Origin: an uncultured Piscirickettsiaceae bacterium
GTDB taxonomy: Bacteria > Pseudomonadota > Gammaproteobacteria > GCF-002020875
Length of the DNA stretch: 64,000 bases
NCBI GenBank assembly: GCA_964344135.1
Contig: CAYFMF010000002.1
Location: 20,015 to 84,014 of the forward strand
Reading direction: 5' to 3'
Shown: positions 1-64,000 of the stretch, piece by piece
Numbering within the stretch: position 1 is the stretch's first letter
How the letters are laid out: every line of letters begins with the position of its first letter
The notes under the pieces: model-generated
What the model was told of the DNA's origin: nothing
What the model saw: the letters and a program-made list of their open reading frames with translations, nothing else
Database searches by the model: none
Position numbers and translations under genes: made by a program

Positions 1-1278
1 ACGGCCATGTTGCAGCAGGGAGAAGCCGTTTTTCAGCGCCCCCCCCATAGCCAGAAGGGGAGGGCTCGCTTCAAAGCCACCGGGCAGTGTGACTGGGGCT
101 GGAGCCATTCCACGACCAAGGCGGAGGGTTCTGGGGGTGCCATCGACCACCTGGATTACTGAATCATCCACCCGGCTGACAATCTCGCGGTCATGGAGGA
201 GCCAGTAGTCGGCAATCCCGGCCAGCTCCCTGCGCGCCTCCTCATTGCTGATGCACTGCGGCTCACTGGCACGGTTTCCCGAGGTGAGGACGATCGGGAA
301 TTCCACCCCCTCCATCAGCAGATGGTGGAGTGGGGTGTAGGGGAGCATCAGACCAATACCCTGCTGGATGGGGGAGACTGATGGGGCAAGTGGTTCTCCC
401 CCCTGCTGCAGAACCACAATGGGGGCCGTGGAACTCACCAGCAGCTCCCGCTCAGTCGGTGAGAGGGTGCAGTAGCGTTGTGCCATCTCACAATTTCTTG
501 CCATCACGGCAAAGGGTTTGCGCCCTCGCTGTTTTCGTCTCCTCAGCTCAGCCACCACCTCCTCATTGGTTGCATCACAGGCGAGATGGACCCCCCCAAC
601 CCCCTTGATGGCGACGATCTTCCCTTTCCGGAGGAGAGTCGCGGTCTGCTCTATCGGATCCAAACCGCCCTCCCTGGACGGTGGAGTCTCTCCGGACCGC
701 TCCTCCAGCCAGAGCTGTGGGCCACATTCGGGACAGCAGTTTGGCTGTGCATGAAAACGGCGATCTTCCGGGTCGTCGTACTCCTCCTGACAGGCAGCAC
801 ACATGGTGAAGGGGGCCATTGAGCTGTTTTCCCGATCATAGGGTATGGAGCGGATGATGGAGAGCCGGGGCCCACAGTGGGTACAGTTGGTGAAGGGGTA
901 GCGGTAGCGACGGTTGTCCGGCTCCATCACCTCGTCAATGCAGTACGGGCAGCTGGCTGCATCAGCGGCCACCCCGGTTGCTGCCCTTCCCGCCGCACTT
1001 CCGGCAATGGTGAACTGCTCCGGAGGATTCGTTGTGAGTGGTGTGGTATGGATCTGCTTAATGGTGGCCAGCGGTGGTGGATCGGCCTGCAGCTGTTGCA
1101 GAAAGTGGTCGATGCGAGATTCGGTTCCCCATGCCTCGATCAGGACCCCGGCACCACCATTCCGGACAGAGCCAACCAGTTGGTTCTCTCTTGCAAGTTT
1201 CCAGACTGCGGGACGGAACCCAACCCCCTGGACGACTCCATTGATATGGATAGATCTCCCCAGTATGGCGCTCTCCAT
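1..1278 (-). CDS. hypF: Carbamoyltransferase HypF, partial (N-terminal ~426 aa; the gene runs off the window start). Manual minus-strand translation gives MERAILGRSIHINGVVQGVGFRPAVW (acylphosphatase domain), then the zinc-finger region CPYCIDEVMEPDNRRYRYPFTNCTHCGPRLSIIRSIPYDRENSSMAPFTMCAACQEEY
   Basis: My own reverse translation of 781-1278. CxxC-x18-CxxC zinc fingers and the acylphosphatase VQGVGFRP motif. ATG at 1278 lies 3 nt after the hypX stop. Not in the ORF track because no stop codon falls inside the window. Confidence 0.85.
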   Translation of the reverse strand, partial: MESAILGRSIHINGVVQGVGFRPAVWKLARENQLVGSVRNGGAGVLIEAWGTESRIDHFLQQLQADPPPLATIKQIHTTPLTTNPPEQFTIAGSAAGRAATGVAADAASCPYCIDEVMEPDNRRYRYPFTNCTHCGPRLSIIRSIPYDRENSSMAPFTMCAACQEEYDDPEDRRFHAQPNCCPECGPQLWLEERSGETPPSREGGLDPIEQTATLLRKGKIVAIKGVGGVHLACDATNEEVVAELRRRKQRGRKPFAVMARNCEMAQRYCTLSPTERELLVSSTAPIVVLQQGGEPLAPSVSPIQQGIGLMLPYTPLHHLLMEGVEFPIVLTSGNRASEPQCISNEEARRELAGIADYWLLHDREIVSRVDDSVIQVVDGTPRTLRLGRGMAPAPVTLPGGFEASPPLLAMGGALKNGFSLLQHGR

Positions 1279-1280
1279 CT

Positions 1281-2981
1281 TCAGCCGCCCGATACCCTGC
1301 GATGGATGGCGAGAGTCAGAGGGGTGCGTGATTTCGGTACCTTGTGGACAAAGTTGTAGCGGGCAATATGGTAGCTGGGGTCAGATCCATAGAAGTTCAT
1401 GCGCATCTGTTCCAGCTCCCGTTGGCGATAGTCTGCCAGCGGCTGCCGGGACTCATCCTCCGTTCTACGCTGCTGTTTGTCGTGTAACAGCTTGCTGAAC
1501 AGGGGCGGCCTGATCATCTCTCCCACCTTCTCGATGGAGTGCTCTATGAACTGCTCTCGACTGCAGCCAAAGACGGCATCCACCAGCCCCAGCCTGGTCG
1601 CCTCCGTCCCCCCCATGGGCAGACGGCTCTTCATGATCTTTTCTCCGTTTGCCTCCCCCGCATAACGGGGCAACAGATAGCTCCAGTATTCGGAGCCGTA
1701 GAGGTTGCCCATATCCCTGTAGTGGGGGTTGAGAACGACCCCCTCTCTTGCCCAGAGGTAGTCTGCGCAACGGGCGAGAAAGAGACCCCCGGCCGCCGCA
1801 TTCCCCTGGAGTGTACTGAAAGTGAGCTGGTTGTCGGTCTCAATGATCTCCAGCGCAAGGTCATCCATCGCATTGATGTTCATCCAGGACTCATCAGCAG
1901 CACGCTCGGCGGCCTCAATCTGGTTCAGATCCATTCCATTGGACCAGTACTCCTCGCCGCCGAGGAGGATAATGGCACGGGTATCCTGCTGTTTTGCATG
2001 CCGGTAGGCGGAGAGCAGCTGTTGGCACTGTTCACTTCCCATTGCGCCGTTGTGGAAGGAGAAGCGGAGCAGACCGATCTCACCCTGTTGCCGGTAGCGG
2101 ATCTCACTGAATCCGCTCTTCCCATCCAGGGTTGCAGTGGTCTCGGGCAACCCCTCAAGCTCTGCAGAGAGCACCGCTGTTGCGGGCAGCTTGAAGGGGT
2201 GGGTGCTCTCGCTGTCACGAAGTCGCCCGATCCAGACCGCCTTGCCATCGGCTGTTGCACGGCAGATGGCAGGCCCTGAGCGGGCAATGATGGCGCCAGC
2301 CTCTCCACTGAGACTGGACTCCGGGTATGCATCATGGAGGGAGAGGTTCCGGCCACCGATCCGGTCCAGCACCCCGGGGAGGCCATCCGCCGAGCGGATC
2401 TTTCTCAACACCGCCTGCTGGTCATCCCTCTTCCAGTCGATGGCCCGATCCTGTTGTGTTGCCAGTGGGTGTGCACCCCGGTGCGGCACTGCGGAGAGAG
2501 AGTGCTGTGGCTGAGGACGATGCGTGCCACTGGAGATCCGCTCAACCGCATTCATGACGGCGCTAACGGACGCCTCGACAACCTCCTGCCGGTAGATGCT
2601 GCTCTTGGCTGCCATCCGCATCGGGAACCTCTCGTGGGCCCATATATCTCCTCCATCCAGGATCTCGTTGGCCTGCAGTACAGTGACGCCCCACTCTCTC
2701 TCCCCGTTGAGGATCGCCCAATCCAGCGCCGAGGGGCCACGGTCTCCCGGCGGGCCGGGGTGGATGATCAGACAGGGTACCTTCTTCCAGATTGCCTCGG
2801 GAATGGGGCGTTTCAGGAATGGGGCAATGATCAGGGATGGCCTGAAGAGTGTTACAGCCTCTGCAGTGACCTGATCATTGATGTCAAACTCAACCGAGAG
2901 AGTATGTCCCTGCTCGGTCAGCTCGACGAACAGCCGCTGGCTCAGACTGTTGAAGCTATGGACCAGAAGGAGAATATTCAT
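1281..2981 (-). CDS. hypX: Hydrogenase maturation factor HypX/HoxX (N-terminal formyltransferase-like domain plus C-terminal enoyl-CoA hydratase/crotonase-like domain)
   Basis: 566-aa ORF. Size and two-domain architecture match HypX. Sits between hypE and hypF as in Ralstonia-type hyp clusters. Confidence 0.75.
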   Translation of the reverse strand: MNILLLVHSFNSLSQRLFVELTEQGHTLSVEFDINDQVTAEAVTLFRPSLIIAPFLKRPIPEAIWKKVPCLIIHPGPPGDRGPSALDWAILNGEREWGVTVLQANEILDGGDIWAHERFPMRMAAKSSIYRQEVVEASVSAVMNAVERISSGTHRPQPQHSLSAVPHRGAHPLATQQDRAIDWKRDDQQAVLRKIRSADGLPGVLDRIGGRNLSLHDAYPESSLSGEAGAIIARSGPAICRATADGKAVWIGRLRDSESTHPFKLPATAVLSAELEGLPETTATLDGKSGFSEIRYRQQGEIGLLRFSFHNGAMGSEQCQQLLSAYRHAKQQDTRAIILLGGEEYWSNGMDLNQIEAAERAADESWMNINAMDDLALEIIETDNQLTFSTLQGNAAAGGLFLARCADYLWAREGVVLNPHYRDMGNLYGSEYWSYLLPRYAGEANGEKIMKSRLPMGGTEATRLGLVDAVFGCSREQFIEHSIEKVGEMIRPPLFSKLLHDKQQRRTEDESRQPLADYRQRELEQMRMNFYGSDPSYHIARYNFVHKVPKSRTPLTLAIHRRVSGG

Positions 2982-2984
2982 CTA

Positions 2985-3998
2985 TCAACAGATTCGTGGC
3001 AGCTGTTCACCGGCGAGCCAGTCGATTACACGGTTTCCACCCAGGAGCGTCTCCATCTGGACAAACTGATGGGGGTCCTCGGCGACCTCGCCAATGATCG
3101 ATGCATTTTTCCCCAGTGGATGGCTCTGCATCAGTGAGAGCAGATCGGGGGCATCCACTGCCGAACAGATGCAGACCAGCTTCCCCTCATTGGCAACATA
3201 GAGCGGATCAAGTCCAAGCAGTTCACATGCCGCAGTGACGGCTGGATCTATTGGAATGGCACTCTCTCTGATTCTCATCCCAACCCCGGACTGCCGGGCC
3301 AGTTCGTTCAGGGTGGTGGCCAGCCCCCCACGGGTCGGGTCACGAAGGGCGTGGATGTTGGGGGCGGCCTGAACCATCTCCCCAATCAATCCGTGGAGCG
3401 CTGCAGAGTCCGACTGGATTGTGGTCTCAAAATCCAGATTCTCCCGACTGGAGAGGATGGCGACACCATGCTCTCCGATATTGCCGCTGATCACTATTGC
3501 ATCGCCCGGTACGGCACGATCCCCGGAGATGTTGACCCCATCCGGGATGATTCCCACCGCAGTGGTGGTGATAAAGACCCCATCCCCGCTGCCCCGTTCC
3601 ACCACCTTGGTATCTCCGGTCACTACAGGGACCCCAGCTGCTCTGGAGGCCTCAGCCATCGACCTTACAATGCTCTCCAGATCGGCCAGCGGAAAACCCT
3701 CTTCGATGATGAAGCCTGCAGAGAGGTAGAGGGGGCGTGCCCCGGACATGGCGACATCATTGAGGGTTCCGTGGATGGAGAGTGATCCGATATCTCCACC
3801 AGGAAAGAAGAGCGGGGAGATGACATGGCCATCGGTGCTGATGGACATGCGCCCCCTGGGGATGGGGAATGAGGCCTGATCATTGCCCTGGCGTAACAGC
3901 TCATTGTCAAAATGGTGGACAAAGAGCTCATCAATCAGTTGTGCCATGGCGCGTCCGCCAGCGCCATGGGTCATGTCAATTGTTTTGTGCTCCATCAT
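2985..3998 (-). CDS. hypE: Hydrogenase expression/formation protein HypE
   Basis: 337 aa with the characteristic C-terminal ...PRIC. AIR-synthase-like fold signature. 3-nt gap to the hypX start. Confidence 0.9.
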   Translation of the reverse strand: MMEHKTIDMTHGAGGRAMAQLIDELFVHHFDNELLRQGNDQASFPIPRGRMSISTDGHVISPLFFPGGDIGSLSIHGTLNDVAMSGARPLYLSAGFIIEEGFPLADLESIVRSMAEASRAAGVPVVTGDTKVVERGSGDGVFITTTAVGIIPDGVNISGDRAVPGDAIVISGNIGEHGVAILSSRENLDFETTIQSDSAALHGLIGEMVQAAPNIHALRDPTRGGLATTLNELARQSGVGMRIRESAIPIDPAVTAACELLGLDPLYVANEGKLVCICSAVDAPDLLSLMQSHPLGKNASIIGEVAEDPHQFVQMETLLGGNRVIDWLAGEQLPRIC

Positions 3999-4411
3999 CT
4001 CCAGAAAATATGGCTGCTTCCCAGCAGTGCGGTGGCAATACTGATGTCCACTGTGGCCACAGTGATCAGGGTACTGTAGTTGCCATGAGAGAGGGTTGAA
4101 AGGGTGGCTCCAGCAATGATCATAAGGGCCAAAAACAGAAAGAATCCAGGTCTGTAAAACTGCCAGATTCTGGGCTCTGTCAAAGAGGCTATTCTATCCA
4201 GGTTTCTCCTGCAATTATTGATGAAGATATATCGTGCCTTCAATACTCCAAGGGAGATTCCGCCAGCGAGAGCCAGCCATGTCCACCCCTGTTTCGGAGA
4301 GAGGAGGGCCGCCTCTGTCAGAAGGGCTCCACCTTTCAGTGCCAGAACAACCCCTCCGGTGTACCATGTGAGGGCAGCCAGAATCTTGAGAAAATTATGG
4401 GTAACGGTCAT
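3995..4411 (-). CDS. Small integral membrane protein (138 aa, about 4 predicted TM helices), unknown function, embedded in the hyp operon between hypD and hypE
   Basis: Hydrophobic ORF. Its stop overlaps the hypE start by 4 nt and it begins 13 nt after the hypD stop, implying co-translation. Confidence 0.5.
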   Translation of the reverse strand: MTVTHNFLKILAALTWYTGGVVLALKGGALLTEAALLSPKQGWTWLALAGGISLGVLKARYIFINNCRRNLDRIASLTEPRIWQFYRPGFFLFLALMIIAGATLSTLSHGNYSTLITVATVDISIATALLGSSHIFWR

Positions 4412-4423
4412 TCTGAAATCCAG

Positions 4424-5548
4424 TTACTGTTGACGGAAACGGCCATAGCTCCAGTAGGCGGCGCAGGCACCCTCGGAGGAGACCATGCAGGAGCCCATCG
4501 GGTTCTCCGGGGTGCAGGCCGCGCCAAACAGCTTGCAGTCGCTGGGCCGTTTTGCACCACGCAGAATGGAGGGGCATTCACATCCCTTGATCTCCGATGA
4601 GCTGCTCTCCGGCAGTTCAAAGCGTCTCTCGCTGTCAAAATCACGGTAGCGCCGGTTGATCCGCAGGGCACTGTAGGGGAGATCACCGAGCCCCCTCCAC
4701 TCAAACAGTGGGCGCAACTCGAAGAGCTCAGCAACCAGTGCCTGCGCCTTGCGGTTGCCCTCCCGGGTAACCACCCGGCTGTACTCATTTTCGACCTCGT
4801 AGCGCCCCGCGTTGAGCTGACGTATCAGCATCAATGTGGATTGCATCACATCCAGTGGCTCAAAGCCTGCAATGACAACAGGGCGCTGAAACTCCTCGGC
4901 AAAGAACTCGTAGGGGCGGCTCCCGATAATGGCGCTGACATGGGCGGGGCCAAGAAACCCGTCGATCGAGACCGTTCCAATCTCACGCACCTCAGGAGAT
5001 TCGAGAATGTTCTGAATCGCTGCCGGAGTGAGCAGATGGTTGCAGAAGACCGAAAAGTTCCTTATCCCCTCGTCAGATGCCTGCTGAATGGCAACCGCGG
5101 TTGGCGGGGTGGTGGTCTCGAATCCGATTGCAAAGAAGACGACCTGACGTTCGGGGTTCTCCCTGGCGATACGGAGGGCATCCTGTGTGGAGTAGACCAT
5201 GCGCACATCCCCACCTGCAGCCTTGACCTTGAGCAGACTTTTCCGGCCACTGGCCGGCACCCGCAGCAGATCTCCGTAACTGCAGAGGATGACATCCTCG
5301 TTTTCCAGCAGCTGGATGGCCTGGTCAACTCTTCCCGTTGGCAGGACGCATACAGGGCATCCGGGGCCATGGACGAACCGGACATTCTCGGGCATCAGAT
5401 CGTGGATACCATAACGGAAGATGGCGTGGGTGTGGCCACCGCAGAACTCCATCAGGTTGTATTGCCGCTCCGGATTGGACTCTTTCCGGATACGGGCAGC
5501 AAGCGTCCTTGCCAGATCACCAGAGCGGAACTCATCAATGTACTTCAT
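4424..5548 (-). CDS. hypD: Hydrogenase maturation factor HypD
   Basis: Start taken at internal MKYIDEFRSGD, the typical HypD N-terminus (the track ORF extends 18 codons upstream). CGxH and CPVC motifs present. Overlaps the hypC 3' end by 14 nt. Confidence 0.9.
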   Translation of the reverse strand: MKYIDEFRSGDLARTLAARIRKESNPERQYNLMEFCGGHTHAIFRYGIHDLMPENVRFVHGPGCPVCVLPTGRVDQAIQLLENEDVILCSYGDLLRVPASGRKSLLKVKAAGGDVRMVYSTQDALRIARENPERQVVFFAIGFETTTPPTAVAIQQASDEGIRNFSVFCNHLLTPAAIQNILESPEVREIGTVSIDGFLGPAHVSAIIGSRPYEFFAEEFQRPVVIAGFEPLDVMQSTLMLIRQLNAGRYEVENEYSRVVTREGNRKAQALVAELFELRPLFEWRGLGDLPYSALRINRRYRDFDSERRFELPESSSSEIKGCECPSILRGAKRPSDCKLFGAACTPENPMGSCMVSSEGACAAYWSYGRFRQQ

Positions 5549-5774
5549 GAGGCTTCTCACCGTCGATCTCGGCAAAGAGGGCCAGGGTGCGTCTGGCCTC
5601 ATCCTCGCTTACCCTGCTCAGTGCATACCCCACATGGAGAAGGACATAGTCTCCAATACCGACATCCTCAACCAGGGCGAGAGAGATCTCCTTCCGAACC
5701 CCATCAAGAGAGACGATTGCCGAATTGCTACCGGGGTCAATCTCTACTATTTGGGCTGGCAGGGCAAGACACAT
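5535..5774 (-). CDS. hypC: Hydrogenase assembly chaperone HypC
   Basis: 79 aa, begins MCLA(L)P. The N-terminal Cys2 is the hallmark. Confidence 0.85.
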   Translation of the reverse strand: MCLALPAQIVEIDPGSNSAIVSLDGVRKEISLALVEDVGIGDYVLLHVGYALSRVSEDEARRTLALFAEIDGEKPHEVH

Positions 5775-5791
5775 GGTGGCTGATTGTCCGG

Positions 5792-6619
5792 TTAGCGGCG
5801 GGAGTGGTGCTGATGTTGTGCAATGCCGTCTGGCTGCAACCGAGGTGTTAGTGTCTCTTCACTGGAGAGACGATCGCGATAGTGGCTGATCTCATTGCGC
5901 AGCCACTCGATCCAGCGATCCATGCCATTGCCGTCCCTGGCAGAGAGGGAGATCATCTCGGCAGGGTTGGAGAGCTGGCGCAGATAGTGTTCGGCACGAG
6001 CGGGATCAAACGCATCAAGATAGGGAAGCAGATCGGTTTTGGTCAGGAGCATCAAATGGGCCGCACGAAAGATCACCGGATATTTTGCAGGCTTGTCGTC
6101 ACCCTCGGTAACGGAGAGCAGGGTGATATTCCGGTGCTGCCCGAGGTCAAAGCTGGCCGGACAGACCAGATTTCCAACATTCTCAATAAAGAGAATGTCG
6201 AGATCATCAAGGGAGAGTTGGTGGAGTGCATCATGGACCATATGGGCATCCAGATGACAGGCACTGCCTGTTGAGATCTGGCAGGCGGGAACCCCCTTGC
6301 TGCGGATGCGGTCAGCATCATTCTCGGTCGCCAGATCTCCTTCAACCACACCGATGCGCAACTCCTCCCCAAGGAGATCAATGGTTGCCTCAAGCAGAGC
6401 GGTCTTTCCGGCTCCGGGTGAGGACATCAGGTTAATGGCAAGAACCTGATGGCGGTCAAAATGGCCCCGATTGTGGGCGGCCTGGTGATCATTCTCGTGA
6501 AGCAGCCCCTGCAGTATCTCCACCGCCTCACTCCCACTGCTGGTATGGGAGAGCTTGCCGCTCTCCATCACCAGATGTTCGTTGCCCGGTGTGATGTTGC
6601 ATCCACAGGTGTCACACAT
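5792..6619 (-). CDS. hypB: Hydrogenase nickel-incorporation GTPase HypB
   Basis: Start at MCDTCGCN (metal-binding N-terminus). P-loop GAGKT. The ATG overlaps the hypA stop (ATGTGTGA). Confidence 0.9.
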   Translation of the reverse strand: MCDTCGCNITPGNEHLVMESGKLSHTSSGSEAVEILQGLLHENDHQAAHNRGHFDRHQVLAINLMSSPGAGKTALLEATIDLLGEELRIGVVEGDLATENDADRIRSKGVPACQISTGSACHLDAHMVHDALHQLSLDDLDILFIENVGNLVCPASFDLGQHRNITLLSVTEGDDKPAKYPVIFRAAHLMLLTKTDLLPYLDAFDPARAEHYLRQLSNPAEMISLSARDGNGMDRWIEWLRNEISHYRDRLSSEETLTPRLQPDGIAQHQHHSRR

Positions 6620-6986
6620 TACTCTTCTCCATCGTTTGCTCACTCACCCTTTCGAGCTCGATACTCCTCAACAGCATCTCATCACCACTAATCAGCCGGG
6701 TTCTCCACTCGCCACAGTGGCTGCAGACCATCCGGTTGGCGGTTGCCACCCCCTTTTGGTCACATACTTTACACTCGATGGTGATTGGCATCTCCTCAAC
6801 CTCAAGCCGTGCACCGGAGGCGAAGGTGCCGGTTCGTGCAATGGTCCATGCATTGGCAAGCAGTGGAATCTCTACCCCAGAGAGAGGGCCAACCTGAATG
6901 TGTACGACCGAGACCAGCATCCCCTTCTCTCTGGCGATTGGCTCAACTTGGGAGAGGATGGATTGGCAGACAGTGAGCTCATGCAT
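6612..6986 (-). CDS. hypA: Hydrogenase nickel-insertion protein HypA
   Basis: 124 aa, MHELTVCQSIL N-terminus and C-terminal CxxC...CxxC zinc site. Confidence 0.85.
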   Translation of the reverse strand: MHELTVCQSILSQVEPIAREKGMLVSVVHIQVGPLSGVEIPLLANAWTIARTGTFASGARLEVEEMPITIECKVCDQKGVATANRMVCSHCGEWRTRLISGDEMLLRSIELERVSEQTMEKSNV

Positions 6987-7393
6987 GGTTTACCTCATTG
7001 TAGTTTTTCCGTCCTGTTGCGACAGCCTCCTAGTATTGCACTTTATCAGGGCAATAGAAAATGTTCAGATACTATCCATTCCCTGGTTGAGAAGATGACC
7101 CAAATGGGGGTAAGCTGAACGGCAAGAATGGAATGATGAGCAATATCTACAAAACCGTATTGGCCATCTGGTTGCTGGCCATCTCTCTTCAGCTCGAGGC
7201 ACATACCGGGGCAGCACATACCGGCACACTGCTGGATGGAGCAGTTCATCTCTTTACCAGCCTCGATCATCTGTTGCCACTGCTGCTTGGGGTCTGGGCT
7301 GTTTTCAGAATACTCTTTCTGCTGGGTTCATCCCCTGGTATCGAAAAAGATCGTCTGGATCGGTGATGATCTGAATGGGGGATAGAGAGCGGA

Positions 7394-8512
7394 ATGGATA
7401 GCGGAGGTCTCCCCCAGTTTCTTCCACACAACCAGCTTGAGGGTCTGCTGCACGCCCTGCAGAGCAGTGGCTACAGCACTATCGCTCCAAAGGTAGAGGA
7501 TGGGGCCATTCTCTACCGAGCCGTGGACTCCATTCATGATCTGCCACGAGGTCTCTCTGATCAGCAGTCAGCGGGCAGCTACCGTCTGAGGGATCACGAC
7601 AGCCACCTCTTTTTTGGTTGGGCCAATGGCCCCACCGCACTCAAGCCACTTCTCTTCCCTCCCCATGAGAATCTCTGGAGCGCAACAAGGACGGCCGAGG
7701 GGAGGATCGAGTTCAGCCCCTCTCTGCCCGCGGTTGCCCCACTGGCTGTACTCGGGGTGAGGGGGTGTGATTTGGCGGCAGTGGAGCGGATGGATCGCCA
7801 TTTTCTCCGTCCGGATGGAGAGGATCCATGGTATCGGGAGCGGCGTGAAAACCTTCTGCTGATTGCCGTTGACTGTACACATCCATCGGACAACTGCTTC
7901 TGTGCATCTACCGGCAGTGGGCCAGAGGCTGGTGGCGGGTATGATCTGCGACTGCATGAGCTCGGCGAGGGGTTCCTCATCAATGCCGGCACTCTGCAGG
8001 GTGAAGAGATCATGGAGAAGCTCACTCTCTCGCCGCCTCCACCGAAGCTGGTTGAGCGCTCACGAGAGGCGCTTGCGCAGGCGGGAGCCGTGCAGCGGCA
8101 GGGGATTGCAGCGGCTGATTTCCGCCCCCTCTTCACCGGACAGGAGGAGAGCCCGCAATGGGAGAGGGTTGCAGAGCGCTGTCTGGGGTGTGGTAACTGC
8201 ACAGCAGTCTGCCCCACCTGTTTCTGTCACCGTGAGGAGGAGGTTCCATCACTGGAGCTGGAGCACAGTGTCCACCAGCGGGCCTGGGACTCCTGCTTCA
8301 CTGCAGAGCACAGCATGATTCATGGACGGCCGGTGCGTGCGGGGATCCGTGAGCGTTACCGTCAATGGCTGACCCACAAGCTGGCAGGGTGGCATGATCA
8401 GTTTGGGGAGAGCGGCTGTGTTGGGTGTGGACGCTGCATCACCTGGTGCCCAGTTGGAATCAACCTGGTTGAGGAGTCCTCAACATTTGCCAGCTCGGTG
8501 GAGGGGGGTTGA
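7394..8512 (+). CDS. Cytoplasmic [NiFe]-hydrogenase FeS (beta) subunit, sulfhydrogenase HydB / anaerobic sulfite reductase AsrA-like, with two CxxCxxCxxxCP ferredoxin motifs
   Basis: 372 aa. Motifs CLGCGNCTAVCP and CVGCGRCITWCP. First gene of a four-gene beta-gamma-delta-alpha unit typical of group 3b hydrogenases. Confidence 0.7.
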   Translation: MDSGGLPQFLPHNQLEGLLHALQSSGYSTIAPKVEDGAILYRAVDSIHDLPRGLSDQQSAGSYRLRDHDSHLFFGWANGPTALKPLLFPPHENLWSATRTAEGRIEFSPSLPAVAPLAVLGVRGCDLAAVERMDRHFLRPDGEDPWYRERRENLLLIAVDCTHPSDNCFCASTGSGPEAGGGYDLRLHELGEGFLINAGTLQGEEIMEKLTLSPPPPKLVERSREALAQAGAVQRQGIAAADFRPLFTGQEESPQWERVAERCLGCGNCTAVCPTCFCHREEEVPSLELEHSVHQRAWDSCFTAEHSMIHGRPVRAGIRERYRQWLTHKLAGWHDQFGESGCVGCGRCITWCPVGINLVEESSTFASSVEGG

Positions 8513-9348
8513 TGGAGGCTTCAGACCGAATTCCAATGGAGGCCGAGATTGTTGAGCGGCGGCAGGAGAGCAGTTCGGTCTTTACCCTGCGTCTGCGTCT
8601 GCTGGATGAGCGTCATCGGCGCCAATACCGGTTTGAGCCCGGGCAGTTCAACATGGTCTATCTGCATGGTGTCGGAGAGGTGGCGATCTCCATCGTCTCC
8701 GATGACAGAAACAGTCACCTGCTGGACCACACCATTCGTGGAGTGGGACGGGTCACAAAGGGGCTGGAACAGCTTCAGCAGGGGGATGTGATCGGGCTGC
8801 GTGGCCCCTTTGGGCGCGGCTGGCCGATGGAGCAGGCGAGAGGTCGTGACATTGTGGTTGTAACCGGTGGGGTAGGGTGTGCCCCGGTGGTCTCCGCACT
8901 GTCGCATATCAAGCGTCGCCGAAAGCGGTATGGCCGTGTGGCCATTGTGGAGGGGGTGCGCCACTGCAGTGACCTGATCTATTCGGACCGCTTTGAGCGC
9001 TGGCAGAGAATGGAGGATACCCAGGTACTTCTCTGTACCAGCGAGCCCTCTGCCCCCTGGCCCTGGCATACCGATCGGGTAACGGAGCATCTCGATGAGA
9101 TGGAGATCGACCCCTCAAGGGCCACTGCACTGCTCTGTGGTCCGGAGGGGATGATGACCTCGGCGGCAGTTGCACTTGAGCGATTGGGGGTGGACTCTCC
9201 ATCCATCTGGCTCAGTATGGAGCGCAACATGCAGTGCGGGGCAGGCTATTGTGGCCACTGTCAGATCGGCAGCCGCTTTGTCTGCAGGGATGGCCCGGTC
9301 TTTAACTGGACGGAGATCCGTGACCTGCTTGCGGTCAGGGGGGCATGA
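8512..9348 (+). CDS. Hydrogenase gamma subunit: FAD/NAD(P)-binding oxidoreductase (PyrK/HydG-like) with a C-terminal 2Fe-2S Cys cluster
   Basis: About 278 aa. C-terminal CGAGYCGHCQ. TGATG overlap with the upstream gene and ATGA overlap with the downstream gene. Confidence 0.7.
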   Translation: MEASDRIPMEAEIVERRQESSSVFTLRLRLLDERHRRQYRFEPGQFNMVYLHGVGEVAISIVSDDRNSHLLDHTIRGVGRVTKGLEQLQQGDVIGLRGPFGRGWPMEQARGRDIVVVTGGVGCAPVVSALSHIKRRRKRYGRVAIVEGVRHCSDLIYSDRFERWQRMEDTQVLLCTSEPSAPWPWHTDRVTEHLDEMEIDPSRATALLCGPEGMMTSAAVALERLGVDSPSIWLSMERNMQCGAGYCGHCQIGSRFVCRDGPVFNWTEIRDLLAVRGA

Positions 9349-10109
9349 TGAGACCACGCATCGCCGTCCACAAGTTCAGCTCCTGTGATGGATGCCAGCT
9401 CGCCTTCCTCAACCTGGGTGAGGCGCTGATTCAGCTTGCGGAGCTGGTGGAGATTGTCCACTTTGCAGAGGCGGGGATGGTCGATCCCGATGCCGAGGTG
9501 GCTGTCGCCTTTGTGGAGGGGAGCATCTCCACGCCAGATGACCTTGAGCGAATTCGGCAGATTCGAGAGCACTCGGAAAGGGTGATCACCATTGGTGCCT
9601 GTGCCACCTCAGGGGGGATCCAGGCGCTACGAAACATGGGCGGGGAGGGGTGGAGCGAGAGCCTCTACGCCTCTCCCGAATTCATTCAGACCCTCGCCTA
9701 CTCCACCCCGATCTCGGACCATGTCAGGGTCGATCTTGAGCTGTGGGGCTGCCCCATCCGTTCGCAACAGCTGCTTGCCGTGATCGTTGATCTGCTCCGC
9801 GGAGTGGCACCATCAACAGCGGATGAGGCGCTCTGCCAGAGCTGCAAGCGTAGCGGGGTGGTCTGCACCCTGGTCACTGCCGGAGCGCCATGCATGGGGG
9901 CGGTGACCCGAAGTGGGTGCGGTGCGGTCTGCCCCCAATTTGGACGCGACTGTTATGGCTGTACGGGGCCGGTTTCCGAGCCCAATACAGCCTCTCTGGG
10001 GCGCAGGCTGGAGGGGCTGGGGCTGGTGCCGGAGGAGGTGGAGCAGCGCTTCCGGATGATCCACTCTGGTGCGCCCCAGTTCAGGGAACAGGAGGAGACG
10101 GATGGCTGA
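9345..10109 (+). CDS. [NiFe]-hydrogenase small (delta) subunit, cytoplasmic type (no Tat signal)
   Basis: 254 aa. Cys ligand pattern for the proximal FeS cluster (SCDGCQ ... GACATSGG ... CP). Overlaps the large-subunit start. Confidence 0.8.
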   Translation: MMRPRIAVHKFSSCDGCQLAFLNLGEALIQLAELVEIVHFAEAGMVDPDAEVAVAFVEGSISTPDDLERIRQIREHSERVITIGACATSGGIQALRNMGGEGWSESLYASPEFIQTLAYSTPISDHVRVDLELWGCPIRSQQLLAVIVDLLRGVAPSTADEALCQSCKRSGVVCTLVTAGAPCMGAVTRSGCGAVCPQFGRDCYGCTGPVSEPNTASLGRRLEGLGLVPEEVEQRFRMIHSGAPQFREQEETDG

Positions 10110-11403
10110 TTCCGAGCGCACGATTCGTATCGAGGTGCCGGTGTTGGCCCGGATCGAGGGCGAGGGGGCGCTGGATCTGGTGCTCCGTGACCAGCAGATT
10201 GATTCACTCTCCCTCAGAATCTATGAGCCCCCCCGCTTCTTTGAGAAGTTCCTGGAGGGGCGTTCGGTTGCGGATGTGCCGGAGATGGTGGCGAGGATCT
10301 GTGGTATCTGCCCGGTGGCCTACCAGATGAGCGCAGTGGAGGCGCTGGAGGGGCTGTTCGGGGTTGAGGTTACCCCATGGGTCCGGGATATGCGCCGACT
10401 CTTCTACTGCGGGGAGTGGGTCCAGAGCCACAGCCTCCATATTCACCTGCTTGCCGCCCCCGATTTTCTCGGATATGAGAGTGCCATCGCGATGGCCAGG
10501 GAGTATCCGGACGAGGTGAGCAGGGGGTTGCGGCTCCAGGGGCTGGGCAACCGCCTCATCGCCCTGTTGGGAGGTCGGTCGGTCCATCCGGTTGGGGCTC
10601 GTATCGGGGGCTTCCACCATGCCCCCTCCCGGGAGGAGGTGGATCGTCTGCTTGCTGAGGTCGGAGCGGGGCTGGAGGATGCCGAGGCGCTGCTACGCTG
10701 GGTGGTGACGCTGGATCTGCCCGAGGATGAGCAGGCGTTCACCAGTGTAGCCCTGAGTGAGCCAGGTCGTTATCCGATGATTGGAGAGCAGATCATCTCG
10801 GACAGCGGGCTGGAGATTTCGGTTGCCGACTTTGAGTCCCGTTTCAGAGAATTTCAGGTTCCACACTCCACCGCATTTCATGCCCACCTGGATGGAAGTC
10901 CCTATCTGGTGGGGCCTCTGGCTCGCATTAACCTCCATTTTGAGCAGCTACCAGCCACAGTCAGGGCGCTATGCAGTGAGCTGGGTATTCAGTTCCCCAG
11001 CCGGAACATGTTCCATAGCGTGATCGCCCGCGCCGTTGAGCTCTATGCCGCACTTCATGAGGCGCGACAGCTGCTTGCCGACTACCGGATGCCGGACGCC
11101 CCATGGAGTGAATACAGCCCCCGTGCAGGAGTTGCATTTGGCGCAAGCTGTGCGCCACGCGGGATCCTCTGGCACCGCTATAAGGTGGATGAGGGTGGAA
11201 AGGTAGTGTCGGCCAGGATTGTACCCCCAACCAGCCAGAATCAGGCACGGATAGAGGAGGACCTCCGTGAATCGTTGGTCTCCTATGGGCTGGAGCGGGA
11301 TGAGGAGGAGATCAAGCTGCATGGTGAGAAGGTGATCCGTAACTATGACCCCTGTATCTCCTGTGCAACCCACTTTCTGAGACTTCGGGTTGAGCGAAAA
11401 TGA
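10102..11403 (+). CDS. [NiFe]-hydrogenase large (alpha) subunit
   Basis: Start at MADSERTIRIEV (ATGGCTGA overlap with the small subunit). N-terminal RICGIC motif and C-terminal DPCISCATH followed by a short cleavable tail (FLRLRVERK). Confidence 0.85.
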   Translation: MADSERTIRIEVPVLARIEGEGALDLVLRDQQIDSLSLRIYEPPRFFEKFLEGRSVADVPEMVARICGICPVAYQMSAVEALEGLFGVEVTPWVRDMRRLFYCGEWVQSHSLHIHLLAAPDFLGYESAIAMAREYPDEVSRGLRLQGLGNRLIALLGGRSVHPVGARIGGFHHAPSREEVDRLLAEVGAGLEDAEALLRWVVTLDLPEDEQAFTSVALSEPGRYPMIGEQIISDSGLEISVADFESRFREFQVPHSTAFHAHLDGSPYLVGPLARINLHFEQLPATVRALCSELGIQFPSRNMFHSVIARAVELYAALHEARQLLADYRMPDAPWSEYSPRAGVAFGASCAPRGILWHRYKVDEGGKVVSARIVPPTSQNQARIEEDLRESLVSYGLERDEEEIKLHGEKVIRNYDPCISCATHFLRLRVERK

Positions 11404-11882
11404 GCCGACCGGAGCGGGCGGTGATTGGTGTTGGCAGTCCGCTGGGGGAAGACCGATTTGGATGGCAGGTTGTCCACCATCTGCGGCAGCAGCCGGGTCT
11501 GGGGGATGAAAACAACATCGATCTGCTGACTGAGGATCGCCCCGGGGTGCTGCTGCTGGAGCGGATGCAGGGGTACCGGCAGGTTATTCTTGTTGATGGG
11601 CTGTTGTCAGAAGAGGGGAAGACCGGCTCAATCCACCATTTGGGGAGGGATCAACTGATTGCCCTATCCAGGGGGGCGCTCTCCACCCATGCTGCAGGTG
11701 TTGCCGAGGCGGTTGCCCTGGGAGATGTGCTGGACACGTTGCCGGAGCAGGTCATGCTTGTTGGCGCAGAACTCTCGGAGTGTGGTGATGAGCCTCCATC
11801 TGCTGACCTTGTTGAGCAGACTGCACTGGAGATCCAGAAGCTGCTTTCTGACGGAACGGAGCCCTATTCAATCGCTCTGTAA
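11400..11882 (+). CDS. Hydrogenase maturation endopeptidase (HycI/HoxW family)
   Basis: 160 aa. ATGA overlap with the large-subunit stop. Family-typical length and position. Confidence 0.7.
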   Translation: MSRPERAVIGVGSPLGEDRFGWQVVHHLRQQPGLGDENNIDLLTEDRPGVLLLERMQGYRQVILVDGLLSEEGKTGSIHHLGRDQLIALSRGALSTHAAGVAEAVALGDVLDTLPEQVMLVGAELSECGDEPPSADLVEQTALEIQKLLSDGTEPYSIAL

Positions 11883-11942
11883 CACCCCGTCAGGGAGGTG
11901 GTGCCCCAACATATCGATATCCTCAGGCAGGCCACTCTTCTT

Positions 11943-13106
11943 CTAGACCGTTGGAGCAGGCGCACTGAAGAGGCGTTGGTGTTCCGTGAGCGCGTAGCGG
12001 TCGGTCATCCCCGCGATGTAGTCGGCAACCACACGTGCACAGCTCCTCTCCCGTGCCGCAGAACCATCCCCCTGAACTCTCCCATAGGGCTCATCGGGCA
12101 GCAGCCGGGGCTCATCCATGAAGGCCTGGAACAGCTCGGTAAGGATGCGCTCCGCCTTTGCGCTCATGCGCATGACACGGTAGTGGCGGTAGAGTCCGTT
12201 CCAGAGGAACTGTTTCAGTTCACGGTTCAGCTCCATCTGCGTCCCGCTGAACTGAATCAGTGGGGTCGGGTGCTGTCGCACCGCATCAATGTCTGCAGGG
12301 TTGGCCTCTGAGATATTTCTCTGGCTGGTCTCGATCAGATCAACCACCAGCCGGTTGATCATGCGCCGTACCACCTCATGGATAGTGCGTCTCTGGTTGA
12401 GATCGGGGTGTTGCCGAACCACGACCTCATACTGCTCTCTGAAGAGGGAGACCTCCTGCAGCTGATCAATGGTCAGCAGCCCTGCACGCAGTCCATCATC
12501 GACATCATGGTTGTTATAGGCGATCTGGTCCGCCAGGTTGACCAGCTGGGCCTCCAGGCTGGGCTGGGTCCGGTTGAGGAAGCGCTCACCCACCTCGCCC
12601 AGTGATTTCGCATTTTCACCGCTGCAGTGTTTGAGGATCCCCTCGCGGGATTCAAAGGTGAGGTTGAGGCCCGGGAACTGGGCGTACTTCTCCTCCAGGT
12701 GATCCACCACACGAAGAGACTGAAAGTTGTGTTCGAATCCACCATGGGGACTCATGCAGTGGTTCAGTACGTCCTGTCCCGCATGGCCAAATGGTGTATG
12801 GCCGAGATCATGGGCCAGTGCAATCGCCTCGGTCAGATCCTCATTCAGCCGCAGGGTCCGTGCAATGGAGCGGCTGATCTGCGCCACCTCGATGCTGTGG
12901 GTGAGGCGGGTGCGGTAGAGGTCGCCCTCGTGGTTTACAAAGACCTGGGTCTTGTACTCCAGCCGTCGGAATGCGGTGGAGTGGACTATGCGGTCCCGAT
13001 CCCGCTGAAAGGCACTTCTGTACTCCGGGCTCTCCTCCGGATGAATCCGCCCCCGTGTAGAGCTGTCATGGGCGGCATAGGGGGCAAGATTGCAGGGGTC
13101 GGCCAT
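11943..13106 (-). CDS. dgt: dGTPase-like HD-domain phosphohydrolase (deoxyguanosinetriphosphate triphosphohydrolase-like)
   Basis: 387 aa, HD motif ([10 protein letters not shown]). Confidence 0.8.
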
Positions 13107-13117
13107 AGGGGGTTGGA

Positions 13118-14203
13118 TCAGCTACTCTGGCGGCAGTGGGCGAGCGTTTCGAGCAGCTTCTCTTGCGGGAACTGGTCGGTCACAACCGCCTCCCCGATCT
13201 GCCTCTGCAACACGAGGCGGATCCTGCCCGCCTCCGTCTTCTTGTCCACGGCCATCAGCTCCAGATAACGGGAGGGGTCAAGATCGGCAGGGCCAAGTAG
13301 CGGAAGGTTTGCCTGCTGAAGCAGCTGCTGCAGCCGTTCCACATCACCCCCCTCAATCCAGCCCAGACGCATGGAGAGGTCGGCAGCCATCACCATTCCG
13401 GCAGCAACGGCCTCGCCATGGAGCCAGGCCCCATATCCCATTCCCGCCTCAATGGCATGGCCAAAGGTGTGGCCGGAGTTGAGCAGGGCACGCTGCCCCG
13501 CCTCCAGTTCGTCTGCAGCGACCACCTGCGCCTTGTTTTCACAGGAGCGCTGAATGGCGTATGCGAGTGCAGCCGGGTCCCGAGCCGTCAGCTGCCCCAT
13601 GTTCTGTTCCAGCCAGGTGAAGAATCCGGGATCACGGATCAGCCCATACTTGATGACCTCGGCAATGCCGGCACTCAGTTGGCGATCATCCAGTGTATTG
13701 AGGCTGTCGGTATCGGCGATGACACAGCGGGGCTGATGGAAGGCCCCAATCATGTTCTTTCCGAGCGGGTGGTTGACCCCGGTCTTGCCGCCAACCGAGG
13801 AGTCCACCTGGGCCAGCAGTGTGGTCGGGATCTGGATAAAGTCGACACCGCGCTGATAGCTGGCGGCGGCATAGCCGGTAATGTCTCCTATGACTCCTCC
13901 TCCAAGGGCAACCAGTGTGCATTTGCGGTCAAAGCGTGCACCCAGCAGGGCGTCAAAGATGGTGTTCCAGGTCTCCAGGTTCTTGTACTGTTCGCCATCG
14001 GGCAGAATCAGATGCTCTGTCTGGTAGGAGTGAAAAGCCTCTCTGGTTTTTTCAAGGTAGAGCGGGGCGACCGTCTCATTGGTGACAATCATCACCTGCG
14101 TTCCCCGAATGTGGGGCTCAACCCACTGTGGATCACCAAGCAGGCCCGATCCAATGTGGATTGGGTAGCTTCTGGAACCGAGATCAACTTCCAGCGTATT
14201 CAT
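13118..14203 (-). CDS. aroB: 3-dehydroquinate synthase
   Basis: 361 aa, GGGVIGD NAD motif. Downstream of aroK as in the pilQ-aroK-aroB arrangement. Confidence 0.9.
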
Positions 14204-14727
14204 AGTTTCTCAATTTTCTCAATCAATTCGGGGATCGCCTGCTGAACGGAGCGGTCATCGGTCTCCACTACAAGGTCAGCAACCTCCCGGTAGAGTGGAT
14301 CGCGTTGTGTCAGCAGATCCTGCAGCTTCTGTTTCGGGTTTCCGGTCTGCAGCAGGGGGCGGTTACGGTCCATCCGTGTGCGCTGAAACAGCTGTTCCAC
14401 CGTAGCGCTCAGGTAGAGAACCAGACCACGGGCGGCCAGGGCCTTGCGGTTTTCACTGCGCAGGATGGCGCCCCCACCGGTTGCCAGGACAATCCCCTTC
14501 TTCCGGGTCAGCTCATCAATAATGGCACTTTCGCGCTCCCGAAAGCCCGTCTCTCCCTCAATATCAAAGATGGTGGGGATGGAGACACCGGTACGCTCCT
14601 CGATTTCATGGTCGCTGTCGAGAAACTCCTTGCCCATGGACTCCGCCAGCCTCTTGCCAATGGTTGATTTCCCGGCACCCATCAGTCCAACCAGGAAGAT
14701 ATTCTTTGTTGTTCTGCTTTTGGCCAC
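14200..14727 (-). CDS. aroK: Shikimate kinase
   Basis: 175 aa, Walker [10 protein letters not shown]. Confidence 0.9.
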
Positions 14728-16494
14728 TCAATGTTCTCCGGCTCTCTTCTCTTCAGGGAGAATGGATGGGGTGATGAAGATGAGGAGTTCACCCTTGCCA
14801 TCTGTCTCACTTTGGTTCTGGAACAGGGACCCAATAACGGGAAGATCGGCAAGCAGGGGAACCCGGTTCTCGGAGCTGGATTTTCGCTCTTCGTAGATGC
14901 CACCGATCACCAGGGTCTCACCATCATCCATCATGACCCGCGTCTTCACCTCCCGAGTGTCGACACTGGGTTCACATCCGCTGCAAAGGATAGCACCAAC
15001 CGCGTCCTTTTTGACCCGTAGTGTAAGGATAATTCGGTGATCCGGGGTGATTTGGGGGGTAACTCGCAGCTCCATGACCGCATCCTTGAAGCTGATATCG
15101 GTTCCACCGCTCAGGGTATCCGAGCGATAGGGGATCTGAACACCCTGCTGGATGATCGCCTCGTAGCCATCCGAGGTGATGATCTGTGGGCTGGCAATGA
15201 TTTCGGTACGCCCCTCGATCTGTGCTGCGGAGAGCTCCAGGTCAATCAGGCTTCCGGTGGACAGTTTGGCAAGTGTCAGCCCGATGCGCCCTGCTGGGCT
15301 GGTGGCCGGAAGGTTGACCGAGAGGCGACTGCTGTCACCCCCGATTCCGGGCCTGTTTCCGGATAGCGCACTGTCGGCTGCCTCACTGCTGCCGGAGAGG
15401 GAGAATCCCCACTGCTCCTGTGCGGAGTCCAGATGGGTAAAGCCCAGACGTGCCCCCAGCTCATGGCTGAAATCATCGGCAGCAATTACAATTCTGGACT
15501 CGATCAGTACCTGCCGGGAGGGGGTGTCCAGCTGCCTGATCAGGGCCCGGATCTGTTCCAGCCGCTCCTCGCTCTCCTGGATCAGGAGTGAGTTGGTCCG
15601 CTCATCCACACCCAGCACCCCACTCTGCGATAACAGGGGGTTCTTCTGGTCACTCTCCAGGGTCCTCTTCAGGTCGGCAGCATCCGAGTAGTGGAGCGGG
15701 ATGATCTCCGTGTGGACTTTCTGCGCAACAGATGGGGCCTCGCTGGAGGCAGGGGTTGGCTCCAGCGGTTCTGGCGGCTGTTGAGCACCGCTGACGATCA
15801 GAATCTCGCCCTGCTCCAGCAGTTGAAGCCGGTTCTGTTCAATCAGCAGATTGAAGGCATCCCTCCAGTGGACCTGACGCAGCTGAAGGGTGGTCGTCCC
15901 TGCAATGTCCCCATTGAGAATCAGATTCTGCCCTGCACTGCCTGCAATCTTTCTCAGTGCATCTGCAACCGGTTCCCGCTCCAGGGAGAGGTTGATCAGG
16001 CCGCCACCACCGGTGGATGGTTGCAGATGTTGAGTGTCACTCTCTCGGAACAGGGAGAGCTGCAGGGTCTGCCCACGGTTCAGGATGCGGTAGAGAAGGG
16101 GCTCCTGCATGGAGACCACACTCCGGACCCTCTCCCCGTTGGAGGCCACCTCGATCCCCTTCAGTGGGGGAGCGGTTTGGGGTGGGGATAGCTCGGGCTC
16201 CAGTCCACTATTCGGAAAATCGATAACCAGCTGTTGTGTTGCATGGATGGAGAAGAGCCTCGGTGTCGGGGCCGGCCGGGCAAAGTGGAACAGCAGTGTG
16301 GCGATGCTGTTCTCCATCGGCTCTCTACCCCTCTCCTTCAGGTGGGTGTTGGAGTGGTGGAGTTGCCCCCCCGTTTTCGGTTGCGGGGTTGTGGCGAATT
16401 CAATACTCAGGAGCCTGTTGTCTTCACTCGCCTCCCCCGCAGCAGCAGAGCAGGGTGTAGCAACAGCCAGCATGAGGATGGTTGTCAGGAGCAC
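14728..16494 (-). CDS. pilQ: Type IV pilus / competence secretin PilQ (about 585 aa, probable GTG start, signal peptide, C-terminal secretin domain)
   Basis: C-terminal secretin signature (...VPLLADLPVIGSLF...ELLIFITPSIL). Conserved pilQ-aroK-aroB linkage. Translating upstream shows no in-frame ATG before GTG at 16494. Confidence 0.8.
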   Translation of the reverse strand: MLLTTILMLAVATPCSAAAGEASEDNRLLSIEFATTPQPKTGGQLHHSNTHLKERGREPMENSIATLLFHFARPAPTPRLFSIHATQQLVIDFPNSGLEPELSPPQTAPPLKGIEVASNGERVRSVVSMQEPLLYRILNRGQTLQLSLFRESDTQHLQPSTGGGGLINLSLEREPVADALRKIAGSAGQNLILNGDIAGTTTLQLRQVHWRDAFNLLIEQNRLQLLEQGEILIVSGAQQPPEPLEPTPASSEAPSVAQKVHTEIIPLHYSDAADLKRTLESDQKNPLLSQSGVLGVDERTNSLLIQESEERLEQIRALIRQLDTPSRQVLIESRIVIAADDFSHELGARLGFTHLDSAQEQWGFSLSGSSEAADSALSGNRPGIGGDSSRLSVNLPATSPAGRIGLTLAKLSTGSLIDLELSAAQIEGRTEIIASPQIITSDGYEAIIQQGVQIPYRSDTLSGGTDISFKDAVMELRVTPQITPDHRIILTLRVKKDAVGAILCSGCEPSVDTREVKTRVMMDDGETLVIGGIYEERKSSSENRVPLLADLPVIGSLFQNQSETDGKGELLIFITPSILPEEKRAGEH

Positions 16495-16606
16495 CGCTAC
16501 CGGACCCAGAGGCTGGTGGGTGTGTGATGAGTTGCAGGTGGTATTGATGGATCGTATTCCTCCCGGATGTTATCGTAACAGCTGGTAAAAAGTTAAACGT
16601 GTCAAA

Positions 16607-17206
16607 TTGTTACAGCCCATTGAGCCCTTCGATATGACCTCCTCCTGCTACTCCCCATGGAAACTGCGTCAGTTTTCCCGCCTCTTCTTTTCTGGCGGGG
16701 TTTTTGCCTACCCGACAGAGTCGGTCTATGGGCTGGGGTGTGATCCCTGGAATCACGAGGCGGTCTTTCGGCTACTGAAGATCAAGCAGCGGGATCCATC
16801 AAAGGGGGTCATCCTGATCGCCTCTAGCGTTGATCAACTGATCCCATTTGTCTCACTGCCCGGGAGCTCGGACCGGAAGAGGTTGTCAGCGGTTCGGAAG
16901 AGGCCTACCACCTGGATTGTGCCCGTTTCAGCGGAGACACCATCATGGATCAGGGGAAGGCATCAGAGTGTCGCAGTACGAATAACGGGCTTCCCCCCGG
17001 TTGTTGAGCTGTGCAACCATGTTGGGTCACCGCTGGTCTCAACCAGTGCAAACCTGGCAGGCCATCCACCACAGCGTAGCGCCGTCTCAGTGAGACGCGC
17101 CATTGGAAATCAGTTGGATATGGTAGTTTCTGGTGCCACCGGAGGTTTCTTGTTGCCCAGTGAGATTCGGGATTTCCACTCTGGAGAGGTGATTCGTTCC
17201 GGCTGA
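16607..17206 (+). CDS. tsaC: L-threonylcarbamoyladenylate synthase (YrdC/Sua5 family)
   Basis: 199 aa. YrdC fold motifs (YPTESVYGLGCD, STSAN). Confidence 0.8.
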   Translation: MLQPIEPFDMTSSCYSPWKLRQFSRLFFSGGVFAYPTESVYGLGCDPWNHEAVFRLLKIKQRDPSKGVILIASSVDQLIPFVSLPGSSDRKRLSAVRKRPTTWIVPVSAETPSWIRGRHQSVAVRITGFPPVVELCNHVGSPLVSTSANLAGHPPQRSAVSVRRAIGNQLDMVVSGATGGFLLPSEIRDFHSGEVIRSG

Positions 17207-17289
17207 AAGGGGGGGCAATAATGGAGACAAAAAGTGTCTCATAGTGTATCATCAGTCCATCGATCAGGTGATTCTGTACGGGTGTAGAG

Positions 17290-17880
17290 ATGCTTCATAA
17301 TATCAAGGAGGTTTGTGAGCTGACGGGGAAGAGCCGTTCCAGCATCTATCGTATGTTCAGTCGCGGTGACCTGACCTATGTTGTGGGGAAGGATGGGAAA
17401 CGGCGCGTAGAGACCTCGGAGCTGTTGCGTGTTTTTGATGATGTCAACTTCAATGACTCCCCGACCCTTGCAGAGCCGGCGGATATCCCATCCAGCCCGG
17501 CATCCGGTGGGGATCCCTATGTCACTGCGAGAGAGCTGACAGACCTCAGGGGGCTGATTCATGACCTCAGATCGGAGCTGGATGATCTTCGGGAGGACAA
17601 CCGCCGACTGCTTCGCCTGCTGGAGTACCAGACTGTTCAGGGGTCGTCTCAGCCGCGGCAGGCAGCGCCCCAGCCAGAGGCCGTTGAGCCGCCGGACGAG
17701 GAGGCGGTACCGGTCACCGAGGTGGCAGACCAGGGCTGGAGGGCCTACCGTCAGCAACGGGCTGAACAGAACCGTAGCAGTCACTCGATGCCCGCGGCCA
17801 CAGCAGCCTCAGGGGTATTTGGTGAGTTAAGAGTCTGGCTGAGGAACTTCTTCTTTGGGGAGTGGCAGAAGAGGCCCTAG
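17290..17880 (+). CDS. AlpA/excisionase-like HTH DNA-binding protein with a C-terminal coiled coil / low-complexity region
   Basis: N-terminus IKEVCELTGKSRSSIYRMFSRGDL matches the AlpA/MerR-type HTH. The competing antisense ORF 17239..17784 is R/L-rich and judged spurious. Confidence 0.5.
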   Translation: MLHNIKEVCELTGKSRSSIYRMFSRGDLTYVVGKDGKRRVETSELLRVFDDVNFNDSPTLAEPADIPSSPASGGDPYVTARELTDLRGLIHDLRSELDDLREDNRRLLRLLEYQTVQGSSQPRQAAPQPEAVEPPDEEAVPVTEVADQGWRAYRQQRAEQNRSSHSMPAATAASGVFGELRVWLRNFFFGEWQKRP

Positions 17881-17922
17881 GAGGCTCTCTATTCTCTGAC
17901 AGTCTCCCAGGATCTTTCGACG

Positions 17923-18255
17923 TCAGATCTTGATACAGCACTCAATGCCGTACCTCTCCTCGATATAGTGCCCAAGTATTTTCTGTTGTTCTCTGGTGAG
18001 TTGAACACAGAGCAGGATCAGCTGTGCAAGACCGTCATCCTCTGCATAGAAGAAGGCAACAGGCACCTTCAGCACCCCGGCCAGCCTCGCAATGGTCTGA
18101 TCACCTGGGCGGTGGCGGTTGTTTTCATACTGGTTGATGCGGGGGCTGGCTGTCGCTGGATCAATGCCAATCTCCAGCCCCAGCTGTTTCTGGGACAGAC
18201 CCAGCTGCTGTCTCGCCTGCTTGAGGCGATCGCCAAATACGGTATGGTTACACAT
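17923..18255 (-). CDS. XRE-family (Cro/CI-type) HTH transcriptional regulator
   Basis: 110 aa. LKQARQQLGLSQKQLGLEIGIDPATASPRINQYENNRHRP is a classic XRE HTH. Divergent from the repeat-protein gene. Confidence 0.6.
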   Translation of the reverse strand: MCNHTVFGDRLKQARQQLGLSQKQLGLEIGIDPATASPRINQYENNRHRPGDQTIARLAGVLKVPVAFFYAEDDGLAQLILLCVQLTREQQKILGHYIEERYGIECCIKI

Positions 18256-18528
18256 CCTTCCTCTCTGAGTGCCCCATAATCAGTTGAGGCCTCCCCTCCA
18301 TTGCATTGAGTGTAGACACTTTATGTGGCACCGCCCATAAAAACAATTAAGTAATACTTAATGCTCTCTATTGTCTTGCTCGATGCCACCCCCCTGGTAT
18401 GCCGGTCGTGCGATCTCATCAGTTCGGTCAGGAGGTGAGGCGTTACGGTTAGGATGGTCTGGTGTTGAATGGGGGTTTGGACTAGACTCATTACTCACGA
18501 TTTGGGAAAAAGAGTTGGGGGATTGATT

Positions 18529-20079
18529 GTGAAGAGCATTGGTTACTATCTACTGATGGTGCTCTTTTCCGCCTGGGCAGTTGCAGACCCTGTTGCTGAT
18601 CTGGAGGGAAAGAGTGGATATGAGAGGAGGGCATCCATTACCCGCCTTGCTGATACAGCCTGGGGTGGACAGCAGTTCTCCATTGAACGAGGGGTCGAGA
18701 TTCTTCGTGGGCTGACAGGGACGGATCGTTACTATGCGGCCAAATCCCTGCTGGGTTCCAATAGAGAGAGAAGAATCCTGTTGCCAGGGCCACTCTCCGT
18801 GGGAGAGGTCGATACTCTGCTGGAGGGTACGGGCAGGCAGCGACAGGACCTGATTCTACATCTGGCAGATTCCGGGGCCCCTGCCGGAAACCTTGGTGTC
18901 GAGGAGGTGCGCACACTGATTGGGGAGCTGCAGGGGGGAGCGTATGATCGTACCCTCCGATCCCTGCTGGGATCCAACCGGGCCGGGAAAAACTACGCAC
19001 TTGTCCCGTTTGGATCCGCTCAGGTCGACAGGCTTCTTGCTGCCGGGTCAGACCGTGCGGAGATGATCCGTTACATGGCGGATCGGGCGCTTCTGGAGGG
19101 AGGGTTCACTGTCGATGAGGCAGAGCGCATGATGCAGAGCCAGAGCGGGATGGATCGTCATGACTCCGTCAAGGCACTGCTCGGTTCCAATAGCGAGGAG
19201 AGGGACTACCTAACCCTTCCACTTGGATTTGCCGATGCAAAACAGCTGCTGAACGGAGTGGCCTTGCGATCTGAGCTTATCCACTACTTCTCCGACCATG
19301 GGGTGTTTGCCGGCAGATTGAGAGCCAGGGAGGTGGTTCAGCTACTGGATGGGGTTGAGAAGAGAGACCGCTATAGCGTGGTGAGGTCCCTGTTGGGGTT
19401 CAATGAGCAGGAGAGGAGCTATCTCCAGACCCCACTGGCAATGGACGATGCGGGAGCCCTGCTGGAGGGGATGGCCTATCGTGACGAGATGATTGGGCTT
19501 CTGGCCGATCAGGGTGGTCTGGTTGAGGGGTTGAGTGTGGCAGATGCCACTCTCCTGTTGGGTGAGCTTGCACGTGCGGATCGACATGATGCACTCCTCC
19601 CCCTGTTGGGCAACAATGAGCAGGGGGTGAGCTATCTCGAATTGCCTGTTACTGCCGAGGGGGCGGTGCAGTTGATGGAGCGGGCTGCCTACAGAGATGA
19701 GTTGATCGACTTTATGGTAGACCGTGGCCAGCTGGCCGGCCCACTGAGTGCTGATCAGGCGCTTGAGTTGATGACGGGTCTTGTTGGAGAGGTTCGCTAC
19801 AAAACGCTACTCTCTCTGCTGGGTAGTAATGAGCAGGAGGTAAATTATCTTCCCGTGCCAATGGAGCTGCCCGCACTATTGCCACTGCTGGAGCGGATCG
19901 CAAACCGCAAGGCGGCCATCGGATGGGTGGCTGATCACGGTATGATCAAGGGGGAGCTTGGTGAGGAGGAGACAGAGCAGTTGCTGGGGCGCCTCTATGG
20001 TGAGGAGCGTGAGCAAGCGACAGCAATCCTGAAGGGAAAGAATCGGCAGAACAGAAGCTATCTTTCAGAAGCCAGATAA
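18529..20079 (+). CDS. Secreted tandem-repeat protein: Sec signal peptide (MKSIGYYLLMVLFSAWAVA|DP from a GTG start), then six and a half exact 71-aa repeats (consensus LLGsNeqe.sYL.lPl......LLeg.ayRdEmI.y.aD.G.laG.ls.dea..Ll..l.g.dRyd.l.s)
   Basis: Repeat boundaries located by the recurring LLG(S/F/N)N motif. Every unit is 71 or 72 aa. The track ORF begins 60 nt upstream at 18469, but GTG at 18529 has a GGGGGA RBS and yields a canonical signal peptide. Confidence 0.6.
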   Translation: MKSIGYYLLMVLFSAWAVADPVADLEGKSGYERRASITRLADTAWGGQQFSIERGVEILRGLTGTDRYYAAKSLLGSNRERRILLPGPLSVGEVDTLLEGTGRQRQDLILHLADSGAPAGNLGVEEVRTLIGELQGGAYDRTLRSLLGSNRAGKNYALVPFGSAQVDRLLAAGSDRAEMIRYMADRALLEGGFTVDEAERMMQSQSGMDRHDSVKALLGSNSEERDYLTLPLGFADAKQLLNGVALRSELIHYFSDHGVFAGRLRAREVVQLLDGVEKRDRYSVVRSLLGFNEQERSYLQTPLAMDDAGALLEGMAYRDEMIGLLADQGGLVEGLSVADATLLLGELARADRHDALLPLLGNNEQGVSYLELPVTAEGAVQLMERAAYRDELIDFMVDRGQLAGPLSADQALELMTGLVGEVRYKTLLSLLGSNEQEVNYLPVPMELPALLPLLERIANRKAAIGWVADHGMIKGELGEEETEQLLGRLYGEEREQATAILKGKNRQNRSYLSEAR

Positions 20080-20222
20080 TGCCTTGAAGTTGGGGAGCCC
20101 TGCTGGCGTCGATCGGCGCAACCGAGACAGCCGCAGGCTGTCCGCAGGGTGAATGTGCAGCATTCACCAACCAGCGTGGGCGGGGCTGATCGAAGATGGA
20201 TAATGGGGTGGCAGTATAAAGT

Positions 20223-20534
20223 TGGTGGGCCCACCTGGACTCGAACCAGGGACCAAGGGATTCACTGAATCCAAATGTTTCCATTTGGAGCGGACTATCT
20301 CACCATCCACAGCATGACCTGTTTGGATGCGGGACGCTGTAACCTGTTATTAAGAACACTTTAGTTCTCAGGTAGTCTCTGCACCTTCCAGAGGTGTACC
20401 TCTGGCTTGGCTCAGGGTTGCCATCAGCTGTACTGTTAAGGTTTCCCTGAATTCATCCCGTTCATCCTGGGCCTTTCGGTCCAGGCGCACCATTTTGATG
20501 AGTCCCCTGCTCTAACCAACTGAGCTATAGGCCC
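20223..20534 (-). tRNA. ileX: tRNA-Ile2 (anticodon CAU, lysidine type) interrupted by a group I intron. 5' exon 20534..20498 (37 nt), intron 20497..20263 (235 nt), 3' exon 20262..20223 (40 nt, CCA encoded)
   Basis: The spliced sequence GGGCCTATAGCTCAGTTGGTTAGAGCAGGGGACTCATAATCCCTTGGTCCCTGGTTCGAGTCCAGGTGGGCCCACCA folds as a cloverleaf (7-bp acceptor, GCTC/GAGC D stem, GGGGA/TCCCT anticodon stem, CCTGG/CCAGG T stem). It is near-identical to E. coli ileX. The intron follows the U of CAU and ends in G. Confidence 0.85.
20263..20497 (-). mobile_element. Group I self-splicing intron (IC3-like, Azoarcus tRNA-Ile type), ORF-less, inserted after anticodon position 36
   Basis: GUG internal guide sequence 5 nt into the intron, able to pair with exon CAU. 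Conserved core elements R-like GGTGCAGAGACTAC and S-like GAGATAGTCCGC. GATGGCAACCCTGAGCCAAGC matches the Azoarcus intron segment UAUGGCAACGCCGAGCCAAGC. Terminal G. Confidence 0.8.
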
Positions 20535-20602
20535 TTTAATGTGGGCCAATACACGGTATCTGCCCCATTAAAAGATGTTGCATTATATTCTCTTAAACAG
20601 TT

Positions 20603-21013
20603 ATGATCAATCACATAATCTCAAATAATGAGTTTGGAGATGTGCAGGTGGAGTGTTTGAATTGTGGGGCAGTGTTAAGTGGACGAAAGCGCAAGTTTTG
20701 CTCTCTTCGTTGCAAGAATGCATATAACAACAAGAAATATCAGGGTTACCTTACACAGCAGAGAAGAGGTGTTAGCAGGAAGAGAGAGCTGGTCCGGCTT
20801 GCAGGCGGGAAATGTATTCGGTGTGGTTATGACAGAAACTATTCTGCCCTGGAATTTCACCATATTGATCCGGAGACCAAACAGTTTCAGCTGGACCTCC
20901 GCTCTCTATCAAACAGGAAGTGGGAAAGGGTTCTCGAGGAGTCGAGAAAGTGCATTCTTCTCTGTTTGAATTGTCATGCAGAGGAGCATTACCCTCAGGC
21001 GATGCTGCGCTAG
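20603..21013 (+). CDS. Free-standing HNH endonuclease (N-terminal Cys4 zinc ribbon plus HNH / His-Me finger), putative homing endonuclease
   Basis: CIRCGY...LEFHHIDP...N...KCILLCLNCHAEEH. The segment is visibly AT-richer than its flanks. It lies 68 bp from the tRNA 5' end and 20 bp from the rpoD stop. Confidence 0.75.
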   Translation: MINHIISNNEFGDVQVECLNCGAVLSGRKRKFCSLRCKNAYNNKKYQGYLTQQRRGVSRKRELVRLAGGKCIRCGYDRNYSALEFHHIDPETKQFQLDLRSLSNRKWERVLEESRKCILLCLNCHAEEHYPQAMLR

Positions 21014-21032
21014 CAAGGGAAGTGGACTCGGA

Positions 21033-22859
21033 CTACCCCTTGTCCAGATAGCTCTCCAGCTTGTCTGAACGGGAGGGGTGGCGCAGTTTGCGCAGCGCCT
21101 TGGCCTCAATCTGACGAATGCGCTCTCGGGTAACATCAAACTGCTTGCCCACCTCTTCCAGGGTATGGTCGGTATTCATGTCGATCCCAAAACGCATTCT
21201 CAGTACCTTTGCCTCACGTGGGGTAAGGCCGGCCAGAACACCCTGAACATCCTCCTCCAGCCCCTCGGTTGTTGCCGATTCATCGGGCTGGATTACATTG
21301 GTATCCTCAATAAAGTCCCCGAGGTTGGAGTCTTCATCATCGCCAATGGGAGTCTCGGTGGAGATCGGCTCCTTGGCAATCTTCAGTACCTTGCGGATCT
21401 TGTCCTCCGGGATCTCCATCTTCTCCGCCAACTCCTCAGGGGTTGGCTCACGCCCCATCTCCTGCAACAGCTGGCGCTGGATACGGTTCAGTTTGTTGAT
21501 GGTCTCGATCATATGGACCGGGATACGGATCGTCCGTGCCTGGTCTGCAATGGAGCGGGTGATGGCTTGACGAATCCACCAGGTTGCGTAGGTGGAGAAC
21601 TTGAAGCCACGACGGTACTCGAACTTGTCGACCGCCTTCATCAGACCGATGTTGCCCTCCTGGATCAGGTCGAGGAACTGCAGGCCACGGTTGGTATATT
21701 TCTTGGCAATGGAGATCACCAGACGCAGGTTGGCCTCAATCATCTCCTTCTTGGCGCGGCGTGCCTTGCCCTCACCAATCGACATCATCCGGTTGATCTC
21801 TTTCAGCCGGGTGATTGAGATGCCGCACTCCTCCTCAATCTTGAGCAGTTTCTTCTGTGCGCGCAGGATGTCACGGGCGTAGCGTTTGAGTGGTGCAGAG
21901 TGCTTCTTCTTTGCTGCAACCTGCCTCTCCACCCACTCCAGATTGGTCTCGTTTTTCGGGAAGGAGGTGATGAAATCCCTGCGTGGCATACCCGCACGTT
22001 CCACGGCAAGGTTCATGACATTGCGCTCGCTCCCGCGCACCTTGTCCATGGCCGCGCGGATATCGGATACCATGCGCTCCAGAAGCTTGGGCACCAGCTT
22101 GCACTGCATGAACTGATCGGCAATCTCTGTCCGGATCTCATCACATTTTTCATGCTCGATGCCGTGGCGCTTCTCTGCACGTGCCAGTTTCTTGGCAAGA
22201 GCTGCAATGGTCTGCAGGCGGCCGCTCATCATCTCCGGAGGAGGGCCGGTGAACCCTTCGTCCTCCTTCTTGTCGCTGGAATTGCTTCCCCCTTCGCCGG
22301 GGATGACAGGCTTTGGTGGTTCGGGGCAGTAGTCGCACAGCCCGGTGATTACCGATCCAAGCTCCTGGTTGCCCGCATTGATCTTGTCGAACTCCTTGAG
22401 AAGTTCATTGATGGTGTTGGGGTAGTGGGCCAGCGCATTCATCATCTGGCGCATTCCAGCCTCGATGCGCTTGGCAATGACAATCTCCCCCTCACGGGTC
22501 AGCAGCTCAACCGATCCCATCTCACGCATGTACATGCGGACAGGATCCGTGGTGCGTCCCTGTTCACCCTCTGCAGAGAGCAGAACGGAGGCGGCCTCGG
22601 CTGCGGCCTCCTCGTCATTTTCATCATTGGCGCTGCCACTCTCACCAGAGATCAGCAGGCTTTCGGCATCAGGGGCCTTCTCAAGCACATTGATGCCCAT
22701 GGAGTTGATGACATTGATTACGTTTTCAATCTCATCGGTATCCGTGATCTCACCGGGAAGGAGATCATTGATTTCGCCATAGGTCAGATAGCCCTGCTCC
22801 TTTCCCTTGGCAATCAGGTTCTTGATTTCGTTTTCTTCTGCTTTGATTGGTTGAGCCAT
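21033..22859 (-). CDS. rpoD: RNA polymerase sigma-70 factor RpoD
   Basis: Regions 1.1 to 4.2 are recognisable (for example the -10 recognition helix and the C-terminal HTH). Start taken at MAQPIK. Confidence 0.9.
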
Positions 22860-22977
22860 GCTGATCGAGACCACTCCGGAGAGGTTGCTGTTACATCGAA
22901 TATCGGAAAATATTCACAACGTTCTGTTCAAAACGAACCGCGCATTCTACACCATTCCGGGCGGGTTCGTCACTACT

Positions 22978-24735
22978 TTAATTGGATAGAAGTTGTTGAA
23001 GTTCCTGTTTTTCTTCGGAAGAGAGTGGCCCCTCTGCGGACCGGGTGAGCAGCACCTCGGTTCGTTGCTCCCGGTGGAGTCGCTGTAGCTGACTCAGTGC
23101 CCCCTGAAACTCCTTTTCAACCCCCTCTGCCGGAATGGAGGGGTTCCACTGTGCAACCTTGTGAAGCAGTGCCTCATCCTCCTCTCCTCTCCAGCGTTCC
23201 AGCAGTGCTGCGGGGGAGAGACCCGGGTGCTCCAGCAGTACCTCCATGACCTGGACAAGCAGATCAATTCCGGCTGTTTTGACCTTCCGGAAGGAGCTCA
23301 GTTCCGGTGACAGCCGAATCAGCTCCGGCTGGTGTAGCAGCATGGAGAGCACCATCCGAACCGGGGAGGGTGCCTGTCCCCGCTTGACCGGTTGTGGTTG
23401 CGGCTCGCGTCGGGTCTCTGTTGTGGCAGAGGGGTCCAGCAGGTGGTTGGCGATGGAGTCCTGATCCATCTCTGCCAGATTCGATAGCTGTTGAAACATC
23501 ATCTCGCGAAACATGCCTGCGGGCAGTTTTGAGAGTTTTGGACGGGCCAGGGCAACCAGTCGCGAGCGCCCATCGATGGATGAGGGGTCGGCCTGCTCCC
23601 TGAGATGGTCAAAGAAAAACTGGGAGAGCGGCGTTGCCCGCTGAATCCGTTGTTCGAACGCTTCAGCCCCCTCCTTGCGTACCATGGAGTCAGGATCCTC
23701 GCCATCAGGGAGAAACATGAAGCGAATCTCGCGCCCGTCCCGCATTAGTGGCATGGCAATATCCATTGCCTTGAGAGCGGCATCACGACCTGCACGGTCG
23801 CCATCAAAACAGAAAATGACCTGGCTTACCGTTCGGAATAGCTGGTTCAGGTGGTCACTGGTAGTGGCTGTCCCCAGCGTGGCCACGCTGTACTGGATGC
23901 CGTACTGGGCCAGCGCAACAACATCCATGTACCCCTCTACCACCAGAATCTGTTGCAGATTGCGGACATTTTTTCGTGCCTGATAGAGGCCGTAGAGCTC
24001 TCTCCTCTTCTGAAACAGGGGGCTCTCCGGGGAGTTGAGGTATTTCGGCTTCTCATCCCCCAGCACACGTCCCCCAAATCCGATGGTACGGCCACGACTG
24101 TCGTGAATGGGGAAGATGATGCGGTTTCTGAAGCGGTCATAGTGCCCCCCCTGATCCTTCTCGATCAGCAATCCGGTCCGGACCATCTGCTGGGTAGTGG
24201 TATCGCTCTGGTTTTTCTCACCAGCCAGTGCATGGTGGAGATGGTTCCACCCATCGGGGGCAAAGCCGAGTCCGTAGCGGGCCGCAATCTCTCCACTGAG
24301 GCCGCGCTGCTTCAGGTACTGAATGGCCTCAGGGGCCTGTGGATGTGACCGCAGCTGCTGCCTGTACCACTCCCCCGCCTTTTCCATCAGTGCATAGAGG
24401 GGTGAAAGATTCTCCCTCGGCTGTTCATTGTCACTCTCGTGTGGGACCTCAAGCCCAGCCTTTGCGGCAAGATCCTCTACAGCCTCCGGGAAGGGCATGT
24501 TCTCATACTCCATCAAGAATCCGATGGAGGTTCCGTGTGCCCCGCAGCCAAAGCAGTGGTAGAACTGTTTGGTCGGGCTTACGGTAAAGGAGGGGGTCTT
24601 CTCGTGGTGGAAGGGGCAGCAGGCCTGAAATTCACGCCCCTTTTTGGTCAGCGGTACGCGCGCATCAATGACATCGACAATATCGATGCGGGAGAGAAGT
24701 TCGTCAATGAATGTGGAGGGGATACGACCGGCCAT
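22978..24735 (-). CDS. dnaG: DNA primase
   Basis: Zinc-binding CPFHHEKTPSF and TOPRIM domain. Confidence 0.9.
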   Translation of the reverse strand: MAGRIPSTFIDELLSRIDIVDVIDARVPLTKKGREFQACCPFHHEKTPSFTVSPTKQFYHCFGCGAHGTSIGFLMEYENMPFPEAVEDLAAKAGLEVPHESDNEQPRENLSPLYALMEKAGEWYRQQLRSHPQAPEAIQYLKQRGLSGEIAARYGLGFAPDGWNHLHHALAGEKNQSDTTTQQMVRTGLLIEKDQGGHYDRFRNRIIFPIHDSRGRTIGFGGRVLGDEKPKYLNSPESPLFQKRRELYGLYQARKNVRNLQQILVVEGYMDVVALAQYGIQYSVATLGTATTSDHLNQLFRTVSQVIFCFDGDRAGRDAALKAMDIAMPLMRDGREIRFMFLPDGEDPDSMVRKEGAEAFEQRIQRATPLSQFFFDHLREQADPSSIDGRSRLVALARPKLSKLPAGMFREMMFQQLSNLAEMDQDSIANHLLDPSATTETRREPQPQPVKRGQAPSPVRMVLSMLLHQPELIRLSPELSSFRKVKTAGIDLLVQVMEVLLEHPGLSPAALLERWRGEEDEALLHKVAQWNPSIPAEGVEKEFQGALSQLQRLHREQRTEVLLTRSAEGPLSSEEKQELQQLLSN

Positions 24736-24814
24736 GCGGGGAGAATAGCATAGTCATTCTGATGGGAGGGGGAGGACCGAATGGTCCGGAAACGATCTAC
24801 AGCAGGTGGAGCGG

Positions 24815-25258
24815 TTAGCTGAGTTGTGCCTTGATCTTGCCGCTCAGCTGACCCATGTCGGCACGCCCCTGTGCCTTCGGGCGGATGATCCCCATCACCT
24901 TTCCCATCTCTTTCATTGAGGTGGCGCCGGATTCGGCAATGGCCTGCTGGACCATCTCGTCTATTTCGGAATCGGTCAGCTGTTCCGGCATGAACTCCTG
25001 GATGACGGCAACCTCGGCAATCTCGCCATCTGCAAGATCCTGGCGGCCGGCTGATTCAAACTGGGAGATGGCATCCCTGCGCTGTTTGACCATCTTGTCG
25101 AGGATGGTGAGCAGCCGGGGCTCATCGACCTCAATTCGTTCATCAACCTCAACCTGCTTGACGGTGGCAGTGATCATGCGCAGGATCTTGAGGCGCCCCT
25201 TATCCTTGGCGCGCATCGCCTCCTTGATCTCGGCATTGATCCTGTCGAGGGTGGGCAT
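24815..25258 (-). CDS. yqeY: GatB/YqeY domain protein
   Basis: 147 aa. In the conserved position inside the rpsU-dnaG-rpoD operon. Confidence 0.8.
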   Translation of the reverse strand: MPTLDRINAEIKEAMRAKDKGRLKILRMITATVKQVEVDERIEVDEPRLLTILDKMVKQRRDAISQFESAGRQDLADGEIAEVAVIQEFMPEQLTDSEIDEMVQQAIAESGATSMKEMGKVMGIIRPKAQGRADMGQLSGKIKAQLS

Positions 25259-25276
25259 CAGTCTCTAAATATGGAA

Positions 25277-25507
25277 TTAACGGGAGAGCAGGCCGCGGTT
25301 GCGACGCATGGTGCTGCGCTCGCGGGAGACACGCTTCTGGGTACGCTTTACAGCGGCTGCAGCCTTGCGCTTACGAACCTGTGTAGGCTTCTCATAGAAC
25401 TCGCGCTCACGGGCCTCTGCAACAGTGCCAGCCTTTTCGACCGCTCTCTTGAAGCGACGCAGTGCGTAGTCAAAGTTCTCGTTTTCCCTTACTCGTATAC
25501 TTGGCAT
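25277..25507 (-). CDS. rpsU: 30S ribosomal protein S21
   Basis: [21 protein letters not shown]. Confidence 0.9.
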
Positions 25508-25839
25508 TCTTGGTCAGTTCCTTGTTGAACCCCGCAAGTTGCAGGATCCTTTCAATTACAATGGGTTCTCTGTCTGCGCTGATATCGCAACGCTGTTTTC
25601 AAAGAAGAGCCGCGCATTATACGGAGGGGAGGAAAAATCTGCAATCTTTTAGCACCGAGAATTGTAATGGCCCCAAACTGAATCGACCGCTCTGCCCTGA
25701 TACCCAATGGGTATTGGGAGTGTGCCGATATTTTACAAAATATTACAGTAACATTTTGAAATAATTGTCTTTTTTTGACATGGTTGGTAATCTCGGAGCT
25801 GCTGTTTCAACCAATTTGAGAAGATATCAGGAGGAGATA

Positions 25840-26115
25840 ATGAAGAAAATCATCGGGTTTCTGTTGGGTGTAACGTTGCTGGCCACCTCTCTGCTGACTG
25901 TTGCAGAGGATCTGGTCGATCTCAATACAGCGGGCCTCAAGGCACTGACTACGCTGGAGCATATCGGGAAGAAGCGGGCGCAGTCGATTATCGACTATCG
26001 TGACGCCAATGGCCCTTTTCATGCTATTGAGGCGCTGGCCAAGATTCCGGGGATCGGAAAAAAGACCCTGGAGGCCAATCTGGAGCGAATGACCGTTCAA
26101 CCTCCGGCAAGGTAA
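25840..26115 (+). CDS. comEA: ComEA-like helix-hairpin-helix competence / DNA-uptake protein (periplasmic, signal peptide)
   Basis: Start MKKIIGFLLG with an AGGAGGA RBS. LNTAG...ALT..IGKKRAQSIIDYR...G.F HhH motif. Confidence 0.75.
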   Translation: MKKIIGFLLGVTLLATSLLTVAEDLVDLNTAGLKALTTLEHIGKKRAQSIIDYRDANGPFHAIEALAKIPGIGKKTLEANLERMTVQPPAR

Positions 26116-26288
26116 CTTCCAGCAGAGAGTGGTACCGCTCCCCCTGGAGCGGTATTTGTTCGGTTTCGATGGCTGATCCGGTGGAGTCACCAGTATAATC
26201 TGCCTTTCTCCTGAATAAGGGGATCAGCAGAGATTGGCCGGGCCTCCTGGTTAGATGAGGCCGCTGGTCGGAGCCACCGGGTACGAAA

Positions 26289-27305
26289 TTGATTGTTCTG
26301 GGAATAGAAAGTTCATGTGACGAGACGGGGATTGCTCTCTATGAGCACTCGCGTGGTCTGCTGGGTCATGCACTCTACAGCCAGGCAGAGATGCATGCGG
26401 CGTATGGGGGGGTGGTGCCGGAGCTGGCCTCTCGTGACCACATTCAGCGCATTCTTCCGTTGATAGAGCAGTTGATGGGGGAGAGCGGGATTTCACCGGA
26501 CCAGGTTGGCGGGGTCGCCTATACGGCCGGCCCCGGCCTGGTGGGGGCGTTGATGGTAGGGGCCTGTGTAGGGAGAAGTCTTGCCTATTCGTGGGATATT
26601 CCTGCGGTAGCGGTTCACCATATGGAGGGGCACCTGTTGGCACCACTGCTGGAGGAGAGGGTCCCTGAGTTCCCGTTTATTGCACTCCTGGTCTCCGGGG
26701 GGCACACCCTGTTGGTTCGGGTGGATGGAATTGGCCGCTACCACCATCTGGGGGAGTCTATCGATGACGCCGCTGGCGAGGCATTTGACAAGACGGCGAA
26801 GCTGTTGGGGCTCGGTTATCCAGGTGGACCGGCACTCTCCAGGTTGGCAGAGCAGGGGGATCCAGACCGTTTTACCTTTCCGCGCCCCATGGTGGACCGG
26901 CCGGGGCTCGACTTCAGCTTCAGCGGGCTGAAGACCTATGCCCGGAATACCCTGCAGCAGCATGCTGATGATCCCGGTATCGGGGCGGATGTCGCAAGGG
27001 CCTTTGAGGATGCGGTCGCCGATACCCTGGCCATCAAGTGCAGGCGCGCACTGAGGGAGAGTGGTCTGGAGCGGCTGGTGGTTGCCGGTGGGGTCAGTGC
27101 CAACCAGCGCATTCGGTCCCGTCTGGGCGAGATTGCAGCATCAGAGGGGGGGGAGGCCTTCTTTCCGCGTCCCGAGTTCTGTACCGATAATGGGGCGATG
27201 ATCGCCTTTGCCGGTGCACTGCGCCTGCAGGCCGGGGAGCAGAGTGGGCTTGCAATAGAGACCCGTGCCCGTTGGCCAATCTCCGAGTTGGCTGCGGTCA
27301 GTTAG
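26289..27305 (+). CDS. tsaD: tRNA N6-adenosine threonylcarbamoyltransferase TsaD (Kae1/YgjD), probable TTG start
   Basis: (M)[14 protein letters not shown]-terminus. 338 aa. Confidence 0.9.
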
Positions 27306-27903
27306 ACTTTTTTGCTCCAATCTTGTCTTCTTTCCCTGCAAGCAGATTTTGTATATTGCTGCGGTGACGCCAGTAGAGGAGGAGGGTGACCAGTGCCATG
27401 GCGCCGGTGAGGATCTCTGGGTTGGGGTCGGGATAGAGTGTCCAGACATAGAGTGGGGCCAGCAGAATGGCGGTGAGTGCCGAGAGTGAGGAGTAGCGGA
27501 AGAGTGCCGCCATTCCCAGCCAGGTGAGCACCGTGGCCAGGCCGATACTCCAGTGGAGTCCGATCAGGGTACCAAGGGCGGTGGCCACCCCCTTGCCCCC
27601 CTTGAATCCAAAAAAGATCGGGTAGAGGTGGCCCAGAAAGGCGGCCAGCAGGGTCAGTGCAACTGCCAGTTCACCAAGCTGTAACTGTATGGCAACCACT
27701 ACCGGAACAAGCCCCTTCAGCATATCCCCCAACAGGGTCATCAGTGCGGCTTTTTTCCCACCGAGACGCAGCACATTGGTCGCCCCCGGATTTTTCGACC
27801 CCCCGGATCGTGGATCGGGAAGGCCGAGTATTCTGCAGATCAGGATGGCCGCAGAGAGGGAGCCGATCAGGTAGGCCGAGAGGACGATCAGTGGTTCAGT
27901 CAT
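27298..27903 (-). CDS. plsY: Glycerol-3-phosphate acyltransferase PlsY
   Basis: 201-aa membrane protein with a GSGNPGATN-type motif. Confidence 0.85.
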
Positions 27904-27961
27904 GGGGGCAGTGTAGGGAAGAATTATGGGATAATCCAGCTGAACAGCATAAAGAACAGGA

Positions 27962-28324
27962 GTGATGGTGGATATTGTCTATATCAAGGATCTTCAGATC
28001 AAAACGGTGATTGGAATCTATGACTGGGAGCGGGAGATCAAGCAGACCGTGAGTATCGATCTGGAGATGGGGACCGATATCAGCAAGGCGGCAGAGAGCG
28101 ATACCATTGAGCACACCCTGGACTACAAGGCGGTGGCCAAGCGGATTATCTCCTTTGTGGAGGAGAGCAGTTTTCAGCTGGTAGAGACCATGGCGGAACG
28201 CATTGCCGGAATTGTGCAGTCCGAGTTTGGTGTTCCGGGGCTGAGGCTCAGGGTCAGCAAGCCGGGTGCTGTGACCGGATCCCGTGATGTAGGGGTGATG
28301 ATTGAGCGGGGTGAAAAGATCTGA
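27962..28324 (+). CDS. folB: Dihydroneopterin aldolase
   Basis: 120 aa, family-typical, adjacent to folK. Confidence 0.85.
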   Translation: MMVDIVYIKDLQIKTVIGIYDWEREIKQTVSIDLEMGTDISKAAESDTIEHTLDYKAVAKRIISFVEESSFQLVETMAERIAGIVQSEFGVPGLRLRVSKPGAVTGSRDVGVMIERGEKI

Positions 28325-28815
28325 TGCCACGGGTCTACCTCAGTATCGGCAGCAATATTGATCGAGAGAGGAGTATTCGGCAAGGCATTCGGCAGCTACG
28401 GGAGCAGTTTGGTGGGCTGACACTCTCAACCATCTATGAGAGCGAGGCGGTGGGGTTTGAGGGGGATGCCTTCTATAATCTGGTAGTGGGATTTGACTCC
28501 GATCTGGGGTGGCAGGAGATCCAGCAGCGGCTGCGCCAGATCGAGGAGGATAATGGGCGGGAGCGTGGGGCAGAGAAGTTCAATCCACGCACACTGGATC
28601 TGGATCTGCTGCTCTACGGGGATCTCGATCTGCAGGAGCAGGGGGTGGATCTTCCGCGTGCGGAGATCTTTGAGTACGCCTTTGTGCTGAAACCGTTGGC
28701 AGAGATTGCCGGAGAGGAGCGTCACCCACAGACAGGGGAGCGTTATGATCGTCTCTGGGAGCGGTTCGACCAGCAGCCCGACCAGCTACTGCAGCCGGTA
28801 CCCCTGCAGCTCTAA
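28324..28815 (+). CDS. folK: 2-amino-4-hydroxy-6-hydroxymethyldihydropteridine pyrophosphokinase
   Basis: 163 aa, VYLSIGSN start. Confidence 0.85.
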   Translation: MPRVYLSIGSNIDRERSIRQGIRQLREQFGGLTLSTIYESEAVGFEGDAFYNLVVGFDSDLGWQEIQQRLRQIEEDNGRERGAEKFNPRTLDLDLLLYGDLDLQEQGVDLPRAEIFEYAFVLKPLAEIAGEERHPQTGERYDRLWERFDQQPDQLLQPVPLQL

Positions 28816-29597
28816 CTGGTCAGGGTTCGCCCCCCATCCACATTGATGATCTGACCGGTAATATAGTGGGCATCCCGAATCAGGAAAAGGGCTGTCTGTG
28901 CAATATCATCCGGCTCACCGCTCCTCTTTAGTGCGGTGCGGGAGAGGATGTCGGATTTGGTTGCATCATCCATCTCGTTCTCCGGCCAGAGGATTGCACC
29001 GGGTGCGACCCCATTGACCCGTATCTCGGGCCCCAGCTCCCGTGCCAGGCTCTTGGTCAGCATCGCCAGCCCGGCCTTGGCAACACTGTAGACCGGGTGT
29101 CCCTTGAGGGGGCGATCGGCATGAATGTCGACAATATTGATGATGCTTCCCTCCTGCTCTTTCAGAAAGGGTGCAGCTGCCTGTGAGAGAAAGAGTGGTG
29201 CCTTGAGGTTGGAGCCCACCAGATCATCCCAGTGCTCTTCGGTGATCTCCCCAACGGGTGTCGGATAGAAGGTGGAGGCGTTGTTGATCAGGATATCCAG
29301 TCGTCCCCACTGCTGGTGTACCTCCTCTACCAGTGCGCTCAATTGTGTGGTCTGGTGGAGATCCCCCTGGATGAGCGATACCGAGTCGGGCCGTTCCTGT
29401 TGCAGCTCCTGCTGCAGGGATTTTGCTGCAGCCTCCGAGTTTCTATAGTGGAGCGCGATATTGATCCCCGCCCGATGCAGCACCCTGGTGGTGGTTGCAC
29501 CAATACGGTGGGCGGCACCGGTGATTAACGCCACCGGCTCTCTGCAACTGTTGGTATCATTGCCCACGACTGAGTACTCCAAACCGATCAGAGACAA
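28812..29597 (-). CDS. Short-chain dehydrogenase/reductase, pteridine-reductase-like
   Basis: TGAAHRIG Rossmann motif and YSVAK active site. Confidence 0.6.
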   Translation of the reverse strand: MSLIGLEYSVVGNDTNSCREPVALITGAAHRIGATTTRVLHRAGINIALHYRNSEAAAKSLQQELQQERPDSVSLIQGDLHQTTQLSALVEEVHQQWGRLDILINNASTFYPTPVGEITEEHWDDLVGSNLKAPLFLSQAAAPFLKEQEGSIINIVDIHADRPLKGHPVYSVAKAGLAMLTKSLARELGPEIRVNGVAPGAILWPENEMDDATKSDILSRTALKRSGEPDDIAQTALFLIRDAHYITGQIINVDGGRTLTS

Positions 29598-29606
29598 GTG
29601 TAACAG

Positions 29607-30764
29607 ATGAACTTCACGCTCCCCGAACCTGACGATGAGATGAGCGCACGCTCCCAGCAGCTGGAGCGGGAGATGGCTGCCTCAATCCGGCAGGCAGGCG
29701 GTTGGATCCCCTTTGATCAATGGATGAACCTGGCACTCTATACGCCCGGAGTGGGTTACTACAGCACCCTCTCGGCAGTGGGTGAGGGGGGGGACTTTGT
29801 TACCGCACCGGAGATCTCACCACTCTTCTCCAGGGTGGTGGCGAGACAGATTCTGCCGACACTTTCGGAGGTGGACTCCCCGGAGATTCTTGAGTTTGGA
29901 GCCGGTTCCGGGGTGATGGCAGCGCAAATACTGCTCGAGCTTGAGCGCCAACGGCAGTTGCCGGAACGCTACAACATTCTGGAGCTGAGTGGGGGACTGC
30001 GGGCCCGACAGCGAGAGACAGTAGAGCGGCACGCCCCCCATCTGCTGGAGCGGATCTGCTGGCTGGATCAGCTGCCGGAACACCCTCTCCAGGGTGTTGT
30101 GGTTGCCAATGAGGTGCTGGATGCGATTCCGTTTCAGCGCTTTGTGGTGCGTGACGGGGGGGCGGTTGCTGTCGGGGTTTCGATTGACTCGCAGGGCGGG
30201 TTGGTGCTGATGGAGAATCCGGAGCCCAGCGTAGAGCTTCCACCGGATCTTGAGGCAGAGAGGCTGGCGGAGGGGTATCTCTCCGAGATTCGTCCCGGCA
30301 TCACCCCCTGGATCTCCTCAATCTCCGATCTGCTGGAGAGGGGTACGGTACTGCTGCTCGACTATGGCTATCCGCGTGGTGAGTACTATCGCCCGGAGCG
30401 GCAGGGCGGCACCCTGAGCTGCTTCTACCGGCACCATCAGCATGAGGATCCCCTCTGGTACCCCGGTCTGCAGGATATCACCGCCCATGTTGACTTCACT
30501 GCGGTTGCAGAGGCGGCCGATGCCTCTGGTCTTGATGTGGCGGTCTTTACCAACCAGGCCTATTTCCTGCTGGGTGGGGGCATTGCCCAGCTGGCCGAAG
30601 AGGAGCCACTGGACGATCTGCAGACCCGTATCGAGACCTCGCGCGCCATCCAGCAGCTGACCATGCCGGCACAGATGGGGGAGGTGGTGAAGGTGATGGC
30701 GCTGACTCGTGGTGTGGAGCTGCAGCAGGGCTTTACTCTCCATGATCAGCGCCACACGTTATAG
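29607..30764 (+). CDS. Class I SAM-dependent methyltransferase (MidA / NDUFAF7-like, DUF185)
   Basis: 385 aa, general similarity in pattern. Confidence 0.55.
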   Translation: MNFTLPEPDDEMSARSQQLEREMAASIRQAGGWIPFDQWMNLALYTPGVGYYSTLSAVGEGGDFVTAPEISPLFSRVVARQILPTLSEVDSPEILEFGAGSGVMAAQILLELERQRQLPERYNILELSGGLRARQRETVERHAPHLLERICWLDQLPEHPLQGVVVANEVLDAIPFQRFVVRDGGAVAVGVSIDSQGGLVLMENPEPSVELPPDLEAERLAEGYLSEIRPGITPWISSISDLLERGTVLLLDYGYPRGEYYRPERQGGTLSCFYRHHQHEDPLWYPGLQDITAHVDFTAVAEAADASGLDVAVFTNQAYFLLGGGIAQLAEEEPLDDLQTRIETSRAIQQLTMPAQMGEVVKVMALTRGVELQQGFTLHDQRHTL

Positions 30765-30791
30765 TTATCGCAGTGTAGTAGAGTAGTAGCC

Positions 30792-31589
30792 ATGGAATTG
30801 ATTCAGATCACCATTCTCGCGCTGGTTCAGGGCGTGACCGAGTTTCTCCCCATCTCCAGCTCTGCACACCTGATTCTGGTGCCGGTTCTGACGGGATGGC
30901 AGGATCAGGGGCTGGCGTTTGATGTGGCGGTCCATATCGGCACACTGGTGGCGGTTGTGGGTTACTTCCGTCATGAGGTTGTAAAGATGCTCTCGGAGTG
31001 GGGTGGGTCTCTGGCTGGAAAAGGGATGACTCCGGATGCCAGGCTGGCCTGGGCCGTTGGGCTGGGAACCATTCCGGTGGGTCTTGTGGGGCTGCTCCTG
31101 AATGGTCCGATTGAGCTCTATCTCCGCTCTCCGCTGGTGATTGCCACCACCACAATCCTCTTTGGTCTGCTGCTCTGGTGGGCCGATCGAATGGGTCAGC
31201 AGCGGGTGGATGAACACCAGATGGGGTGGAGGGTCGTGGCGGTGGTGGCGCTGGCGCAGGCCCTGGCCCTGATTCCCGGAACCTCCCGCTCCGGCATTAC
31301 CATCACGGCCGGGCTGATGATGGGGCTGACCCGCCAGGGGGCCGCACGTTTCTCGTTTCTCCTCTCGATACCGGTCATCCTGCTGGCGGGCGGTCTTGAG
31401 ACCATGGAGCTGATTGAGCGGGGTGATGAGGTGGAGTGGGGTGCGTTGCTGATGGGGATACTCCTTTCGGCATTGAGCGCCTATCTCTGCATCCACTACT
31501 TCCTGAAGCTGCTGGACCGGGTGGGAATGCTCCCCTTTGTGCTCTACCGGCTGCTGCTGGGCGGTCTGCTGCTCCTCCTCTACCTGTAG
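30792..31589 (+). CDS. uppP: Undecaprenyl-diphosphate phosphatase
   Basis: 265 aa, VQGVTEFLPISSSAHL motif. Confidence 0.9.
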   Translation: MELIQITILALVQGVTEFLPISSSAHLILVPVLTGWQDQGLAFDVAVHIGTLVAVVGYFRHEVVKMLSEWGGSLAGKGMTPDARLAWAVGLGTIPVGLVGLLLNGPIELYLRSPLVIATTTILFGLLLWWADRMGQQRVDEHQMGWRVVAVVALAQALALIPGTSRSGITITAGLMMGLTRQGAARFSFLLSIPVILLAGGLETMELIERGDEVEWGALLMGILLSALSAYLCIHYFLKLLDRVGMLPFVLYRLLLGGLLLLLYL

Positions 31590-31616
31590 TCTGGTTCCAA
31601 ATTTGATGGGCTCCTC

Positions 31617-31997
31617 ATGACACAGTTGCGTTTCCACAGGACCTGGTTGGCGATGGGCTGGGGCATGGTACTGGGGATCACCCTCCTCTCCCTGTTTCCC
31701 GTTCCTGATACTGGAGTGGAACTACCAAGTGACAAGCTGCTTCACCTTGTTGCCTACGGTCTCCTGATGGGGTGGTTTCTGCAGCTTTACCAGGGGCGAG
31801 CCAGAACCCTCTCTGCACTGGGCCTTGTTTTGTTGGGGGTTGTGCTGGAGTTCCTGCAGGGGATGACACCCTATCGCATGTTCGAGTGGTGGGATATGGT
31901 CGCCAATGGGGGTGGCGTGGTGCTTTCGTATCTACTTGGGCTGACCGGTTTTGATCAGCTGCTCAGCCGATTTGAGAGGGCGGTGCTGGCGGCCTGA
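31617..31997 (+). CDS. VanZ-like small membrane protein
   Basis: 126 aa, hydrophobic. Confidence 0.45.
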   Translation: MTQLRFHRTWLAMGWGMVLGITLLSLFPVPDTGVELPSDKLLHLVAYGLLMGWFLQLYQGRARTLSALGLVLLGVVLEFLQGMTPYRMFEWWDMVANGGGVVLSYLLGLTGFDQLLSRFERAVLAA

Positions 31998-33268
31998 GCT
32001 CGCCTGTTGTGCAGTTCATTGCGAATTGCCGCCCCCTCGAAGCCATCCGCAATAATGGCATCGGTTTTAACCTGTTGTGCCGCCTGGTAGGCTGCACGCA
32101 GTGTCTCCCCTTGGGTAAATCTCTCCTCCTCAAAGCCGGTTCGCCCGCGCTGGTCCGCCTCGCAGGCAACAAGGAAATCCTGGAACCGTTCCGGACGGCG
32201 GAAGGCGTCCAGCCCCTCAAACATCCTGATGATGGTCTCGGGGCGCATCTCCTCGGCACGGTGGTAGTGACCATGGTACTGGGTGACGGCGAGTGCAAGA
32301 TTCCGAAACTCATTGGGTACCCTCAGGCGCTCACAGAGCGCCCGGACCAGCTGGATTCCCCGCTGTTCGTGTCCATGGTGTCTTGGCCACTCCGATTCCG
32401 GGGTAGCGCCCTTGCCGAGATCATGGAGCAGTGCAGCAAAGCGGATGGTGGGTTTGCTGCTCAGCCGGGTTGCCTGCTGCAGTACCATCAGAGTGTGGAT
32501 GCCACTGTCGATCTCCGGGTGGTGGTGTGCGGGTTGCGGAACCCCGAAGAGCTGTTCCAGTTCCGGGAAGACGCGCTGTAGTGCCCCACAGTTCCTGAGA
32601 ACCTCGAAGTATCGTGCCGGGTGGTCTGTCTGCAGCGCCTTCAGGGTCTCCTGCCAGACCCGCTCCGGGGTCAGGGCATCAACCTCGCCACCCTTAACCA
32701 TTCCGAGCATCAGCCTGTGGGTAGGGTGTGCAACACGAAATCCCCACTGCCCAAAGCGGGCGGCGAAACGGGCAATGCGGAGGATGCGAACCGGATCCTC
32801 GATGAAGGCATCGGAGACATGGCGCAGGATCCCCTGTTGCAGATCCTCTTCCCCGTTAAAGGGGTCGATCAGGTTGCCATCTGTGTCCAGTGCCATTGCA
32901 TTGATGGTGAGGTCCCGTCGCTGCAGATCCTCCTCCAGGGTTACATCGGGGTCAGCATGGACAGTAAAGCCCCGGTAGCCGGGTGCACTCTTGCGCTCGG
33001 TGCGTGCCAGTGCATGCTCTTCGCGGCTCTCTGGATGGAGAAAGACGGGGAAATCCCTTCCCACCTGCTGGAAGCCCGCAGCCCCCATCTCCTCACCGGT
33101 TATCCCTACAACAACCCAGTCCTGCTCCTCGGGGGTGAGCCCCAGCAGTTGGTCACGGACGGCACCACCGACCAGAAACCGGTTCTTCTCGATTCGTGAG
33201 AGTGTCTCGGACTCAGGGCTTCTTGATGGAGTCAATCGATACCACTTTTGCACTGTTGGATTCGTCAC
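31955..33268 (-). CDS. cca: CCA-adding tRNA nucleotidyltransferase with HD domain. The true start is probably downstream of the track ORF start (for example TTG near 33233), because the core begins FLVGGAVRD
   Basis: GGAVRD and HD motifs. Confidence 0.8.
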   Translation of the reverse strand: MTNPTVQKWYRLTPSRSPESETLSRIEKNRFLVGGAVRDQLLGLTPEEQDWVVVGITGEEMGAAGFQQVGRDFPVFLHPESREEHALARTERKSAPGYRGFTVHADPDVTLEEDLQRRDLTINAMALDTDGNLIDPFNGEEDLQQGILRHVSDAFIEDPVRILRIARFAARFGQWGFRVAHPTHRLMLGMVKGGEVDALTPERVWQETLKALQTDHPARYFEVLRNCGALQRVFPELEQLFGVPQPAHHHPEIDSGIHTLMVLQQATRLSSKPTIRFAALLHDLGKGATPESEWPRHHGHEQRGIQLVRALCERLRVPNEFRNLALAVTQYHGHYHRAEEMRPETIIRMFEGLDAFRRPERFQDFLVACEADQRGRTGFEEERFTQGETLRAAYQAAQQVKTDAIIADGFEGAAIRNELHNRRAQAASTALSNRLSS

Positions 33269-33479
33269 TGAAGCCGGGTCGCATCGGGCTTTTCACTCCG
33301 GCCTCCTCGGCCAGCTCCTTCTCCCGCTGGGCAATCAGTGCAAAACAGTCACGCATATCCTCAAAGGTCTGCTGAGTCAGGGGGTGTTCCTCTCCCTCCC
33401 GGGGCGCGGTCTCACGGGCAATGGCCCCGAGTGTCTTGCGCACCATTCTCAGAATTCTTTGCTCCTTGGTCAGTTCCAC
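33213..33479 (-). CDS. Small hypothetical protein (88 aa from GTG with a GGAG RBS), possibly translationally coupled to cca
   Basis: Protein-like C-terminal portion of a longer track ORF whose upstream part overlaps the NmrA-like gene out of frame. Confidence 0.3.
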   Translation of the reverse strand: MELTKEQRILRMVRKTLGAIARETAPREGEEHPLTQQTFEDMRDCFALIAQREKELAEEAGVKSPMRPGFSDESNSAKVVSIDSIKKP

Positions 33480-33505
33480 GTGAGGTTCTCCGGATTGGTT
33501 GTTTG

Positions 33506-34465
33506 TTACCGCTTGGCCAGCCTGCGGTATTCCATATAGCGCACCTGCTGGCTTTTTCTCCCCAGATAGTGGGGGACCACACTCTCCAGTGGAGTTGGCT
33601 GCAGGTTGAATTGCGGTGGGAATGGTTCCGTACAGACACTGGGCAGGCGCATGGTGCGGTAGTTGTCCAGGGTCAGCAATTTTCCGGGCAGTCTCCCAAG
33701 AATCTTGGCCTGGAGCTGGGAGAGGGAGTTGCTGAGTCCAACAATCAGGCGGCGTACCCCTATGCAGCGCTCGGTGAACTCCATCAGCTCCATCAATGTG
33801 TACTCTCTGGGGCCACAGAGGTTGAACCGTTTGCCATAGGTCTTCGGATTGTTGATCGACTGCGCAAAGACCTCGGCAACATCCTGTACATGGATTGGGG
33901 CAAAGCGCGCCTCCGGGCAGGCCAGTGGTACGGTCAGTAGCGGCAATCTTAACATCGAGGCGAAGCGGTTGAAAAAGTGGTCGTTCTCTCCAAAGATCAC
34001 AGAGGGTCGAAAGCTGGTGACATGAAGCTCCGGTCCAGCCTGATGATGGGCCGTATTCTCCGCCTCCCCCTTGGTGCGCAGGTACTGGCTGATTGCATTG
34101 ACCGAACCGGCATTGAGTGCCGACATGTGGAGCAGGCGGCGAACACCCAGACGGTTGCATGTGGTTACAATCTTCTGGGCAAGATCCACATGGACCCTGC
34201 GGAAGCTTCCCCGCTCCCCAACCGGATTGAGAATGCCAACCAGATTGATCACAACATCACTGTCACCAATGAGTGTTGGCAGGGCCTCCTCATCATGGAT
34301 ATCTCCCTCAATCAGTGAGATCTGTGGATGGATCAGCAGGCCACGGTTGCGCTCCCGATGGCGGGTAATGACACGGATGGAGCTATCCGTTGTGGATAGT
34401 CGATGGATAAGGTGTCTGCCGACGAAGCCGGTACCACCCAGAATACAGATTTTCTCTCTCTTCAT
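33506..34465 (-). CDS. NAD(P)-binding NmrA / complex-I NDUFA9-like epimerase/dehydratase family protein
   Basis: ILGGTGFVGRHL Rossmann N-terminus. Confidence 0.65.
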   Translation of the reverse strand: MKREKICILGGTGFVGRHLIHRLSTTDSSIRVITRHRERNRGLLIHPQISLIEGDIHDEEALPTLIGDSDVVINLVGILNPVGERGSFRRVHVDLAQKIVTTCNRLGVRRLLHMSALNAGSVNAISQYLRTKGEAENTAHHQAGPELHVTSFRPSVIFGENDHFFNRFASMLRLPLLTVPLACPEARFAPIHVQDVAEVFAQSINNPKTYGKRFNLCGPREYTLMELMEFTERCIGVRRLIVGLSNSLSQLQAKILGRLPGKLLTLDNYRTMRLPSVCTEPFPPQFNLQPTPLESVVPHYLGRKSQQVRYMEYRRLAKR

Positions 34466-34515
34466 GGGAGGAGAGTATACCCGTTTTGAAATGTTTTCAG
34501 ATAGGGAACAGCCTC

Positions 34516-35379
34516 CTAGAGACTGATAGAGGATTTCAGCTTTTTCATGGCACCCTGTTCGAGCTGCCGGATGCGCTCGGCAGAGACACCATATTCGTCC
34601 GCAAGCTCCTGCAGGGTGCTCTTCTCCTCACTCAGCCAGCGCCGGATGATGATATTGCGGGCCCGCTCATCCAGTGAGGTGAGTGCGCTCTGCATCTGCT
34701 GCGTGGACTGCTCTCTCCAGTCGCTCTGCTCCAGATGCTCTTCCGGGGTCGGTTCCGGTGCCTCCAGATAGGCGGCTGGGGCGAAGTGTTCCTCCTCCTC
34801 GTCACACCCCATCGGGAGATCGAAGGAGGCGTCATGGTGGCTCAGGCGGCGCTCCATCTCCAGTACGGTCTCGGGTTTGACGCCCAGGTCTCCGGCAACA
34901 GTCTCCACCTCCTCACGGGAGAACCAGCCCAGCCTCTTCTTTGCGCTACGCAGATTGAAGAAGAGCTTGCGCTGCGCCTTGGTGGTGGCCACCTTGACGA
35001 TGCTCCAGTTGCGCAGTACATATTCATGGATCTCTGAGCGGATCCAGTGGACGGCAAAGGAGACCAGGCGGACCTTGCGCTCCGGATCAAAACGGCGTAC
35101 CGCCTTCATCAGCCCCAGATTACCCTCCTGGACCAGATCGGCCAGGGGGAGTCCATATCCAAGATAGCCGCGTGCGATATGGGCAACAAAACGGAGGTTG
35201 GAGAGTACCAGTTTACGCGCAGCCTCAAGATCGCCCTGCTCATGAAAGCGGATGGCCAGTGCCTGCTCCTCCTCCTCGCTGAGGACGGGAATGTCTCTCA
35301 GGCTCTGCAGGTAGGCATCAATACTGCCGACTGGTGCAGCAGGCAGTTGGTTATAGGCGGTCTGAAGGGCGTAACTCAT
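34516..35379 (-). CDS. rpoH: RNA polymerase sigma-32 factor
   Basis: RpoH box QRKLFFNLR. Confidence 0.9.
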
Positions 35380-35539
35380 TCATTCTTCTCTCTGTTTCTG
35401 ATGCCACGATTATAGGGGGTGAAATTAGCACTCGCAAGATTAGAGTGCTAATTTTCCATCAGGTTCCCTGCAATGTGTACTCCTGCAGTGCTGTTGATAA
35501 CGTCGTATAGTCTATATGAATCAGAAAGATAACAGGGCT

Positions 35540-36523
35540 CTATTGTGACAGAAGTGCCTCAACAAACTCCTCTGCATGGAACGGGCGCAGGTCATCAATG
35601 CCCTCTCCAACGCCGATAAAACGGATCGGCAGGTGGAGTTGCCCGGCGACCGCGAAGATGACCCCCCCCTTTGCGGTACCGTCCATCTTGGTCAGGGTGA
35701 TGCCGGTCAGCCCAACCGCCTGATGGAACTGCTGGGCCTGGTGGATGGCGTTCTGTCCGGTGCCGGCATCAAGAATGAGCATGATCTCATGGGGTATGGA
35801 GTCATCCAGCTTCTGCATCACCCGCTTCACCTTCTTCAGCTCCTCCATAAGATTGGACTGTGTATGGAGACGACCCGCGGTATCGGCAATCAGGATGTCG
35901 ACCCCTCGGGCACGTGCCGATTCCACCGCATCATAGATGACGGAGGCGCTGTCGGCCCCGGTCTGCTGGGCAATCACCGGGATCTCGTTTCTCTCCCCCC
36001 AGGTCTGGAGCTGCTCTACGGCCGCGGCCCGAAAGGTGTCTCCGGCAGCAAGCATTACCGATTTTCCCTGTTGCTGGAGCTGTTTGGCCAGCTTGCCGAT
36101 GGTGGTGGTCTTGCCGGCACCATTGATTCCAACCATCAGGATAACGTAGGGGGAATCAGCGCTGGGCTGCAGGGGGGATTCGGAGGGGGAGAGCAGCTCC
36201 ACCATGCTCGCCTTCAGGGCATGGAGTATTGCCTCCGGGCTGTCGCCCTTGTTTCTGGAGAGGCGTTCAGTGAGTAGAGAGAGAATCTGCTGGGTTGCCT
36301 CAATGCCGACATCGGCCATCAGCAGACGTGTCTCCAGCTCCTCCAGCAGCTCATCATCGACACTCTTCTTGCCGAGCAGAAGGTTGCCGAGCCCTTCGCT
36401 GAAGTTACTGCGTGTGCGCGTCAGCCGTTCCCTGAGCTGACGGAAGACCCCCTTTGAGGCGGGGTCAGTGGGAGTTGCTGAAGATTCTGCTCCCCCCTTG
36501 TTCCTTTTTCCAAATCCCAGCAT
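35540..36523 (-). CDS. ftsY: Signal recognition particle receptor FtsY
   Basis: SRP GTPase motifs. Start taken at MLGFGKR. Confidence 0.85.
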   Translation of the reverse strand: MLGFGKRNKGGAESSATPTDPASKGVFRQLRERLTRTRSNFSEGLGNLLLGKKSVDDELLEELETRLLMADVGIEATQQILSLLTERLSRNKGDSPEAILHALKASMVELLSPSESPLQPSADSPYVILMVGINGAGKTTTIGKLAKQLQQQGKSVMLAAGDTFRAAAVEQLQTWGERNEIPVIAQQTGADSASVIYDAVESARARGVDILIADTAGRLHTQSNLMEELKKVKRVMQKLDDSIPHEIMLILDAGTGQNAIHQAQQFHQAVGLTGITLTKMDGTAKGGVIFAVAGQLHLPIRFIGVGEGIDDLRPFHAEEFVEALLSQ

Positions 36524-36599
36524 CTTGTTCGATCCATTGAAAATTTTGACGGAAGGATAACGCAAAAACGGGACGAGCCACAGCCTCTCCCTGTATGGA

Positions 36600-37889
36600 T
36601 CAGGGTTGCGCTACCGGAATCTCCGCAACGAGATCGGCAAACTCGATCTTGTATTTGTGCTGCAGGGAGCGGACAAACGGGGGGAGGTTCTCGTCAATGA
36701 TTGCCTGGCGTACCCGATCGTGGATCTCCTCGTACTCATGCTGGATGGCGGGCTTGATTCCCTGCAGCAGGATGAGATGGAACCCCTTCTCGCTCTCTGC
36801 AATCTCACTGATCTCGTCCACCTTCATCCCCTCCAGCGCCCTCTCAATGGCAGGCATTGCGCCCCCTTTTTGAAGCCACCCCATCTGCCCCGCTCTTTTT
36901 TGCCCGTAGGGGTCGATGCTGTGGAGGCGCGCCATGCGGAAGAAGCTCTCCCCGGCGAGGATCCGTTTTCTCACCGCCTCTGCCTTCTCCCGGCTGTTGA
37001 GCACAATCTGCGAAACCATCCGCTGCTCTGGAACAAGGCCAAGTTCACGGTGGCTGTTGAAGTAGGCGCGTGCAGCCGCACGATCGGGTGCCCACTCACT
37101 CTCCTTCTTCAGGATCAGCATGGCGGGAAGGTGCTCCCTGGAAAATGCCTCCATAACGGCATCTGCATTGCTGATAGAGTCTCTGGCGACAAGATTGACC
37201 AGGTCAATCTCCAGCCGCTGGTAGAGCCGCACCTCAATGGCAGAGGGGTGGAATGCCCTCTCATCGCTGAGTTCAATCCCAAGGTCCGAGAAGCGCAGCA
37301 GGTAGTTGTCTGCCTCGGCAAGGATGGTCTCGGGGGTGATGGCAGGGGTGATGCGCTCCTCATGGAGAGTAAGGTGAACCCGGTCACGGATCTTGTTCAG
37401 TGCAAGGGTGCGAACCAGCCTGTACTGCTGGGCACGATACTGGGCGATGGCCGCATCAATGGCCCCGGAGTCCCCCTTGAGACGTTCCAGCAGCTCCTCC
37501 ATCACGCTGTCTGGAACCTTGATCGAGGCGCGGAGTCGATCCATATAGTGTTTGTAGGTCACTCCCCTGATAAAGGATTCACGTTCCCTGATGAAGGCGG
37601 GATCCCGGTCCAGCTCCCGGTCAAGTGCCTCAAGATAGAGCAGCTGCAGATTGACCAGGCGCATCAGGATGGAGCCACGCATCGCCGCCTGCGCCTTCTC
37701 GTCCAGGGTGGGGTACTGGTCGGCAAGTGGTGAGCTGACGATGATACGTTCGATATCGTGGTCGGTGATGGCATAGCCCTCAACAGAGACCAGCGGAGTC
37801 GCCTCTCCCTTTGAGAGGGCTGCAGCAGGCAATCCCGCAGAGAGGGTGGCAATCAGGATCAACCGGATCCAGTTCAACATGGTCTTCAC
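36600..37889 (-). CDS. Periplasmic parvulin-type peptidyl-prolyl isomerase (SurA/PpiD-like, signal peptide)
   Basis: 429 aa. Rotamase domain (GQMGWLQKG...GFHLILL). Confidence 0.7.
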   Translation of the reverse strand: MKTMLNWIRLILIATLSAGLPAAALSKGEATPLVSVEGYAITDHDIERIIVSSPLADQYPTLDEKAQAAMRGSILMRLVNLQLLYLEALDRELDRDPAFIRERESFIRGVTYKHYMDRLRASIKVPDSVMEELLERLKGDSGAIDAAIAQYRAQQYRLVRTLALNKIRDRVHLTLHEERITPAITPETILAEADNYLLRFSDLGIELSDERAFHPSAIEVRLYQRLEIDLVNLVARDSISNADAVMEAFSREHLPAMLILKKESEWAPDRAAARAYFNSHRELGLVPEQRMVSQIVLNSREKAEAVRKRILAGESFFRMARLHSIDPYGQKRAGQMGWLQKGGAMPAIERALEGMKVDEISEIAESEKGFHLILLQGIKPAIQHEYEEIHDRVRQAIIDENLPPFVRSLQHKYKIEFADLVAEIPVAQP

Positions 37890-37917
37890 TCCTGAATCCT
37901 CAGCTCAGGGGAGCTGA

Positions 37918-40347
37918 TCATTCATCAGGAATTGCACCGCCAAGGTCTGGTGCAGAGGCGTGCATCCAGGAGACCGCCGCATCATAGTCCTCCATGAAGG
38001 AGCTGCCTTCCCACTCCTCCTTGTTGGCAATCAGCGGTACACCGGCCTCATTGGTGTAGTGACATGCGGCGCAGATCATCGGTCCGTGAGAACCGTCCGG
38101 GTTGAACTGTGCTGCCTGCTTGTAGCTGGTCTCATCCACATCGGCCGTTACCGGATAGAGGCCATGGATGGACTCATGACAGACCTGGCAGGCGAGCCCT
38201 GCATGCCCCTTGGTGTAACGCATCAGGCTGTACTTGCCCGGCTGGTTGATCGGGAATGCAACACCGCCCTGACCCTCAACATAGGGGGCGGCATGGCAGT
38301 CTGCGCAGTGCGGTTCACCGGCGGAGAGCCAGTAGGACTTGCCGTGAGAGGCCGCATCGTAGGGTGCAGCCACTGCACCGTCGGCGCCCTCTGGCAGGAT
38401 CAGCGTTGCAACATCCACTGCTGGGTTGGCTGAGAGAGGAACAACATTGACGTCACCATCCTCATCGATGTTGACCATCGGGCCGCCATCCTGGGTTGCA
38501 ATCACCGCAATATCCGGATGTGTCACCTCAGGATCCCAGACCGCTAGGATATGCGATTTCCCCGGGGTATCGTGGCCCTCTGCATCCAGCACCACCTTCG
38601 GATCCATCATCGCCTCCAGGGTTGTCATATCGACACCGATGCCGGCTGCGATCTCTTCCAGCGACTTGTTGCGCAGGGTGGCCCCCTCCTGACGAAATGC
38701 ATGGGTAAGGTTGTCTGCCTGGTAGAGCTTCCTGGCCAGTGGGGAGTGACAGTTGGTGCACCAGAGCCCCTTGCCGCCCTCACCGTTGCCGATGTTGGAG
38801 ACATTATCCTGGATCCAGCTGCCGATTGCGTTGAGGTGCTCCGGGGTGCCGGCCCCATCCTTGTCCTTGTAGGGGTTGGAGTGGACGTCACGACCGGCGA
38901 AACAGCCCTCGCCATCCCGGTTGTCTGCATTGGCAAAGAAGTTTCCACCATCTGCCGTCATTGGGTAGCGATCCATGTTGCCATCCTGGCGGTGTGAGGG
39001 GTGGCATCCCTGGCAGCTACCACTGCGACCCTGACTATCCGGTTGTGGACGTTTCTCCTGGTGTACTCGATGAATCGCCTCGGTCAGTGGCATGATCGGC
39101 CTCTCCTCACCTCCGGGAATGACATCACTCACCCTCTTCGAGTTCAATACGCCGATCACATTGTCCGCATGACACTTCTGGCAGAGGATGGGATCCCCGC
39201 CCAGACGGTTGTCCTTGGAGCGCGATCCCGGGTTGTAGTTCTTCAGGAAGTCGGTGCCGTGCTTGTCGTCATGCTGCTCCAGAATGGAGAGCGAAGTGGC
39301 CTTCAGGTTGGCAATCCAGTCACTGGCACCAAGCCCCTTCCAGAATGCCTTCTCACCCTTCCAGAGATTGTACTTGTCGCCATTCGCATTCTTGTTGGCG
39401 TGGCAGTTTGCACAGTTGGGTACATCAATCGGGCTGGTGCCGATGAAGTGGACGGGCCTGCCATTTACACGATCAATCACCGCCTCTCCCGTCTCGGCAT
39501 CCACCAGTGCTGCCCAGGACTCCTGGTAGGGTCGGATATCGCTCTCCAGCATGGTGAGCGGGTCGCGCTTCATGATGCTGTCCTGCCATGGGGTGAGCGG
39601 CAGACCCAGCGCGTCCCAGATGCCCGGGTTGGTCAGCACGATGGGTACATTGTCCAGTACCGGGGACTTGGTATAGACGATGGTCCCCTTCTCGCCCGAG
39701 TAGTGGAGGTGTCCACCGTTCAGCGGGCTTGGAACAGCGGCACCGGCGGGGCCATTATCCTTTGGGATGGGGATCTCGATACCGACACGCGCCTTCTTGC
39801 TGTCTGCGCTGGTCTCCTCAGGGTTGGACCCCTTCAGATCCTGGTAGACATAGAGGTGGGTAAAGTAGGCATTGGCCACATTGTCACCAGGGCCATAGGT
39901 ACCATCTCCATCCACATCATACTTCACATTCCAGTAGGCAAGCTTGTCCCCCTCTGCATAGGTGTTGTCGGTATGGCCATACTCGATCCTCATTCGTCTC
40001 TTGCCATCGACCAGGATGTCATGCTCCTCCTCGTCCGACTCCAGTACCTCGGGCCACTTCTTGGCACCCACTGCGGTCTTGATCACCTGTGCCTGAACCG
40101 AGTTGTAGGGTGGGAGTACACAGCAGTAGGTAAAGTCAAAGCCGGTACAGTGCATCCCGAGCTCATAGTTCAGGCTGATGTTGTACTCGTTCTTGGGCCT
40201 GGTTGGATCTGCCACAGCGGCCGCTGCATCCGCTCCATAGACACGCTCCTTGATCGGGTAGTACACGGCCTGCTGCTGGGCACCACAACCGGCTACAGCG
40301 GCAATCACCAATGCGCTGCCCGCCAGCGTGGCCGGGTGGAATCTCAT
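37918..40347 (-). CDS. Heptaheme c-type cytochrome lipoprotein (about 810 aa)
   Basis: Seven CxxCH motifs (CANCH, CQKCH, CQGCH, CTNCH, CADCH, CQVCH, CAACH). Start reassigned to MRFHPATLAGSALVIAAVAGC (GGAGGAG RBS, lipobox LVIAAVAG|C). Confidence 0.75.
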   Translation of the reverse strand: MRFHPATLAGSALVIAAVAGCGAQQQAVYYPIKERVYGADAAAAVADPTRPKNEYNISLNYELGMHCTGFDFTYCCVLPPYNSVQAQVIKTAVGAKKWPEVLESDEEEHDILVDGKRRMRIEYGHTDNTYAEGDKLAYWNVKYDVDGDGTYGPGDNVANAYFTHLYVYQDLKGSNPEETSADSKKARVGIEIPIPKDNGPAGAAVPSPLNGGHLHYSGEKGTIVYTKSPVLDNVPIVLTNPGIWDALGLPLTPWQDSIMKRDPLTMLESDIRPYQESWAALVDAETGEAVIDRVNGRPVHFIGTSPIDVPNCANCHANKNANGDKYNLWKGEKAFWKGLGASDWIANLKATSLSILEQHDDKHGTDFLKNYNPGSRSKDNRLGGDPILCQKCHADNVIGVLNSKRVSDVIPGGEERPIMPLTEAIHRVHQEKRPQPDSQGRSGSCQGCHPSHRQDGNMDRYPMTADGGNFFANADNRDGEGCFAGRDVHSNPYKDKDGAGTPEHLNAIGSWIQDNVSNIGNGEGGKGLWCTNCHSPLARKLYQADNLTHAFRQEGATLRNKSLEEIAAGIGVDMTTLEAMMDPKVVLDAEGHDTPGKSHILAVWDPEVTHPDIAVIATQDGGPMVNIDEDGDVNVVPLSANPAVDVATLILPEGADGAVAAPYDAASHGKSYWLSAGEPHCADCHAAPYVEGQGGVAFPINQPGKYSLMRYTKGHAGLACQVCHESIHGLYPVTADVDETSYKQAAQFNPDGSHGPMICAACHYTNEAGVPLIANKEEWEGSSFMEDYDAAVSWMHASAPDLGGAIPDE

Positions 40348-40703
40348 GCTCTGTTCTCCTCCCCTAGTGGGATTTATGATTATTATTGTGATGGGGGTTC
40401 CCCAGTAAACATCTCTCCCCATCAACGATTTATTAAGAAGAGTTAACTGGTAACACTTTTTTGTATAACTCTATGCAATACAATAATTTTTTTCAATTTT
40501 CTAAGGATTCAATGATGTTTTTGACTGTGAGGGTGTTGGCGCCCCGGACCCTTCTGTTCCCAATTGAGTTGCCGGCAGCTGGAACTTCCACTTTTTCCAC
40601 GGGTCTTCTCGGGTACAATTTGCGAACCATTATTCAGGAACCTCCGAACAAGACTGGGTCAATCTCTTGTTCAGGGGCTCCTTCAGAAAGGAAAGGGAGT
40701 GAG

Positions 40704-42077
40704 ATGAATCCAGGGCGTTGGAGTGTAAGAGGGATTGTGGCTGCAGCGGCATTTGCAGCCACCCTCTCTGCAACCGCATCGACGGTTACAGAGGTGGTAC
40801 TGGAGAACGGGATGAAGGTGATCGTCAAGGAGGATCATCGCGCACCGGTGGTGGTCTCCCAGGTCTGGTACAAGGTGGGATCCAGTTATGAGACGGATGG
40901 AATTACCGGGATCTCCCATATGCTGGAGCATATGATGTTCAAGGGGACCGAAAAGCATGGTCCCAACGAGTTCTCAACCATTATCTCGGAGAATGGGGGG
41001 CGTGAGAACGCCTTTACCGGGCGTGACTACACCGCCTATTTTCAGCGTCTGGAGAAGAGCCGTCTGCCGATCAGCATGGAGCTGGAGTCGGACCGAATGC
41101 GTAACCTGACCCTGCCGGAGGAGGAGTTTCTCAAGGAGCGGGAGGTGGTGCAGGAGGAGCGCAGGCTACGTACCGAGGATGCGCCCACCTCGCTTACCTT
41201 TGAACAGTTTATGGCCACTGCCTTCCAGACCAGCCCCTACCATCATCCGATTGTCGGCTGGATGAATGATATCGAGAACTATGACATTGAGGATCTGCGG
41301 GCATGGTATGCAATGTGGTATGCCCCCAACAACGCTACTCTGGTGGTTGCGGGTGATGTCAATGCGGAGGAGGTGATCGAGCTGGCCAGGAGATACTACG
41401 GCCCCCTTGCCCCCTCAGAGCTGAACCCGCCCAAGCCACGCATGGAGGTGGAGCAGCTGGGCCCCCGTGAGGTGACGGTTCGGGTCCCGGCCGAGATCCC
41501 CTATCTGGTGATGGGGTTTCCGGCCCCTACCGTGGTGACTGCAGAGGCGTCGTGGGAGCCCTATGCACTTGAGGTGATGGCCTATATTCTGGATGGAGGC
41601 GATAGTGCACGCCTCAACAAGAAGCTGATTCGACAGCTGCAGATTGCCACCAGTGCCGGCGTTGGTTATGACCCCTATGATCGCCTGCAGACCCTCTTTA
41701 TTGTTGAAGGGGTTCCGGCAGAGGGGCACTCTGTTGCAGAGGTGAAGGAGGCGCTGCTGGCCGAATTGAGCGAGATCAGAAAGAATCCGGTCACAAAAGA
41801 GGAGCTGGACAGGGTGAAGGCACAGGTGGTGGCCGCCAAGGTCTTTGAGCAGGACTCCGTCTTTTATCAGGCGATGCAGATCGGAACCCTGGAGACCATT
41901 GGGCTGGATTGGCGTGAGGCGGACCGATATGCAGAGCATGTCCGCAAGGTGACGGCGGAGCAGGTTTTGGCGGTGGCGAACAGCTATCTCGATCCGGACC
42001 GGATGACGACAGCGATACTGGATCCGCTTCCAATCGAGAGTGGTGAGAGCAGCGAGGAGGTGGCCCATGTTCACTGA
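40704..42077 (+). CDS. M16 (pitrilysin) family zinc peptidase, active subunit (HxxEH)
   Basis: HMLEHMMF inverted zinc motif. Signal peptide begins MNPGRW. Confidence 0.8.
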   Translation: MNPGRWSVRGIVAAAAFAATLSATASTVTEVVLENGMKVIVKEDHRAPVVVSQVWYKVGSSYETDGITGISHMLEHMMFKGTEKHGPNEFSTIISENGGRENAFTGRDYTAYFQRLEKSRLPISMELESDRMRNLTLPEEEFLKEREVVQEERRLRTEDAPTSLTFEQFMATAFQTSPYHHPIVGWMNDIENYDIEDLRAWYAMWYAPNNATLVVAGDVNAEEVIELARRYYGPLAPSELNPPKPRMEVEQLGPREVTVRVPAEIPYLVMGFPAPTVVTAEASWEPYALEVMAYILDGGDSARLNKKLIRQLQIATSAGVGYDPYDRLQTLFIVEGVPAEGHSVAEVKEALLAELSEIRKNPVTKEELDRVKAQVVAAKVFEQDSVFYQAMQIGTLETIGLDWREADRYAEHVRKVTAEQVLAVANSYLDPDRMTTAILDPLPIESGESSEEVAHVH

Positions 42078-43409
42078 TCAAGCGTTGGGTAAGGGGGTTG
42101 TTGTCAGGGGGTTGGTTGCCGTCTGGACAGGGGCACTCGCCATGCTTTGGGCCACAACCGCAGCCGCAACCCCACAGATTGAACGCTGGCAGACCTCAAA
42201 TGGGGCACGGGTGCTCTATGTCCACACCCCGGAGCTACCAATGGTGGATGTTCGGATCATCTTCGATGCCGGCAGTGCCCGTGATGGCAGCCAGGGGGGG
42301 GTATCCAGCATGACCAACGGTCTGCTCTCTACTGGTGCCGGGGATCGGGGGGAGGAGGCGATTGCCGAGACCATGGATCGTCTGGGCGCCAACCTTGGGC
42401 TTGACTCCCTGCGCGATATGGCGATTGTATCGTTGCGCAGCCTGAGTGATGACTATCTGCTTGATCCGGCACTGGAGGTGATCTCTGATGTGGTTCACAA
42501 GCCCTATTTCCCGGAGCATGCCTTTGAGCGGGAGCGCAGTCGTCAGCTCGTCGGGATTCAGTCCCAGAAGCAGTCACCGGGAACGATTGCGGAGAAGGCC
42601 TTTTTCCGTGCAATGTATGGAGATCACCCCTATGCGGAGCCCTCCAGTGGCACCGAGGAGAGCATCAAGGCACTGAGGCGCAACGACCTTCGTGCCTTCC
42701 ATGCACGCTACTATGTAGGCAATAATGCGGTGGTTGCCATCGTGGGTGATGTGGGGCGTGAGCGCGCAAAACAGATTGCAGAGCAGGTAGTGGGCCAGCT
42801 CCCCGCTGGTGAGCGGGCGTCCCGGCTGCCAGATGCAGTCACGGCAAAACCGGGGGAGACCATTGTGATCGAGTACCCCTCTGTTCAGAGCCATCTGCTG
42901 ATGGGGCATCCGGCACTGCGTCGTGGGGATCCTGACTATTTTGAGCTCTACGTGGGGAACCATATTCTTGGCGGGAGTGGCCTGGTCTCAAGGATCTCAG
43001 AGGAGATACGTGAGAAGCGCGGGCTGTCCTACAGTGCCTACAGCTACTTCTCTCCAATGCGTGGGGAGGGGCCATTCAAGGCGGGGCTTCAGACCAAGAA
43101 CGAGAGCCGTGACGAGGCACTGGAGGTGTTGCGCAAGACGATAGTTGACTTTGTCGAGCAGGGGCCCAGTGAACAGGCGCTGATCCACTCCAAGAGGAAC
43201 ATTACTGGCGGGTTCCCGCTGCGGATCGACAGCAACAAGAAGATTGTCGATTATCTTGGGATGATCGGCTTTTATGATCTCCCGGACGACTATCTGGACA
43301 GATTCAACCAGAATGTCGAGAGGGTGAGCCGGGAGAGTATCCGGGACGCATTCAGGCGTCGCCTCCATCCGACAGAGATGGTGACTGTGGTGGTAGGCGG
43401 GAAGCTCGA

Positions 43410-43413
<4 letters not shown>
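42067..43413 (+). CDS. M16 family peptidase, second subunit of the pair
   Basis: Paired arrangement. Start ATG (MFTDQ) overlaps the upstream stop. Confidence 0.7.
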
Positions 43414-44482
<1,069 letters not shown>

Positions 44483-44521
44483 AAGGATTCAAGAATTCAC
44501 GCAAAAACAGTAAGGAATTAG

Positions 44522-44770
<249 letters not shown>

Positions 44771-44803
44771 ACCGCTTTTCAGCAGTTGGCGGTGTTGACG
44801 AAA

Positions 44804-44826
44804 GGCCCCATCATGGGGCCTTTTCC
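44804..44826 (+). terminator. Rho-independent terminator (GGCCCCA-TCA-TGGGGCC followed by a T tract)
   Basis: Hairpin plus TTTT read directly from the sequence. Confidence 0.5.
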
Positions 44827-44929
44827 TGTTCTGGAGACCCATTGCTGAAAAACGGAGTCCGACCCGGCTTTCACAGGTTATTGGGGGGTTGCAAGGGTCC
44901 GTGTTGGAGATGCGGGTACCCTGAGTTGT

Positions 44930-45325
44930 TCAGCTCTCTTGGGGTGAGGGTCTGTTGCGTCGCTTGTTCCGCTCACTCTCTCTTCTGTTGATCACTCCAC
45001 TCTCCGGGTACTCGTAGTGGATGATGGTGCGCCGGTGATTCTGCTGGGTAATCACCCCGCGAATCTCGAAGGGGCCAGTCAGTTCGATGGAGTGGAACTG
45101 CCCATTGAGGGGGACAAGATAGGTAGAGTCTCCTCGCTGCACCAGCTGGCGGAAGTGGTACTCTTCCCTGTAGGCGGCCAGGACATAGGCTCCGTTGACC
45201 ACCGTACACCCGGGGTCGATGATGATGACGGCCCCATCACTGAACTCGGGCGCCATGCTCTCTCCAATCACCTGAAGTGCAAACGGCTCCTTCTCTTCAC
45301 AGGCTGTGGGATTGTGAATATCCAT
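44930..45325 (-). CDS. Stand-alone S24 (LexA/UmuD-like) peptidase-domain protein without an HTH
   Basis: GESMAPEFSDGAVIIID Ser-Lys dyad region. 131 aa. Immediately downstream of mutM. Confidence 0.6.
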   Translation of the reverse strand: MDIHNPTACEEKEPFALQVIGESMAPEFSDGAVIIIDPGCTVVNGAYVLAAYREEYHFRQLVQRGDSTYLVPLNGQFHSIELTGPFEIRGVITQQNHRRTIIHYEYPESGVINRRESERNKRRNRPSPQES

Positions 45326-45378
45326 CCGCCGATTTTACCAAATCATGGGGGGTGCTGCTCCTGTTGAGGTATTGAAGT

Positions 45379-46206
45379 TTAGTGCTGGCAGCGGGGGCAG
45401 TACCAGGTGGAGCGTTGCCCCTGGACAATCCGTCGGATCGCCCTGCCACATGTTGTACACGGCTCCATATCCCGCCCATAGACGGAGAGTTGCTGCCGGA
45501 AATAGCCGGGACGCCCCTCACTGTTGCGAAAGTCCTGCAGGGTGGTCCCTCCCTGCTCGATGGCGCTGGTCAGGGTCTCCTGGATCGCCTCGGCAAGCCG
45601 ATGGTAGCGCTCTCTCGAGATTCGGTGGCAGCCTCTTCGGGGGTGGATCCCGCTGAGAAAGAGGGCCTCGCAGGCGTAGATGTTGCCGACACCAGTAATG
45701 ACCTTCTGGTCCATGATGAATGACTTGATCGGACCTCTGCGCCTTCTCGAGAGCGCATGGAGGTGGTCGCCAACGCTCTGCGCAGAGTGGCCCTGGAGAA
45801 CGGGCTCAATCCCCAGTCTCTGCAACAGGGGGTGCTGCTCAATGGGCTTCCGGGTATGGAGAACAGCGCCGAAGCGGCGCGGATCGCGGAATCTCAGCAC
45901 CACCCCATTGCCAAGGAGCAGGTCAACATGGTCATGCCTCTTCACAGGGGTCTCCCGGTCAACCACCCTGAGTGTTCCACTCATTCCCAGGTGGATAATG
46001 ATTGTCCCCCGATCGGTCTCCAGCAGCAGATATTTTGCCCGGCGCCTGATGTGGCTGATCATGGCGCCCTCTACCCGGCTACCGATATCCCTGGGGACCG
46101 GCCAGCGCAGGGCGTTCTGTCGGACAACAACCTGGATGATGGTCTGACCACTGGCGGCGGGCTCTATTCCTCTGCGTGTGGTCTCAACCTCTGGGAGTTC
46201 AGGCAT
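45379..46206 (-). CDS. mutM: Formamidopyrimidine-DNA glycosylase
   Basis: MPELPEVE N-terminus and C-terminal zinc finger. Confidence 0.9.
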   Translation of the reverse strand: MPELPEVETTRRGIEPAASGQTIIQVVVRQNALRWPVPRDIGSRVEGAMISHIRRRAKYLLLETDRGTIIIHLGMSGTLRVVDRETPVKRHDHVDLLLGNGVVLRFRDPRRFGAVLHTRKPIEQHPLLQRLGIEPVLQGHSAQSVGDHLHALSRRRRGPIKSFIMDQKVITGVGNIYACEALFLSGIHPRRGCHRISRERYHRLAEAIQETLTSAIEQGGTTLQDFRNSEGRPGYFRQQLSVYGRDMEPCTTCGRAIRRIVQGQRSTWYCPRCQH

Positions 46207-46263
46207 AATAGAAGGTCAAATTTGTTGTTATGGTTGTGGTGCACTTGTAACCGTTCAAATCGC

Positions 46264-46355
46264 TTTCGTACAGTTCAAGAGCAAGGCAGAAAATGTGAGT
46301 TTACAAGGGTAAATGGCCATTTTCTAACACAGCTATTGGGCTGTACGAAAGTGAG
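46264..46355 (+). repeat. About 92-nt conserved structured element, copy 1 (long closing stem around a conserved core), 12 nt upstream of the hyuA-like start codon
   Basis: Aligned with copy 2 at 50030..50121. Confidence 0.6.
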
Positions 46356-46367
46356 GTGAGTGGTTAG

Positions 46368-48335
46368 ATGATTCTGGGTGTCGATACGGGTGGAACCTTC
46401 ACCGATTTCGTGTTGTGGGATGGAGAGCGTCTCCAGATCCACAAGGTGCTGTCGACCCCGGAGGCTCCCGAGCGGGCCATTCTGCAGGGGATTGAGGAGC
46501 TTGCTGCCCCGCTTGATGGATTGACGATTATCCATGGCTCCACGGTTGCCACCAACGCGGTACTGGAGGAGAAGGGTGCACGTACCCTGTTGATTACCAA
46601 CCGCGGATTTGGTGATCTGCTGACCATTGGGCGCCAGGCCCGGCAGGAGCTCTACAACCTGCAGCCAGAGATCATGGCACCACCCGTTCCGGAGAGAGAC
46701 TGCCTGGAGACCGGGGGGCGCGTCAATGCTGTCGGGGAGGTGGTTGAGCCGCTGACGGAGGAGGATCTGGAGGGGCTCAGGAGGCAGGTTGAGCAACGGA
46801 ATCCCGAGGCGGTTGCGATCAACCTGCTCTTCTCCTTTCTCAATCCTGACAGTGAGATGGAGATTGAGTCCATCCTTCCAAAGGGGCTCTTTGTCTCCCG
46901 CTCCTCAAGGGTACTGCCGGAGTATCGTGAGTATGAACGGGGCATTACCACCTGGCTCAACAGCTATGTGGGACCACTGGTTGAGGGTTATCTGCAGCGT
47001 CTGGAGCAGGGGGTTGAGGGGGCACAGCTCTCTGTCATGCAATCCTCGGGAACCACGATATCGGCCGCTCAGGCAGGATCCGGTGCGGTCCACATGCTGT
47101 TATCCGGCCCGGCAGGTGGGTTGGCGGCCGCCCACTACCTGGGACAGCAGCTTGGGCGCGAGCAGCTCCTCACCTTTGATATGGGTGGAACCTCAACCGA
47201 TGTCGCGCTGATTGATGGGGGGGTCCGCCTCACCTCGGAGGGGAGGATTGGCCGTTTCCCAGTGGCTGTGCCCATGGTGGACATGCACACCATTGGTGCC
47301 GGCGGAGGATCGATTGCGCATGTGGATGAGGGGGGGATGCTGCAGGTGGGCCCCGAGTCTGCCGGTGCCTCACCGGGGCCGGCCTGTTACGGAAAGGGAG
47401 GGGTCGAGGCGAGCGTTACGGATGCCAACCTGGTGTTGGGCAGGCTATTGCCAGAGGCCTTTCTGGGGGGAGGAATGGTGCTGGATTCCGGGGCCGCCGA
47501 GTGTGCGGTGGGCGGAGTGGCAAGGGATCTGGAGTGCTCCATGAGCGAGGCCGCCGAGGGGATTATCCGGGTCGCCAATGAGCATATGTCACATGCGCTG
47601 CGTGTCATTTCGGTACAGCGCGGGATCGATCCGCGAGGTTTTACACTGACCTCCTTTGGCGGGGCGGGTGGTCTCCATGTCTGTGCGCTGGCAGAGTCGC
47701 TTGGGCTGCGTCATGCAATGATCCCCATTCATGGCGGGGTGCTCTCTGCGCTTGGGATGCTGGTTGCCCCCCGGGGTCGGGAGCTCTCAAGGTCAATGGT
47801 GATGCCACTCGCTGAGCAGGGTGATGCGTTGATGGAGCTGGCATTCGGCAGGCTGGAGCAGCAGGGGATCCTGGCCCTTGTCAGGGAGGGGGTGGCGGAG
47901 CAGAGGATCGATACCGTTAGAACGGTTGATCTCCGTTATCGGGGGCAGTCCTTTACGCTGAATGTCGGGTGGGAGAGTTGCAGTGCGGTGGAGGAGGGGT
48001 TCCACCGGGCCCACCAGGAGCGATATGGCCACTGCTTTGAGTTTCCGGTCGAGCTGGTCAACCTTCGGGTGGTGGTTCGGGAGCGGCTGGAGTCACCGAC
48101 TCTGCTGCAGGGGGAGAGGCCTGATGAACCGCATGAGACCGGGCGAACCCTGTTGGTGGGGATTGGTGAGGTTCCGGTCTACCGGCGGCAGCAGTTGGCA
48201 ACAGGGGATACGGTGCAGGGGCCGGCACTGATTACGGAACAGGTCTCCACCTCACTGATTGCAGAGGGGTGGAGCTGTGAGGTGGATGCAAGCGGGACAC
48301 TGCTGCTGGAGCGAGGCCAGTCCGATACAGGGTGA
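46368..48335 (+). CDS. Hydantoinase/oxoprolinase family protein (HyuA-like), no hyuB partner nearby
   Basis: 655 aa, ILGVDTGGTFTD N-terminus. Confidence 0.75.
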   Translation: MILGVDTGGTFTDFVLWDGERLQIHKVLSTPEAPERAILQGIEELAAPLDGLTIIHGSTVATNAVLEEKGARTLLITNRGFGDLLTIGRQARQELYNLQPEIMAPPVPERDCLETGGRVNAVGEVVEPLTEEDLEGLRRQVEQRNPEAVAINLLFSFLNPDSEMEIESILPKGLFVSRSSRVLPEYREYERGITTWLNSYVGPLVEGYLQRLEQGVEGAQLSVMQSSGTTISAAQAGSGAVHMLLSGPAGGLAAAHYLGQQLGREQLLTFDMGGTSTDVALIDGGVRLTSEGRIGRFPVAVPMVDMHTIGAGGGSIAHVDEGGMLQVGPESAGASPGPACYGKGGVEASVTDANLVLGRLLPEAFLGGGMVLDSGAAECAVGGVARDLECSMSEAAEGIIRVANEHMSHALRVISVQRGIDPRGFTLTSFGGAGGLHVCALAESLGLRHAMIPIHGGVLSALGMLVAPRGRELSRSMVMPLAEQGDALMELAFGRLEQQGILALVREGVAEQRIDTVRTVDLRYRGQSFTLNVGWESCSAVEEGFHRAHQERYGHCFEFPVELVNLRVVVRERLESPTLLQGERPDEPHETGRTLLVGIGEVPVYRRQQLATGDTVQGPALITEQVSTSLIAEGWSCEVDASGTLLLERGQSDTG

Positions 48336-48369
48336 TGTGTCCATGCTGCTCTTCAATAGGAAAACGCAC

Positions 48370-48398
48370 AAAAAAGCCCGCAACATGCGGGCTTTTTT
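48370..48398. terminator. Bidirectional rho-independent terminator (AAAAAA-GCCCGC-AACAT-GCGGGC-TTTTTT)
   Basis: Perfect 6-bp GC stem flanked by A and T tracts. Serves the hyuA-like gene (+) and rpmG (-). Confidence 0.7.
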
Positions 48399-48415
48399 GC
48401 GATTATGACGCCATT

Positions 48416-48571
48416 TTACTTGATCTTCGCCTCTTTGAAGATCACGTGCTTGCGTACCCTGGGATCATACTTCTTGATCTCCATCTTCTCGGGCATGGTG
48501 CGCTTGTTCTTGGTTGTGGTGTAGTAGTATCCAGTCCCTGCTGAAGATACCAGTTTGATCTTGTCACGCAT
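48416..48571 (-). CDS. rpmG: 50S ribosomal protein L33
   Basis: My own translation: [51 protein letters not shown]. Confidence 0.85.
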
Positions 48572-48625
48572 GGTAGTTGATCCTTATCCTTAGATGACTG
48601 CGAAAGCTATTGAGCAGCCGTAGTG

Positions 48626-48862
48626 TTAAACCTTCTCGCCACGGGCACGGATCTCTGCCAGTACGGCATCAATACCCTTCTTGTCGATAATGCGCATGCC
48701 CTTGCTGGAGAGGCGCAGCCTGACCCAGCGGTTCTCACTCTCCACCCAGAAACGGTGAGTGTGGAGGTTAGGAAGAAAACGGCGACGCGTCTTGTTATGT
48801 GCGTGTGACACATTGTTGCCCGTAATGGGGCGCTTGCCGGTCACCTGACATACTCTGGACAT
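48626..48862 (-). CDS. rpmB: 50S ribosomal protein L28
   Basis: [33 protein letters not shown]. Confidence 0.85.
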
Positions 48863-49069
48863 GACAACTCTCCAAAAAAATCTGTGCTTACAAAAAAGAG
48901 CGCGAATTGTGCCAAAGATTGGCGCGGCAGGCAACCGCTATCTCTCAAAATTTGTTGCCGTTGTGGCGATTCCGGGGTGATTGGGGCGTACAAGATGGCC
49001 AATAACCCCGTATAATGGGGCGGTTAGCAGAAACGAACGGATGCAGTTCGGGTTTTGGAGAGAATGAAG

Positions 49070-49990
49070 ATGTCAATGGATGATCGTGACGGCGTGATCT
49101 GGATGGATGGTGAGATGGTGGATTGGCGGGATGCCAAGGTTCACGTGCTCACCCATACACTGCACTATGGGATGGGGGTCTTCGAGGGGATTCGTGCCTA
49201 CAAGGCGGAGGGTGGGACAGCCATTTTTCGACTGAAGGAGCATACCGACCGTCTTTTCCGCTCTGCCCATATCATGGATATGGAGATCCCCTGGGGCAAG
49301 GATGTCATTAACGAGGCCACCAGGGCAGCGGTACGCGAAAACGGTCTGGAGAGCGCCTATATCCGCCCAATGGTCTTCTACGGATCCGAGGGGATGGGGC
49401 TGCGTGCCGATAACCTCAAGGTTCATGTCAGCATTGCTGCCTGGGAGTGGGGTGCCTATCTGGGTGAGGAGAACATGCAGCGGGGAATCCGGATCAAGAC
49501 CTCCTCCTTTACCCGTCACCATGTCAACATCACCATGTGCAAGGCAAAGGCCAATGGGCACTATATCAACTCCATGCTGGCACTGAATGAGGCGCTGAAG
49601 GATGGCTATGATGAGGCGCTGTTGCTGGATGTGGATGGGTTTGTTGCCGAGGGGAGCGGAGAGAACCTCTTTGTGGTGCGTAATGGAGTGATCTACACCC
49701 CGGAACTGACCTCTGCTCTGGATGGGATCACCCGACAGGTATTGATGGCCCTGGCGGGGAAGATCGGAGTTGAGGTGCGGGAGAAGCGGATTACCCGTGA
49801 TGAGGTCTATACGGCCGATGAGGCCTTCTTTACCGGTACCGCTGCAGAGGTGACCCCGATTCGGGAGCTGGATAATCGTGCAATTGGGAACGGTTCTCGT
49901 GGCCCGATCACCGAGCAGCTACAGACGATGTACTTTGATCTGGTCCATGGGCGACTGGATGGATATGAGGATTGGCTGGATTACATCTAA
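49070..49990 (+). CDS. ilvE: Branched-chain amino acid aminotransferase
   Basis: WMDGEMVDWRDAKVHVLTHTLHYG. Start chosen for its GGAG spacing. Confidence 0.85.
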   Translation: MSMDDRDGVIWMDGEMVDWRDAKVHVLTHTLHYGMGVFEGIRAYKAEGGTAIFRLKEHTDRLFRSAHIMDMEIPWGKDVINEATRAAVRENGLESAYIRPMVFYGSEGMGLRADNLKVHVSIAAWEWGAYLGEENMQRGIRIKTSSFTRHHVNITMCKAKANGHYINSMLALNEALKDGYDEALLLDVDGFVAEGSGENLFVVRNGVIYTPELTSALDGITRQVLMALAGKIGVEVREKRITRDEVYTADEAFFTGTAAEVTPIRELDNRAIGNGSRGPITEQLQTMYFDLVHGRLDGYEDWLDYI

Positions 49991-50029
49991 GTGGATTTGC
50001 ATTTGTCCCTATATAGGCTGTCAGGTTGT

Positions 50030-50121
50030 TCTTGTATGGTCCAGGAGCAAGGCAGTAAATGTGAGTTTACAAATGTAACTGTCCATTTTTTAACGCGGCT
50101 ATTGGACCGTACAAGAGTGAG
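50030..50121 (+). repeat. About 92-nt conserved structured element, copy 2, 10 nt upstream of the ugd start codon
   Basis: Aligned with copy 1 at 46264..46355. Confidence 0.6.
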
Positions 50122-50131
50122 ATAGCAGTTT

Positions 50132-51301
50132 ATGAAGATAGCAATTGCCGGTACCGGCTATGTCGGACTCTCCAATGCGGTACTGCTGGCTCAGCACAAT
50201 AATGTGGTGGCGCTCGACATCATTCCCGAGAAGATCGAGATGCTCAATCGCGGGGAGTCCCCAATTGTTGATGAGGAGATTGAGGCGTTCCTGCAGAGCC
50301 GGGATCTCGATTTCCGGGCCACCCTGGACAAGGAGGAGGCCTACCAGGGGGCGGATTTCGTCATTATCGCCACTCCTACCGACTACGATCCAGAGAGTAA
50401 CTACTTCAATACGGGATCGATCGAGGCGGTGATCCAGGATGTAATGGAGAGTAACCCTGATGCAGTGATGGTGATCAAGTCCACTGTGCCGGTGGGGTAC
50501 ACACACAAGGTCAGGGAGCAGTTTGGCTGTGACAATATCCTCTTCTCCCCGGAGTTCCTGCGGGAGGGGAGGGCGCTCTACGACAATCTCCACCCCTCAC
50601 GCATCATTGTGGGTGAACAGTCCGAGCGGGCCAGAAAGTTTGCCGATCTGCTGGTTGAGGGGGCAGAAAAAACCGATATTCCCGTCCTCTTTACCCACTC
50701 CACCGAGGCGGAGGCGGTCAAGCTCTTCTCCAACACCTACCTGGCGATGCGGGTTGCCTACTTCAATGAGCTCGATACCTATGCCCAGGTGCATGGCCTT
50801 GACAGCAGACAGATCATTGAGGGGGTTGGGCTGGATCCAAGAATCGGCACCCACTACAACAACCCCTCCTTCGGCTATGGGGGCTACTGCCTCCCCAAGG
50901 ACACCAAGCAGCTGCGGGCCAACTACCAGGATGTTCCCAACAACCTGATTCGTGCCATTGTGGAGGCCAACACCACCCGCAAGGACTTTATTGCCGACAC
51001 AATTCTTGCCAGAACCCCAGAGGTGGTTGGGGTCTATCGCCTGATCATGAAGAGTGGCTCCGACAACTTCCGCGCCTCCTCGATCCAGGGGATCATGAAG
51101 CGGATCAAGGCGAAGGGAATCGAGGTGGTGATCTATGAACCGGTGCTGGAGGAGGATGAGTTCTACCACTCAAGGGTGATCCGGGATCTGGAATCCTTCA
51201 AGCAGCAGTCGGATGTGATCATCGCCAACCGTCTCTCGGATGAGATTCTCGATGTGGAGGAGAAGGTGGTTACCCGTGATCTTTTCGGTAGTGATAGTTG
51301 A
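50132..51301 (+). CDS. ugd: UDP-glucose 6-dehydrogenase
   Basis: [12 protein letters not shown]. Confidence 0.9.
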
Positions 51302-51675
51302 TAGTGGTAGTGAGTAGTGTAAGTAGCTATCAGGATTTGGAGATATGGAAGAGGAGTATTTATCTCGTAGAGCAAGTTTATATGCTGGTTAAGCAGTTGC
51401 CACGAGAAGAGACCTATGCGCTATCAGACCAGATGAGAAGGGCTGCGGTCTCCATACCGAGCAACATCGCTGAAGGGGCGAGCAGAAACTCAACCAAAGA
51501 GTACATTCAGTTCCTCTACATAGCGCTAGGATCTGCTGCTGAATTGGAAACACAGTTGATTATTGGAGAAAGAATCGGTTACTTCCGGGCAATTAATGCT
51601 ATAAAACAATCGCTTGTTGAAATCAAAAAGATGCTCCATGGCTTGATTTCATCCTTGAAAAGAAAAGAGAGATGA
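51298..51675 (+). CDS. Four-helix-bundle protein (the family often found in 23S rRNA intervening sequences and polysaccharide loci), AT-rich gene
   Basis: [11 protein letters not shown]...[26 protein letters not shown] family signature. Confidence 0.6.
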
Positions 51676-52724
51676 CACTAACCACTAACCACCACACACC
51701 ATCCACTCACCAGAATCGCAAGATTCTGGTAACCGGCGCCGCTGGCTTTATCGGCTCTGCCCTCTCCATCCGCCTGCTGGAGCGGGGGGACGAGGTGGTT
51801 GGTATCGACAGCCACAACGACTACTACGATCCAGCGCTGAAAGAGGCGCGGCTGGCGCGCCATGCCGACCACCCCAACTACAGCCATATCCGGATGAGTC
51901 TGGAGGATCGGGAGGGGATGGCCGAACTCTTCAAAGAACAGCAGTTCCAGGGAGTGGTCAATCTGGCGGCGCAGGCCGGTGTACGCTACTCACTGGAGAA
52001 CCCGCTCGCCTATATCGACACCAATCTGGTTGGCTTTGGCCATATTCTGGAGGGTTGTCGCCACAACAATGTCGAGCACCTGGTCTACGCCTCCTCCAGT
52101 TCGGTCTATGGCTCCAACACCAGGATGCCCTTTTCGGTACATGACAACGTCAACCACCCGGTCAGCCTCTATGCGGCGACCAAGAAGGCCAATGAGCTGA
52201 TGGCCCATACCTACAGCCATCTCTATGACCTGCCTACCACCGGGCTGAGATTTTTCACTGTGTACGGGCCATGGGATCGCCCCGATATGGCGCTGCAGCG
52301 ATTTACCCGTGCGATTCTGGCGGGAGAGAAGATCCAGGTCTTCAACTACGGCCAGCACCGCCGAGACTTCACCTATATCGATGATATCGTCGAGGGTGTG
52401 ATTCGGGTGCTGGATCGTCCGGCACCACCCAATCCGGAGTGGAGCGGGGACAATCCCGATTCCGCCACCAGCAGGGCACCATGGCGGGTCTACAATATTG
52501 GCAACAACAATCCGGTCGAGCTGATGGACTACATCGAGGCGCTGGAGGAGGCACTGGGTGTCGAGGCCGACAAGGAGCTGCTGCCACTGCAGCCGGGAGA
52601 CGTGCCGGATACCTATGCCGATGTGGATGATCTGGTCCGTGAGTTTGGCTACAAACCCAGCATGTCGGTGAAGCAAGGTGTGAAGAATTTTGCCGAGTGG
52701 TATCGTAGCTACCATCAGCTTTGA
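51672..52724 (+). CDS. UDP-glucuronate 4-epimerase (NAD-dependent epimerase family)
   Basis: [12 protein letters not shown] and YASSSSVYG motifs. Confidence 0.75.
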
Positions 52725-53290
52725 TTGGGGGGAGTATGTTTCAGACTGTATTGAATGAACATCTTGAGGTGGTCTCGGCCCTTCAGCAGATTGAGGGTGA
52801 GATCGGTGTGGCAGCCCAGAGGATGATCCGGTGCCTGCAGGGTGGCGGCAAGATCCTGTTGATGGGCAATGGTGGCAGTGCCGCTGATGCCCAGCACATC
52901 GCTGCCGAGCTTGTGGTCCGCTACCAGAAAAATCGAAAGGCATTGCCGGCGATTGCACTGACCACAGACAGCTCTATCCTGACGGCTACCGGTAATGATT
53001 TCAGTTTTGAGGAGATATTCAGTCGCCAGATAGAGGCGCTGGCCCAGCCTGGAGATCTGGTAATCGGGATCTCCACCTCCGGCAACAGCGGTAATGTGGT
53101 ACGGGCCCTGCAGGTTGCCCGGGATAGGGGCGCCGATACAGTGGGGTTAACCGGCCGGTCGGAGGGTGCAATCGGTGAGGTTGCCGAACAGACCATTCAG
53201 GTTCCATCGACTGTTACGGCACGTGTCCAGGAGGCCCATATCCTGATTGGCCACTACTGGTGTCAGCAGGTTGAGGAGCAGTGGCAGTGA
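52721..53290 (+). CDS. gmhA: Phosphoheptose isomerase
   Basis: SIS domain [11 protein letters not shown]. Confidence 0.85.
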
Positions 53291-54714
53291 CCCATCCTCT
53301 CCCCGATTTCTCATCCTCACGGACCCTGGTTGTCGGTGACCTGATGCTGGATCGTTACTGGTCCGGTGGTGCAGAGCGTGTGTCACCGGAGGCCCCGGTC
53401 CCCGTGGTACAGATTAGCGAGATTGAGGAGCGCCCCGGTGGTGCAGGGAATGTGGCACTGAATGTTGCCTCACTTGGGGGAGGTGTGGCCCTGCTCGGTG
53501 TCGTGGGTGGTGATGAGGAGGGGAGGGCACTGCAGAAGCTGTTATCCGGCAACGGGGTGGAGTGCCTGTTTCAGGTAGAGGAGGAGATCCGTACCTCGAC
53601 CAAGCTGCGGGTGCTGAGCCGTCATCAGCAGCTGATCCGGCTCGACTTCGAGGACCGCCTGGCCCCGGCATCTTTTCAGCCGATGATTGAGCAGTTTGCC
53701 GAGCAGCTGCCGCAGTGCGGTGCGGTGGTTCTCTCCGATTATGGCAAGGGAACGCTGGATGAGATCCAGACCATGATCGAGATGGCCCGGGCGGCTGGCA
53801 AGGAGGTATTGGTTGACCCCAAGGGGAGTGACTTCTCCAGGTACCGTGGTGCAACCCTGATGACTCCGAACCTCTCCGAATTTGAGGCAGTGGTCGGAAA
53901 GTGCAGCGGCAGTGAGGAGATCGTCGAGCGGGGGGAGAAGCTCCGCCAGCAGCTGGGGATGGATGCCCTGTTGGTGACTCGTGGTGAGGAGGGGATGACC
54001 CTGCTCTGTGAGGGGGAGGGGCCATTCCACCACCCTACCCATGCCCGTGAGGTCTATGATGTCACCGGTGCCGGGGATACGGTTATTGCTACACTGGCAG
54101 CGGGGCTGGCTACCGGGGCAACACGACAGGATGCGGTGGCAACGGCCAATCTGGCTGCCGGGATTGTGGTCGGCAAACTGGGTACAGCGACAACAACGGT
54201 CGCGGAGCTGCACCACGCCATCCATGACCCCGAAGAGACCGGTTTTGGCATTCTGGAGGAGGATGAGCTCTACCGCGTGATTCGGAGCGCACAGGCGAGT
54301 GGAGAGCGGGTGGTTATGACCAATGGCTGCTTTGATCTGCTCCATACCGGCCATGTCAGCTACCTGGCCGAGGCGAGAAGGCTGGGGGATCGCCTGGTGG
54401 TAGCGGTCAATTCCGATGAGTCGGTGCGACAACTCAAGGGGGAGAGCAGGCCGATCAATGGGGTGGAGCAGCGCATGACCCTGCTGGCAGCACTGGAGAG
54501 CGTCGACTGGGTGGTTCCCTTCAGTGAAGAGACCCCGGAGCGGCTCTACTGCAAGATGCTTCCCGATGTGATTGTGAAGGGGGGAGACTACCGACCAGAA
54601 GAGGTGGCGGGTGGCCCCTGTGTGATCGAGAATGGCGGCTCGGTAGAGATCCTGCAGTTTGTGGATGGGCACTCCACCACCGCGATTGTGGAGAGGATTA
54701 AACAGAATTTGTAA
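53281..54714 (+). CDS. hldE: Bifunctional heptose 7-phosphate kinase / heptose 1-phosphate adenylyltransferase
   Basis: 477 aa, two domains. Confidence 0.9.
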   Translation: MAVTHPLPDFSSSRTLVVGDLMLDRYWSGGAERVSPEAPVPVVQISEIEERPGGAGNVALNVASLGGGVALLGVVGGDEEGRALQKLLSGNGVECLFQVEEEIRTSTKLRVLSRHQQLIRLDFEDRLAPASFQPMIEQFAEQLPQCGAVVLSDYGKGTLDEIQTMIEMARAAGKEVLVDPKGSDFSRYRGATLMTPNLSEFEAVVGKCSGSEEIVERGEKLRQQLGMDALLVTRGEEGMTLLCEGEGPFHHPTHAREVYDVTGAGDTVIATLAAGLATGATRQDAVATANLAAGIVVGKLGTATTTVAELHHAIHDPEETGFGILEEDELYRVIRSAQASGERVVMTNGCFDLLHTGHVSYLAEARRLGDRLVVAVNSDESVRQLKGESRPINGVEQRMTLLAALESVDWVVPFSEETPERLYCKMLPDVIVKGGDYRPEEVAGGPCVIENGGSVEILQFVDGHSTTAIVERIKQNL

Positions 54715-54805
54715 CCACAAAGGGTGCAGAGAGCAGAGAGAAAATCAATAAAATACTCTGCGACCTCTGCGACCTCTGCGGTGAATGCTTTTGAGGGAAC
54801 AAGGA

Positions 54806-55747
54806 ATGATCATAGTTACAGGCGGTGCCGGCTTTATCGGTAGCAATATTGTCAAGGCGCTTAACGAGCGCGGTGAGAGCGATATTCTGGTGGTGGATAA
54901 CCTCACCAATGGCCACAAGATGCGCAATCTGGCCGATCTCGATATTGCCGACTACATGGACCGGCTCGACTTTATCGACCGGATCAATAGTGGAGAGGAG
55001 TTTGGTGAGGTGCGGGCGATCTTCCATGAGGGGGCCACCTCGGCCACCACCGAGTGGGATGGCCACTTTGTGATGAAGAACAACTACGAGTACTCCAAGT
55101 CACTCCTCCACTGGTGCCTGGAGCGTGGGGTTCAGTATCTCTACGCCTCCTCGGCCTCCGTCTATGGGGCTGGAACCACCTTTGTAGAGGATCGGCAGTA
55201 TGAGCACCCGATCAACATGTACGCCTACTCCAAGTTCCAGTTTGACCAGTATGTGCGCCGCCTGCAGCCGGAGATGAAGAGTCAGGTGGTGGGTTTCCGC
55301 TACTTCAATGTCTATGGTCCGCGCGAGCAGCACAAGGGGACGATGTCGAGTACCGCCTTCCACTTCAATAATCAGATCCTGGAGAACGGGGTGGCCAAAC
55401 TCTTTGCTGGCTGTGATGGCTATGGAGATGGGGAACAGCGGCGTGACTTCATCTATGTGGGGGATGCGGTGAAGGTCAACCTCTGGTTCCTCGACAACCC
55501 GGACAAGGCGGGTATCTTCAATCTCGGTACTGGGCGCTCGCAGGCCTTTAACGACATGGCCAATGCAGTGGTTGAGTGGCATGGCAAGGGGGATATCGAG
55601 TATATCCCGTTCCCGGACCACCTCAAGGGGGCCTATCAGAGCTTTACCGAGGCCGATATTTCTGCACTGCGTGCGATGGGATATGATGCGCCATTCCTTA
55701 CAGTGGAAGAGGGTGTGCGGGAGTATATGGACATCCTGAACGGATGA
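54806..55747 (+). CDS. hldD: ADP-L-glycero-D-manno-heptose 6-epimerase
   Basis: [14 protein letters not shown]. Confidence 0.9.
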
Positions 55748-55750
55748 TTC

Positions 55751-56773
55751 GTGTCTGAAAAGATTCTAATCGTTGGCCCCTCCTGGGTGGGGGACATGGT
55801 GATGGCACAGAGCCTCTTCAAGGTGCTACAGCAGTGTCATCCTGGGGCAGTCATTGATGTGCTGGCGCCCGCCTGGTCACTGCCGCTACTGGAGCGGATG
55901 CCGGAGGTCGATCGCGGGATTGTGATGCCGCTGGGCCACGGCAGGCTGGCCCTGGGGGAGCGCTACCGACTGGGTAAGGGTCTGCGATCGGAACGGTATA
56001 GTCAGGCAATTGTCCTCCCTAACTCCCTGAAGTCTGCAATTGTCCCGTGGGTGGCAGGGATCCCGCACCGCACCGGGTATCGTGGTGAGATGCGTTATGG
56101 GCTGCTGAATGATCTGAGAATTCTCGATAAGGGGCAGCTGCCGATGACGGTGCAGCGGTTTGTTGCGTTGGGAGTGGGTGCAGGAGAGCCACTACCAGAG
56201 ATCCCCGAACCGAAACTGGAGGTGCAGTCCCAGGCGATTGAAGAGGCACTGAAATCGCTCGGTCTGGAGCACCCTGCTGAAAAACTGCTGGTGCTCTGTC
56301 CCGGTGCAGAGTATGGCCCTGCGAAGCAGTGGCCCTCTGACTATTTTGCTGCGGTAGCCGATGAGAAACTGCAGCAGGGGTGGCAGGTGTGGCTCTTTGG
56401 CTCCGAGAAGGATCGAGGGGTTGGAGAGGCGGTAATTGCAGCGCTGGGGGAGGCAGGGAATCGGGTGCAGAATCTGGCGGGGCAAACCACCCTGGAGCAG
56501 GCGGTCGATCTGATGTCACTGGCAACGGTGGTGGTGGGAAATGACTCTGGTCTGATGCATGTGGCGGCAGCACTGGATCGGGATCTGGTGGCAATCTATG
56601 GCTCCTCCGATCCCGGCTTTACCCCACCACTGAATCGCAGGGCAAAGATTGTTGATCTCAATCTGGAGTGTAGCCCCTGCTTCAAGCGAGAGTGCCCGTT
56701 GGGGCACTATGACTGCCTGAAAAAGCTGGAGCCCATACAGATAGTGAAGGCAATAGAGGGATTTGAATCCTGA
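55751..56773 (+). CDS. waaF: ADP-heptose:LPS heptosyltransferase II
   Basis: GT9 family, GTG start. Confidence 0.8.
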   Translation: MSEKILIVGPSWVGDMVMAQSLFKVLQQCHPGAVIDVLAPAWSLPLLERMPEVDRGIVMPLGHGRLALGERYRLGKGLRSERYSQAIVLPNSLKSAIVPWVAGIPHRTGYRGEMRYGLLNDLRILDKGQLPMTVQRFVALGVGAGEPLPEIPEPKLEVQSQAIEEALKSLGLEHPAEKLLVLCPGAEYGPAKQWPSDYFAAVADEKLQQGWQVWLFGSEKDRGVGEAVIAALGEAGNRVQNLAGQTTLEQAVDLMSLATVVVGNDSGLMHVAAALDRDLVAIYGSSDPGFTPPLNRRAKIVDLNLECSPCFKRECPLGHYDCLKKLEPIQIVKAIEGFES

Positions 56774-57789
56774 TGCGCGTCCTGTTGATCAAGACCTCAT
56801 CACTGGGGGATGTGTTGCACACGCTGCCCGCCCTGACCGATGCGGCCAATGCGATTCCGGGTATCCGGTTTGATTGGGTGGTGGAAGAGAGTTTTGCGGA
56901 AGTTCCCACTTGGCATCAGGCTGTCGATCGGGTGATCTCCGTTGCGATTCGGCGCTGGCGCAAGGCGCCACTAAAGGCGCTCATCTCGGGTGAATGGTTT
57001 ACCTTCAGGCATGCAGTGAAAGCGCGAAAGTATGATCTTGTGCTGGATGCACAGGGGTTGATCAAGAGTGGGGTGATCACCCGTATGGCACGAGGGGTAA
57101 AAGCGGGGCTGGATCGCGACTCTGCCAGAGAGCCACTGGCCAACCTTTTCTATAATCGCCCACTTGCTGTGGCAAAGGGTGAGCATGCGGTTGTACGACT
57201 GCGCAAACTGTTTGCCCAGGCATTGGGGTATCCGTTTCCGGAGAGTGAGCCCGACTCCGGGATTCGTACCCAACCATCGGTATCGACAGACTCAACGATT
57301 CTGTTTGTCCATGGTACCACCTGGGAAACCAAGCACTGGCCTGAGGAGTACTGGAGAGCGCTTGCGGGAACGGTAAACGGTGCAGGCTACAAGATACTGC
57401 TTCCATGGGGCAGTGAGGAGGAGAGGGCGCGGGCTGAGCGGATTGCGATGGGTCACGATGCGGAAATTCTGCCCAAAGGGTCGCTGGATATGCTCTCCAT
57501 GCGGTTTCAGCAGGTTGCTGGTGCAGTCTGCGTCGATTCGGGCATTGCCCATCTGGTTGCAGCACTGGGTACTCCTTCAGTCACCATTTATGGAGCGACC
57601 AGTTCCCGACTGACAGGTACCATGGGGATGCATCAACTCCATGCGGAGGTAGTATTTGAGTGTGCCCCCTGCCTGAAGCGAGAGTGTACCTTTCAGGGGG
57701 ATTCAGCAGTGAGGCCTGCCTGTTATCAGGTACTTACCCCAGAGGTTGTCTGGCAGAAACTGCGGAGTGAGATTGGTCGAAATGGATAG
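56773..57789 (+). CDS. waaC: ADP-heptose:LPS heptosyltransferase I
   Basis: GT9, MRVLLIKTSSLGDV. Confidence 0.8.
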   Translation: MRVLLIKTSSLGDVLHTLPALTDAANAIPGIRFDWVVEESFAEVPTWHQAVDRVISVAIRRWRKAPLKALISGEWFTFRHAVKARKYDLVLDAQGLIKSGVITRMARGVKAGLDRDSAREPLANLFYNRPLAVAKGEHAVVRLRKLFAQALGYPFPESEPDSGIRTQPSVSTDSTILFVHGTTWETKHWPEEYWRALAGTVNGAGYKILLPWGSEEERARAERIAMGHDAEILPKGSLDMLSMRFQQVAGAVCVDSGIAHLVAALGTPSVTIYGATSSRLTGTMGMHQLHAEVVFECAPCLKRECTFQGDSAVRPACYQVLTPEVVWQKLRSEIGRNG

Positions 57790-58531
57790 AAAACAGCTCT
57801 CTGTCACCATTATCACACTCAACGAGGAGCGGAGAATCGGGAAGTGTATTGAGGGCGCCTCCTTCGCCGATGAGATCCTTGTGGTCGACTCGGGTAGTAG
57901 CGACCGGACGGTTGAGATCGCCAGGAAACTGGGAGCAAGGGTGATCCACCAGGATTGGCTGGGTTATGGAAGACAGAAGCAGTTTGCGGTGGAGCAGGCA
58001 GCTAATGAGTGGGTGCTCTGCCTCGATGCTGATGAGTGGTTGAGCCCGGAGCTTTCCCAATCCATCCAGAGTGTACTGGAGCAGCCGGAGTACAGCGCCT
58101 ACCAATTTCCCCGTAGAAACCGGTTTATGGGGCGCTGGTTGCGACATGGAGAGGGGTACCCGGACTGGTCTCTACGGCTGTTTGACCGTAACCATGCCCA
58201 CTGGTCTGAGGATGAGGTGCATGAGAAGGTGATCACGGATGAGCAGATTGGAAGTCTTGAAGGGGATCTGATGCATGAGTCAGAAGATGGCCTTCGACCC
58301 TATCTGGAGAAGCAGAAGAGATATGGGTATATCCGATCAGGGAATAAAAGGGGGAGTGTTGCTGCACCTTTGTTGTTGCTGTTTAGCCCACTGTTTCGCT
58401 TGATTAAATTCTACATCTTCAGACGGGGGTTCCTGGACGGCTATCAGGGTTTTATTCACTGTCTGATGGGGGCAGCAGGATCCTACTACAAGTATTGGTT
58501 TCTACTGAAGAGGTTATGGGGGTTCAGGTAG
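57782..58531 (+). CDS. Family 2 glycosyltransferase (LPS core, WaaE/KdtX-like)
   Basis: SVTIITLNEE ... DADE motif. Confidence 0.7.
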   Translation: MDRKQLSVTIITLNEERRIGKCIEGASFADEILVVDSGSSDRTVEIARKLGARVIHQDWLGYGRQKQFAVEQAANEWVLCLDADEWLSPELSQSIQSVLEQPEYSAYQFPRRNRFMGRWLRHGEGYPDWSLRLFDRNHAHWSEDEVHEKVITDEQIGSLEGDLMHESEDGLRPYLEKQKRYGYIRSGNKRGSVAAPLLLLFSPLFRLIKFYIFRRGFLDGYQGFIHCLMGAAGSYYKYWFLLKRLWGFR

Positions 58532-59809
58532 CTGCCTCTTCTGCCAGGAAAGATAAATACCCATGGCGATGGGGATGACAAGATAGACCCACTCGGGGTC
58601 CTCAACCATTCCCCTGACAAAATAGATGGAGGTCATCACCCCAAGGCTGGCTGCAGAGATAATCTTGATGGGATCTGGCCTTGGATTATTGATGATATAG
58701 GAGATCAATATCCATATCAGGGATAGGAGAAGAGTAGTCAGCAGGGCAAGCCCAACCAGGCCATTCTGAAAGGTAAATGTGAGAAATATGTTGTGTCTCC
58801 CTAGTCCTGGCATAAGTGCTTCGATATTGCCTTTCAGTTGGATATTCTTATTCTTTTCTATCGACCTTTTATATGAATTAAGGTAGTAGCCATGGCCAGT
58901 TATTGGAGATAATTCAATCATCTTGATGGTATTTGGCCAGGCAACGTCTGTCCTCCCTTTGCTCTCAATGCCTTGCGCTACTTTTGATTGCACAAGGCTG
59001 CCGCCAGGGGTGAACAGCATAAGTGGAACAAGAACAGAGAGGATCCGTGCTACCGATATTCCAATATTTTTCAGTTTAAATCCTCCAGACAAAATATAGG
59101 TAACAATAAAGGCGATCAAAATGGCGCCCCAGGCAGCACGGGCAGATGTCAATATCACAACGGGGATCTGTGCTGCCAACAGAATAATAATCAGCGTTTT
59201 CATGGCCCTTGATCTGGATATAAAGAGTGATGCTGCAAGGAATGATTCATTAAATATCACATGGTATCCATGCCATCGGTATAAGTCATTCCTGGACCAT
59301 GAGAAGATGCCGGAGAGATAGTCCTGATAGTATTGCCAATAGACAACGATAGTCATCATTGCAGCATTCGACAGAACTGCATAGAGTAGATATCTGAAAT
59401 TATTCTCATCACGGCAGAGATGGTGGCCCAGTATCAGCGCCATCACAGCAGGCTTGAGAAAGTCATGTTTAAAAAAATTGAGCCCTGAAAGTATATTCTC
59501 GTCCCGCAAGGAGGAGAGCATGAGTCCAACTGCTATTATGATTACCAGTATGGCGATATAGTTGCTCTTTAGTGAGCTGATCTGGTCAGTTCTAATGGAG
59601 AGAAGATAGGTAACTACGGAGAGAACAAGTGCGATATTAATGACTGCGTTGATATGCGGGTTGGTAAAGGTGGCAACCCAAATCAGAGAGAAGAAAAGGG
59701 AGGCTGTAGAAAATTTCTCCTTTTGTCGCAGCATGGATGATAGGGCAGAAATAGTGGGTGGCAGGTTTACTACAGGTTGGTTGTTCAGCAGTTCCAGTCT
59801 ATACTGCAA
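58514..59809 (-). CDS. waaL: O-antigen ligase (WaaL / Wzy_C family) polytopic membrane protein, low-GC
   Basis: 431 aa, about 10-12 TM segments, AT-rich codon usage. Confidence 0.6.
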   Translation of the reverse strand: MQYRLELLNNQPVVNLPPTISALSSMLRQKEKFSTASLFFSLIWVATFTNPHINAVINIALVLSVVTYLLSIRTDQISSLKSNYIAILVIIIAVGLMLSSLRDENILSGLNFFKHDFLKPAVMALILGHHLCRDENNFRYLLYAVLSNAAMMTIVVYWQYYQDYLSGIFSWSRNDLYRWHGYHVIFNESFLAASLFISRSRAMKTLIIILLAAQIPVVILTSARAAWGAILIAFIVTYILSGGFKLKNIGISVARILSVLVPLMLFTPGGSLVQSKVAQGIESKGRTDVAWPNTIKMIELSPITGHGYYLNSYKRSIEKNKNIQLKGNIEALMPGLGRHNIFLTFTFQNGLVGLALLTTLLLSLIWILISYIINNPRPDPIKIISAASLGVMTSIYFVRGMVEDPEWVYLVIPIAMGIYLSWQKRQLPEPP

Positions 59810-59838
59810 GCCTGATTCTTAACAGTATAGGAAGGTAA

Positions 59839-60921
59839 TTGATGGGTGCAGATTCTATCAGGTTTCTGGTTACAGGAGGCTCCGGATTCATCGGCTCGTC
59901 GGTAATCCGTCATTTGGTCAATGATCTGGGTTATCGCGTCCTGAATGTGGATAAACTGACCTATGCGGGAAACCCAGAGTCTCTGAGGGAGATTGAGCAA
60001 AATCCCCTCTACAGTTTTGAGCAGACAGACATCTGTGATGCTTTAGAGATGGAGAGGGTTTTCAATGAGTTCATGCCAGACAAGGTCATGCATCTGGCTG
60101 CTGAGTCTCATGTTGACCGATCCATTGATGGGCCGGCAGAGTTTATCCAGACAAATATTGTTGGAACCTATGTGCTGCTTGATGTTGCCAGAAGGTACTG
60201 GACGGCATTATCGGACAAGCATGAGCTGTTCAGGTTTCATCATATCTCCACTGATGAGGTCTATGGAGATCTTGGAGGAACAGATGACCTGTTTCTGGAG
60301 GCGACACCCTATGCCCCCAGCTCACCCTATTCGGCCTCCAAGGCAAGCTCGGATCATCTGGTAAGAGCATGGAACAGAACCTACGGCCTACCGGTTATTA
60401 TTACCAACTGCTCCAACAATTATGGCCCCTATCAGTTTCCAGAGAAGTTGATCCCCCTCATGATCCTGAATGCGTTGGAGGGGAAGCCTCTGTCTATATA
60501 CGGAGATGGACAACAGATACGCGACTGGCTCTATGTGGAAGACCATGCACGGGCATTGGTCAGGGTGGTGCTTGAGGGGCGGATCGGAGAGACCTATAAC
60601 ATCGGTGGGCACAATGAGATGAGCAATCTGGAGGTCGTGACTACAATCTGTTCCATCCTTGACGAGCTGGCCCCAGAACACCCCTCTGGGATTGGCCGAT
60701 ATGAGGAGTTGATTGAATTTGTAGAAGATCGCCCAGGACATGATCTGCGATATGCGATTGACGCCGGAAAAATAGAGCGGGAACTGGGGTGGATGCCTGA
60801 GGAGAGCTTCGAGTCCGGCATCAAAAAGAGTGTAGAGTGGTATCTTGCCAACAGAGAGTGGTGTCAGCATGTCCAGGATGGGAGTTACCGGGGTGAACGC
60901 CTTGGAATGAGTGCGGAGTGA
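59839..60921 (+). CDS. rfbB: dTDP-glucose 4,6-dehydratase
   Basis: [12 protein letters not shown] and YSASKA. Confidence 0.9.
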
Positions 60922-60925
60922 ATGG

Positions 60926-61801
60926 ATGAAGGGAATTATTCTTGCAGGCGGATCAGGCACAAGGCTATACCCCGTCACTCAGTCCATTTCAAAGCAGTTG
61001 CTCCCTGTCTATGACAAGCCAATGGTCTACTATCCGCTCTCTATCCTGATGCTGGCAGGGATACGTGAAATTCTGATTATTTCGACACCACAGGACACCC
61101 CCCGTTTTGAGCAACTGTTGGGCGATGGAGGCCGTTGGGGGATCGAGTTGAATTACGCGGTTCAACCCAGCCCTGATGGTCTGGCACAGGCCTTTCTGAT
61201 TGGTGACTCCTTTATTGGTGATGAGCCATGTGCACTGATTCTTGGGGATAATCTGTTTTTTGGTCATGATCTGGCGGGAACCTTGGTCAAGGCAGCAGGG
61301 AAGCAACAGGGGGCATCTGTATTTGCCTATCCAGTCTCTGACCCAGAGCGTTATGGTGTTGTAGAGTTTAACCCTGCTGGCCAAGCACTATCCATTGAAG
61401 AGAAGCCGGCTCGTCCACGCTCCAGATATGCTGTAACCGGGCTCTATTTCTACGACAATCAGGTAGTGGATATTGCCCGCTCAATCAAGCCATCAGCACG
61501 GGGAGAGCTGGAGATTACAAGCGTAAACCAGTTCTATTTGCAGCAGGGGATGCTGGAGGTTGAGGTAATGGGGCGTGGAACAGCATGGCTGGATACAGGG
61601 ACGCATGAGTCCCTGCTTGAGGCTGCACAGTTTGTCCATACGCTGGAGAAACGTCAGGGGCTGAAAATCTCCTGCCCTGAGGAGATCTCCTGGCACAAGG
61701 GGTGGATTAATGATGAACAGCTCTACCAACTGGGTACAGAGTTAGAGAAGAGTGGCTATGGAAGTTATCTCTTGAGTCTGCTGCAGCAGAAGGTCTTCTG
61801 A
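60926..61801 (+). CDS. rfbA: Glucose-1-phosphate thymidylyltransferase
   Basis: [14 protein letters not shown]. Confidence 0.9.
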
Positions 61802-61802
61802 T

Positions 61803-62348
61803 ATGCAGGTTCACAAGGCCACGATTGATGGTGTATTGCTGCTTGAGCCTGATCTGTATGGGGATTCCAGAGGTTTTTTCTTTGAGAGCTGGAATCGCAA
61901 GAGTTACCAGGCGGCAGGAATTAATGAGGAATTTGTTCAGGATAACCACTCCCGCTCTGTCCAGGGTGTAGTACGGGGGCTTCACTATCAGATCAGGCAG
62001 CCACAGGGAAAACTGGTTCGTGTTGCTGCTGGCAGGGTGCTGGATGTAGTAGTTGATCTCAGAAAATCCTCGCCAACATTTGGAAATCACTATGCCATAG
62101 AGCTGGATGATGACAGGAATCAGCAGCTATGGATTCCCCCTGGCCTCGCGCATGGGTTTTCTGTATTAAGCGAGAGTGCCGACTTTCTCTACAAGACAAC
62201 AGATTATTACGCACCGGAACATGAACGATGTATTCATTGGTCCGATCCGGATCTAGCCATTGACTGGAAACTGGAGGGAACTGCACCATCGGTATCAGAG
62301 AAAGATCTTCAAGGGGTTGTATTCCGAGATGCGGAATATTTTGAGTGA
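61803..62348 (+). CDS. rfbC: dTDP-4-dehydrorhamnose 3,5-epimerase
   Basis: 181 aa, cupin. Confidence 0.9.
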   Translation: MQVHKATIDGVLLLEPDLYGDSRGFFFESWNRKSYQAAGINEEFVQDNHSRSVQGVVRGLHYQIRQPQGKLVRVAAGRVLDVVVDLRKSSPTFGNHYAIELDDDRNQQLWIPPGLAHGFSVLSESADFLYKTTDYYAPEHERCIHWSDPDLAIDWKLEGTAPSVSEKDLQGVVFRDAEYFE

Positions 62349-63259
62349 TGAAAAGCAATCGACGTATTCTATTAACGGGAACGACCGGGCAGGTCGGATG
62401 GGAGTTGTGTAGAACTCTCGCTCCACTGGGCACCATTTTGGCACCTGATCGGAATTTGCTGGATCTTTCCCGGCCCGAAAAGATTAGGGCGCAGGTTCGT
62501 GAGTGGAGACCAGACTTGATCGTTAATCCAGCTGCCTATACTGCAGTGGATCAGGCTGAGAGCGAACATGAGATCGCATTTCAGATCAATTCTGATGCAC
62601 CGAGAGTACTGGCTGAAGAGGCGTCGAAGCTCAGTATACCCCTTGTCCACTACTCAACAGACTATGTCTTCGATGGGGAGAAGAAAACCCCCTACAGTGA
62701 GGACGATGAACCCAATCCGCTCAATGTCTATGGAGAGAGCAAGCTGTTGGGTGAGAGGCATGTTCAGGAAAATACAGAGCAATATCTGATTCTTCGGGCC
62801 AGTTGGGTCTATGGATTACGCGGTAAAAATTTTCTGACTACGATGTTGCGGCTCTTTCAGGAGAGAGAAGAGATACAAGTCGTTGATGACCAGACAGGTG
62901 CTCCAACCTGGTCCAGGATGGTGGCTGAGGCTAGTGCGATCATTCTGAGCCAACTCATCAATCGTGGGAATGATGAGTCTCGATGGGGGCTTTATCACTT
63001 GAGCGCTTCTGGACAAACGAGTTGGTTTGGGTTTGCAGAGAAAATTCTCGAAGAGGCTCAATTGGGTCATTTGGGAGGCGACCTGAATGGCCATTTACCC
63101 AAGCTTGTCCCAATTGCCGCTAGCGAATATCCATTGCCTGCTGAGCGACCCAAATTTTCACTCCTCTTCACTGAAAAAATTATTCGTCAATTTGGTGTGA
63201 GACTGCCAGGCTGGAATAAACAGACAGAGCTGACAGGAATGGGAGCAGAAGCGTGTTGA
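62345..63259 (+). CDS. rfbD: dTDP-4-dehydrorhamnose reductase
   Basis: 304 aa. Confidence 0.85.
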   Translation: MMKSNRRILLTGTTGQVGWELCRTLAPLGTILAPDRNLLDLSRPEKIRAQVREWRPDLIVNPAAYTAVDQAESEHEIAFQINSDAPRVLAEEASKLSIPLVHYSTDYVFDGEKKTPYSEDDEPNPLNVYGESKLLGERHVQENTEQYLILRASWVYGLRGKNFLTTMLRLFQEREEIQVVDDQTGAPTWSRMVAEASAIILSQLINRGNDESRWGLYHLSASGQTSWFGFAEKILEEAQLGHLGGDLNGHLPKLVPIAASEYPLPAERPKFSLLFTEKIIRQFGVRLPGWNKQTELTGMGAEAC

Positions 63260-64000
63260 TGCATAGGTCGGTAGCTGTGTTGAGCGTTGTTTTATCGCTG
63301 TTGTTGGGAGTGATTCTGTTTCTATACCCTGTTCCAGGTACGGGTGGAATTCGTAATCTCCTTTTCCTCTCTGTTCTTGTTGTATTGGCATTTATCTGGC
63401 GTCTTGCCAGTACAGAACATCAATCGAAGTTGAGTGGCCCTGACTGGACGTATCTCTCTCCAGTCACTCTTTTGTTGATCTTGACAGGATGGCTTGTGAT
63501 TCAAATTACACTCTTTGGAACAGGTCGTGTTGAGTCTTTCAATAATCTTCTTGAGGAGTGGATTCTGGGAGGGATTGTCTTTTCCTGGTTGACTTGGGTT
63601 GTGGCTAGATTCTCTTCAGATGAGAGTGAGGATAATCGTGGGAGCTTGCTTCTTACTCTAATGGCCATTGCTGTTGCTGGTCATGTTGTCTGGCTCTTCT
63701 GGTATCAAATTCCAGTTTGGCAGGGTAGTGGAAACTATCCCTACGGATCAAGCCCATATGCGCAGAGAGATTTTATCTCTTTCCCTGTCAATCTTGCTTT
63801 TGTTGTTCTGATTGCTGATCTTTCTACTCGTGTCATGCTGAAAAAGAGGGTATTGCGGATTTCTGTTTGGGTCTCAACAGTGTTGATGATACTTTCGTTA
63901 GCTGCAATTATTGTATTGAATACACGCAATGGTGTGCTTTCTGCATTGGCAGCAATGATGCTATTGGTGATCATGGTTTGGTTTGGCCGCTGGAAAAGGG
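63259..64000 (+). CDS. Polytopic membrane protein, partial (runs off the window end), probably an O-antigen polymerase/ligase-type protein. Begins MHRSVAVLSVVLSLLLGVILFLYPVPG
   Basis: My own translation. ATGA overlap with the rfbD stop. Lower GC. Confidence 0.45.
   Translation, partial: MHRSVAVLSVVLSLLLGVILFLYPVPGTGGIRNLLFLSVLVVLAFIWRLASTEHQSKLSGPDWTYLSPVTLLLILTGWLVIQITLFGTGRVESFNNLLEEWILGGIVFSWLTWVVARFSSDESEDNRGSLLLTLMAIAVAGHVVWLFWYQIPVWQGSGNYPYGSSPYAQRDFISFPVNLAFVVLIADLSTRVMLKKRVLRISVWVSTVLMILSLAAIIVLNTRNGVLSALAAMMLLVIMVWFGRWKR

What the first reader, a model, noticed from the sequence alone, without database searches (positions are those of the whole stretch)
18529..20079. Secreted protein built from six and a half exact 71-aa tandem repeats, divergently paired with an XRE regulator next to the tRNA gene
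What the sequence shows:
- After a canonical Sec signal peptide, the mature protein is made entirely of 71-aa units. Boundaries are marked by LLG(S/F/N)N.....YL..P; the internal consensus is ...LL.G.a.RdEmI.y.aD.G.laG.l....a..Ll..l.g.dRyd.l.s. A half unit precedes the first full repeat.
- The units are only about 30-40% identical to each other, so this is an old, structured solenoid-type array, not a recent duplication.
- Its promoter region (18256-18528, AT-rich) is shared divergently with an XRE-family HTH regulator (17923-18255).
- An AlpA-like HTH gene (17290-17880) converges on that regulator.
- The whole three-gene patch abuts the 3' side of the tRNA-Ile2 gene, the classical integration side for genomic islands. 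No integrase or direct repeat of the tRNA end is visible, so if it is an island it is a remnant.

The 71-residue period does not match the common repeat classes I know (TPR 34, PPR 35, Sel1 36, ankyrin 33, HEAT about 40-47). I therefore cannot assign a family.
Basis: partly seen in the sequence, partly recalled or inferred. Interest (0 to 1): 0.6.

Follow-up and report, generated by a model that had tools for sequence, protein, structure and literature searches.

The report
Periplasmic helical repeat protein, new family
This is a real, conserved gene for an exported all-helical repeat protein whose 71-residue unit is a pair of ~35-residue helical hairpins; it belongs to an undescribed repeat family that also forms the outer part of some bacterial membrane TIR proteins, and its function is still unknown.

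Summary
Window 18529-20079 (+) encodes a 516-aa protein with a Sec-type signal peptide followed only by 71-aa units (first unit 72 aa), which are 27-42% identical to each other.

- **Gene status:** the gene is intact in about 17 orthologues from uncultured marine Gammaproteobacteria. It is under purifying selection (dN/dS 0.23).
- **Structure:** AlphaFold gives a confident alpha-solenoid (pLDDT 92) with four helices per unit. Each unit is two related hairpins of 33 and 38 aa, which explains the odd period.
- **Known families:** no Pfam, NCBIfam, PADLOC or PDB sequence match, and no significant Foldseek-PDB match.
- **Distant relatives:** a profile of the unit finds 85 clusters. About half are TIR-transmembrane-repeat proteins; others carry OmpA-like or HtrA-like domains. 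The repeats are always outside the cytoplasm.
- **Best reading:** a non-enzymatic periplasmic binding scaffold of a new repeat family.
- **XRE gene:** the divergent XRE gene and a perfect 17-bp palindrome are conserved, but only in the closest clade.
- **Island idea:** not supported. Composition is normal and synteny is conserved. The tRNA-Ile(CAU) gene, which carries a group I intron, sits beside rpoD as ileX does in E. coli.

The parts
18529..20079 (+). REP coding sequence: 516 aa plus stop, GTG start. The mature protein is 496 aa, 54 kDa, pI 4.9, with no cysteine.
18529..18588 (+). Signal peptide (aa 1-20), MKSIGYYLLMVLFSAWAVA|DP. It is Sec / signal peptidase I type with no lipobox.
   Evidence: Sequence inspection. 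An equivalent hydrophobic N-terminus is present in all orthologues. AF2 pLDDT is below 50 for residues 1-3 and 9-18.
18589..18747 (+). N-terminal unit (aa 21-73): a four-helix unit with a degenerate first helix.
18748..18963 (+). Repeat unit 1 (aa 74-145, 72 aa)
18964..19176 (+). Repeat unit 2 (aa 146-216, 71 aa). It contains the family-invariant M-x-RHD segment.
19177..19389 (+). Repeat unit 3 (aa 217-287, 71 aa)
19390..19602 (+). Repeat unit 4 (aa 288-358, 71 aa). It contains the conserved RADR(H/Y)DA segment.
19603..19815 (+). Repeat unit 5 (aa 359-429, 71 aa)
19816..20028 (+). Repeat unit 6 (aa 430-500, 71 aa). It ends in the conserved LLGRLYGEEREQA cap.
20029..20076 (+). C-terminal tail (aa 501-516): the linker part of a further unit. 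It is present only in the closest orthologues.
17923..18255 (-). XRE-family HTH regulator (110 aa), transcribed divergently from REP
   Evidence: Pfam HTH_3, E 3e-12. Conserved next to REP in L001, L002, L011, L012 and L019.
18346..18362 (.). Perfect 17-bp palindrome ATTAAGTA-A-TACTTAAT in the XRE-REP intergenic region. It is a candidate operator.
   Evidence: Unique in the window. It is the most conserved intergenic block across four genomes. That XRE binds it is inferred, not shown.
18477..18489 (+). Conserved block TTGGACTAGACTC, about 40 nt upstream of the REP start. It may be a promoter element.
   Evidence: Its function was not tested.
17290..17880 (+). HTH_17 (excisionase/MerR-type) DNA-binding protein, convergent with the XRE gene. 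It is not an AlpA family member by Pfam threshold.
   Evidence: Syntenic in relatives.
20223..20534 (-). tRNA-Ile(CAU) gene, convergent with REP. It is interrupted by a 235-nt group I intron (20263-20497) in the anticodon loop.
   Evidence: Rfam RF00028, 76.5 bits. The in-silico spliced product is a 77-nt tRNA with anticodon CAU and is identical to E. coli ileX at 66 of 77 positions.
20087..20112 (+). Degenerate direct repeat (20 of 26 matches) of the tRNA 3' end at 20219-20244. It starts 8 nt after the REP stop and bounds a 132-nt element.
   Evidence: D3. The element is tandemly triplicated in L001 and absent in L005 and L009.

Best explanation
REP is a Sec-exported, soluble periplasmic protein with no catalytic domain. 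It folds into one continuous alpha-solenoid of seven four-helix units, that is 14 helical hairpins.

**Structure of the unit.** Each 71-aa unit is a pair of related hairpins, each a short helix followed by a long helix: an A half of about 33 aa and a B half of about 38 aa. Units are joined by a long conserved loop, LLGxN-x5-YLxxP. In the model these loops form beta-bridges along one edge of the solenoid.

**Proposed function.** The most likely function is as a binding scaffold or adaptor for a specific partner in the cell envelope. The partner is more likely a defined protein or other asymmetric ligand than a homopolymer, because every unit has kept its own sequence identity across orthologues.

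**Family.** The four-helix unit defines an undescribed extracytoplasmic repeat family. The same module forms the periplasmic part of TIR-TM-repeat proteins, OmpA-like peptidoglycan-associated proteins and HtrA-like proteases. There it sits where a sensor or substrate-binding domain would be.

**Regulation.** In the window's clade, expression is probably controlled by the divergent XRE repressor acting at the 17-bp palindrome.

**Shown:** the gene is real and under constraint; the repeat anatomy; the predicted fold; the absence of known-family matches; the domain partners of the distant relatives.

**Inferred:** periplasmic location, binding function, and control by XRE.
For: - **Repeat anatomy:**
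- **Half-unit homology:** hhalign P 1.2e-5.
- **Predicted fold:** AF2 full-length model pLDDT 92, pTM 0.80; two-unit model pLDDT 95.9; four helices per unit.
- **Real gene under constraint:** 17 clusters of the same length with no internal indels, and dN/dS 0.23 against the 80%-identical orthologue.
- **Positional orthology of units:** nearest neighbour has the same index for 94 of 96 units; same-index units are 50% identical, different-index units 30%.
- **No catalytic or known domain:**
- **Distant relatives found with the unit profile:** 85 clusters at E <= 1e-3 and 32 at E <= 1e-10.
  - 39 of the 80 non-orthologue relatives scanned have an N-terminal TIR_2 domain; 37 of the 77 classified show the full order TIR, one TM helix at about residues 150-180, then the repeats.
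  - 3 have OmpA_C plus a signal peptide, and 2 have a trypsin/HtrA-like domain plus a signal peptide.
  - The repeats are therefore consistently placed outside the cytoplasm.
- **Profile-profile check:** REP unit against TIR-associated unit gives probability 97.8%, E 6.7e-13 over 61 columns.
- **XRE link:** divergent pairing and a conserved palindrome.
Against: - There is no direct evidence for any ligand or partner.
- No gene neighbour is conserved across the whole family, so context gives no functional clue.
- The signal peptide was judged by inspection only.
- Model coordinates could not be inspected, so no groove or conserved surface was mapped.
- The alignment behind the AF2 models has only 16 sequences.
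- The TIR-associated units used were picked by the same profile, so that comparison is partly circular. The library-wide E-values (about 1e-19 to 1e-21) do not have this problem.
- The XRE pairing is absent in the more distant orthologues.
Confidence: 0.55

Rival explanations
1. Remnant genomic island. On this view the HTH_17-XRE-REP patch is cargo of a mobile element that integrated at the 3' end of tRNA-Ile2 and later lost its integrase.
For: - The two small regulators are of types common on mobile elements. The XRE protein weakly resembles RstR and DicA repressors. The HTH_17 N-terminus is about 35% identical to small-plasmid 'excisionase family / entry exclusion protein 1' genes.
- A degenerate direct repeat of the tRNA 3' end exists at 20087-20112. 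This shows some past recombination at this tRNA.
Against: - G+C is 0.55-0.59 across the patch, the same as the flanks.
- pilQ-tsaC-HTH_17-XRE-REP is syntenic in genomes whose REP is 59-80% identical.
- REP lies directly beside the same intron-bearing tRNA and rpoD in a lineage with only 47% REP identity.
- tRNA-Ile(CAU) downstream of rpoD is also the E. coli arrangement.
- The direct repeat bounds only 132 nt and REP lies outside it.
- No further copy of the tRNA end occurs in the window at up to 3 mismatches.
- No integrase is among the neighbouring ORFs.
Confidence: 0.07
2. Secreted host- or partner-interaction factor. REP would be released beyond the outer membrane, for example by a type II system, and would bind a eukaryotic or other foreign target, as many secreted Sel1, TPR or ankyrin repeat proteins of symbionts and pathogens do.
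For: - It has a Sec signal peptide and is made only of repeats.
- Its taxonomic range is narrow: uncultured marine Gammaproteobacteria only.
- It is acidic and cysteine-free.
Against: - There is no linked secretion system, and no link to pilQ outside one clade.
- Relatives of the repeat are anchored in the inner membrane (TIR-TM) or to peptidoglycan (OmpA-like). That places the module in the periplasm.
- The lifestyle of the host organisms is unknown.
Confidence: 0.12
3. Envelope-surveillance or defence accessory. REP would be a soluble paralogue of the ectodomain of TIR-TM-repeat receptors. It would act as a co-receptor, decoy or buffer for the same periplasmic signal, such as a phage or envelope-damage cue.
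For: - About half of the distant relatives are TIR-TM-repeat proteins.
- In Acetobacter orientalis the TIR-TM-repeat gene sits beside a DUF4231 protein and a Wadjet JetA/B/C system.
- The protease-repeat gene of L024 lies near a TIR_2 gene.
Against: - REP itself lies in a housekeeping neighbourhood (tsaC, rpoD, dnaG).
- It gives no PADLOC hit.
- No TIR gene was seen in the REP loci examined.
- The closest outgroup to REP is the OmpA-fused form, not the TIR form.
- The defence context rests on one or two examples.
Confidence: 0.15
4. Not a functional gene: a chance ORF or a decaying repeat array.
For: None beyond the absence of any annotation.
Against: - Intact, co-linear orthologues are found down to 39% identity.
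- dN/dS is 0.23.
- The AF2 model is confident.
- A conserved ribosome-binding site and start codon are present.
Confidence: 0.01

Closest known systems
TPR, Sel1-like and PPR helical-hairpin solenoids (34-36 aa repeats)
   Same: - The elementary module is an antiparallel two-helix hairpin of about 33-38 aa, stacked into a solenoid.
- These families are the nearest shapes in Foldseek. The best query-normalised TM-score, 0.49, is to the PPR domain of PRORP1; Sel1 and designed TPR proteins are also listed.
- Periplasmic TPR and Sel1 proteins typically act as non-enzymatic scaffolds. This last point is from general knowledge and was not tested here.
   Different: - No Pfam model of these families matches, even at E <= 1 for the full protein or E <= 10 for single units.
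- No Foldseek hit reaches E <= 1e-3.
- The evolutionary unit is a fixed A/B hairpin pair of 71 aa with a long conserved LLGxN-x5-YLxxP loop. The signature residues (R in helix 2 of A, DR in helix 2 of B) are not those of TPR, Sel1 or PPR.
Bacterial TIR-TM-repeat proteins annotated only as 'TIR domain-containing protein' (for example Acetobacter orientalis WP_278368729.1)
   Same: They share the four-helix double-hairpin unit. Whole-library E-values are about 1e-16 to 1e-19, and hhalign gives 97.8% probability over 61 columns. The repeats lie outside the cytoplasm.
   Different: - They have an N-terminal cytoplasmic TIR_2 domain, one TM helix and a low-complexity linker. REP has only a signal peptide.
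- Their period is about 62-66 aa with a short linker and usually 2-5 units. REP has a 71-aa period and 7 units.
- One example lies in a defence-type neighbourhood. REP does not.
Uncharacterised OmpA-like peptidoglycan-associated proteins with N-terminal repeats (P0018, P0019, P0021; metagenomic)
   Same: They are the closest outgroup. Their units match the whole 71-aa profile, including the LLGxN...Y...P linker, at up to 61 bits per unit. They also have a signal peptide.
   Different: They have only 1-3 units, followed by an unassigned middle domain and a C-terminal OmpA domain. REP has no peptidoglycan-binding domain.
MgtE N-terminal domain (PF03448)
   Same: It recurs as a weak hit in three independent searches:
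- PDB profile search, 8gpv, E 0.11;
- Pfam MgtE_N, E 0.069, for one unit;
- Foldseek, 8gpv and 8gps, E 0.6-1.9.

Both proteins are helical superhelices.
   Different: None of these hits is significant. MgtE_N is cytoplasmic. TM-scores are at most 0.25.

Membership tests
TPR / Sel1 / PPR repeat families (Pfam) | Match to the family HMM (the consensus of the 34-36 aa repeat) | tested here: not met
   There is no such hit for the full protein at E <= 1, nor for 42 single units at E <= 10. NCBIfam gives no hit.
TPR / Sel1 / PPR repeat families (Pfam) | Antiparallel two-helix hairpins of about 35 aa stacked into a solenoid | tested here: met
   AF2 models show four helices per 71 aa. The A and B halves are related. 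This feature is generic and does not establish membership.
TPR / Sel1 / PPR repeat families (Pfam) | Significant structural superposition on a solved member | tested here: not met
tRNA-linked genomic island | Integrase next to the tRNA | tested here: not met
   The neighbouring ORFs are pilQ, tsaC, the HTH_17 gene, the XRE gene, REP, an HNH-like ORF, rpoD and dnaG.
tRNA-linked genomic island | Direct repeat of the tRNA 3' end at the far border of the island | tested here: not met
   The only repeat (20087-20112) lies 132 nt from the tRNA and downstream of the REP stop. There is no other copy in the window at up to 3 mismatches.
tRNA-linked genomic island | Atypical base composition | tested here: not met
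   G+C is 0.53-0.60 across 17.0-20.25 kb, like the flanks.
tRNA-linked genomic island | Variable presence among related genomes | tested here: not met
   The patch is syntenic in L001, L002, L011, L012 and L019. REP-tRNA-rpoD adjacency is kept in L005 and L009.
XRE-family HTH regulator (gene 17923-18255) | HTH_3 domain above the Pfam threshold | tested here: met
   46.8 bits against a cutoff of 23, E 3e-12.
AlpA family (PF05930; gene 17290-17880) | Match above the Phage_AlpA threshold | tested here: not met
   14.2 bits against a cutoff of 21. HTH_17 does pass, at 32.8 bits against 27.
Sec (signal peptidase I) exported protein | N-terminal n, h and c regions with an AxA cleavage site and no lipobox | tested here: met
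   By inspection of MKSIGYYLLMVLFSAWAVA|DP and the equivalent N-termini of 15 orthologues. No dedicated predictor was available and export was not shown.
Undescribed extracytoplasmic double-hairpin repeat family (TIR-TM-repeat, OmpA-repeat, protease-repeat) | Significant profile match of the four-helix unit | tested here: met
   32 clusters at E <= 1e-10 in 1.84 billion proteins. hhalign E 6.7e-13. The repeat region has no existing Pfam, NCBIfam or PADLOC model.
tRNA-Ile2 (CAU) with group I intron | Cloverleaf with anticodon CAU, similarity to ileX, and an intron matching RF00028 | tested here: met
   - The spliced 77-nt product folds as a tRNA with anticodon CAU.
- It is identical to E. coli ileX at 66 of 77 positions.
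- It has the same position after rpoD as ileX.
- The intron scores 76.5 bits against a cutoff of 50.

Lysidine modification cannot be tested here.

The most novel reading that the evidence does not exclude
The 71-aa unit marks a previously undescribed extracytoplasmic helical repeat that bacteria use as a sensor ectodomain. In TIR-TM-repeat proteins it would couple a periplasmic cue to a cytoplasmic TIR effector. That topology is Toll-like-receptor-like, but with a helical solenoid in place of leucine-rich repeats. REP would be the free periplasmic form of this sensor module. It would bind the same class of envelope or invader-derived ligand, acting as a co-receptor, buffer or decoy.
Probability: 0.25. 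Interest if true: 0.65.

Novelty: new variant of a known kind. Interest (0 to 1): 0.4.

Why it matters
For the window itself, the result is a well-defined but functionally unassigned periplasmic solenoid protein. It comes from a narrow uncultured lineage, so it is of modest importance.

The wider value has three parts.
- The unit profile defines a repeat family with no Pfam, NCBIfam or PADLOC model and no solved structure.
- The family is confidently modelled as a double-hairpin solenoid.
- The family gives the first handle on the unannotated outer half of a set of bacterial TIR-transmembrane proteins. One of these lies beside a Wadjet system.

If those repeats sense something in the periplasm, they would be a new input domain for TIR signalling in bacteria. 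REP would then be a convenient soluble form for structural and ligand studies.

Tried and rejected
- **Family libraries.** Pfam, NCBIfam and PADLOC scans of the full protein and of single units returned only noise: CbeA_antitoxin E 0.037, MgtE_N E 0.069, SHOCT-like E 0.013.
- **PDB sequence search.** Profile searches with the unit and with the full family gave nothing below E 0.1.
- **Foldseek against PDB.** The full model and a two-unit model returned only generic solenoids, none significant.
- **Word-indexed search with the unit alignment.** The search for homologous proteins returned nothing, a limitation of the word index for such a short query; one search was wasted.
- **Metagenome scan.** It added only four loci and no new contexts.
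- **Promoter and terminator scan.** It gave no convincing REP promoter. A sigma-54 or sigma-E reading of the conserved TTGGACTAGACTC block was considered by eye and dropped.
- **Link to type IV pili through pilQ.** Rejected, because the adjacency is limited to one clade.
- **Literature.** Searches for membrane-anchored bacterial TIR proteins with periplasmic repeats found nothing relevant.
- **DUF4476.** It is a weak hit in 2 of 80 distant relatives and was not pursued.
Full report

Yes. A long ORF occupies 18469-20079 on the plus strand. All orthologues start at the position of the GTG at 18529. That codon is preceded by GGGGGA, and the DNA between 18469 and 18529 is not conserved as coding sequence in relatives. 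The gene is therefore 18529-20079, 516 aa.

BLOSUM62 autocorrelation of the protein has positive peaks only at lags 71, 142, 213 and 284, with 28% identity at lag 71. At the DNA level, five copies of the linker segment are spaced exactly 213 nt apart (D1). LLGxN anchors lie at residues 74, 146, 217, 288, 359 and 430, so the first unit is 72 aa and the next five are 71 aa. Pairwise unit identity is 27-42%.

The N-terminus MKSIGYYLLMVLFSAWAVA|DP has the form of a signal peptidase I signal. It has no lipobox, and all orthologues share a comparable hydrophobic N-terminus. No predictor was available, so this rests on inspection.

**2. Is it a functional gene?**

- A search of 5.8 billion clusters found only 17 relatives. 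All are 500-515 aa (one is a fragment), and none has a Pfam domain.
- Sixteen of them align end to end without internal indels, down to 39% identity.
- Against the 80%-identical orthologue, dN/dS is 0.23.
- Units are positional orthologues. For 94 of 96 units, the nearest neighbour in another protein has the same index. Same-index units average 50% identity and different-index units 30%.
- The array was therefore fixed before the family diversified. It has not undergone concerted evolution or changes in copy number.
- The hosts are uncultured marine MAGs labelled Piscirickettsiaceae or Gammaproteobacteria. A metagenome scan added only four loci, so the family is rare.

**3. Structure**

AlphaFold2 on the 16-sequence alignment gives pLDDT 92 and pTM 0.80. 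A two-unit fragment gives pLDDT 95.9. Every 71-aa unit contains four helices in the order short, long, short, long, with isolated beta-bridges in the loops.

The N-terminal piece (aa 21-73) is a seventh unit with a degenerate first helix. The mature protein is thus seven double-hairpin units, or 28 helices.

A profile of the first half of the unit (33 aa) aligns with a profile of the second half (38 aa): L-s-x-x-e-a-x-x-L-L-x-g...R...L, hhalign P 1.2e-5. The weak autocorrelation ranks of lags 32 and 39 agree with this. So the 71-aa period is a fixed pair of ~35-aa hairpins.

**4. Comparison with known families**

- Pfam, NCBIfam and PADLOC give no hit for the protein or for single units.
- PDB sequence searches with the unit profile and the full-family profile give nothing below E 0.1.
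- Foldseek against PDB gives no hit at E <= 1e-3. The lists contain generic solenoids (PPR, Sel1, TPR, PUF, importin) with query-normalised TM-scores up to 0.24 for the full model and up to 0.49 for two units.
- The MgtE N-terminal domain recurs as a sub-threshold hit in three searches. I treat this as unproven.

**5. Distant relatives**

A profile of 42 units was searched against 1.84 billion cluster representatives. It found 85 clusters at E <= 1e-3 and 32 at E <= 1e-10. Besides the orthologues, the relatives are as follows.

- **OmpA-fused proteins.** They have a signal peptide, 1-3 units that match the whole profile including the LLGxN linker (up to 61 bits per unit), and a C-terminal OmpA domain. 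These are the closest outgroup.
- **TIR-TM-repeat proteins.** They have an N-terminal TIR_2 domain, one hydrophobic helix at about residues 150-180, a low-complexity linker and then 2-5 units with a period of about 62-66 aa. There are 39 of these among 80 by Pfam. By my own scan, 37 of the 77 classified show the full TIR + TM + repeat order.
- **Protease-fused proteins.** They carry a signal peptide and a trypsin/HtrA-like domain.
- **Repeat-only proteins and fragments.**

The repeat regions of these relatives have no Pfam, NCBIfam or PADLOC model. A profile-profile comparison of REP units with TIR-associated units gives 97.8% probability, E 6.7e-13, over 61 columns. That comparison is partly circular, because the units were picked by the same HMM.

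In every architecture the repeats are predicted to lie outside the cytoplasm, which agrees with REP's signal peptide.

One TIR member is from a cultured organism, Acetobacter orientalis, where it is annotated only as a TIR domain-containing protein. That gene lies beside a DUF4231 protein and a Wadjet JetA/B/C system. Near the protease-repeat gene of L024 there is a second protease-repeat gene and a TIR_2 gene.

**6. Genomic context and the island idea**

- In genomes whose REP is 59-80% identical, the order pilQ, tsaC, HTH_17 gene, XRE gene, REP is conserved.
- In a lineage with 47% identity, REP lies directly against the same intron-bearing tRNA, followed by rpoD-dnaG.
- In other orthologues the neighbours are a TRAP transporter or unrelated genes.
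- G+C across the patch equals that of the flanks.
- E. coli K-12 has rpsU-dnaG-rpoD-mug-ileX. The tRNA here, spliced in silico, is a 77-nt tRNA(CAU) identical to ileX at 66 of 77 positions.
- The tRNA is therefore part of an ancient core arrangement and not a landmark of integration.
- A degenerate 26-nt copy of the tRNA 3' end does exist (20087-20112 against 20219-20244). It bounds only a 132-nt hairpin-rich element between the REP stop and the tRNA. That element is triplicated in L001 and absent in L005 and L009. REP lies outside it.
- No integrase is nearby.

The island-remnant reading is not supported, although the two small regulators are of mobile-element types.

**7. Regulation**

The XRE gene passes HTH_3. 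The shared intergenic region contains a perfect 17-bp palindrome, ATTAAGTA-A-TACTTAAT (18346-18362). It is unique in the window and is the best-conserved intergenic block across four genomes. A second conserved block, TTGGACTAGACTC, lies about 40 nt upstream of the REP start.

It is a reasonable inference that XRE binds the palindrome and controls itself, REP or both. This was not shown, and it can apply only to this clade.

**8. Most likely mechanism**

REP is probably a soluble periplasmic, non-enzymatic solenoid that binds a defined partner in the envelope.
- The individually conserved units argue for an asymmetric partner rather than a homopolymer.
- The domain partners of the repeat elsewhere (TIR behind a membrane helix, OmpA, HtrA-like protease) place it in the position of a sensor or substrate-binding module.

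Confidence in this general statement is about 0.55. The identity of the ligand is unknown.

Rivals, with approximate confidence:
- envelope-surveillance accessory related to the TIR receptors, 0.15;
- factor secreted beyond the outer membrane, 0.12;
- island cargo, 0.07;
- non-functional ORF, 0.01.

**9. Novelty and score**

The fold class, a helical-hairpin solenoid, is known. The repeat family, its double-hairpin unit and its link to TIR-TM proteins are not described in the libraries or papers I could search. I rate it a new variant of a known kind, with interest 0.4.

Noticed in passing
window 20223-20534 (minus strand); intron 20263-20497: The tRNA-Ile(CAU) gene is interrupted in the anticodon loop, right after CAU, by a 235-nt group I intron (Rfam RF00028, 76.5 bits). 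ARAGORN finds no tRNA anywhere in the window in default mode. From memory, this is the same kind of insertion as the Azoarcus tRNA-Ile intron. The intron-bearing gene is conserved in L001 (86% nt) and in L005 and L009 (92.5% nt).
   Followed up: yes
window 20087-20222; L001 9533-9940: A 132-nt element lies between the REP stop and the tRNA, bounded by a degenerate 26-nt direct repeat of the tRNA 3' end. It contains two hairpins (GACAGCC/GGCTGTC and GGTGAATG/CATTCACC). In L001 the ~136-nt unit, each copy starting with the tRNA-end sequence, is tandemly triplicated. It is absent in L005 and L009. Its origin is unexplained: it could be an att-site remnant or a small duplicating element.
   Followed up: partly
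window 20603-21013 (plus strand): A 136-aa ORF with weak HNH endonuclease hits (E about 1e-3) and Cys-rich zinc-ribbon motifs lies in a low-G+C stretch (0.45 against about 0.57) between rpoD and the intron-bearing tRNA. L009 has no room for it (a 100-nt gap), so it looks like a lineage-specific insertion. It may be a free-standing homing-type endonuclease.
   Followed up: partly
L016 5975-10037 (Acetobacter orientalis CP171013.1); L023; L024: TIR_2-TM-repeat proteins form a coherent, unannotated architecture (37-39 of 80 distant relatives). In A. orientalis the gene follows a 658-aa DUF4231 protein and lies beside Wadjet jetABC. In L024 two adjacent trypsin-like proteins both carry the repeat and a TIR_2 gene is nearby.
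   Followed up: partly
window 17224-17240 and 18311-18326: A palindrome GAGACA-N5-TGTCTC sits just upstream of the HTH_17 gene and overlaps a promoter-like site. A related AGACAC block lies within the conserved TGTAGACACTTTATGTG of the XRE-REP intergenic region. The two arms are 92% complementary (I19). They may be shared regulator sites.
   Followed up: no
window 17290-17880: The HTH_17 protein has an N-terminal excisionase-type HTH that is about 35% identical to 'excisionase family / entry exclusion protein 1' genes of small enterobacterial plasmids. It also has a coiled-coil-like segment and a disordered tail. Even so, it is syntenic next to tsaC in related genomes. In L011 an extra ArsR-type gene sits between it and the XRE gene.
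   Followed up: partly
L005 and L009, 5' ends: Two independent assemblies of the 47%-identity orthologue both break within about 180-320 nt upstream of REP. This hints at a repeat or variable region there. What lies upstream of REP in that lineage is unknown.
   Followed up: no

Follow-up and report, generated by a model that had tools for sequence, protein, structure and literature searches.

NrfA, HAO, MccA and OTR are examples of multihaem cytochrome enzymes, each of which defines one step in the cycling of nitrogen or sulfur. The active-site haem of MccA is accompanied by a Cu(I) held by two cysteines, and a peptidyl-prolyl isomerase (PPIase; MccB or SirB) is reportedly encoded beside the gene of the MccA/SirA cytochrome. 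DsrJ carries a Cys-ligated haem, and lithotrophic modules are represented by the HAO module (HAO, cytochrome c554, cM552) and the rus operon of Acidithiobacillus. In C. jejuni, a small thioredoxin is thought to assist MccA biogenesis (PMC7089426), and MccA couples to the quinone pool via an Fe-S and NrfD-type pair (PMC8076601).

Here, we studied two adjacent genes in the window, i.e., the whole 64-kb stretch of DNA that was analysed. They encode a large c-type cytochrome and a periplasmic PPIase. Judged from the homologues compared, the two form a very strongly conserved unit around a previously undescribed seven-haem family, and very probably constitute a conserved enzyme-plus-chaperone module.

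Gene structure of the locus

Feature coordinates are given in Table 1. The cytochrome gene starts with the ATG at 40347 (GGAGGAG 8 nt 5') and encodes 809 aa plus a stop codon. Its N-terminus, MRFHPATLAGSALVIAAVAG|C21, contains the lipobox AVAG|C21 of a bacterial lipoprotein. We count exactly seven CxxCH motifs, while 20,000 shuffled versions of the protein show a mean of 0.016 and a maximum of 2. Neither CxxCK nor CX3-25CH was found in a motif scan of the whole protein. That is, we deal with a Sec-exported cytochrome with seven canonical haem sites. Residues 22-311 are without haem motif and haems 4 and 5 are about 150 residues apart, such that the original prediction of a seven-haem lipoprotein with large haem-free parts holds for the window protein.

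Table 1. Features of the cytochrome-PPIase locus (positions in the window)
Feature	Position	Strand	Residues	Basis or remark
Periplasmic parvulin-type PPIase/chaperone	36600..37880	-	426 aa	ATG, AGGAG 8 nt 5'
Seven-haem c-type cytochrome	37918..40347	-	809 aa	ORF and motifs; founding gene of the cassette
Sec signal peptide with lipobox LVIAAVAG|C21	40285..40347	-		translation
Invariant loop YELGMHCTGFDFTYCCVLPPYN of the haem-free N-terminal domain	40102..40167	-	61-82	candidate active-site/cofactor loop
Haem domain, seven CxxCH	38059..39414	-		motif coordinates, Pfam, predicted secondary structure
Haem motif 1	39400-39414	-	312	
Haem motif 2	39169-39183	-	389	
Haem motif 3	39001-39015	-	445	
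Cys482, motif GC[FY]xGRDxH	38902..38904	-	482	sole non-motif cysteine of the haem domain
Haem motif 4	38746-38760	-	530	
Haem motif 5	38293-38307	-	681	
Haem motif 6	38176-38190	-	720	
Haem motif 7	38059-38073	-	759	
Divergent intergenic region, cytochrome / M16 peptidase gene	40348..40703	.		two weak sigma-70-like sites

The haem-free N-terminal domain comprises about 260 residues and is beta-rich. Within the haem domain, haems 1-4 (residues 312-534) are followed by a beta-rich insert (~612-662) and a c7-like trihaem end (681-763). Pfam Cytochrome_C7 (PF14522) matches residues 716-768 with 28.5 bits (cut-off 24.8), which is a domain-level match only. The AlphaFold model has a pLDDT of 77 and a pTM of 0.82. 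A count of distal ligands, proposed earlier as a way to recognise a catalytic haem, yields ten well conserved non-motif histidines. These could make all seven haems bis-His, so that, judged from the sequence, an open catalytic haem is not required.

The PPIase gene follows after a gap of 37 nt. A mechanical ORF call extends it to a GTG at 37889 (429 aa). The protein has its own signal peptide (MLNWIRLILIATLSAGLPAAALS), and Pfam Rotamase (PF00639) is found at residues 299-376 (53.8 bits, cut-off 21.7), i.e., it is an exported parvulin encoded on the same strand, as expected from the first reading of the locus. From the cytochrome gene through the PPIase gene to ftsY, the - strand shows no terminator-like site.

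Distribution and conservation of the family

The cytochrome is found in at least 367 species-level genomes (identity 55-88%). Among its 902 homologues, the best 120 share 66-88% identity with it, and all of these are labelled 'hypothetical'; we found no paper on the family in the literature. Within the best 120 homologues, 308 of the 809 positions reach a conservation of 98% or more, with peaks in the haem-free loop 61-90 and in segment 691-720. The family is as large as those of NrfA, HAO, MccA and OTR, and better conserved.

Sulfur oxidisers are the majority of carriers, which are overwhelmingly lithotrophs using reduced compounds and which all live where oxygen is scarce. They include Ca. 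Endoriftia persephone, Ca. Thiodiazotropha, Sedimenticola and Chromatiaceae, as well as marine and freshwater methanotrophs, Gallionellaceae and Nitrospinota; iron oxidisers are among the carriers, too. The closest named relative of the window organism, Ca. Thiopontia autotrophica, is a sulfur oxidiser (PMC8359478).

A lipobox is present in about two thirds of the relatives and a plain signal peptide in about a third; in the closest relative, Gly replaces the lipobox Cys. The lipoprotein assignment thus applies to the window protein but not to the family: the lipid anchor is dispensable, i.e., the cytochrome is predicted to be anchored here and soluble in many relatives. Divergent members carry fused class-I cytochrome c domains, and the long ones among the divergent relatives show fusions to surface domains (Big_9, cadherin-like, PEP-CTERM).

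Beside the haem motifs, four cysteines stand out. The loop at residues 61-90 is among the best-conserved 30-residue stretches of the protein (score 0.93), and Cys482 is invariant in the best 120 of the 902 homologues. Exactly seven CxxCH motifs, GMHC, YCC and GC[FY]xGRD are all kept in 78/79 full-length locus proteins, and Cys67, Cys75, Cys76 and Cys482 are lost jointly in two divergent members (P0128 and P0140). Despite this high conservation, loop residues 68-78 have a pLDDT below 50 in the AlphaFold model, as expected if a cofactor is absent from the model.

A dedicated PPIase

We surveyed 83 non-redundant loci. The PPIase gene lies directly 3' of the cytochrome gene on the same strand in 58/67 informative loci and somewhere in the locus in 64/67. 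This linkage was found in Gamma-, Beta- and Alphaproteobacteria as well as in Nitrospinota, and the flanks differ throughout. The divergence of both proteins is correlated (r = 0.84), with the PPIase evolving much faster: the mean identity to the window proteins is 34% for the PPIase vs. 67% for the cytochrome (68 loci, several phyla). From this co-inheritance, the PPIase is seen to be dedicated to the cytochrome, i.e., to a single client gene, as had been proposed.

The parvulin domain resembles those of PrsA and SurA (PDB matches) and of PEB4, and as in these proteins it lies, in an exported protein, between chaperone-like N- and C-terminal regions. In contrast to them, the window PPIase is bound to one client gene and its NCBIfam equivalog scores are all far below the cut-offs. 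It is neither PpiD proper (55.8 vs. 493) nor SurA proper (27.8 vs. 394; SurA_N_3 14 bits vs. 27.2).

Relation to described multihaem cytochromes

Next, we compared the cytochrome with the described families. Pfam, NCBIfam, PDB sequence and profile searches as well as Foldseek on the AlphaFold model assign it to no characterised multihaem enzyme family, which agrees with the original prediction that NrfA, HAO, OTR and MccA do not fit. The structure prediction suggested at that time, too, reveals no orthology to a characterised multihaem enzyme. No curated model covers the first 300 residues, and Foldseek against the PDB gives nothing below E = 0.1, such that the N-terminal domain is without counterpart among the matchable structures.

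Both MccA/SirA (Wolinella, Shewanella, Campylobacter) and the window protein are periplasmic c-type cytochromes of large size with multiple haems and additional cysteines, and the dedicated PPIase is likewise shared. As candidates for a Cu site like that of MccA, the family offers four co-varying cysteines. It differs from MccA by its ~260-residue haem-free N-terminal domain, by its partners (mostly NapC/NirT or c4 cytochromes, with an MccA-like Fe-S/NrfD pair directly beside the cytochrome in locus L082 only) and by its carriers, which are mainly sulfur oxidisers and not sulfite respirers. It is not MccA/SirA itself: there are seven CxxCH motifs rather than eight haems and neither CX15CH nor CX17CH, and MccA was matched neither by phmmer and profile hmmsearch against the PDB (E up to 10) nor by Foldseek against the PDB (below E = 0.1).

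In L082, the cytochrome directly follows a DsrO equivalog and a DsrP-like NrfD protein, i.e., it takes the position of DsrJ in DsrMKJOP, and an invariant cysteine in the haem domain is a further likeness to DsrJ. However, DsrJ is small and trihaem with no detected similarity to our family, and the DsrOP arrangement is found in this single locus, where dsrMK does not adjoin. As in the HAO module and the rus operon, the gene of the periplasmic cytochrome is accompanied by one for a soluble cytochrome c, for a quinone reductase of the NapC/NirT type or for a terminal oxidase, while HAO homology and an eighth haem are lacking.

Membership in the HAO, ONR and OTR octahaem group was rejected given the seven motifs and no Pfam, NCBIfam, PDB or Foldseek match; for NrfA, CxxCK is missing and Cytochrom_C552 is absent among the Pfam matches (E up to 0.1). 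MtrC, OmcA and MtrF share with the window cytochrome a lipoprotein signal, and its C-terminal haem cluster weakly matches MtrC/MtrF domain II/IV and cytochrome c7. It differs from these decahaem proteins by its seven haems, its dispensable anchor, a missing porin-cytochrome partner and scores below the respective cut-offs (PF22113 27.6 vs. 30 bits; OmcA/MtrC NCBIfam model TIGR03507 11.8 vs. 209).

Gene neighbourhood in relatives

The usual cassette consists of three genes: cytochrome, PPIase and a TlpA-like thiol reductase with signal peptide and WC[AS]PC, which follows directly in 31/56 loci and within 8 kb in 38/56. The TlpA-like gene is missing from the window's cassette, i.e., the two-gene unit described originally is correct for this locus but not the common form.

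Respiratory genes next to the cassette vary. A c4-like dihaem cytochrome adjoins the cytochrome gene in 24/62 loci and NapC/NirT in 12/62. In 10-11 loci, the operon starts with a complete B-family O2 reductase (CuA subunit II and subunit I with His-x3-Tyr), then a dihaem c overlaps or abuts the cytochrome gene, which is the last redox gene. Cu(I) P-type ATPases adjoin the cassette in 7 loci, in 6 of which a haem-copper oxidase is found as well. In L082, DsrO (298.7 bits, cut-off 200; Tat-signal Fe-S protein) and the DsrP-like NrfD-family protein are located directly upstream of the cytochrome. None of these respiratory partner genes is found in the 64-kb window. Taken over all loci, the cassette presents itself as a portable operon that is coupled in relatives to interchangeable respiratory modules.

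Sulfur genes are neighbours in only ~7/83 loci, which belong, however, to unrelated lineages. DsrE2, TusA and rhodanese lie immediately 3' of the cassette in Sedimenticola, DsrE2 adjoins it in three Nitrospinota loci, and DsrE and rhodanese are near it in L092. One of the three Nitrospinota loci (L081) additionally encodes, on the same strand, a Mo subunit resembling PhsA, a fusion of TtrB and NrfD (~6 kb upstream of the cytochrome) and TauE/SafE.

Proposed function and alternatives

Given gene order and conservation, we slightly favour a new periplasmic redox enzyme family that would be organised like the MccA sulfite-reductase system without being homologous to it. The G-M-H-C-x7-C-C loop and Cys482 may form a thiol-based catalytic or cofactor site beside one haem. 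Such a site could be a haem with a Cys ligand, a set of thiols that bind the substrate or, as in MccA, a Cu-thiolate site. Parvulin and thiol reductase would fold this candidate site and keep it reduced, and the remaining haems would connect it with the respiratory chain. The outlet could differ between organisms and be either a dihaem cytochrome of the c4 type, a quinol dehydrogenase (NapC/NirT), a module like DsrO/DsrP or a B-family oxidase of its own. The four extra cysteines could also merely form two structural disulfides, with the TlpA-like protein serving ordinary haem attachment.

The proposed enzyme would convert a small inorganic compound in the periplasm, for which a reduced sulfur species is the foremost, albeit tentative, candidate. 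The sulfur genes beside some of the cassettes and the many sulfur oxidisers among the carriers speak for sulfur. On the other hand, it is no obvious common denominator because methanotrophs, iron oxidisers and Nitrospinota also carry the gene. An oxidative direction, i.e., electrons passing to cytochrome c, oxidase and quinone pool, appears most probable among the directions, at about even chances. It is conceivable, at most, that the cytochrome is a sulfur-converting respiratory enzyme of a new type, in which a haem and a four-cysteine (possibly copper) site from the novel haem-free domain would cooperate, either to oxidise sulfide, polysulfide or bound sulfane sulfur or for an interconversion of sulfite, with electrons delivered to c4, B-family oxidase or quinones. 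If so, it would fill a gap among the periplasmic steps of lithotrophs that store sulfur, tubeworm and clam symbionts among them, and would have been acquired by methanotrophs, iron oxidisers and Nitrospinota as well. Any catalytic role would imply a respiratory reaction that has escaped notice so far, in organisms that prevail at oxic-anoxic interfaces and in chemosynthetic symbioses, and the three-gene cassette offers a ready recipe for heterologous expression.

The opposite direction is unlikely: a terminal reductase that receives quinol electrons via NapC/NirT, DsrOP/NrfCD-like proteins or cytochrome c4 and passes them to an alternative acceptor (N-oxide, sulfite, polysulfide or peroxide) at oxic-anoxic interfaces. 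Such a system would mirror NrfA-NrfH, epsilon-Hao-HaoB or MccA-MccCD. It is in line with the adjoining NapC/NirT genes, since members of this family are usually quinol dehydrogenases serving reductases and ImoA oxidises quinol in vivo (PMC9600427), with the Fe-S/NrfD pair in L082 and with the scarcity of oxygen in the carriers' habitats. The operon logic of multihaem protein, PPIase and thioredoxin, too, fits the MccA sulfite reductase system (PMC7089426, PMC8076601). Nevertheless, the cytochrome has no CxxCK, no CX15CH and no homology to known multihaem reductases, the oxidase-headed operons read more naturally as donor to cytochrome c to oxidase, and the carriers overwhelmingly oxidise reduced compounds.

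We also considered that the cytochrome might only conduct electrons, or might sit on the outer surface and exchange electrons with the surroundings of the cell as MtrC or OmcA do, in both cases without a catalytic site of its own. The frequent lipoprotein signal, the sub-threshold MtrC/MtrF domain match, the surface domains of long relatives and the iron oxidisers among the carriers would agree with such a role. It is nevertheless quite improbable: the 83 non-redundant loci revealed neither a porin nor an MtrAB-like partner, the actual partners are inner-membrane or periplasmic, the anchor is dispensable and the OmcA/MtrC model scores far too low. Moreover, the cytochrome is conserved far above its co-inherited PPIase with a peak in the haem-free domain, a pattern typical of an enzyme. 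Overall, the cytochrome is probably an enzyme rather than a wire.

That the PPIase is a general SurA/PpiD-type periplasmic chaperone beside the cytochrome gene by chance, to which its generic parvulin features and the weak SurA_N similarity would correspond, is highly implausible given its linkage across classes and phyla with differing flanks, the correlated divergence and the short terminator-free gap.

Insertion site

The cassette is flanked downstream by ftsY (35540-36523, - strand) and rpoH and upstream, divergently, by the M16 peptidase pair, rsmD, coaD and fdx. In the divergent intergenic region, a block on the - strand (40603-40619 and 40582-40588) is conserved in four relatives. In E. 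coli, ftsY and rsmD are direct divergent neighbours, and among the loci surveyed only those of the window's clade have the cassette between ftsY and the M16 pair, with different flanks at all other loci. The original view of an accessory insertion is supported to this extent. On the other hand, L009, L089 (Ca. Thiopontia autotrophica) and L090, i.e., at least three more relatives at the species level, have the cassette at this site, which comes near to the universal presence in the lineage that would speak against an accessory element. The insertion at this site thus appears clade-specific yet fixed inside the clade. The cassettes of these three relatives are about as diverged as the adjoining housekeeping genes and there is no G+C anomaly at the cassette; together with its fixation, this indicates an old insertion that was kept vertically.

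Gene architecture and family assignment

The seven-haem c-type cytochrome encoded in the window belongs to a large, exceptionally conserved family of periplasmic proteins that is so far unannotated and has a private chaperone. Features discussed here are listed in the table. The cytochrome's translation starts with a Sec signal and a lipobox (LVIAAVAG/C21) and shows exactly seven CxxCH motifs (residues 312, 389, 445, 530, 681, 720 and 759), while neither CxxCK nor long-spacer CXnCH motifs were found in a scan of the whole protein. Since 20,000 shuffles of the sequence have on average 0.016 CxxCH-type motifs, the seven are not a product of chance. Residues 22-311 and about 150 residues between haems 4 and 5 are haem-free. 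After a spacer of 37 nt, the peptidyl-prolyl isomerase (PPIase) gene follows downstream on the same strand; the parvulin domain of its product is similar to PrsA, SurA and PEB4. Open reading frames, motifs and domain matches thus confirm the original prediction of a heptahaem lipoprotein followed by a signal-bearing PPIase. No terminator-like site was found on the minus strand between cytochrome, PPIase and ftsY, and Rfam gave no match within 36300-41000.

Coordinates of features in the window and in loci of other genomes
Feature	Coordinates	Strand	Remarks
HypX-like protein	window 1281-2981		formyltransferase and enoyl-CoA hydratase domains
HypD	window 4424-5602		
Large-subunit-like [NiFe]-hydrogenase ORF	window 10069-11403		
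[NiFe]-hydrogenase region	window ~1281-11900		
ORF, 536 aa	window 18469-20079	+	no Pfam match at E up to 1e-5
ftsY and rpoH	window 34516-36523		rpoH directly after ftsY
PPIase, 426 aa	window 36600-37880	-	429 aa from upstream GTG; signal peptide and parvulin Rotamase domain
Seven-haem cytochrome, 809 aa	window 37918-40347	-	ORF from ATG, GGAGGAG ahead of start
Conserved block in cytochrome/M16 spacer	window 40582-40619	-	17-nt block ATTGTACCCGAGAAGAC and nearby GAAGTTC
Gene series with PhsA-like subunit ahead of cytochrome	L081:275-7796		Nitrospinota MAG
DsrO and DsrP-like protein ahead of cytochrome	L082:609-2549		Nitrospinota MAG
Two cytochrome paralogues	L092:1496-11044		

No known family could be assigned. 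Pfam reports generic haem-motif families only (residues 389-768), of which a c7-like trihaem match (residues 716-768) is the single one above cut-off, and the first 300 residues are without Pfam coverage. An NCBIfam scan gave no meaningful match. PDB structures, including MccA, OTR, HAO, NrfA, ONR and MtrC, yielded no relative, neither with phmmer for the cytochrome sequence nor with hmmsearch for a profile built from 38 family members. For the AlphaFold model (mean pLDDT 77, pTM 0.82), Foldseek found nothing below E = 0.1 among PDB and viral structures. The earlier failure to match the protein to NrfA-, HAO-, OTR- or MccA-type families is upheld by the Pfam, NCBIfam, PDB and Foldseek searches. 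Database copies are all named "hypothetical protein" or "cytochrome c domain-containing". We found no description of the family in the literature on heptahaem, PPIase-linked or Gallionellaceae multihaem cytochromes or via symbiont-protein accessions; a Gallionellaceae pangenome table and a Ferrigenium preprint do not list it, and the ImoA/CymA paper is about the mto cluster, which differs from the cytochrome cassette.

Distribution and conservation

A word-indexed search returned 902 homologues, the best 120 of which are full length with 66-88% identity; among these 120, 308/809 positions are at least 98% conserved. When 50%-identity representatives were searched exhaustively, the canonical group proved to be covered entirely by a single one, and about 20 more divergent full-length forms appeared, some of them 1,000-1,900 aa long with 8-16 haems. 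A scan with one genome per species identified at least 367 carriers, most of them sulfur oxidisers. They comprise sulfur-oxidising Gammaproteobacteria (Chromatiaceae, Sedimenticolaceae, Ca. Thiodiazotropha, Thiotrichaceae, Ectothiorhodospiraceae and tubeworm symbionts), methanotrophs (Methylococcaceae, Methylothermaceae, Methylomarinum, Methylomonas and Crenotrichaceae), iron oxidisers (Sideroxydans, Ferrigenium and Gallionellaceae) as well as Rhodocyclaceae, Burkholderiaceae, Hyphomicrobiaceae, Nitrospinota and one Bacteroidetes MAG. Ca. Thiopontia autotrophica, which oxidises sulfur in dysoxic marine waters (PMC8359478), is a close relative of the window's clade.

The lipobox is not conserved: among the best 120 homologues, about one in three carries an ordinary signal peptide, and in the closest relative the lipobox position is taken by Gly. 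Such a variable lipid anchor speaks for a periplasmic location with optional attachment to the membrane.

Some divergent members are fused to class-I cytochrome c domains, i.e., the partnership seen with neighbouring genes within one polypeptide, and others to Big_9, cadherin-like or PEP-CTERM surface domains. The distant relative P0240 (900 aa, no relative in PDB), one of the proteins from the representative search, appears to be a tandem duplication: it has GMH motifs at residues 38 and 393, and five CxxCH come after each of them. Locus L092 encodes two paralogues, a 1,246-aa form and the 738-aa P0128, which lacks the extra cysteines treated below; a 523-aa PPIase and a PEP-CTERM protein are encoded between them, and an FGE-sulfatase-family gene directly follows P0128. 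A search for this cysteine-less subfamily gave seven proteins only, without informative names. Judged by contig accession prefixes, three MAGs hold two cytochrome copies each on different contigs (L048/L061, L057/L072 and L066/L087); in two of them, one copy (L066, L072) is in an oxidase and copper-pump setting.

The cassette and its placement

ORFs were called and clustered for the first 88 fetched loci (83 non-redundant). The PPIase gene is directly downstream of the cytochrome on the same strand in 58/67 loci with enough flank and found anywhere in the locus in 64/67. A third gene encodes a periplasmic TlpA/ResA-like thiol:disulfide oxidoreductase (signal peptide, WC[AS]PC), which directly follows the PPIase in 31/56 loci and is at most 8 kb away in 38/56. 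It is absent from the cassette of the window and its close relatives, and no copy was found in the 64 kb. Relative to the window proteins, the mean identity is 34% for the PPIase and 67% for the cytochrome, with correlated divergence (r = 0.84). Such faster but parallel divergence would be expected if the PPIase were inherited together with a strongly constrained enzyme and served it as a client-specific helper.

E. coli shows the order rpoH-ftsX-ftsE-ftsY, divergent from rsmD, while the window reads rpoH-ftsY-[PPIase-cytochrome], divergent from M16-M16-rsmD-coaD-fdx and thus without the ftsE and ftsX that separate ftsY from rpoH in E. coli. The original prediction took the two genes as an insertion between ftsY and the M16 peptidase pair and named a synteny comparison as a check. 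Based on tblastn of the flanking proteins against all loci, this placement is kept throughout the window's clade (window contigs, L009, L089 and L090) and is unique to it, since the flanks differ in all other loci. Within the clade, the cytochromes are 79-88% identical compared to 65-86% for the flanking housekeeping proteins, and a composition scan revealed neither a G+C anomaly nor a foreign island. The cassette is therefore portable on long time scales, but in this clade it is an old resident, inherited vertically.

In the spacer between cytochrome and M16 genes, the window, L089, L090 and L009 share the 17-nt block and the GAAGTTC without any change, while the rest of the spacer diverged among them. 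The block overlaps a 45-codon ORF called in public contigs and has no Rfam match; it may be either a small gene or a site for a regulator.

Respiratory neighbours

Genes upstream of the cytochrome vary by lineage and are all respiratory. A c4-like dihaem cytochrome gene is present in 24/62 loci and a NapC/NirT tetrahaem protein gene in 12/62, the latter mainly in Betaproteobacteria and Sedimenticola. A complete oxidase operon is located upstream in 10-11 loci, mostly of methanotrophs (MAG loci L042, L047, L053-L055, L059 and L062). It encodes subunit II (full CuA motif), subunit I (His-x3-Tyr, HH, HxH) and a dihaem c, whose gene abuts or overlaps that of the cytochrome, such that oxidase, dihaem c, seven-haem cytochrome and PPIase apparently form one operon. 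Identification of this oxidase as a NO reductase, which would have pointed to N-oxide chemistry, was rejected: 11/11 copies keep His-x3-Tyr and the CuA motif, while the active-site tyrosine is missing in all newly described NOR families (PMC11214002), and we thus read it as a B-family oxygen reductase.

Locus L082 (Nitrospinota) has genes for a DsrO equivalog (298.7 bits, cut-off 200, Tat signal) and a DsrP-like NrfD protein ahead of the cytochrome. A porin-cytochrome partner was found in none of the loci examined. [quoted passage not shown] With moderate confidence, we regard the cytochrome as an enzyme wired to the respiratory chain. The window's cassette is more interesting than a stray accessory gene, and the cytochrome probably belongs with the multihaem respiratory enzymes.

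The closest analogue is the MccA/Sir system for sulfite reduction, in which a multihaem enzyme bearing functional cysteines goes together with a PPIase, a thioredoxin and an Fe-S/NrfD module. Because every test of the cytochrome for MccA membership by homology or motif failed, the likeness is one of organisation only.

A candidate cysteine site

Besides the 14 haem cysteines and the lipobox Cys, four cysteines are invariant among the best 120 homologues: Cys67, Cys75 and Cys76 in the loop YELGMHCTGFDFTYCCVLPPYN of the haem-free domain and Cys482 in GC[FY]xGRDxH of the haem domain. In two divergent lineages (P0128 and P0140), all four are replaced together, which indicates that they act as a unit. 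Conservation of the loop (0.93, equal with 691-720) ranks among the highest for any 30-residue stretch of the protein, and 78/79 full-length proteins from the loci have all loop and cysteine motifs along with exactly seven CxxCH. In the AlphaFold model, pLDDT is below 50 at residues 68-78, which would fit a loop ordered only around a cofactor missing from the model.

That the operon includes a dedicated thiol reductase of the periplasm points to a need to keep the thiols of this candidate site reduced; two structural disulfides are a fair alternative. TlpA keeps copper-binding cysteines reduced ahead of metallation (PMC7558416), and a small thioredoxin of C. jejuni is thought to serve the biogenesis of MccA, a haem-copper enzyme (PMC7089426). 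An MccA-like haem-copper site in the cytochrome is possible but weakly supported. P-type ATPases are encoded near the cytochrome in 8 loci, seven of them CPC-type Cu(I) pumps with FixI/CcoI-like N-termini and one (L049) not of copper type. A haem-copper oxidase needs a Cu(I) pump anyway, and 6/7 pumps are beside one; only in L020 does a pump follow the cassette without an oxidase. A specific link between copper ATPases and the cytochrome is weakened accordingly. Ten non-motif histidines are robustly conserved and would suffice for seven bis-His haems, such that the sequence by itself is no proof of an open haem. The idea that the extra cysteines form an eighth, non-canonical haem site was rejected, given that no histidine follows them.

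Substrate and direction

A sulfur compound is the best lead for the substrate, given that sulfur oxidisers predominate among the carriers and that genes of the cytoplasmic sulfur relay adjoin the cassette in lineages unrelated to each other. In Sedimenticola, genes for DsrE2, TusA and rhodanese directly follow the TlpA-like gene; DsrE2 adjoins the cassette in three Nitrospinota loci, and L092 has DsrE and rhodanese genes. Locus L081 encodes on one strand a TtrB/NrfD fusion, a PhsA-like Mo-bisPGD subunit, TauE/SafE, Usp, DsrE2 (186 bits vs. a cut-off of 210), cytochrome and PPIase. The cytochrome of L082, beside DsrO and a DsrP-like protein, takes the place of DsrJ. The lead stays tentative, well short of an even chance, because sulfur-gene contexts make up only about 7/83 loci and because it is not obvious why methanotrophs and iron oxidisers would need a sulfur enzyme. 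That the cytochrome is a sulfur-compound oxidoreductase is accordingly put forward with low confidence.

The oxidase operons and the lithotrophic carriers favour an oxidative direction, while NapC/NirT and Fe-S/NrfD partners would suit a reductase just as well; ImoA, for instance, acts in vivo as a quinol oxidase (PMC9600427).

The PhsA-like subunit of L081 shows no obvious Tat motif at its called start. L081 and L082 both hold sulfur genes; their phylum is known for oxidising nitrite.

Elsewhere in the window

Beyond the cassette, the window holds the 536-aa ORF and a [NiFe]-hydrogenase region (see table), and its organism is probably able to use H2.

Follow-up and report, generated by a model that had tools for sequence, protein, structure and literature searches.

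A family of 121-nt palindromic repeats with a constant internal loop and covarying arms, found upstream of hyuA-like and ugd genes in an uncultured gammaproteobacterium

The window, the whole 64-kb stretch of DNA that was analysed, belongs to a metagenome contig in ENA and carries on its plus strand a hydantoinase/oxoprolinase-like gene (hyuA-like, hereafter hyuA; 46368-48335; Pfam Hydantoinase_A and Hydant_A_N) and the UDP-glucose 6-dehydrogenase gene ugd (50132-51301), which was identified by Pfam and by synteny in relatives and is the first gene of an LPS-core heptose cluster. Each is preceded by one copy of a structured element on the same strand. Copy 1 (46247-46367) fills most of the divergent spacer between fpg and hyuA and adjoins the hyuA ATG. 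Copy 2 (50013-50133) lies between the stop codon of an ilvE-like gene (49990) and ugd, its final two bases being the AT of the ugd ATG. An earlier note on this DNA had described the two as stretches of about 92 nt, 46264-46355 and 50030-50121, that align in one register. This alignment held, being gapless at an offset of 3766, and a 28-nt core pattern occurred at only these two places in the window, with none expected from 100 shuffles. The boundaries were too narrow: comparison with other copies gave a unit of 121 nt, of which 46264-46355 represents only the inner three quarters.

Folding recovered the long stem that had been proposed for the flanks of both copies. The stretch 46264-46355 gave a closing stem of 15 bp at -36.4 kcal/mol (z = -7.7), and 50030-50121 likewise one of 15 bp at -33.4 kcal/mol (z = -5.0). 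In both copies this first-noted stem, here named P2, is surrounded by an outer helix of 11 bp, P1, whose limit is the hyuA ATG (46368) in copy 1 and a point 2 nt inside the ugd ATG (50132) in copy 2. A covariance model (R1), based on an alignment of 74 distinct copies (A2), matched copy 1 from model positions 1 to 121 with 117.5 bits (E = 4e-28), and its reverse strand with just 45.8 bits. Copy 2 was matched over the full model length with 103.8 bits (E = 2e-24). With filters off, the model found no further copies in the 64-kb window.

In copy 1, the two strands of P1 were placed at 46247-46257 and 46357-46367 by the covariance model, for the latter also by the fold, and the last base of the 3' strand stands just before the ATG at 46368. 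Between them follow the 5' strand of P2 and P2b (46260-46282, including the 5' stem strand noted first), the 5' half of an internal loop, AAGGC (46283-46287, invariant in A2), an inner hairpin of P3 and P4 (46289-46324, from the fold and the consensus structure), the 3' half of the internal loop, AACAC (46326-46330; AACGC in the family consensus of A2), and the 3' strand of P2b and P2 (46332-46354); both P2 strands were assigned from the folds and the covariance model. P3 pairs GAAAAUG with CAUUUUC and P4 GUUUAC with GUAAAU; UGAG/UGGC separates the two helices and AAGG forms the apical loop. At the P2/P1 junction the Shine-Dalgarno (SD)-like GUGAGG (46351-46356) is mostly base-paired in the predicted fold. 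The corresponding parts of copy 2 are AAGGC (50049-50053) and AACGC (50092-50096), assigned by sequence and in A2, and the SD-like junction AGUGAG (50116-50121), assigned by sequence and predicted fold. The purine-rich AGUGAG(G) had been said to follow the stem with the ATGs 12 and 10 nt later, and these distances are right. Comparison of the columns of both folds also reproduced the three reported double changes (U-A to C-G, C-G to U-A and A-U to G-C) and the listed changes from G.U to Watson-Crick pairs, together with further one-sided changes to or from G.U.

Across A2 the consensus structure comprises, from the base upward, P1 (11 bp), a short unpaired junction or one mismatch, P2 with P2b (about 22 bp), the internal loop, P3, a small loop, P4 and a variable apical loop. 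Standard pairs made up 96.6% of the cells; shuffles gave 85.4%, and sliding the partners by 1-3 columns lowered the share to about 40%. Changes on both sides were found for 30 of the 46 pairs (19.1 in shuffles) and in 325 cells (65.4 in shuffles), and none of 500 shuffles of the 74 copies attained any of the observed pairing values. All 11 pairs of P1 and 19 of the 22 of P2 covaried; P1 is paired to its final base, and even positions 1 and 2 covary. The suggestion made from two copies, that selection acts on pairing and not on sequence, is borne out by the 30 covarying pairs.

The arms evolve freely provided that pairing is kept, and the loop is unchanging. In four divergent members recovered with R1 among the fetched loci (designated by L and a number; L077:2711-2832, L097:7318-7438, L092:7089-7229 and L109:375-497), P3 and P4 are swapped for unrelated, still paired helices. 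The purine-rich internal loop 5'-AAGGC / 5'-AACGC(A) and its closing 3-bp P2b are retained in every member; in antiparallel arrangement the two halves could form A.G, G-C and G.A pairs. Some copies carry an extra small hairpin at loop positions with the rest of the element undisturbed. The 3' side of the P2/P1 junction is always SD-like, reading GGGGUGAG, GUGAGG or GGAGG. About one third of the copies have an additional module on the 5' side, the reverse complement of the right arm (R'), and one coreless R'-R palindrome was found (L114:4548-4603). The copies were gathered by an exact 20-nt core pattern, so that the invariance of the core is partly an artefact; the inner helices look invariant in A2 partly because the pattern fixed their 5' strands. 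Several other assignments were discarded. Small ORFs in the core, an ATG-TGA and a 13-codon frame, vary among subfamilies. As guides, the P2 arms matched their flanks no better than arms taken from other copies. Sites for CRP, TyrR, IHF, sigma-54 or sigma-E were sought in the core by eye and none fits.

The distribution of wobble pairs indicated which strand folds. In P1 and P2, 336 cells hold G.T or T.G as against 26 with A.C or C.A; the plus strand is therefore the folded strand, in agreement with the preference for plus-strand folding proposed earlier. Scores with R1 were about 120-140 bits on the plus strand and 45-70 bits on the minus strand. The G.U to A.C bias amounted to 108:11 in copies antisense to both neighbours and to 69:8 in sense copies. 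Since the bias is independent of the neighbours, one strand is selected for folding, be it in RNA or in single-stranded DNA; a role solely in the mRNAs of neighbouring genes does not explain the equal bias in antisense copies. A tie of orientation to replication was considered and dropped: GC skew on the element strand was positive for 47 copies and negative for 60.

A plus strand selected to fold in all genomic orientations would suit RNAs that are small, structured and each transcribed from a promoter of its own, for instance a protein sponge or a processed sRNA, for which gene adjacency would be secondary. The invariant internal loop between covarying helices, as in functional RNAs, and the small hairpins inserted at loop positions with the rest intact point the same way. 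We nevertheless regard this explanation as quite improbable. The copies have no conserved upstream promoter, the 5' module being present in only about one third of them and, in L082, scoring as a promoter that faces outward only. Most are followed by neither a terminator nor a U-run after P1, and in several P1 contains start codons and coding sequence. Moreover, 20-30 near-identical sRNA genes per genome would be unusual.

Species-representative genomes yielded at least 119 matches to the 20-nt core pattern, spread over about 20 gammaproteobacterial MAG species. Two among the matches listed were due to chance (Lentilactobacillus and Saprospiraceae) and all others came from gammaproteobacterial MAGs, labelled Piscirickettsiaceae, Thiomicrorhabdus, Sedimenticola, Cellvibrionaceae or unclassified. 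Four single MAGs contained at least 30, at least 24, at least 17 and at least 12 loci. A 23-nt core pattern retrieved three more copies from JGI metagenomes, the arms of which are wholly different in sequence, yet fully complementary. The element thus belongs to a dispersed, non-coding family of 121-nt palindromic repeats in uncultured (sulfur-type) Gammaproteobacteria, with tens of copies per genome, which is the structured repeat family that the earlier note had listed among its options. That note had recognised no known class, and Rfam 15 indeed returned no match for either copy, at the gathering threshold or with E up to 10. Viral contigs and phage and plasmid collections gave no match to the element, and the searchable full-text literature held nothing relevant on the core sequence or on Thiomicrospira repeats. 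It is a previously undescribed repeat family, new and widespread in uncultured sulfur-cycle Gammaproteobacteria, and, with its unusually clean covariation, the alignment could readily seed an RNA-family entry and serve for masking in annotation.

Gene contexts, which were derived from crude greedy ORF calls, placed 35 copies antisense and 20 copies sense between co-directional genes, with another 20 lying in divergent and 12 in convergent spacers. A long ORF on the opposite strand stops between -25 and +6 nt from the 3' end of the element in 44 of 95 copies, although the classes at -4 and -23 are partly shadow ORFs (2 of 10 sampled). Real genes ending at this 3' edge, as confirmed by Pfam, encode Cpn60 (L004, and L029 and L046 at the same site), ribosomal protein S1, a 2-oxoacid dehydrogenase E2, an HslV-type subunit and a PEP-utilising enzyme. 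DsrC, matched to its last profile position, also ends there, and an HD-domain protein and LpxK have C-termini encoded by the element (NYSAHP-stop and AYP-stop). In sense copies, a start codon adjoins or lies inside the 3' end of the element in both window copies, in L047 (hyuA), L066, L012 and L084, and in L012 (DapF) and L084 (an aminotransferase) it lies within the 3' strand of P1. L108 has a similar start-adjacent look, its gene being identified from a reading of the N-terminus only. A sense, start-adjacent subfamily is marked by 'CAAGAGC...GCUAUUGG'. The neighbouring genes are varied in all, including hyuA, ugd and those for DapF, the aminotransferase, Cpn60, S1, DsrC, E2, HslV and LpxK.

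Seen from the window alone, the element could be taken for a dedicated cis-regulatory leader, riboswitch-like or protein-binding, through which hyuA, ugd and similar genes would respond to one signal, and the earlier note had offered this for hyuA and ugd. Both window copies are sense, stand directly 5' of an ATG and carry the SD; a like arrangement precedes hyuA in L047, DapF, the aminotransferase and other genes; the core is conserved and the stems covary. Riboswitches and ribosomal-protein leaders share with the element conserved unpaired nucleotides within covarying helices and the sequestration of SD and AUG. The distribution of the copies has largely refuted this proposal, however, and we consider it very improbable. 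Most copies are located outside 5' leaders, and they are found in both sense and antisense orientation, behind stop codons and in spacers of convergent genes. The genes downstream are functionally unrelated and form neither a coherent set nor a single regulon. Close relatives have empty sites at both window positions, no Rfam family matches, and a closing helix of about 33 bp (-60 kcal/mol) would be far too stable for ligand switching.

At the hyuA site the element is present in the window and in a Piscirickettsiaceae MAG (L047), in which the order fpg-element-hyuA is exactly that of the window and the element directly adjoins the ATG. The site is empty in L010/L130 and L129, where only 22-23 nt are found, with TATAAT, 7 nt and the ATG; we interpret this arrangement in the element-less relatives as that of a leaderless hyuA mRNA. 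Identity among the four hyuA lineages is 70-76%, and the two that carry the element are not sister lineages. At the ugd site the element is missing from L125-L127, L129 and L132, in which the ilvE-like stop overlaps or adjoins the ugd ATG (in L125-L127 it reads as a TAATG stop/start overlap), and from L128, which has a spacer of 27 nt between ilvE-like and ugd. The ilvE-like/ugd junction of L130 holds a different, GC-rich repeat, and L131 has a spacer of equal size and is the same organism by gene layout. Conversely, the hyuA stop is directly followed by a copy in L010/L130 but by none in the window. In L007/L029/L046 and in L060/L064, copies at orthologous sites have arms that diverged yet remained paired. 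The family thus gains and loses sites over evolutionary time, and comparison with the empty sites shows that the window copies were inserted in the 22 nt separating promoter and ATG of a hyuA interpreted as leaderless at first, and in the overlapping stop/start junction of ilvE-like and ugd.

The orthologous pair before hyuA allowed conservation in place to be compared with that of the gene. The hyuA proteins of the window and L047 are 73% identical, and codon positions 1, 2 and 3 are 78.3, 84.5 and 50.5% identical. The elements, which are mutual nearest neighbours in their arms, are 84.3% identical, several of the arm differences are compensatory, and the spacer beside them is not alignable. 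Sites turn over, yet resident copies can be constrained like amino-acid-determining positions. The same pair bears on the suspicion that the two window copies, which share a strand, stand 3.8 kb apart and are alone in the window, arose by local duplication in this contig, with flanks that drifted and covariation by chance. We give this practically no credence given that other organisms hold more than 100 copies, whose many different arms are fully paired, and that an orthologous copy precedes a hyuA whose protein is just 73% identical; the "recent duplication with random flank drift" that the earlier note had named as a way of being wrong is ruled out, both by the covariation and by this occurrence of an orthologous copy in a different lineage.

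How copies reach new sites was approached through their ends and flanks. No direct repeat flanks the unit, and filled and empty sites are too diverged for a junction to be read. TA is contained in GTAAC...GTTAC, but those bases covary as pairs. In copy 2, AGATAGCAGTT / AGATAGCAATT stand beside the ugd start. An origin of P1 by copying of host DNA or by target duplication was rejected, as the P1 3' strand matched the downstream flank at control level in 90 copies. In 8-kb flanks, 0.9 Mb in total, no transposase or RAYT-like gene recurred near the copies, the recurrent flank proteins being only sensor kinases and ABC transporters, and no longer parent element or insertion sequence was seen in these flanks. 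Integron attC sites were also discounted: by eye, the variable ends misfit the R''/R' boxes RYYYAAC / GTTRRRY, and the copies are single and scattered, whereas attC sites form cassette arrays.

Among known repeats, REPINs resemble the element in being hairpins of about 100 nt, predicted in single-stranded DNA or mRNA, that are kept by compensatory changes, in numbering tens to hundreds of copies, in their long persistence in a lineage and in an asymmetric piece on the 5' side whose sequence complements that of the 3' end (PMC3116915). A purely selfish replicator of single-stranded DNA, of the REPIN/RAYT or IS200/IS605-PATE type, would have a plus-strand hairpin that is the substrate of an enzyme encoded elsewhere, single-copy HUH/Y1-type or other, and its effects on hyuA and ugd would be incidental. 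The strand-specific fold whatever the orientation of neighbouring genes, the high number of near-identical copies inside a MAG and the gain and loss of sites all favour such a replicator, and the R' 5' module and the coreless R'-R palindrome recall the 3'-end-complementary 5' tail that has been proposed for intermediates of REPINs (PMC3116915). We judge it unlikely all the same. The orthologous copy is 84% conserved at a divergence that saturates silent sites, and it shows compensatory changes in situ; this counts against pure selfishness because replicative selection alone would not purify a resident copy. In REPINs the ends (REP 16-mers, inverted) are invariant and the spacer varies (PMC3116915), whereas here the centre is conserved and the ends vary. 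Nor do the copies show an orientation bias relative to GC skew (47 against 60), and RAYT, which mobilises REPINs, was not seen in the 0.9 Mb of flanks.

The element is small, non-coding and dispersed (at least 119 matches, at least 30 of them in one MAG) and is variably present at orthologous sites 5' of hyuA, 3' of hyuA and between ilvE-like and ugd, as expected of a MITE of the Correia/ERIC/RUP type, a kind that measures less than 200-300 bp; the terminal sequence is unconserved, with ends that are always complementary and vary freely. The arms, usually the part recognised by a transposase, are thus the least conserved portion and the centre the most, the reverse of MITEs and REPINs, and the element works like a MITE or a REPIN yet fails a defining feature of each. 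Long stem-loop transcripts of bacterial MITEs regulate neighbouring mRNAs (PMC2229807). The closest functional precedent may be the Correia/ERIC class, in which stem-loop transcripts change the expression of neighbouring genes and are targets for binding or cleavage by RNase III. Correia elements (CREE/NEMIS) of Neisseria are similarly multicopy and non-coding, measure about 100-155 bp, form a long stem from end to end around a conserved core, lie beside genes and are present or absent at orthologous sites; their transcripts are RNase III substrates that change neighbour-gene expression (PMC2649163; PMC2229807). They differ in having conserved terminal inverted repeats of 24-26 bp, a TA duplication and an IHF site, whereas the arms here are almost fully variable and covarying, no duplication was seen, the sequences are dissimilar and the hosts are others. 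ERIC/IRU and YPAL of enterobacteria are likewise imperfect palindromes (about 127-168 bp) that lie in either orientation in intergenic regions that are transcribed, a likeness that extends to the two proteins here that end in element-encoded residues. ERIC has short inverted repeats and TA ends, is unrelated in sequence and shows far less extensive covariation.

Taken together, these observations lead us to regard the element as probably a MITE- or REPIN-like structured repeat that in the window has been co-opted as a leader hairpin both bearing and sequestering the SD. Our confidence in the molecular mechanism is much lower than that in the identity of the element. Judged from the sequence, the leader or intercistronic RNA before hyuA and ugd consists almost entirely of the window copy, from which it also has its sole SD-like sequence, which would be locked in a helix of about 33 bp ending at the AUG. 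Folds of the leader with the start of the coding sequence gave -59.9 and -46.4 kcal/mol, with the SD paired in P2/P1 and the AUG at the helix edge. Since the SD is held in this helix, expression of hyuA and ugd would hinge on what becomes of it: the helix could be cleaved by a double-strand RNase (e.g. RNase III), be unwound, or shield the end of the mRNA. Such a helix would be a textbook substrate for a double-strand RNase and could act as a strong block or a protective cap.

A trans-acting protein probably docks at the invariant internal loop, be it an RNA-binding factor or the enzyme responsible for copying. The R' module and the strand bias seen even in antisense copies speak for a protein that copies the element; conservation in situ and the exact placement at starts and stops favour one that regulates RNA. 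A fixed centre, free arms and a plus-strand fold independent of orientation point to a novel recognition factor and copying mechanism. A further reading, which we hold tentatively and think rather doubtful, takes the element for a new class of structured module whose pseudo-symmetric purine loop is read by a dedicated protein, that is, a portable post-transcriptional switch forming a mobile riboregulon under selection for a host function. If this were true, the SD carried by the element itself and its placement at starts and stops would put dozens of unrelated genes under one factor, and purifying selection in situ would reflect a host function rather than selfish copying.

The two loci amount to a natural experiment, in which a putatively leaderless hyuA and a translationally coupled ilvE-like/ugd pair each gained a long, structured, SD-donating leader, and expression with and without the element is directly comparable between close relatives. 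Scans for an inward sigma-70-type promoter found none in window copy 1 and none in L082, the one canonical copy scanned, in the 5' module of which the scan gave outward-facing sigma-70 sites only. By eye, two candidate -10 boxes can be picked out, CATAAT at 46204-46209 and TGTTATGGT at 46229-46234.

Among loci from related gammaproteobacterial genomes and metagenome contigs, those lacking the element at hyuA have the ATG of this hydantoinase-like gene 7 nt past a TATAAT box (L010:3231-3252, L130:2098-2119 and L129:2282-2304). No Shine-Dalgarno sequence precedes hyuA in these three loci. Because of the short distance between box and start codon and the missing Shine-Dalgarno sequence, the hyuA mRNA of these relatives is probably leaderless. 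The same TATAAT promoter overlaps the start of the divergent gene fpg. On the other side of hyuA, a GC-rich hairpin of 16 bp with A/T runs on both sides separates the gene from rpmG (48367-48401 of the window) and looks, from its sequence, like a bidirectional intrinsic terminator. Weak Rfam matches to Thr and Trp leaders on both strands at this position were discarded as spurious, being caused by the hairpin.

The junction between the ilvE-like gene and ugd, where copy 2 of the element lies in the window, seems open to various small inserts. In L130 it is filled by an unrelated GC-rich palindromic repeat (5904-6033; CCTCCCCCTTGAGGGGG...CCTCCTTCGAGGGGGAAGG), and the corresponding spacer of L131 is equal in size to that of L130. 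The operon has a further insertion hot spot in the interval between ugd and the epimerase gene. In the window it holds a gene for a '23S rRNA intervening-sequence protein' (PF05635; 51298-51675, plus strand), in L130 and L131 an HTH_3 gene stands in its place, and in L125-L129 and L132 the interval is without any gene.

The element itself also receives inserts. Three copies, all from the MAG JALWKV, carry another, MITE-like insert of about 190 nt in the apical loop of the innermost helix P4 (L100:1623-1811, and also in L030 and L058), with inverted ends CCTAnCGTTGCATAAA and a duplicated TTTAC on either side. At L114:4548-4603, a perfect palindrome of 56 nt consists only of the right arm of the element and its reverse complement. 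Since the core is absent, the palindrome appears to be a coreless derivative of the element.

Elsewhere in the window, a tRNA gene with a group I intron in its anticodon loop was recognized on the minus strand (20223-20534) from a match to Rfam RF00028 (76.5 bits, 20271-20509) and from reading of the exons, where GGGCCTATAGCTCAGTTGGTTAGAGCAGGGGACTCAT joined to AATCCC...CCA gives the anticodon CAT. ARAGORN made no call of this gene with default settings; with its intron mode it reported tRNA-Gln(ctg) with an intron of 235 nt. The gene is similar to that for tRNA-Ile(CAU) in Azoarcus, which is known to carry an intron. It adjoins an ORF of 536 aa on the plus strand (18469-20079), for which no Pfam match was found. 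Five direct repeats, each exactly 213 nt (71 aa) long, lie within this ORF at 19175-20064.

Follow-up and report, generated by a model that had tools for sequence, protein, structure and literature searches.

A covarying hairpin at the ugd start codon of an uncultured Piscirickettsiaceae bacterium is very probably a fossil copy of a dispersed MITE family

What occupies the gap between ilvE and the UDP-glucose 6-dehydrogenase gene (ugd) in an uncultured Piscirickettsiaceae bacterium, a regulatory leader or a repeat? The gap lies in a stretch of 64,000 nucleotides (contig CAYFMF010000002.1, positions 20,015 to 84,014), which was analysed as a whole and is referred to here as the window, and it holds a structured element of which the preliminary description recognised a second copy upstream of a hydantoinase-A/caprolactamase-alpha-like (hyuA-like) gene. 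We conclude that the element at ugd is very probably a fossil copy of a MITE, presumably mobilised in trans by a single-ORF, ISBst12-like DDE transposase of the IS66 family. For this copy the assignment rests on sequence homology to the family (56 bits) together with empty sites in relatives.

That the window contains two copies of one structured element is borne out by a 28-mer, GAGCAAGGCAGnAAATGTGAGTTTACAA, found only at 46279 and 50045 where chance would give 0 matches, and by an alignment of 46264–46355 with 50030–50121, in which the two copies are 83% identical, near-identical in the centre and diverged in the arms. Seven pairs of the stem differ between them, three on both sides and four in a G·U-compatible manner, with none disruptive. 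Folding of these two stretches gave −33.8 and −44.8 kcal/mol on the + strand (z = −4.5 and −9.0) and the weaker values of −28.0 and −33.9 kcal/mol on the − strand. The proposed hairpin, its covariation and its folding on the + strand are supported. The neighbouring genes are also as first described, with copy 2 placed between ilvE and ugd; copy 1 is flanked by a divergent fpg and the hyuA-like gene. No third copy was found within the window, and Rfam returned no match at either copy, at the gathering threshold or at E <= 10.

The boundaries of the element are wider than was first thought. Alignment of the family described below defines a unit of 121 nt, and the features of the two sites are as follows.

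50013–50133 (+): copy 2, a 121-nt MITE hairpin unit and very probably a diverged fossil (family HMM, pairing, fold)
50030–50121 (+): the stretch originally described, which is the inner part of the copy 2 unit (alignment, fold)
50045–50105 (+): conserved core, comprising internal loops and the inner hairpin GAAAATG..TTTAC-loop-GTAAA..CATTTTC (BLAST)
49991–50012 (+): 22 nt between the ilvE stop codon and the copy 2 unit (junction alignment with empty sites, family architecture)
50132–50134 (+): ugd start codon, paired in the foot of the hairpin (predicted MFE fold)
46247–46367 (+): copy 1, a 121-nt hairpin unit (HMM, pairing, fold)
46230–46246 (+): putative degenerate left target-site duplication ATGGTTGT (46230–46237), followed by a 9-nt left extension (46238–46246)

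The statement that copy 2 ends 10 nt before the ugd ATG is correct for the inner boundaries from which it was made and does not hold for the 121-nt unit, which overlaps the ATG. The core matches 46279–46339 over 61 nt at 87% identity by BLAST, and it is the best-conserved part of the element both between the window copies and across the family, the conservation of its left half being partly built in by the search pattern used to collect the copies.

That pattern, GCAGNAAATGTGAGTTTAC, with 18 specified bases, was taken from the core and used to scan species-representative genomes (one per species), where it identified at least 119 loci. At least about 108 of the loci listed are true copies with a significant match to the family HMM. 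Among the matches listed, copies are concentrated in a few uncultured gammaproteobacterial MAGs, with at least 26 loci in JALWKV, at least 21 in CAYFNH and at least 16 in CAYFOU, and the hosts include several MAGs labelled Piscirickettsiaceae, the vent MAG JALWKV, Thiomicrorhabdus, two Sedimenticola, a Cellvibrionaceae MAG and HyVt-560. None of the 11 listed matches in unrelated taxa has an HMM match, and their number fits chance, for which our own rough estimate with 18 specified bases is about 17. The core pattern had no match in viral contigs, and blastn with a 152-nt consensus found none among the PLSDB plasmids. All of the approximately 128 listed copies are intergenic, and by gene calls made with longest-ORF heuristics the copies listed have no orientation bias towards the downstream gene (51 on the same strand, 52 on the opposite strand). 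The suggestion that the element is a generic repeat rather than a pathway-specific riboswitch is thus supported, there being more than 100 dispersed copies in either orientation. Across loci L011–L128 the right end often lies 0–8 nt from, or overlaps, the stop codon of a convergent gene, and the reverse complement of the terminus, GTAAC, contains TAA.

Complete copies of the family end in GTAACTRYTCAG...CTGARYAGTTAC, and 49 of 75 are exactly 121 nt long with GTAAC...GTTAC termini, the rest being lengthened internally by insertions of some 22 or 25 nt. To the left of the unit most copies are extended by about 20, 31 or 43–44 nt, and this extension starts with a third copy of the terminal 12-mer, a perfect inverted repeat of the right end; with up to two mismatches allowed, this outer left repeat is complementary to the right end in 34 copies. 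Just outside the segment from outer repeat to right end, an 8-bp direct repeat is perfect in 22 of these 34 and agrees at seven of eight positions in a further four, whereas shifted controls reached seven of eight or better in 0 of 136 cases. When all copies are taken together, an 8-bp repeat with at most one mismatch is found in 42 of 88, compared with 15 of 352 controls. In some copies, such as L122 (GAGGTTTT), the 121-nt unit stands bare between directly adjoining 8-bp repeats. The elements measure 121–165 bp and contain no transposase ORF. An active-looking member consists of the outer left repeat GTAACTRYTCAG, a spacer of 8–31 nt and the 121-nt unit, within which an inner copy of the left repeat, the conserved core and the right terminal repeat form one long hairpin, and an 8-bp target duplication lies on either side.

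Small size, terminal inverted repeats, an 8-bp duplication and dispersed copies with empty orthologous sites are the signatures of a MITE as defined in a review of such elements (PMC3184786), and the family has all of them; in the window copies they are eroded, the termini of copy 2 being degenerate and its duplication unrecognisable, while the duplication of copy 1 agrees at six of eight positions. The duplicated 8-mers at loci L011–L128 are AT-rich, often with a terminal run of T. Two internal modules recur in the longer copies, one of about 22 nt (CCGAGCTTGCGAGGTCGCGCCACAC) in the 3′ half of the 143-nt copies L015, L032, L040, L042, L047 and L109, and one of about 25 nt (TAACCGCCTGAAGGCGTTGCTTCGC) in the 5′ half of the 146-nt copies L030, L051, L074 and L112; each can form a short G+C-rich hairpin. 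At L116:1623-1809 a MITE copy is split inside its core by another element of about 185 nt, whose own inverted ends (CCTATCGTTGCATAAAG.../...TTTATGCAACGTTAGG) and flanking GTTTAC on both sides point to a second MITE family nested in the first.

How do the two window copies compare with this family? Against a family HMM built without it, copy 2 scores 56 bits over model positions 9–115, and copy 1 scores 81 bits over positions 1–120. Copy 2 has the termini ATAGGC...GTTTAT in place of GTAAC...GTTAC, with neither canonical ends nor a recognisable target-site duplication, but its stem has been retained: 43 of 46 consensus pairs are standard (33 Watson–Crick and 10 G·U), and at 16 pairs both partners depart from the family consensus. 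In copy 1, 45 of 46 pairs are standard. The MFE of the whole unit is −46.1 kcal/mol on the + strand and −31.3 on the − strand for copy 2, and −57.4 and −42.2 kcal/mol, respectively, for copy 1. Both belong to a diverged subfamily, with 14 copies in the alignment, and the lack of canonical termini and clear duplications in this subfamily indicates that its members are old insertions.

The history of the sites can be read from relatives. Genomes with Ugd homologues at 83–87% identity share the gene order fpg/hyuA-like/rpmG-rpmB/ilvE/ugd/epimerase/gmhA/hldE, and in L002–L009, L210 and L211 both sites are empty: the ilvE stop codon abuts or overlaps the ugd ATG (TAAATG), and the spacer between fpg and the hyuA-like gene is about 22 bp. 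Given these abutting genes and this short spacer, the intergenic stretches of the window at these sites, 141 and 161 nt long, are insertions over their whole length. The 22 nt at 49991–50012 are also missing from the relatives and occupy the place of the left extension and outer left repeat, although they are unrecognisable as such. Both copies are present in another genome of the same species (GCA_973355655.1, L209), where copy 2 is 100% identical to that of the window and matches the family HMM at E = 1.6e-16. Further afield, a metagenome scan with the HyuA-like protein returned only relatives at 56–72% identity, and no copy of the element was present in these 80 more distant hyuA loci (about 545 kb); the longer Ugd homologues P0004 and P0005 have another gene context without the element.

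At the hyuA site the duplication made on insertion is still traceable. The right end of the copy 1 unit lies 1 nt before the ATG of the hyuA-like gene, the adjoining 8-mer ATGATTCT (46368–46375) includes that start codon, and it agrees with ATGGTTGT at six of eight positions. In locus L058 the site is filled and reads TATAATGTGTTT, ATGATTTT, the element, ATGTTTTT and GGG, ATGATTTT and ATGTTTTT being the two duplication copies, whereas the empty site of L002 reads TATAATGCTCCA, a single ATGTTTTT and GGG. The L058 copy (2118–2238, −) and copy 1 of the window occupy one and the same 8-bp site, at the hyuA-like start codon, in two lineages. Judged by HyuA identity these are not nearest to each other, and the site is empty in genomes that fall between them. 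HyuA of L058 is 78–79% identical to that of the empty-site genomes and 72.8% identical to that of the window; with the filled L058 nearer to empty-site genomes than to the window, the site is ambiguous for dating the insertion: it may have been hit twice, or an old insertion may later have been excised precisely.

The likely parent family was recognised from the ends. A single-ORF insertion sequence of Geobacillus kaustophilus plasmid pHTA426, which encodes a 485-aa protein scoring 218 bits against PF03050 (DDE_Tnp_IS66), has the ends AACTCGTC|GTAACTATTCAGCCC...GGGCTGAATAGATAC|AACTCGTC in its annotated record, and these show the 12-nt terminus of the MITE together with its 8-bp duplication. 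ISDge4, of the ISBst12 group of the IS66 family, has the terminal repeats GTGACTACTCAGCA and GTAACTGCTCAGCA and an 8-bp direct repeat (PMC12898284), and 8-bp repeats are general among IS66 elements (PMC11946415). It is by these ends and this duplication that the family, apparently undescribed until now, is tied to ISBst12-like IS66 transposases. A tblastn search with the pHTA426 transposase detected no transposase gene in the window, nor in the fetched loci, which cover roughly 8 kb around each copy and total about 1.5 Mb. A parent insertion sequence was also sought among the fetched loci as pairs of candidate ends, and these enclose ordinary genes (holA, lptE and leuS in L071) or represent split or nested copies.

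In the lineage of the window, one copy inserted precisely between the stop codon of ilvE and the ATG of ugd, which are fused as TAAATG in the relatives, and another inserted at the ATG of the hyuA-like gene. In the relatives ugd is presumably translationally coupled to ilvE, and in the window lineage this coupling would be broken. In the predicted MFE fold of the extended copy 2 the whole ugd AUG is paired, whereas that of copy 1 ends beside the AUG of the hyuA-like gene and contains a GAGG stretch. If ugd is transcribed from upstream, its AUG and the preceding purine-rich stretch would be locked in a −46 kcal/mol hairpin, and expression would then need melting or processing of this hairpin, or a transcription start inside the element. 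Of note to specialists, ugd, the head of an LPS/sugar-nucleotide cluster, and the hyuA-like gene now start at the foot of predicted hairpins of −46 to −57 kcal/mol, and at the ugd site the hairpin replaces the presumed translational coupling to ilvE. A wider meaning lies in the existence of a MITE family spread over several marine and vent gammaproteobacterial lineages.

A feature of the family that is of particular interest to specialists is its fold, which shows covariation by way of G·U intermediates and wobble on one strand in a DDE-type MITE without orientation bias to host genes. In 78 distinct copies standard pairs make up 96.7% of the stem cells, compared with 36–46% in slid controls, and 29 of 46 pairs show changes on both sides, a number reached in 0 of 500 column shuffles. 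The non-Watson–Crick cells include 445 with G·T and 34 with A·C, and counting the states common to at least three copies puts G·T at 20 pair columns as against three for A·C. The + strand is the more stable in 76 of the 78 copies, with a mean MFE of −57.7 against −42.6 kcal/mol. States found in two copies or fewer are, on the other hand, nearly symmetric (G·T 26, A·C 18, other 57). Strong covariation combined with wobble on one strand argues for selection on a single-stranded fold, whether of RNA or of ssDNA, and we infer that multiplying lineages have been under selection for the fold of one particular strand, whereas copies that stay in place mostly decay. The selected form would most likely be RNA, either started at the left end of the element itself or produced by read-through, with ssDNA as the alternative. 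Other sources of double changes are available: symmetric binding of a transposase to both ends can explain them, as can template-switch correction of quasi-palindromes, which can yield them without selection (PMC8794818), but neither would account for the asymmetry between G·T and A·C.

A plain DDE-type MITE would predict neither the one-strand wobble nor a core better conserved than the termini. The mechanism of IS66/ISBst12-type transposition is poorly characterised, and we consider it a fairly unlikely idea that the one-strand fold and the asymmetric core are needed for propagation of the MITE, through a structured RNA or ssDNA intermediate in this type of transposition, or else that old copies have been exapted as hairpins that occlude start codons. 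A broader version of the latter, in which the window copies were kept as cis-regulatory RNA that would slow translation, act as a thermosensor, be cut by RNase III or stabilise the mRNA of ugd and the hyuA-like gene, is a tentative proposal on the unlikely side. The old, window-like subfamily, despite its lost termini and duplications, keeps 43–46 of 46 pairs with 5–16 double-sided changes, and within it G·U outnumbers A·C by 91 to 8; between the two lineages with a filled hyuA site the copies show three double and five compatible changes and no disruptive one, and both window copies are sense-oriented and abut or overlap a start codon. Such retention for a host function sits poorly, however, with relatives that do without the element at both sites, with the random orientation of the family towards genes and with the near-symmetry of the rare states, which is what neutral decay of resident copies would give, while template-switch correction offers a route to the double changes that involves no selection. 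A fossil MITE copy that has been left in place is the reading we prefer.

The conserved core had also been proposed to embed a weak sigma-70-like promoter, and the motif in question, TTTACA-N17-TTTAAC, is indeed present at 50066–50094. As a mobile promoter the element would serve the downstream gene from the + strand (TTTACA-N17-TYTAAC) or an upstream gene from the − strand (TCGAAA-N17-TAAACT, directed towards fpg from copy 1), and such a role could be imagined from the conservation of these motifs in most copies and from the insertion having displaced the sequence that natively lay upstream of the hyuA-like gene. The second hexamer of the + strand candidate, which is TTTAAC or TCTAAC in the window and TCGAAC in the family consensus, lacks the A2 and T6 of a −10 box, the − strand candidate matches at only about 8 of 12 positions, and a consensus promoter scan found no sigma-70-like site in either window copy. 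A relaxed scan of the whole family gave only weak candidates (8/12) in the core. An embedded sigma-70 promoter is therefore not borne out, and we regard a mobile promoter of either orientation as improbable.

It is still less credible that the element is a REPIN, that is a REP doublet mobilised as ssDNA by a RAYT (an IS200-like Y1 transposase). This would explain a strand-specific fold with G·T wobble confined to one strand, and the 5′ heads GTAG, GTGG or GTAA of many copies, like the long hairpin of about 120 nt, the intergenic placement and the high copy number, are in keeping with it. The perfect 8-bp target-site duplications, however, are not made by Y1/HUH single-strand transposition, the termini are identical to those of a DDE element of the IS66 family, the stems are AT-rich rather than G+C-rich, and a non-exhaustive look at the fetched loci showed no Y1 transposase.

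A conserved 5′ leader RNA common to ugd and the hyuA-like gene (a riboswitch, an attenuator or a protein-binding leader) deserves next to no credence, even though a stable covarying hairpin does lie directly 5′ of two start codons on the sense strand. The preliminary description had itself named absence from relatives that keep the gene order as evidence against such a leader, and that is what is found at both sites in the syntenic relatives, so that the position of the element is not a conserved one. The copies beside unrelated genes in both orientations, the terminal repeats with their target-site duplications and the lack of an Rfam match even at E <= 10 point the same way, and absence from the relatives together with the transposon signatures already refutes the reading; that the element is the relic of a transposon had previously gone unseen. 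For annotation this removes a false lead, since two 5′ leaders sharing a covarying hairpin would otherwise have been catalogued as a candidate riboswitch or sRNA. Integron attC sites can be rejected on the target duplications and on the termini, with GTAAC.../...GTTAC ends that are unlike RYYYAAC/GTTRRRY core sites and copies that lie singly between housekeeping genes and not in cassette arrays.

Several other features of the window were recorded. Between ugd and the epimerase gene lies a gene of the 23S_rRNA_IVP family (51298–51675, +; a four-helix-bundle protein with a Pfam score of 128.8 bits and a weak bAvd-like match), and as ugd is directly followed by the epimerase gene in L002–L009, L210 and L211, the cluster here has a second insertion specific to the lineage. 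Between the hyuA-like gene and rpmG there is a perfect bidirectional terminator-like hairpin (AAAAAAGCCCGCA...TGCGGGCTTTTTT, 48367–48401), and the sub-threshold Rfam matches to Thr, Trp and Leu leaders (Thr and Trp at 48349–48416) reflect only this hairpin. Just downstream of rpoD (21033–22874, −) there is a tRNA-Ile(CAU)-like gene (20223–20534, −) with a group I intron in its anticodon loop (Rfam RF00028, 76.5 bits, 20271–20509), the exon junction being GGGACTCAT|intron|AATCCC and the gene ending in ...GGGCCCACCA. ARAGORN reported no tRNA in the window, presumably missing this gene on account of the intron, which we take to resemble the known Azoarcus-type tRNA-Ile intron.

Among known systems, the closest to the MITE are the ISBst12-group IS66 elements, namely ISDge4 of Deinococcus geothermalis and the pHTA426 insertion sequence, with which it shares the terminal repeat GT(A/G)ACT(A/G)(C/T)TCAG (12 nt identical to pHTA426) and the 8-bp target-site duplication. 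It differs from them in having no transposase gene and a size of 121–165 bp as opposed to about 1.6 kb, and in its internal third copy of the left repeat and its conserved palindromic core, which are not seen at the ends of the pHTA426 element. REPIN/REP-BIME elements with their RAYTs also form long intergenic hairpins in many copies, and their activity is on single-stranded, strand-specific DNA. REPINs have short G+C-rich palindromes and are not known to make a target-site duplication, whereas the MITE has 8-bp duplications and DDE-type termini.

The Correia/NEMIS elements of Neisseria and the enterobacterial ERIC/IRU elements resemble the MITE in their length of 100–170 bp, terminal inverted repeats, intergenic position and multiple copies, and they can change the stability or translation of neighbouring mRNAs. 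They are unrelated to it in sequence, the target duplication of Correia elements is TA and not 8 bp, and for the MITE a parent family can be identified. On transcription both groups form a long stem-loop (PMC3184786). Finally, bcr1 of the Bacillus cereus group is a mobile repeat of about 155 nt with direct-repeat flanks that is transcribed and in which compensatory changes keep the RNA structure (PMC3184786). It belongs to a different phylum, has 5-bp direct repeats and a two-hairpin, cruciform-like fold, and is unrelated to the MITE in sequence, yet it provides a precedent for compensatory evolution in a mobile repeat (PMC3184786).
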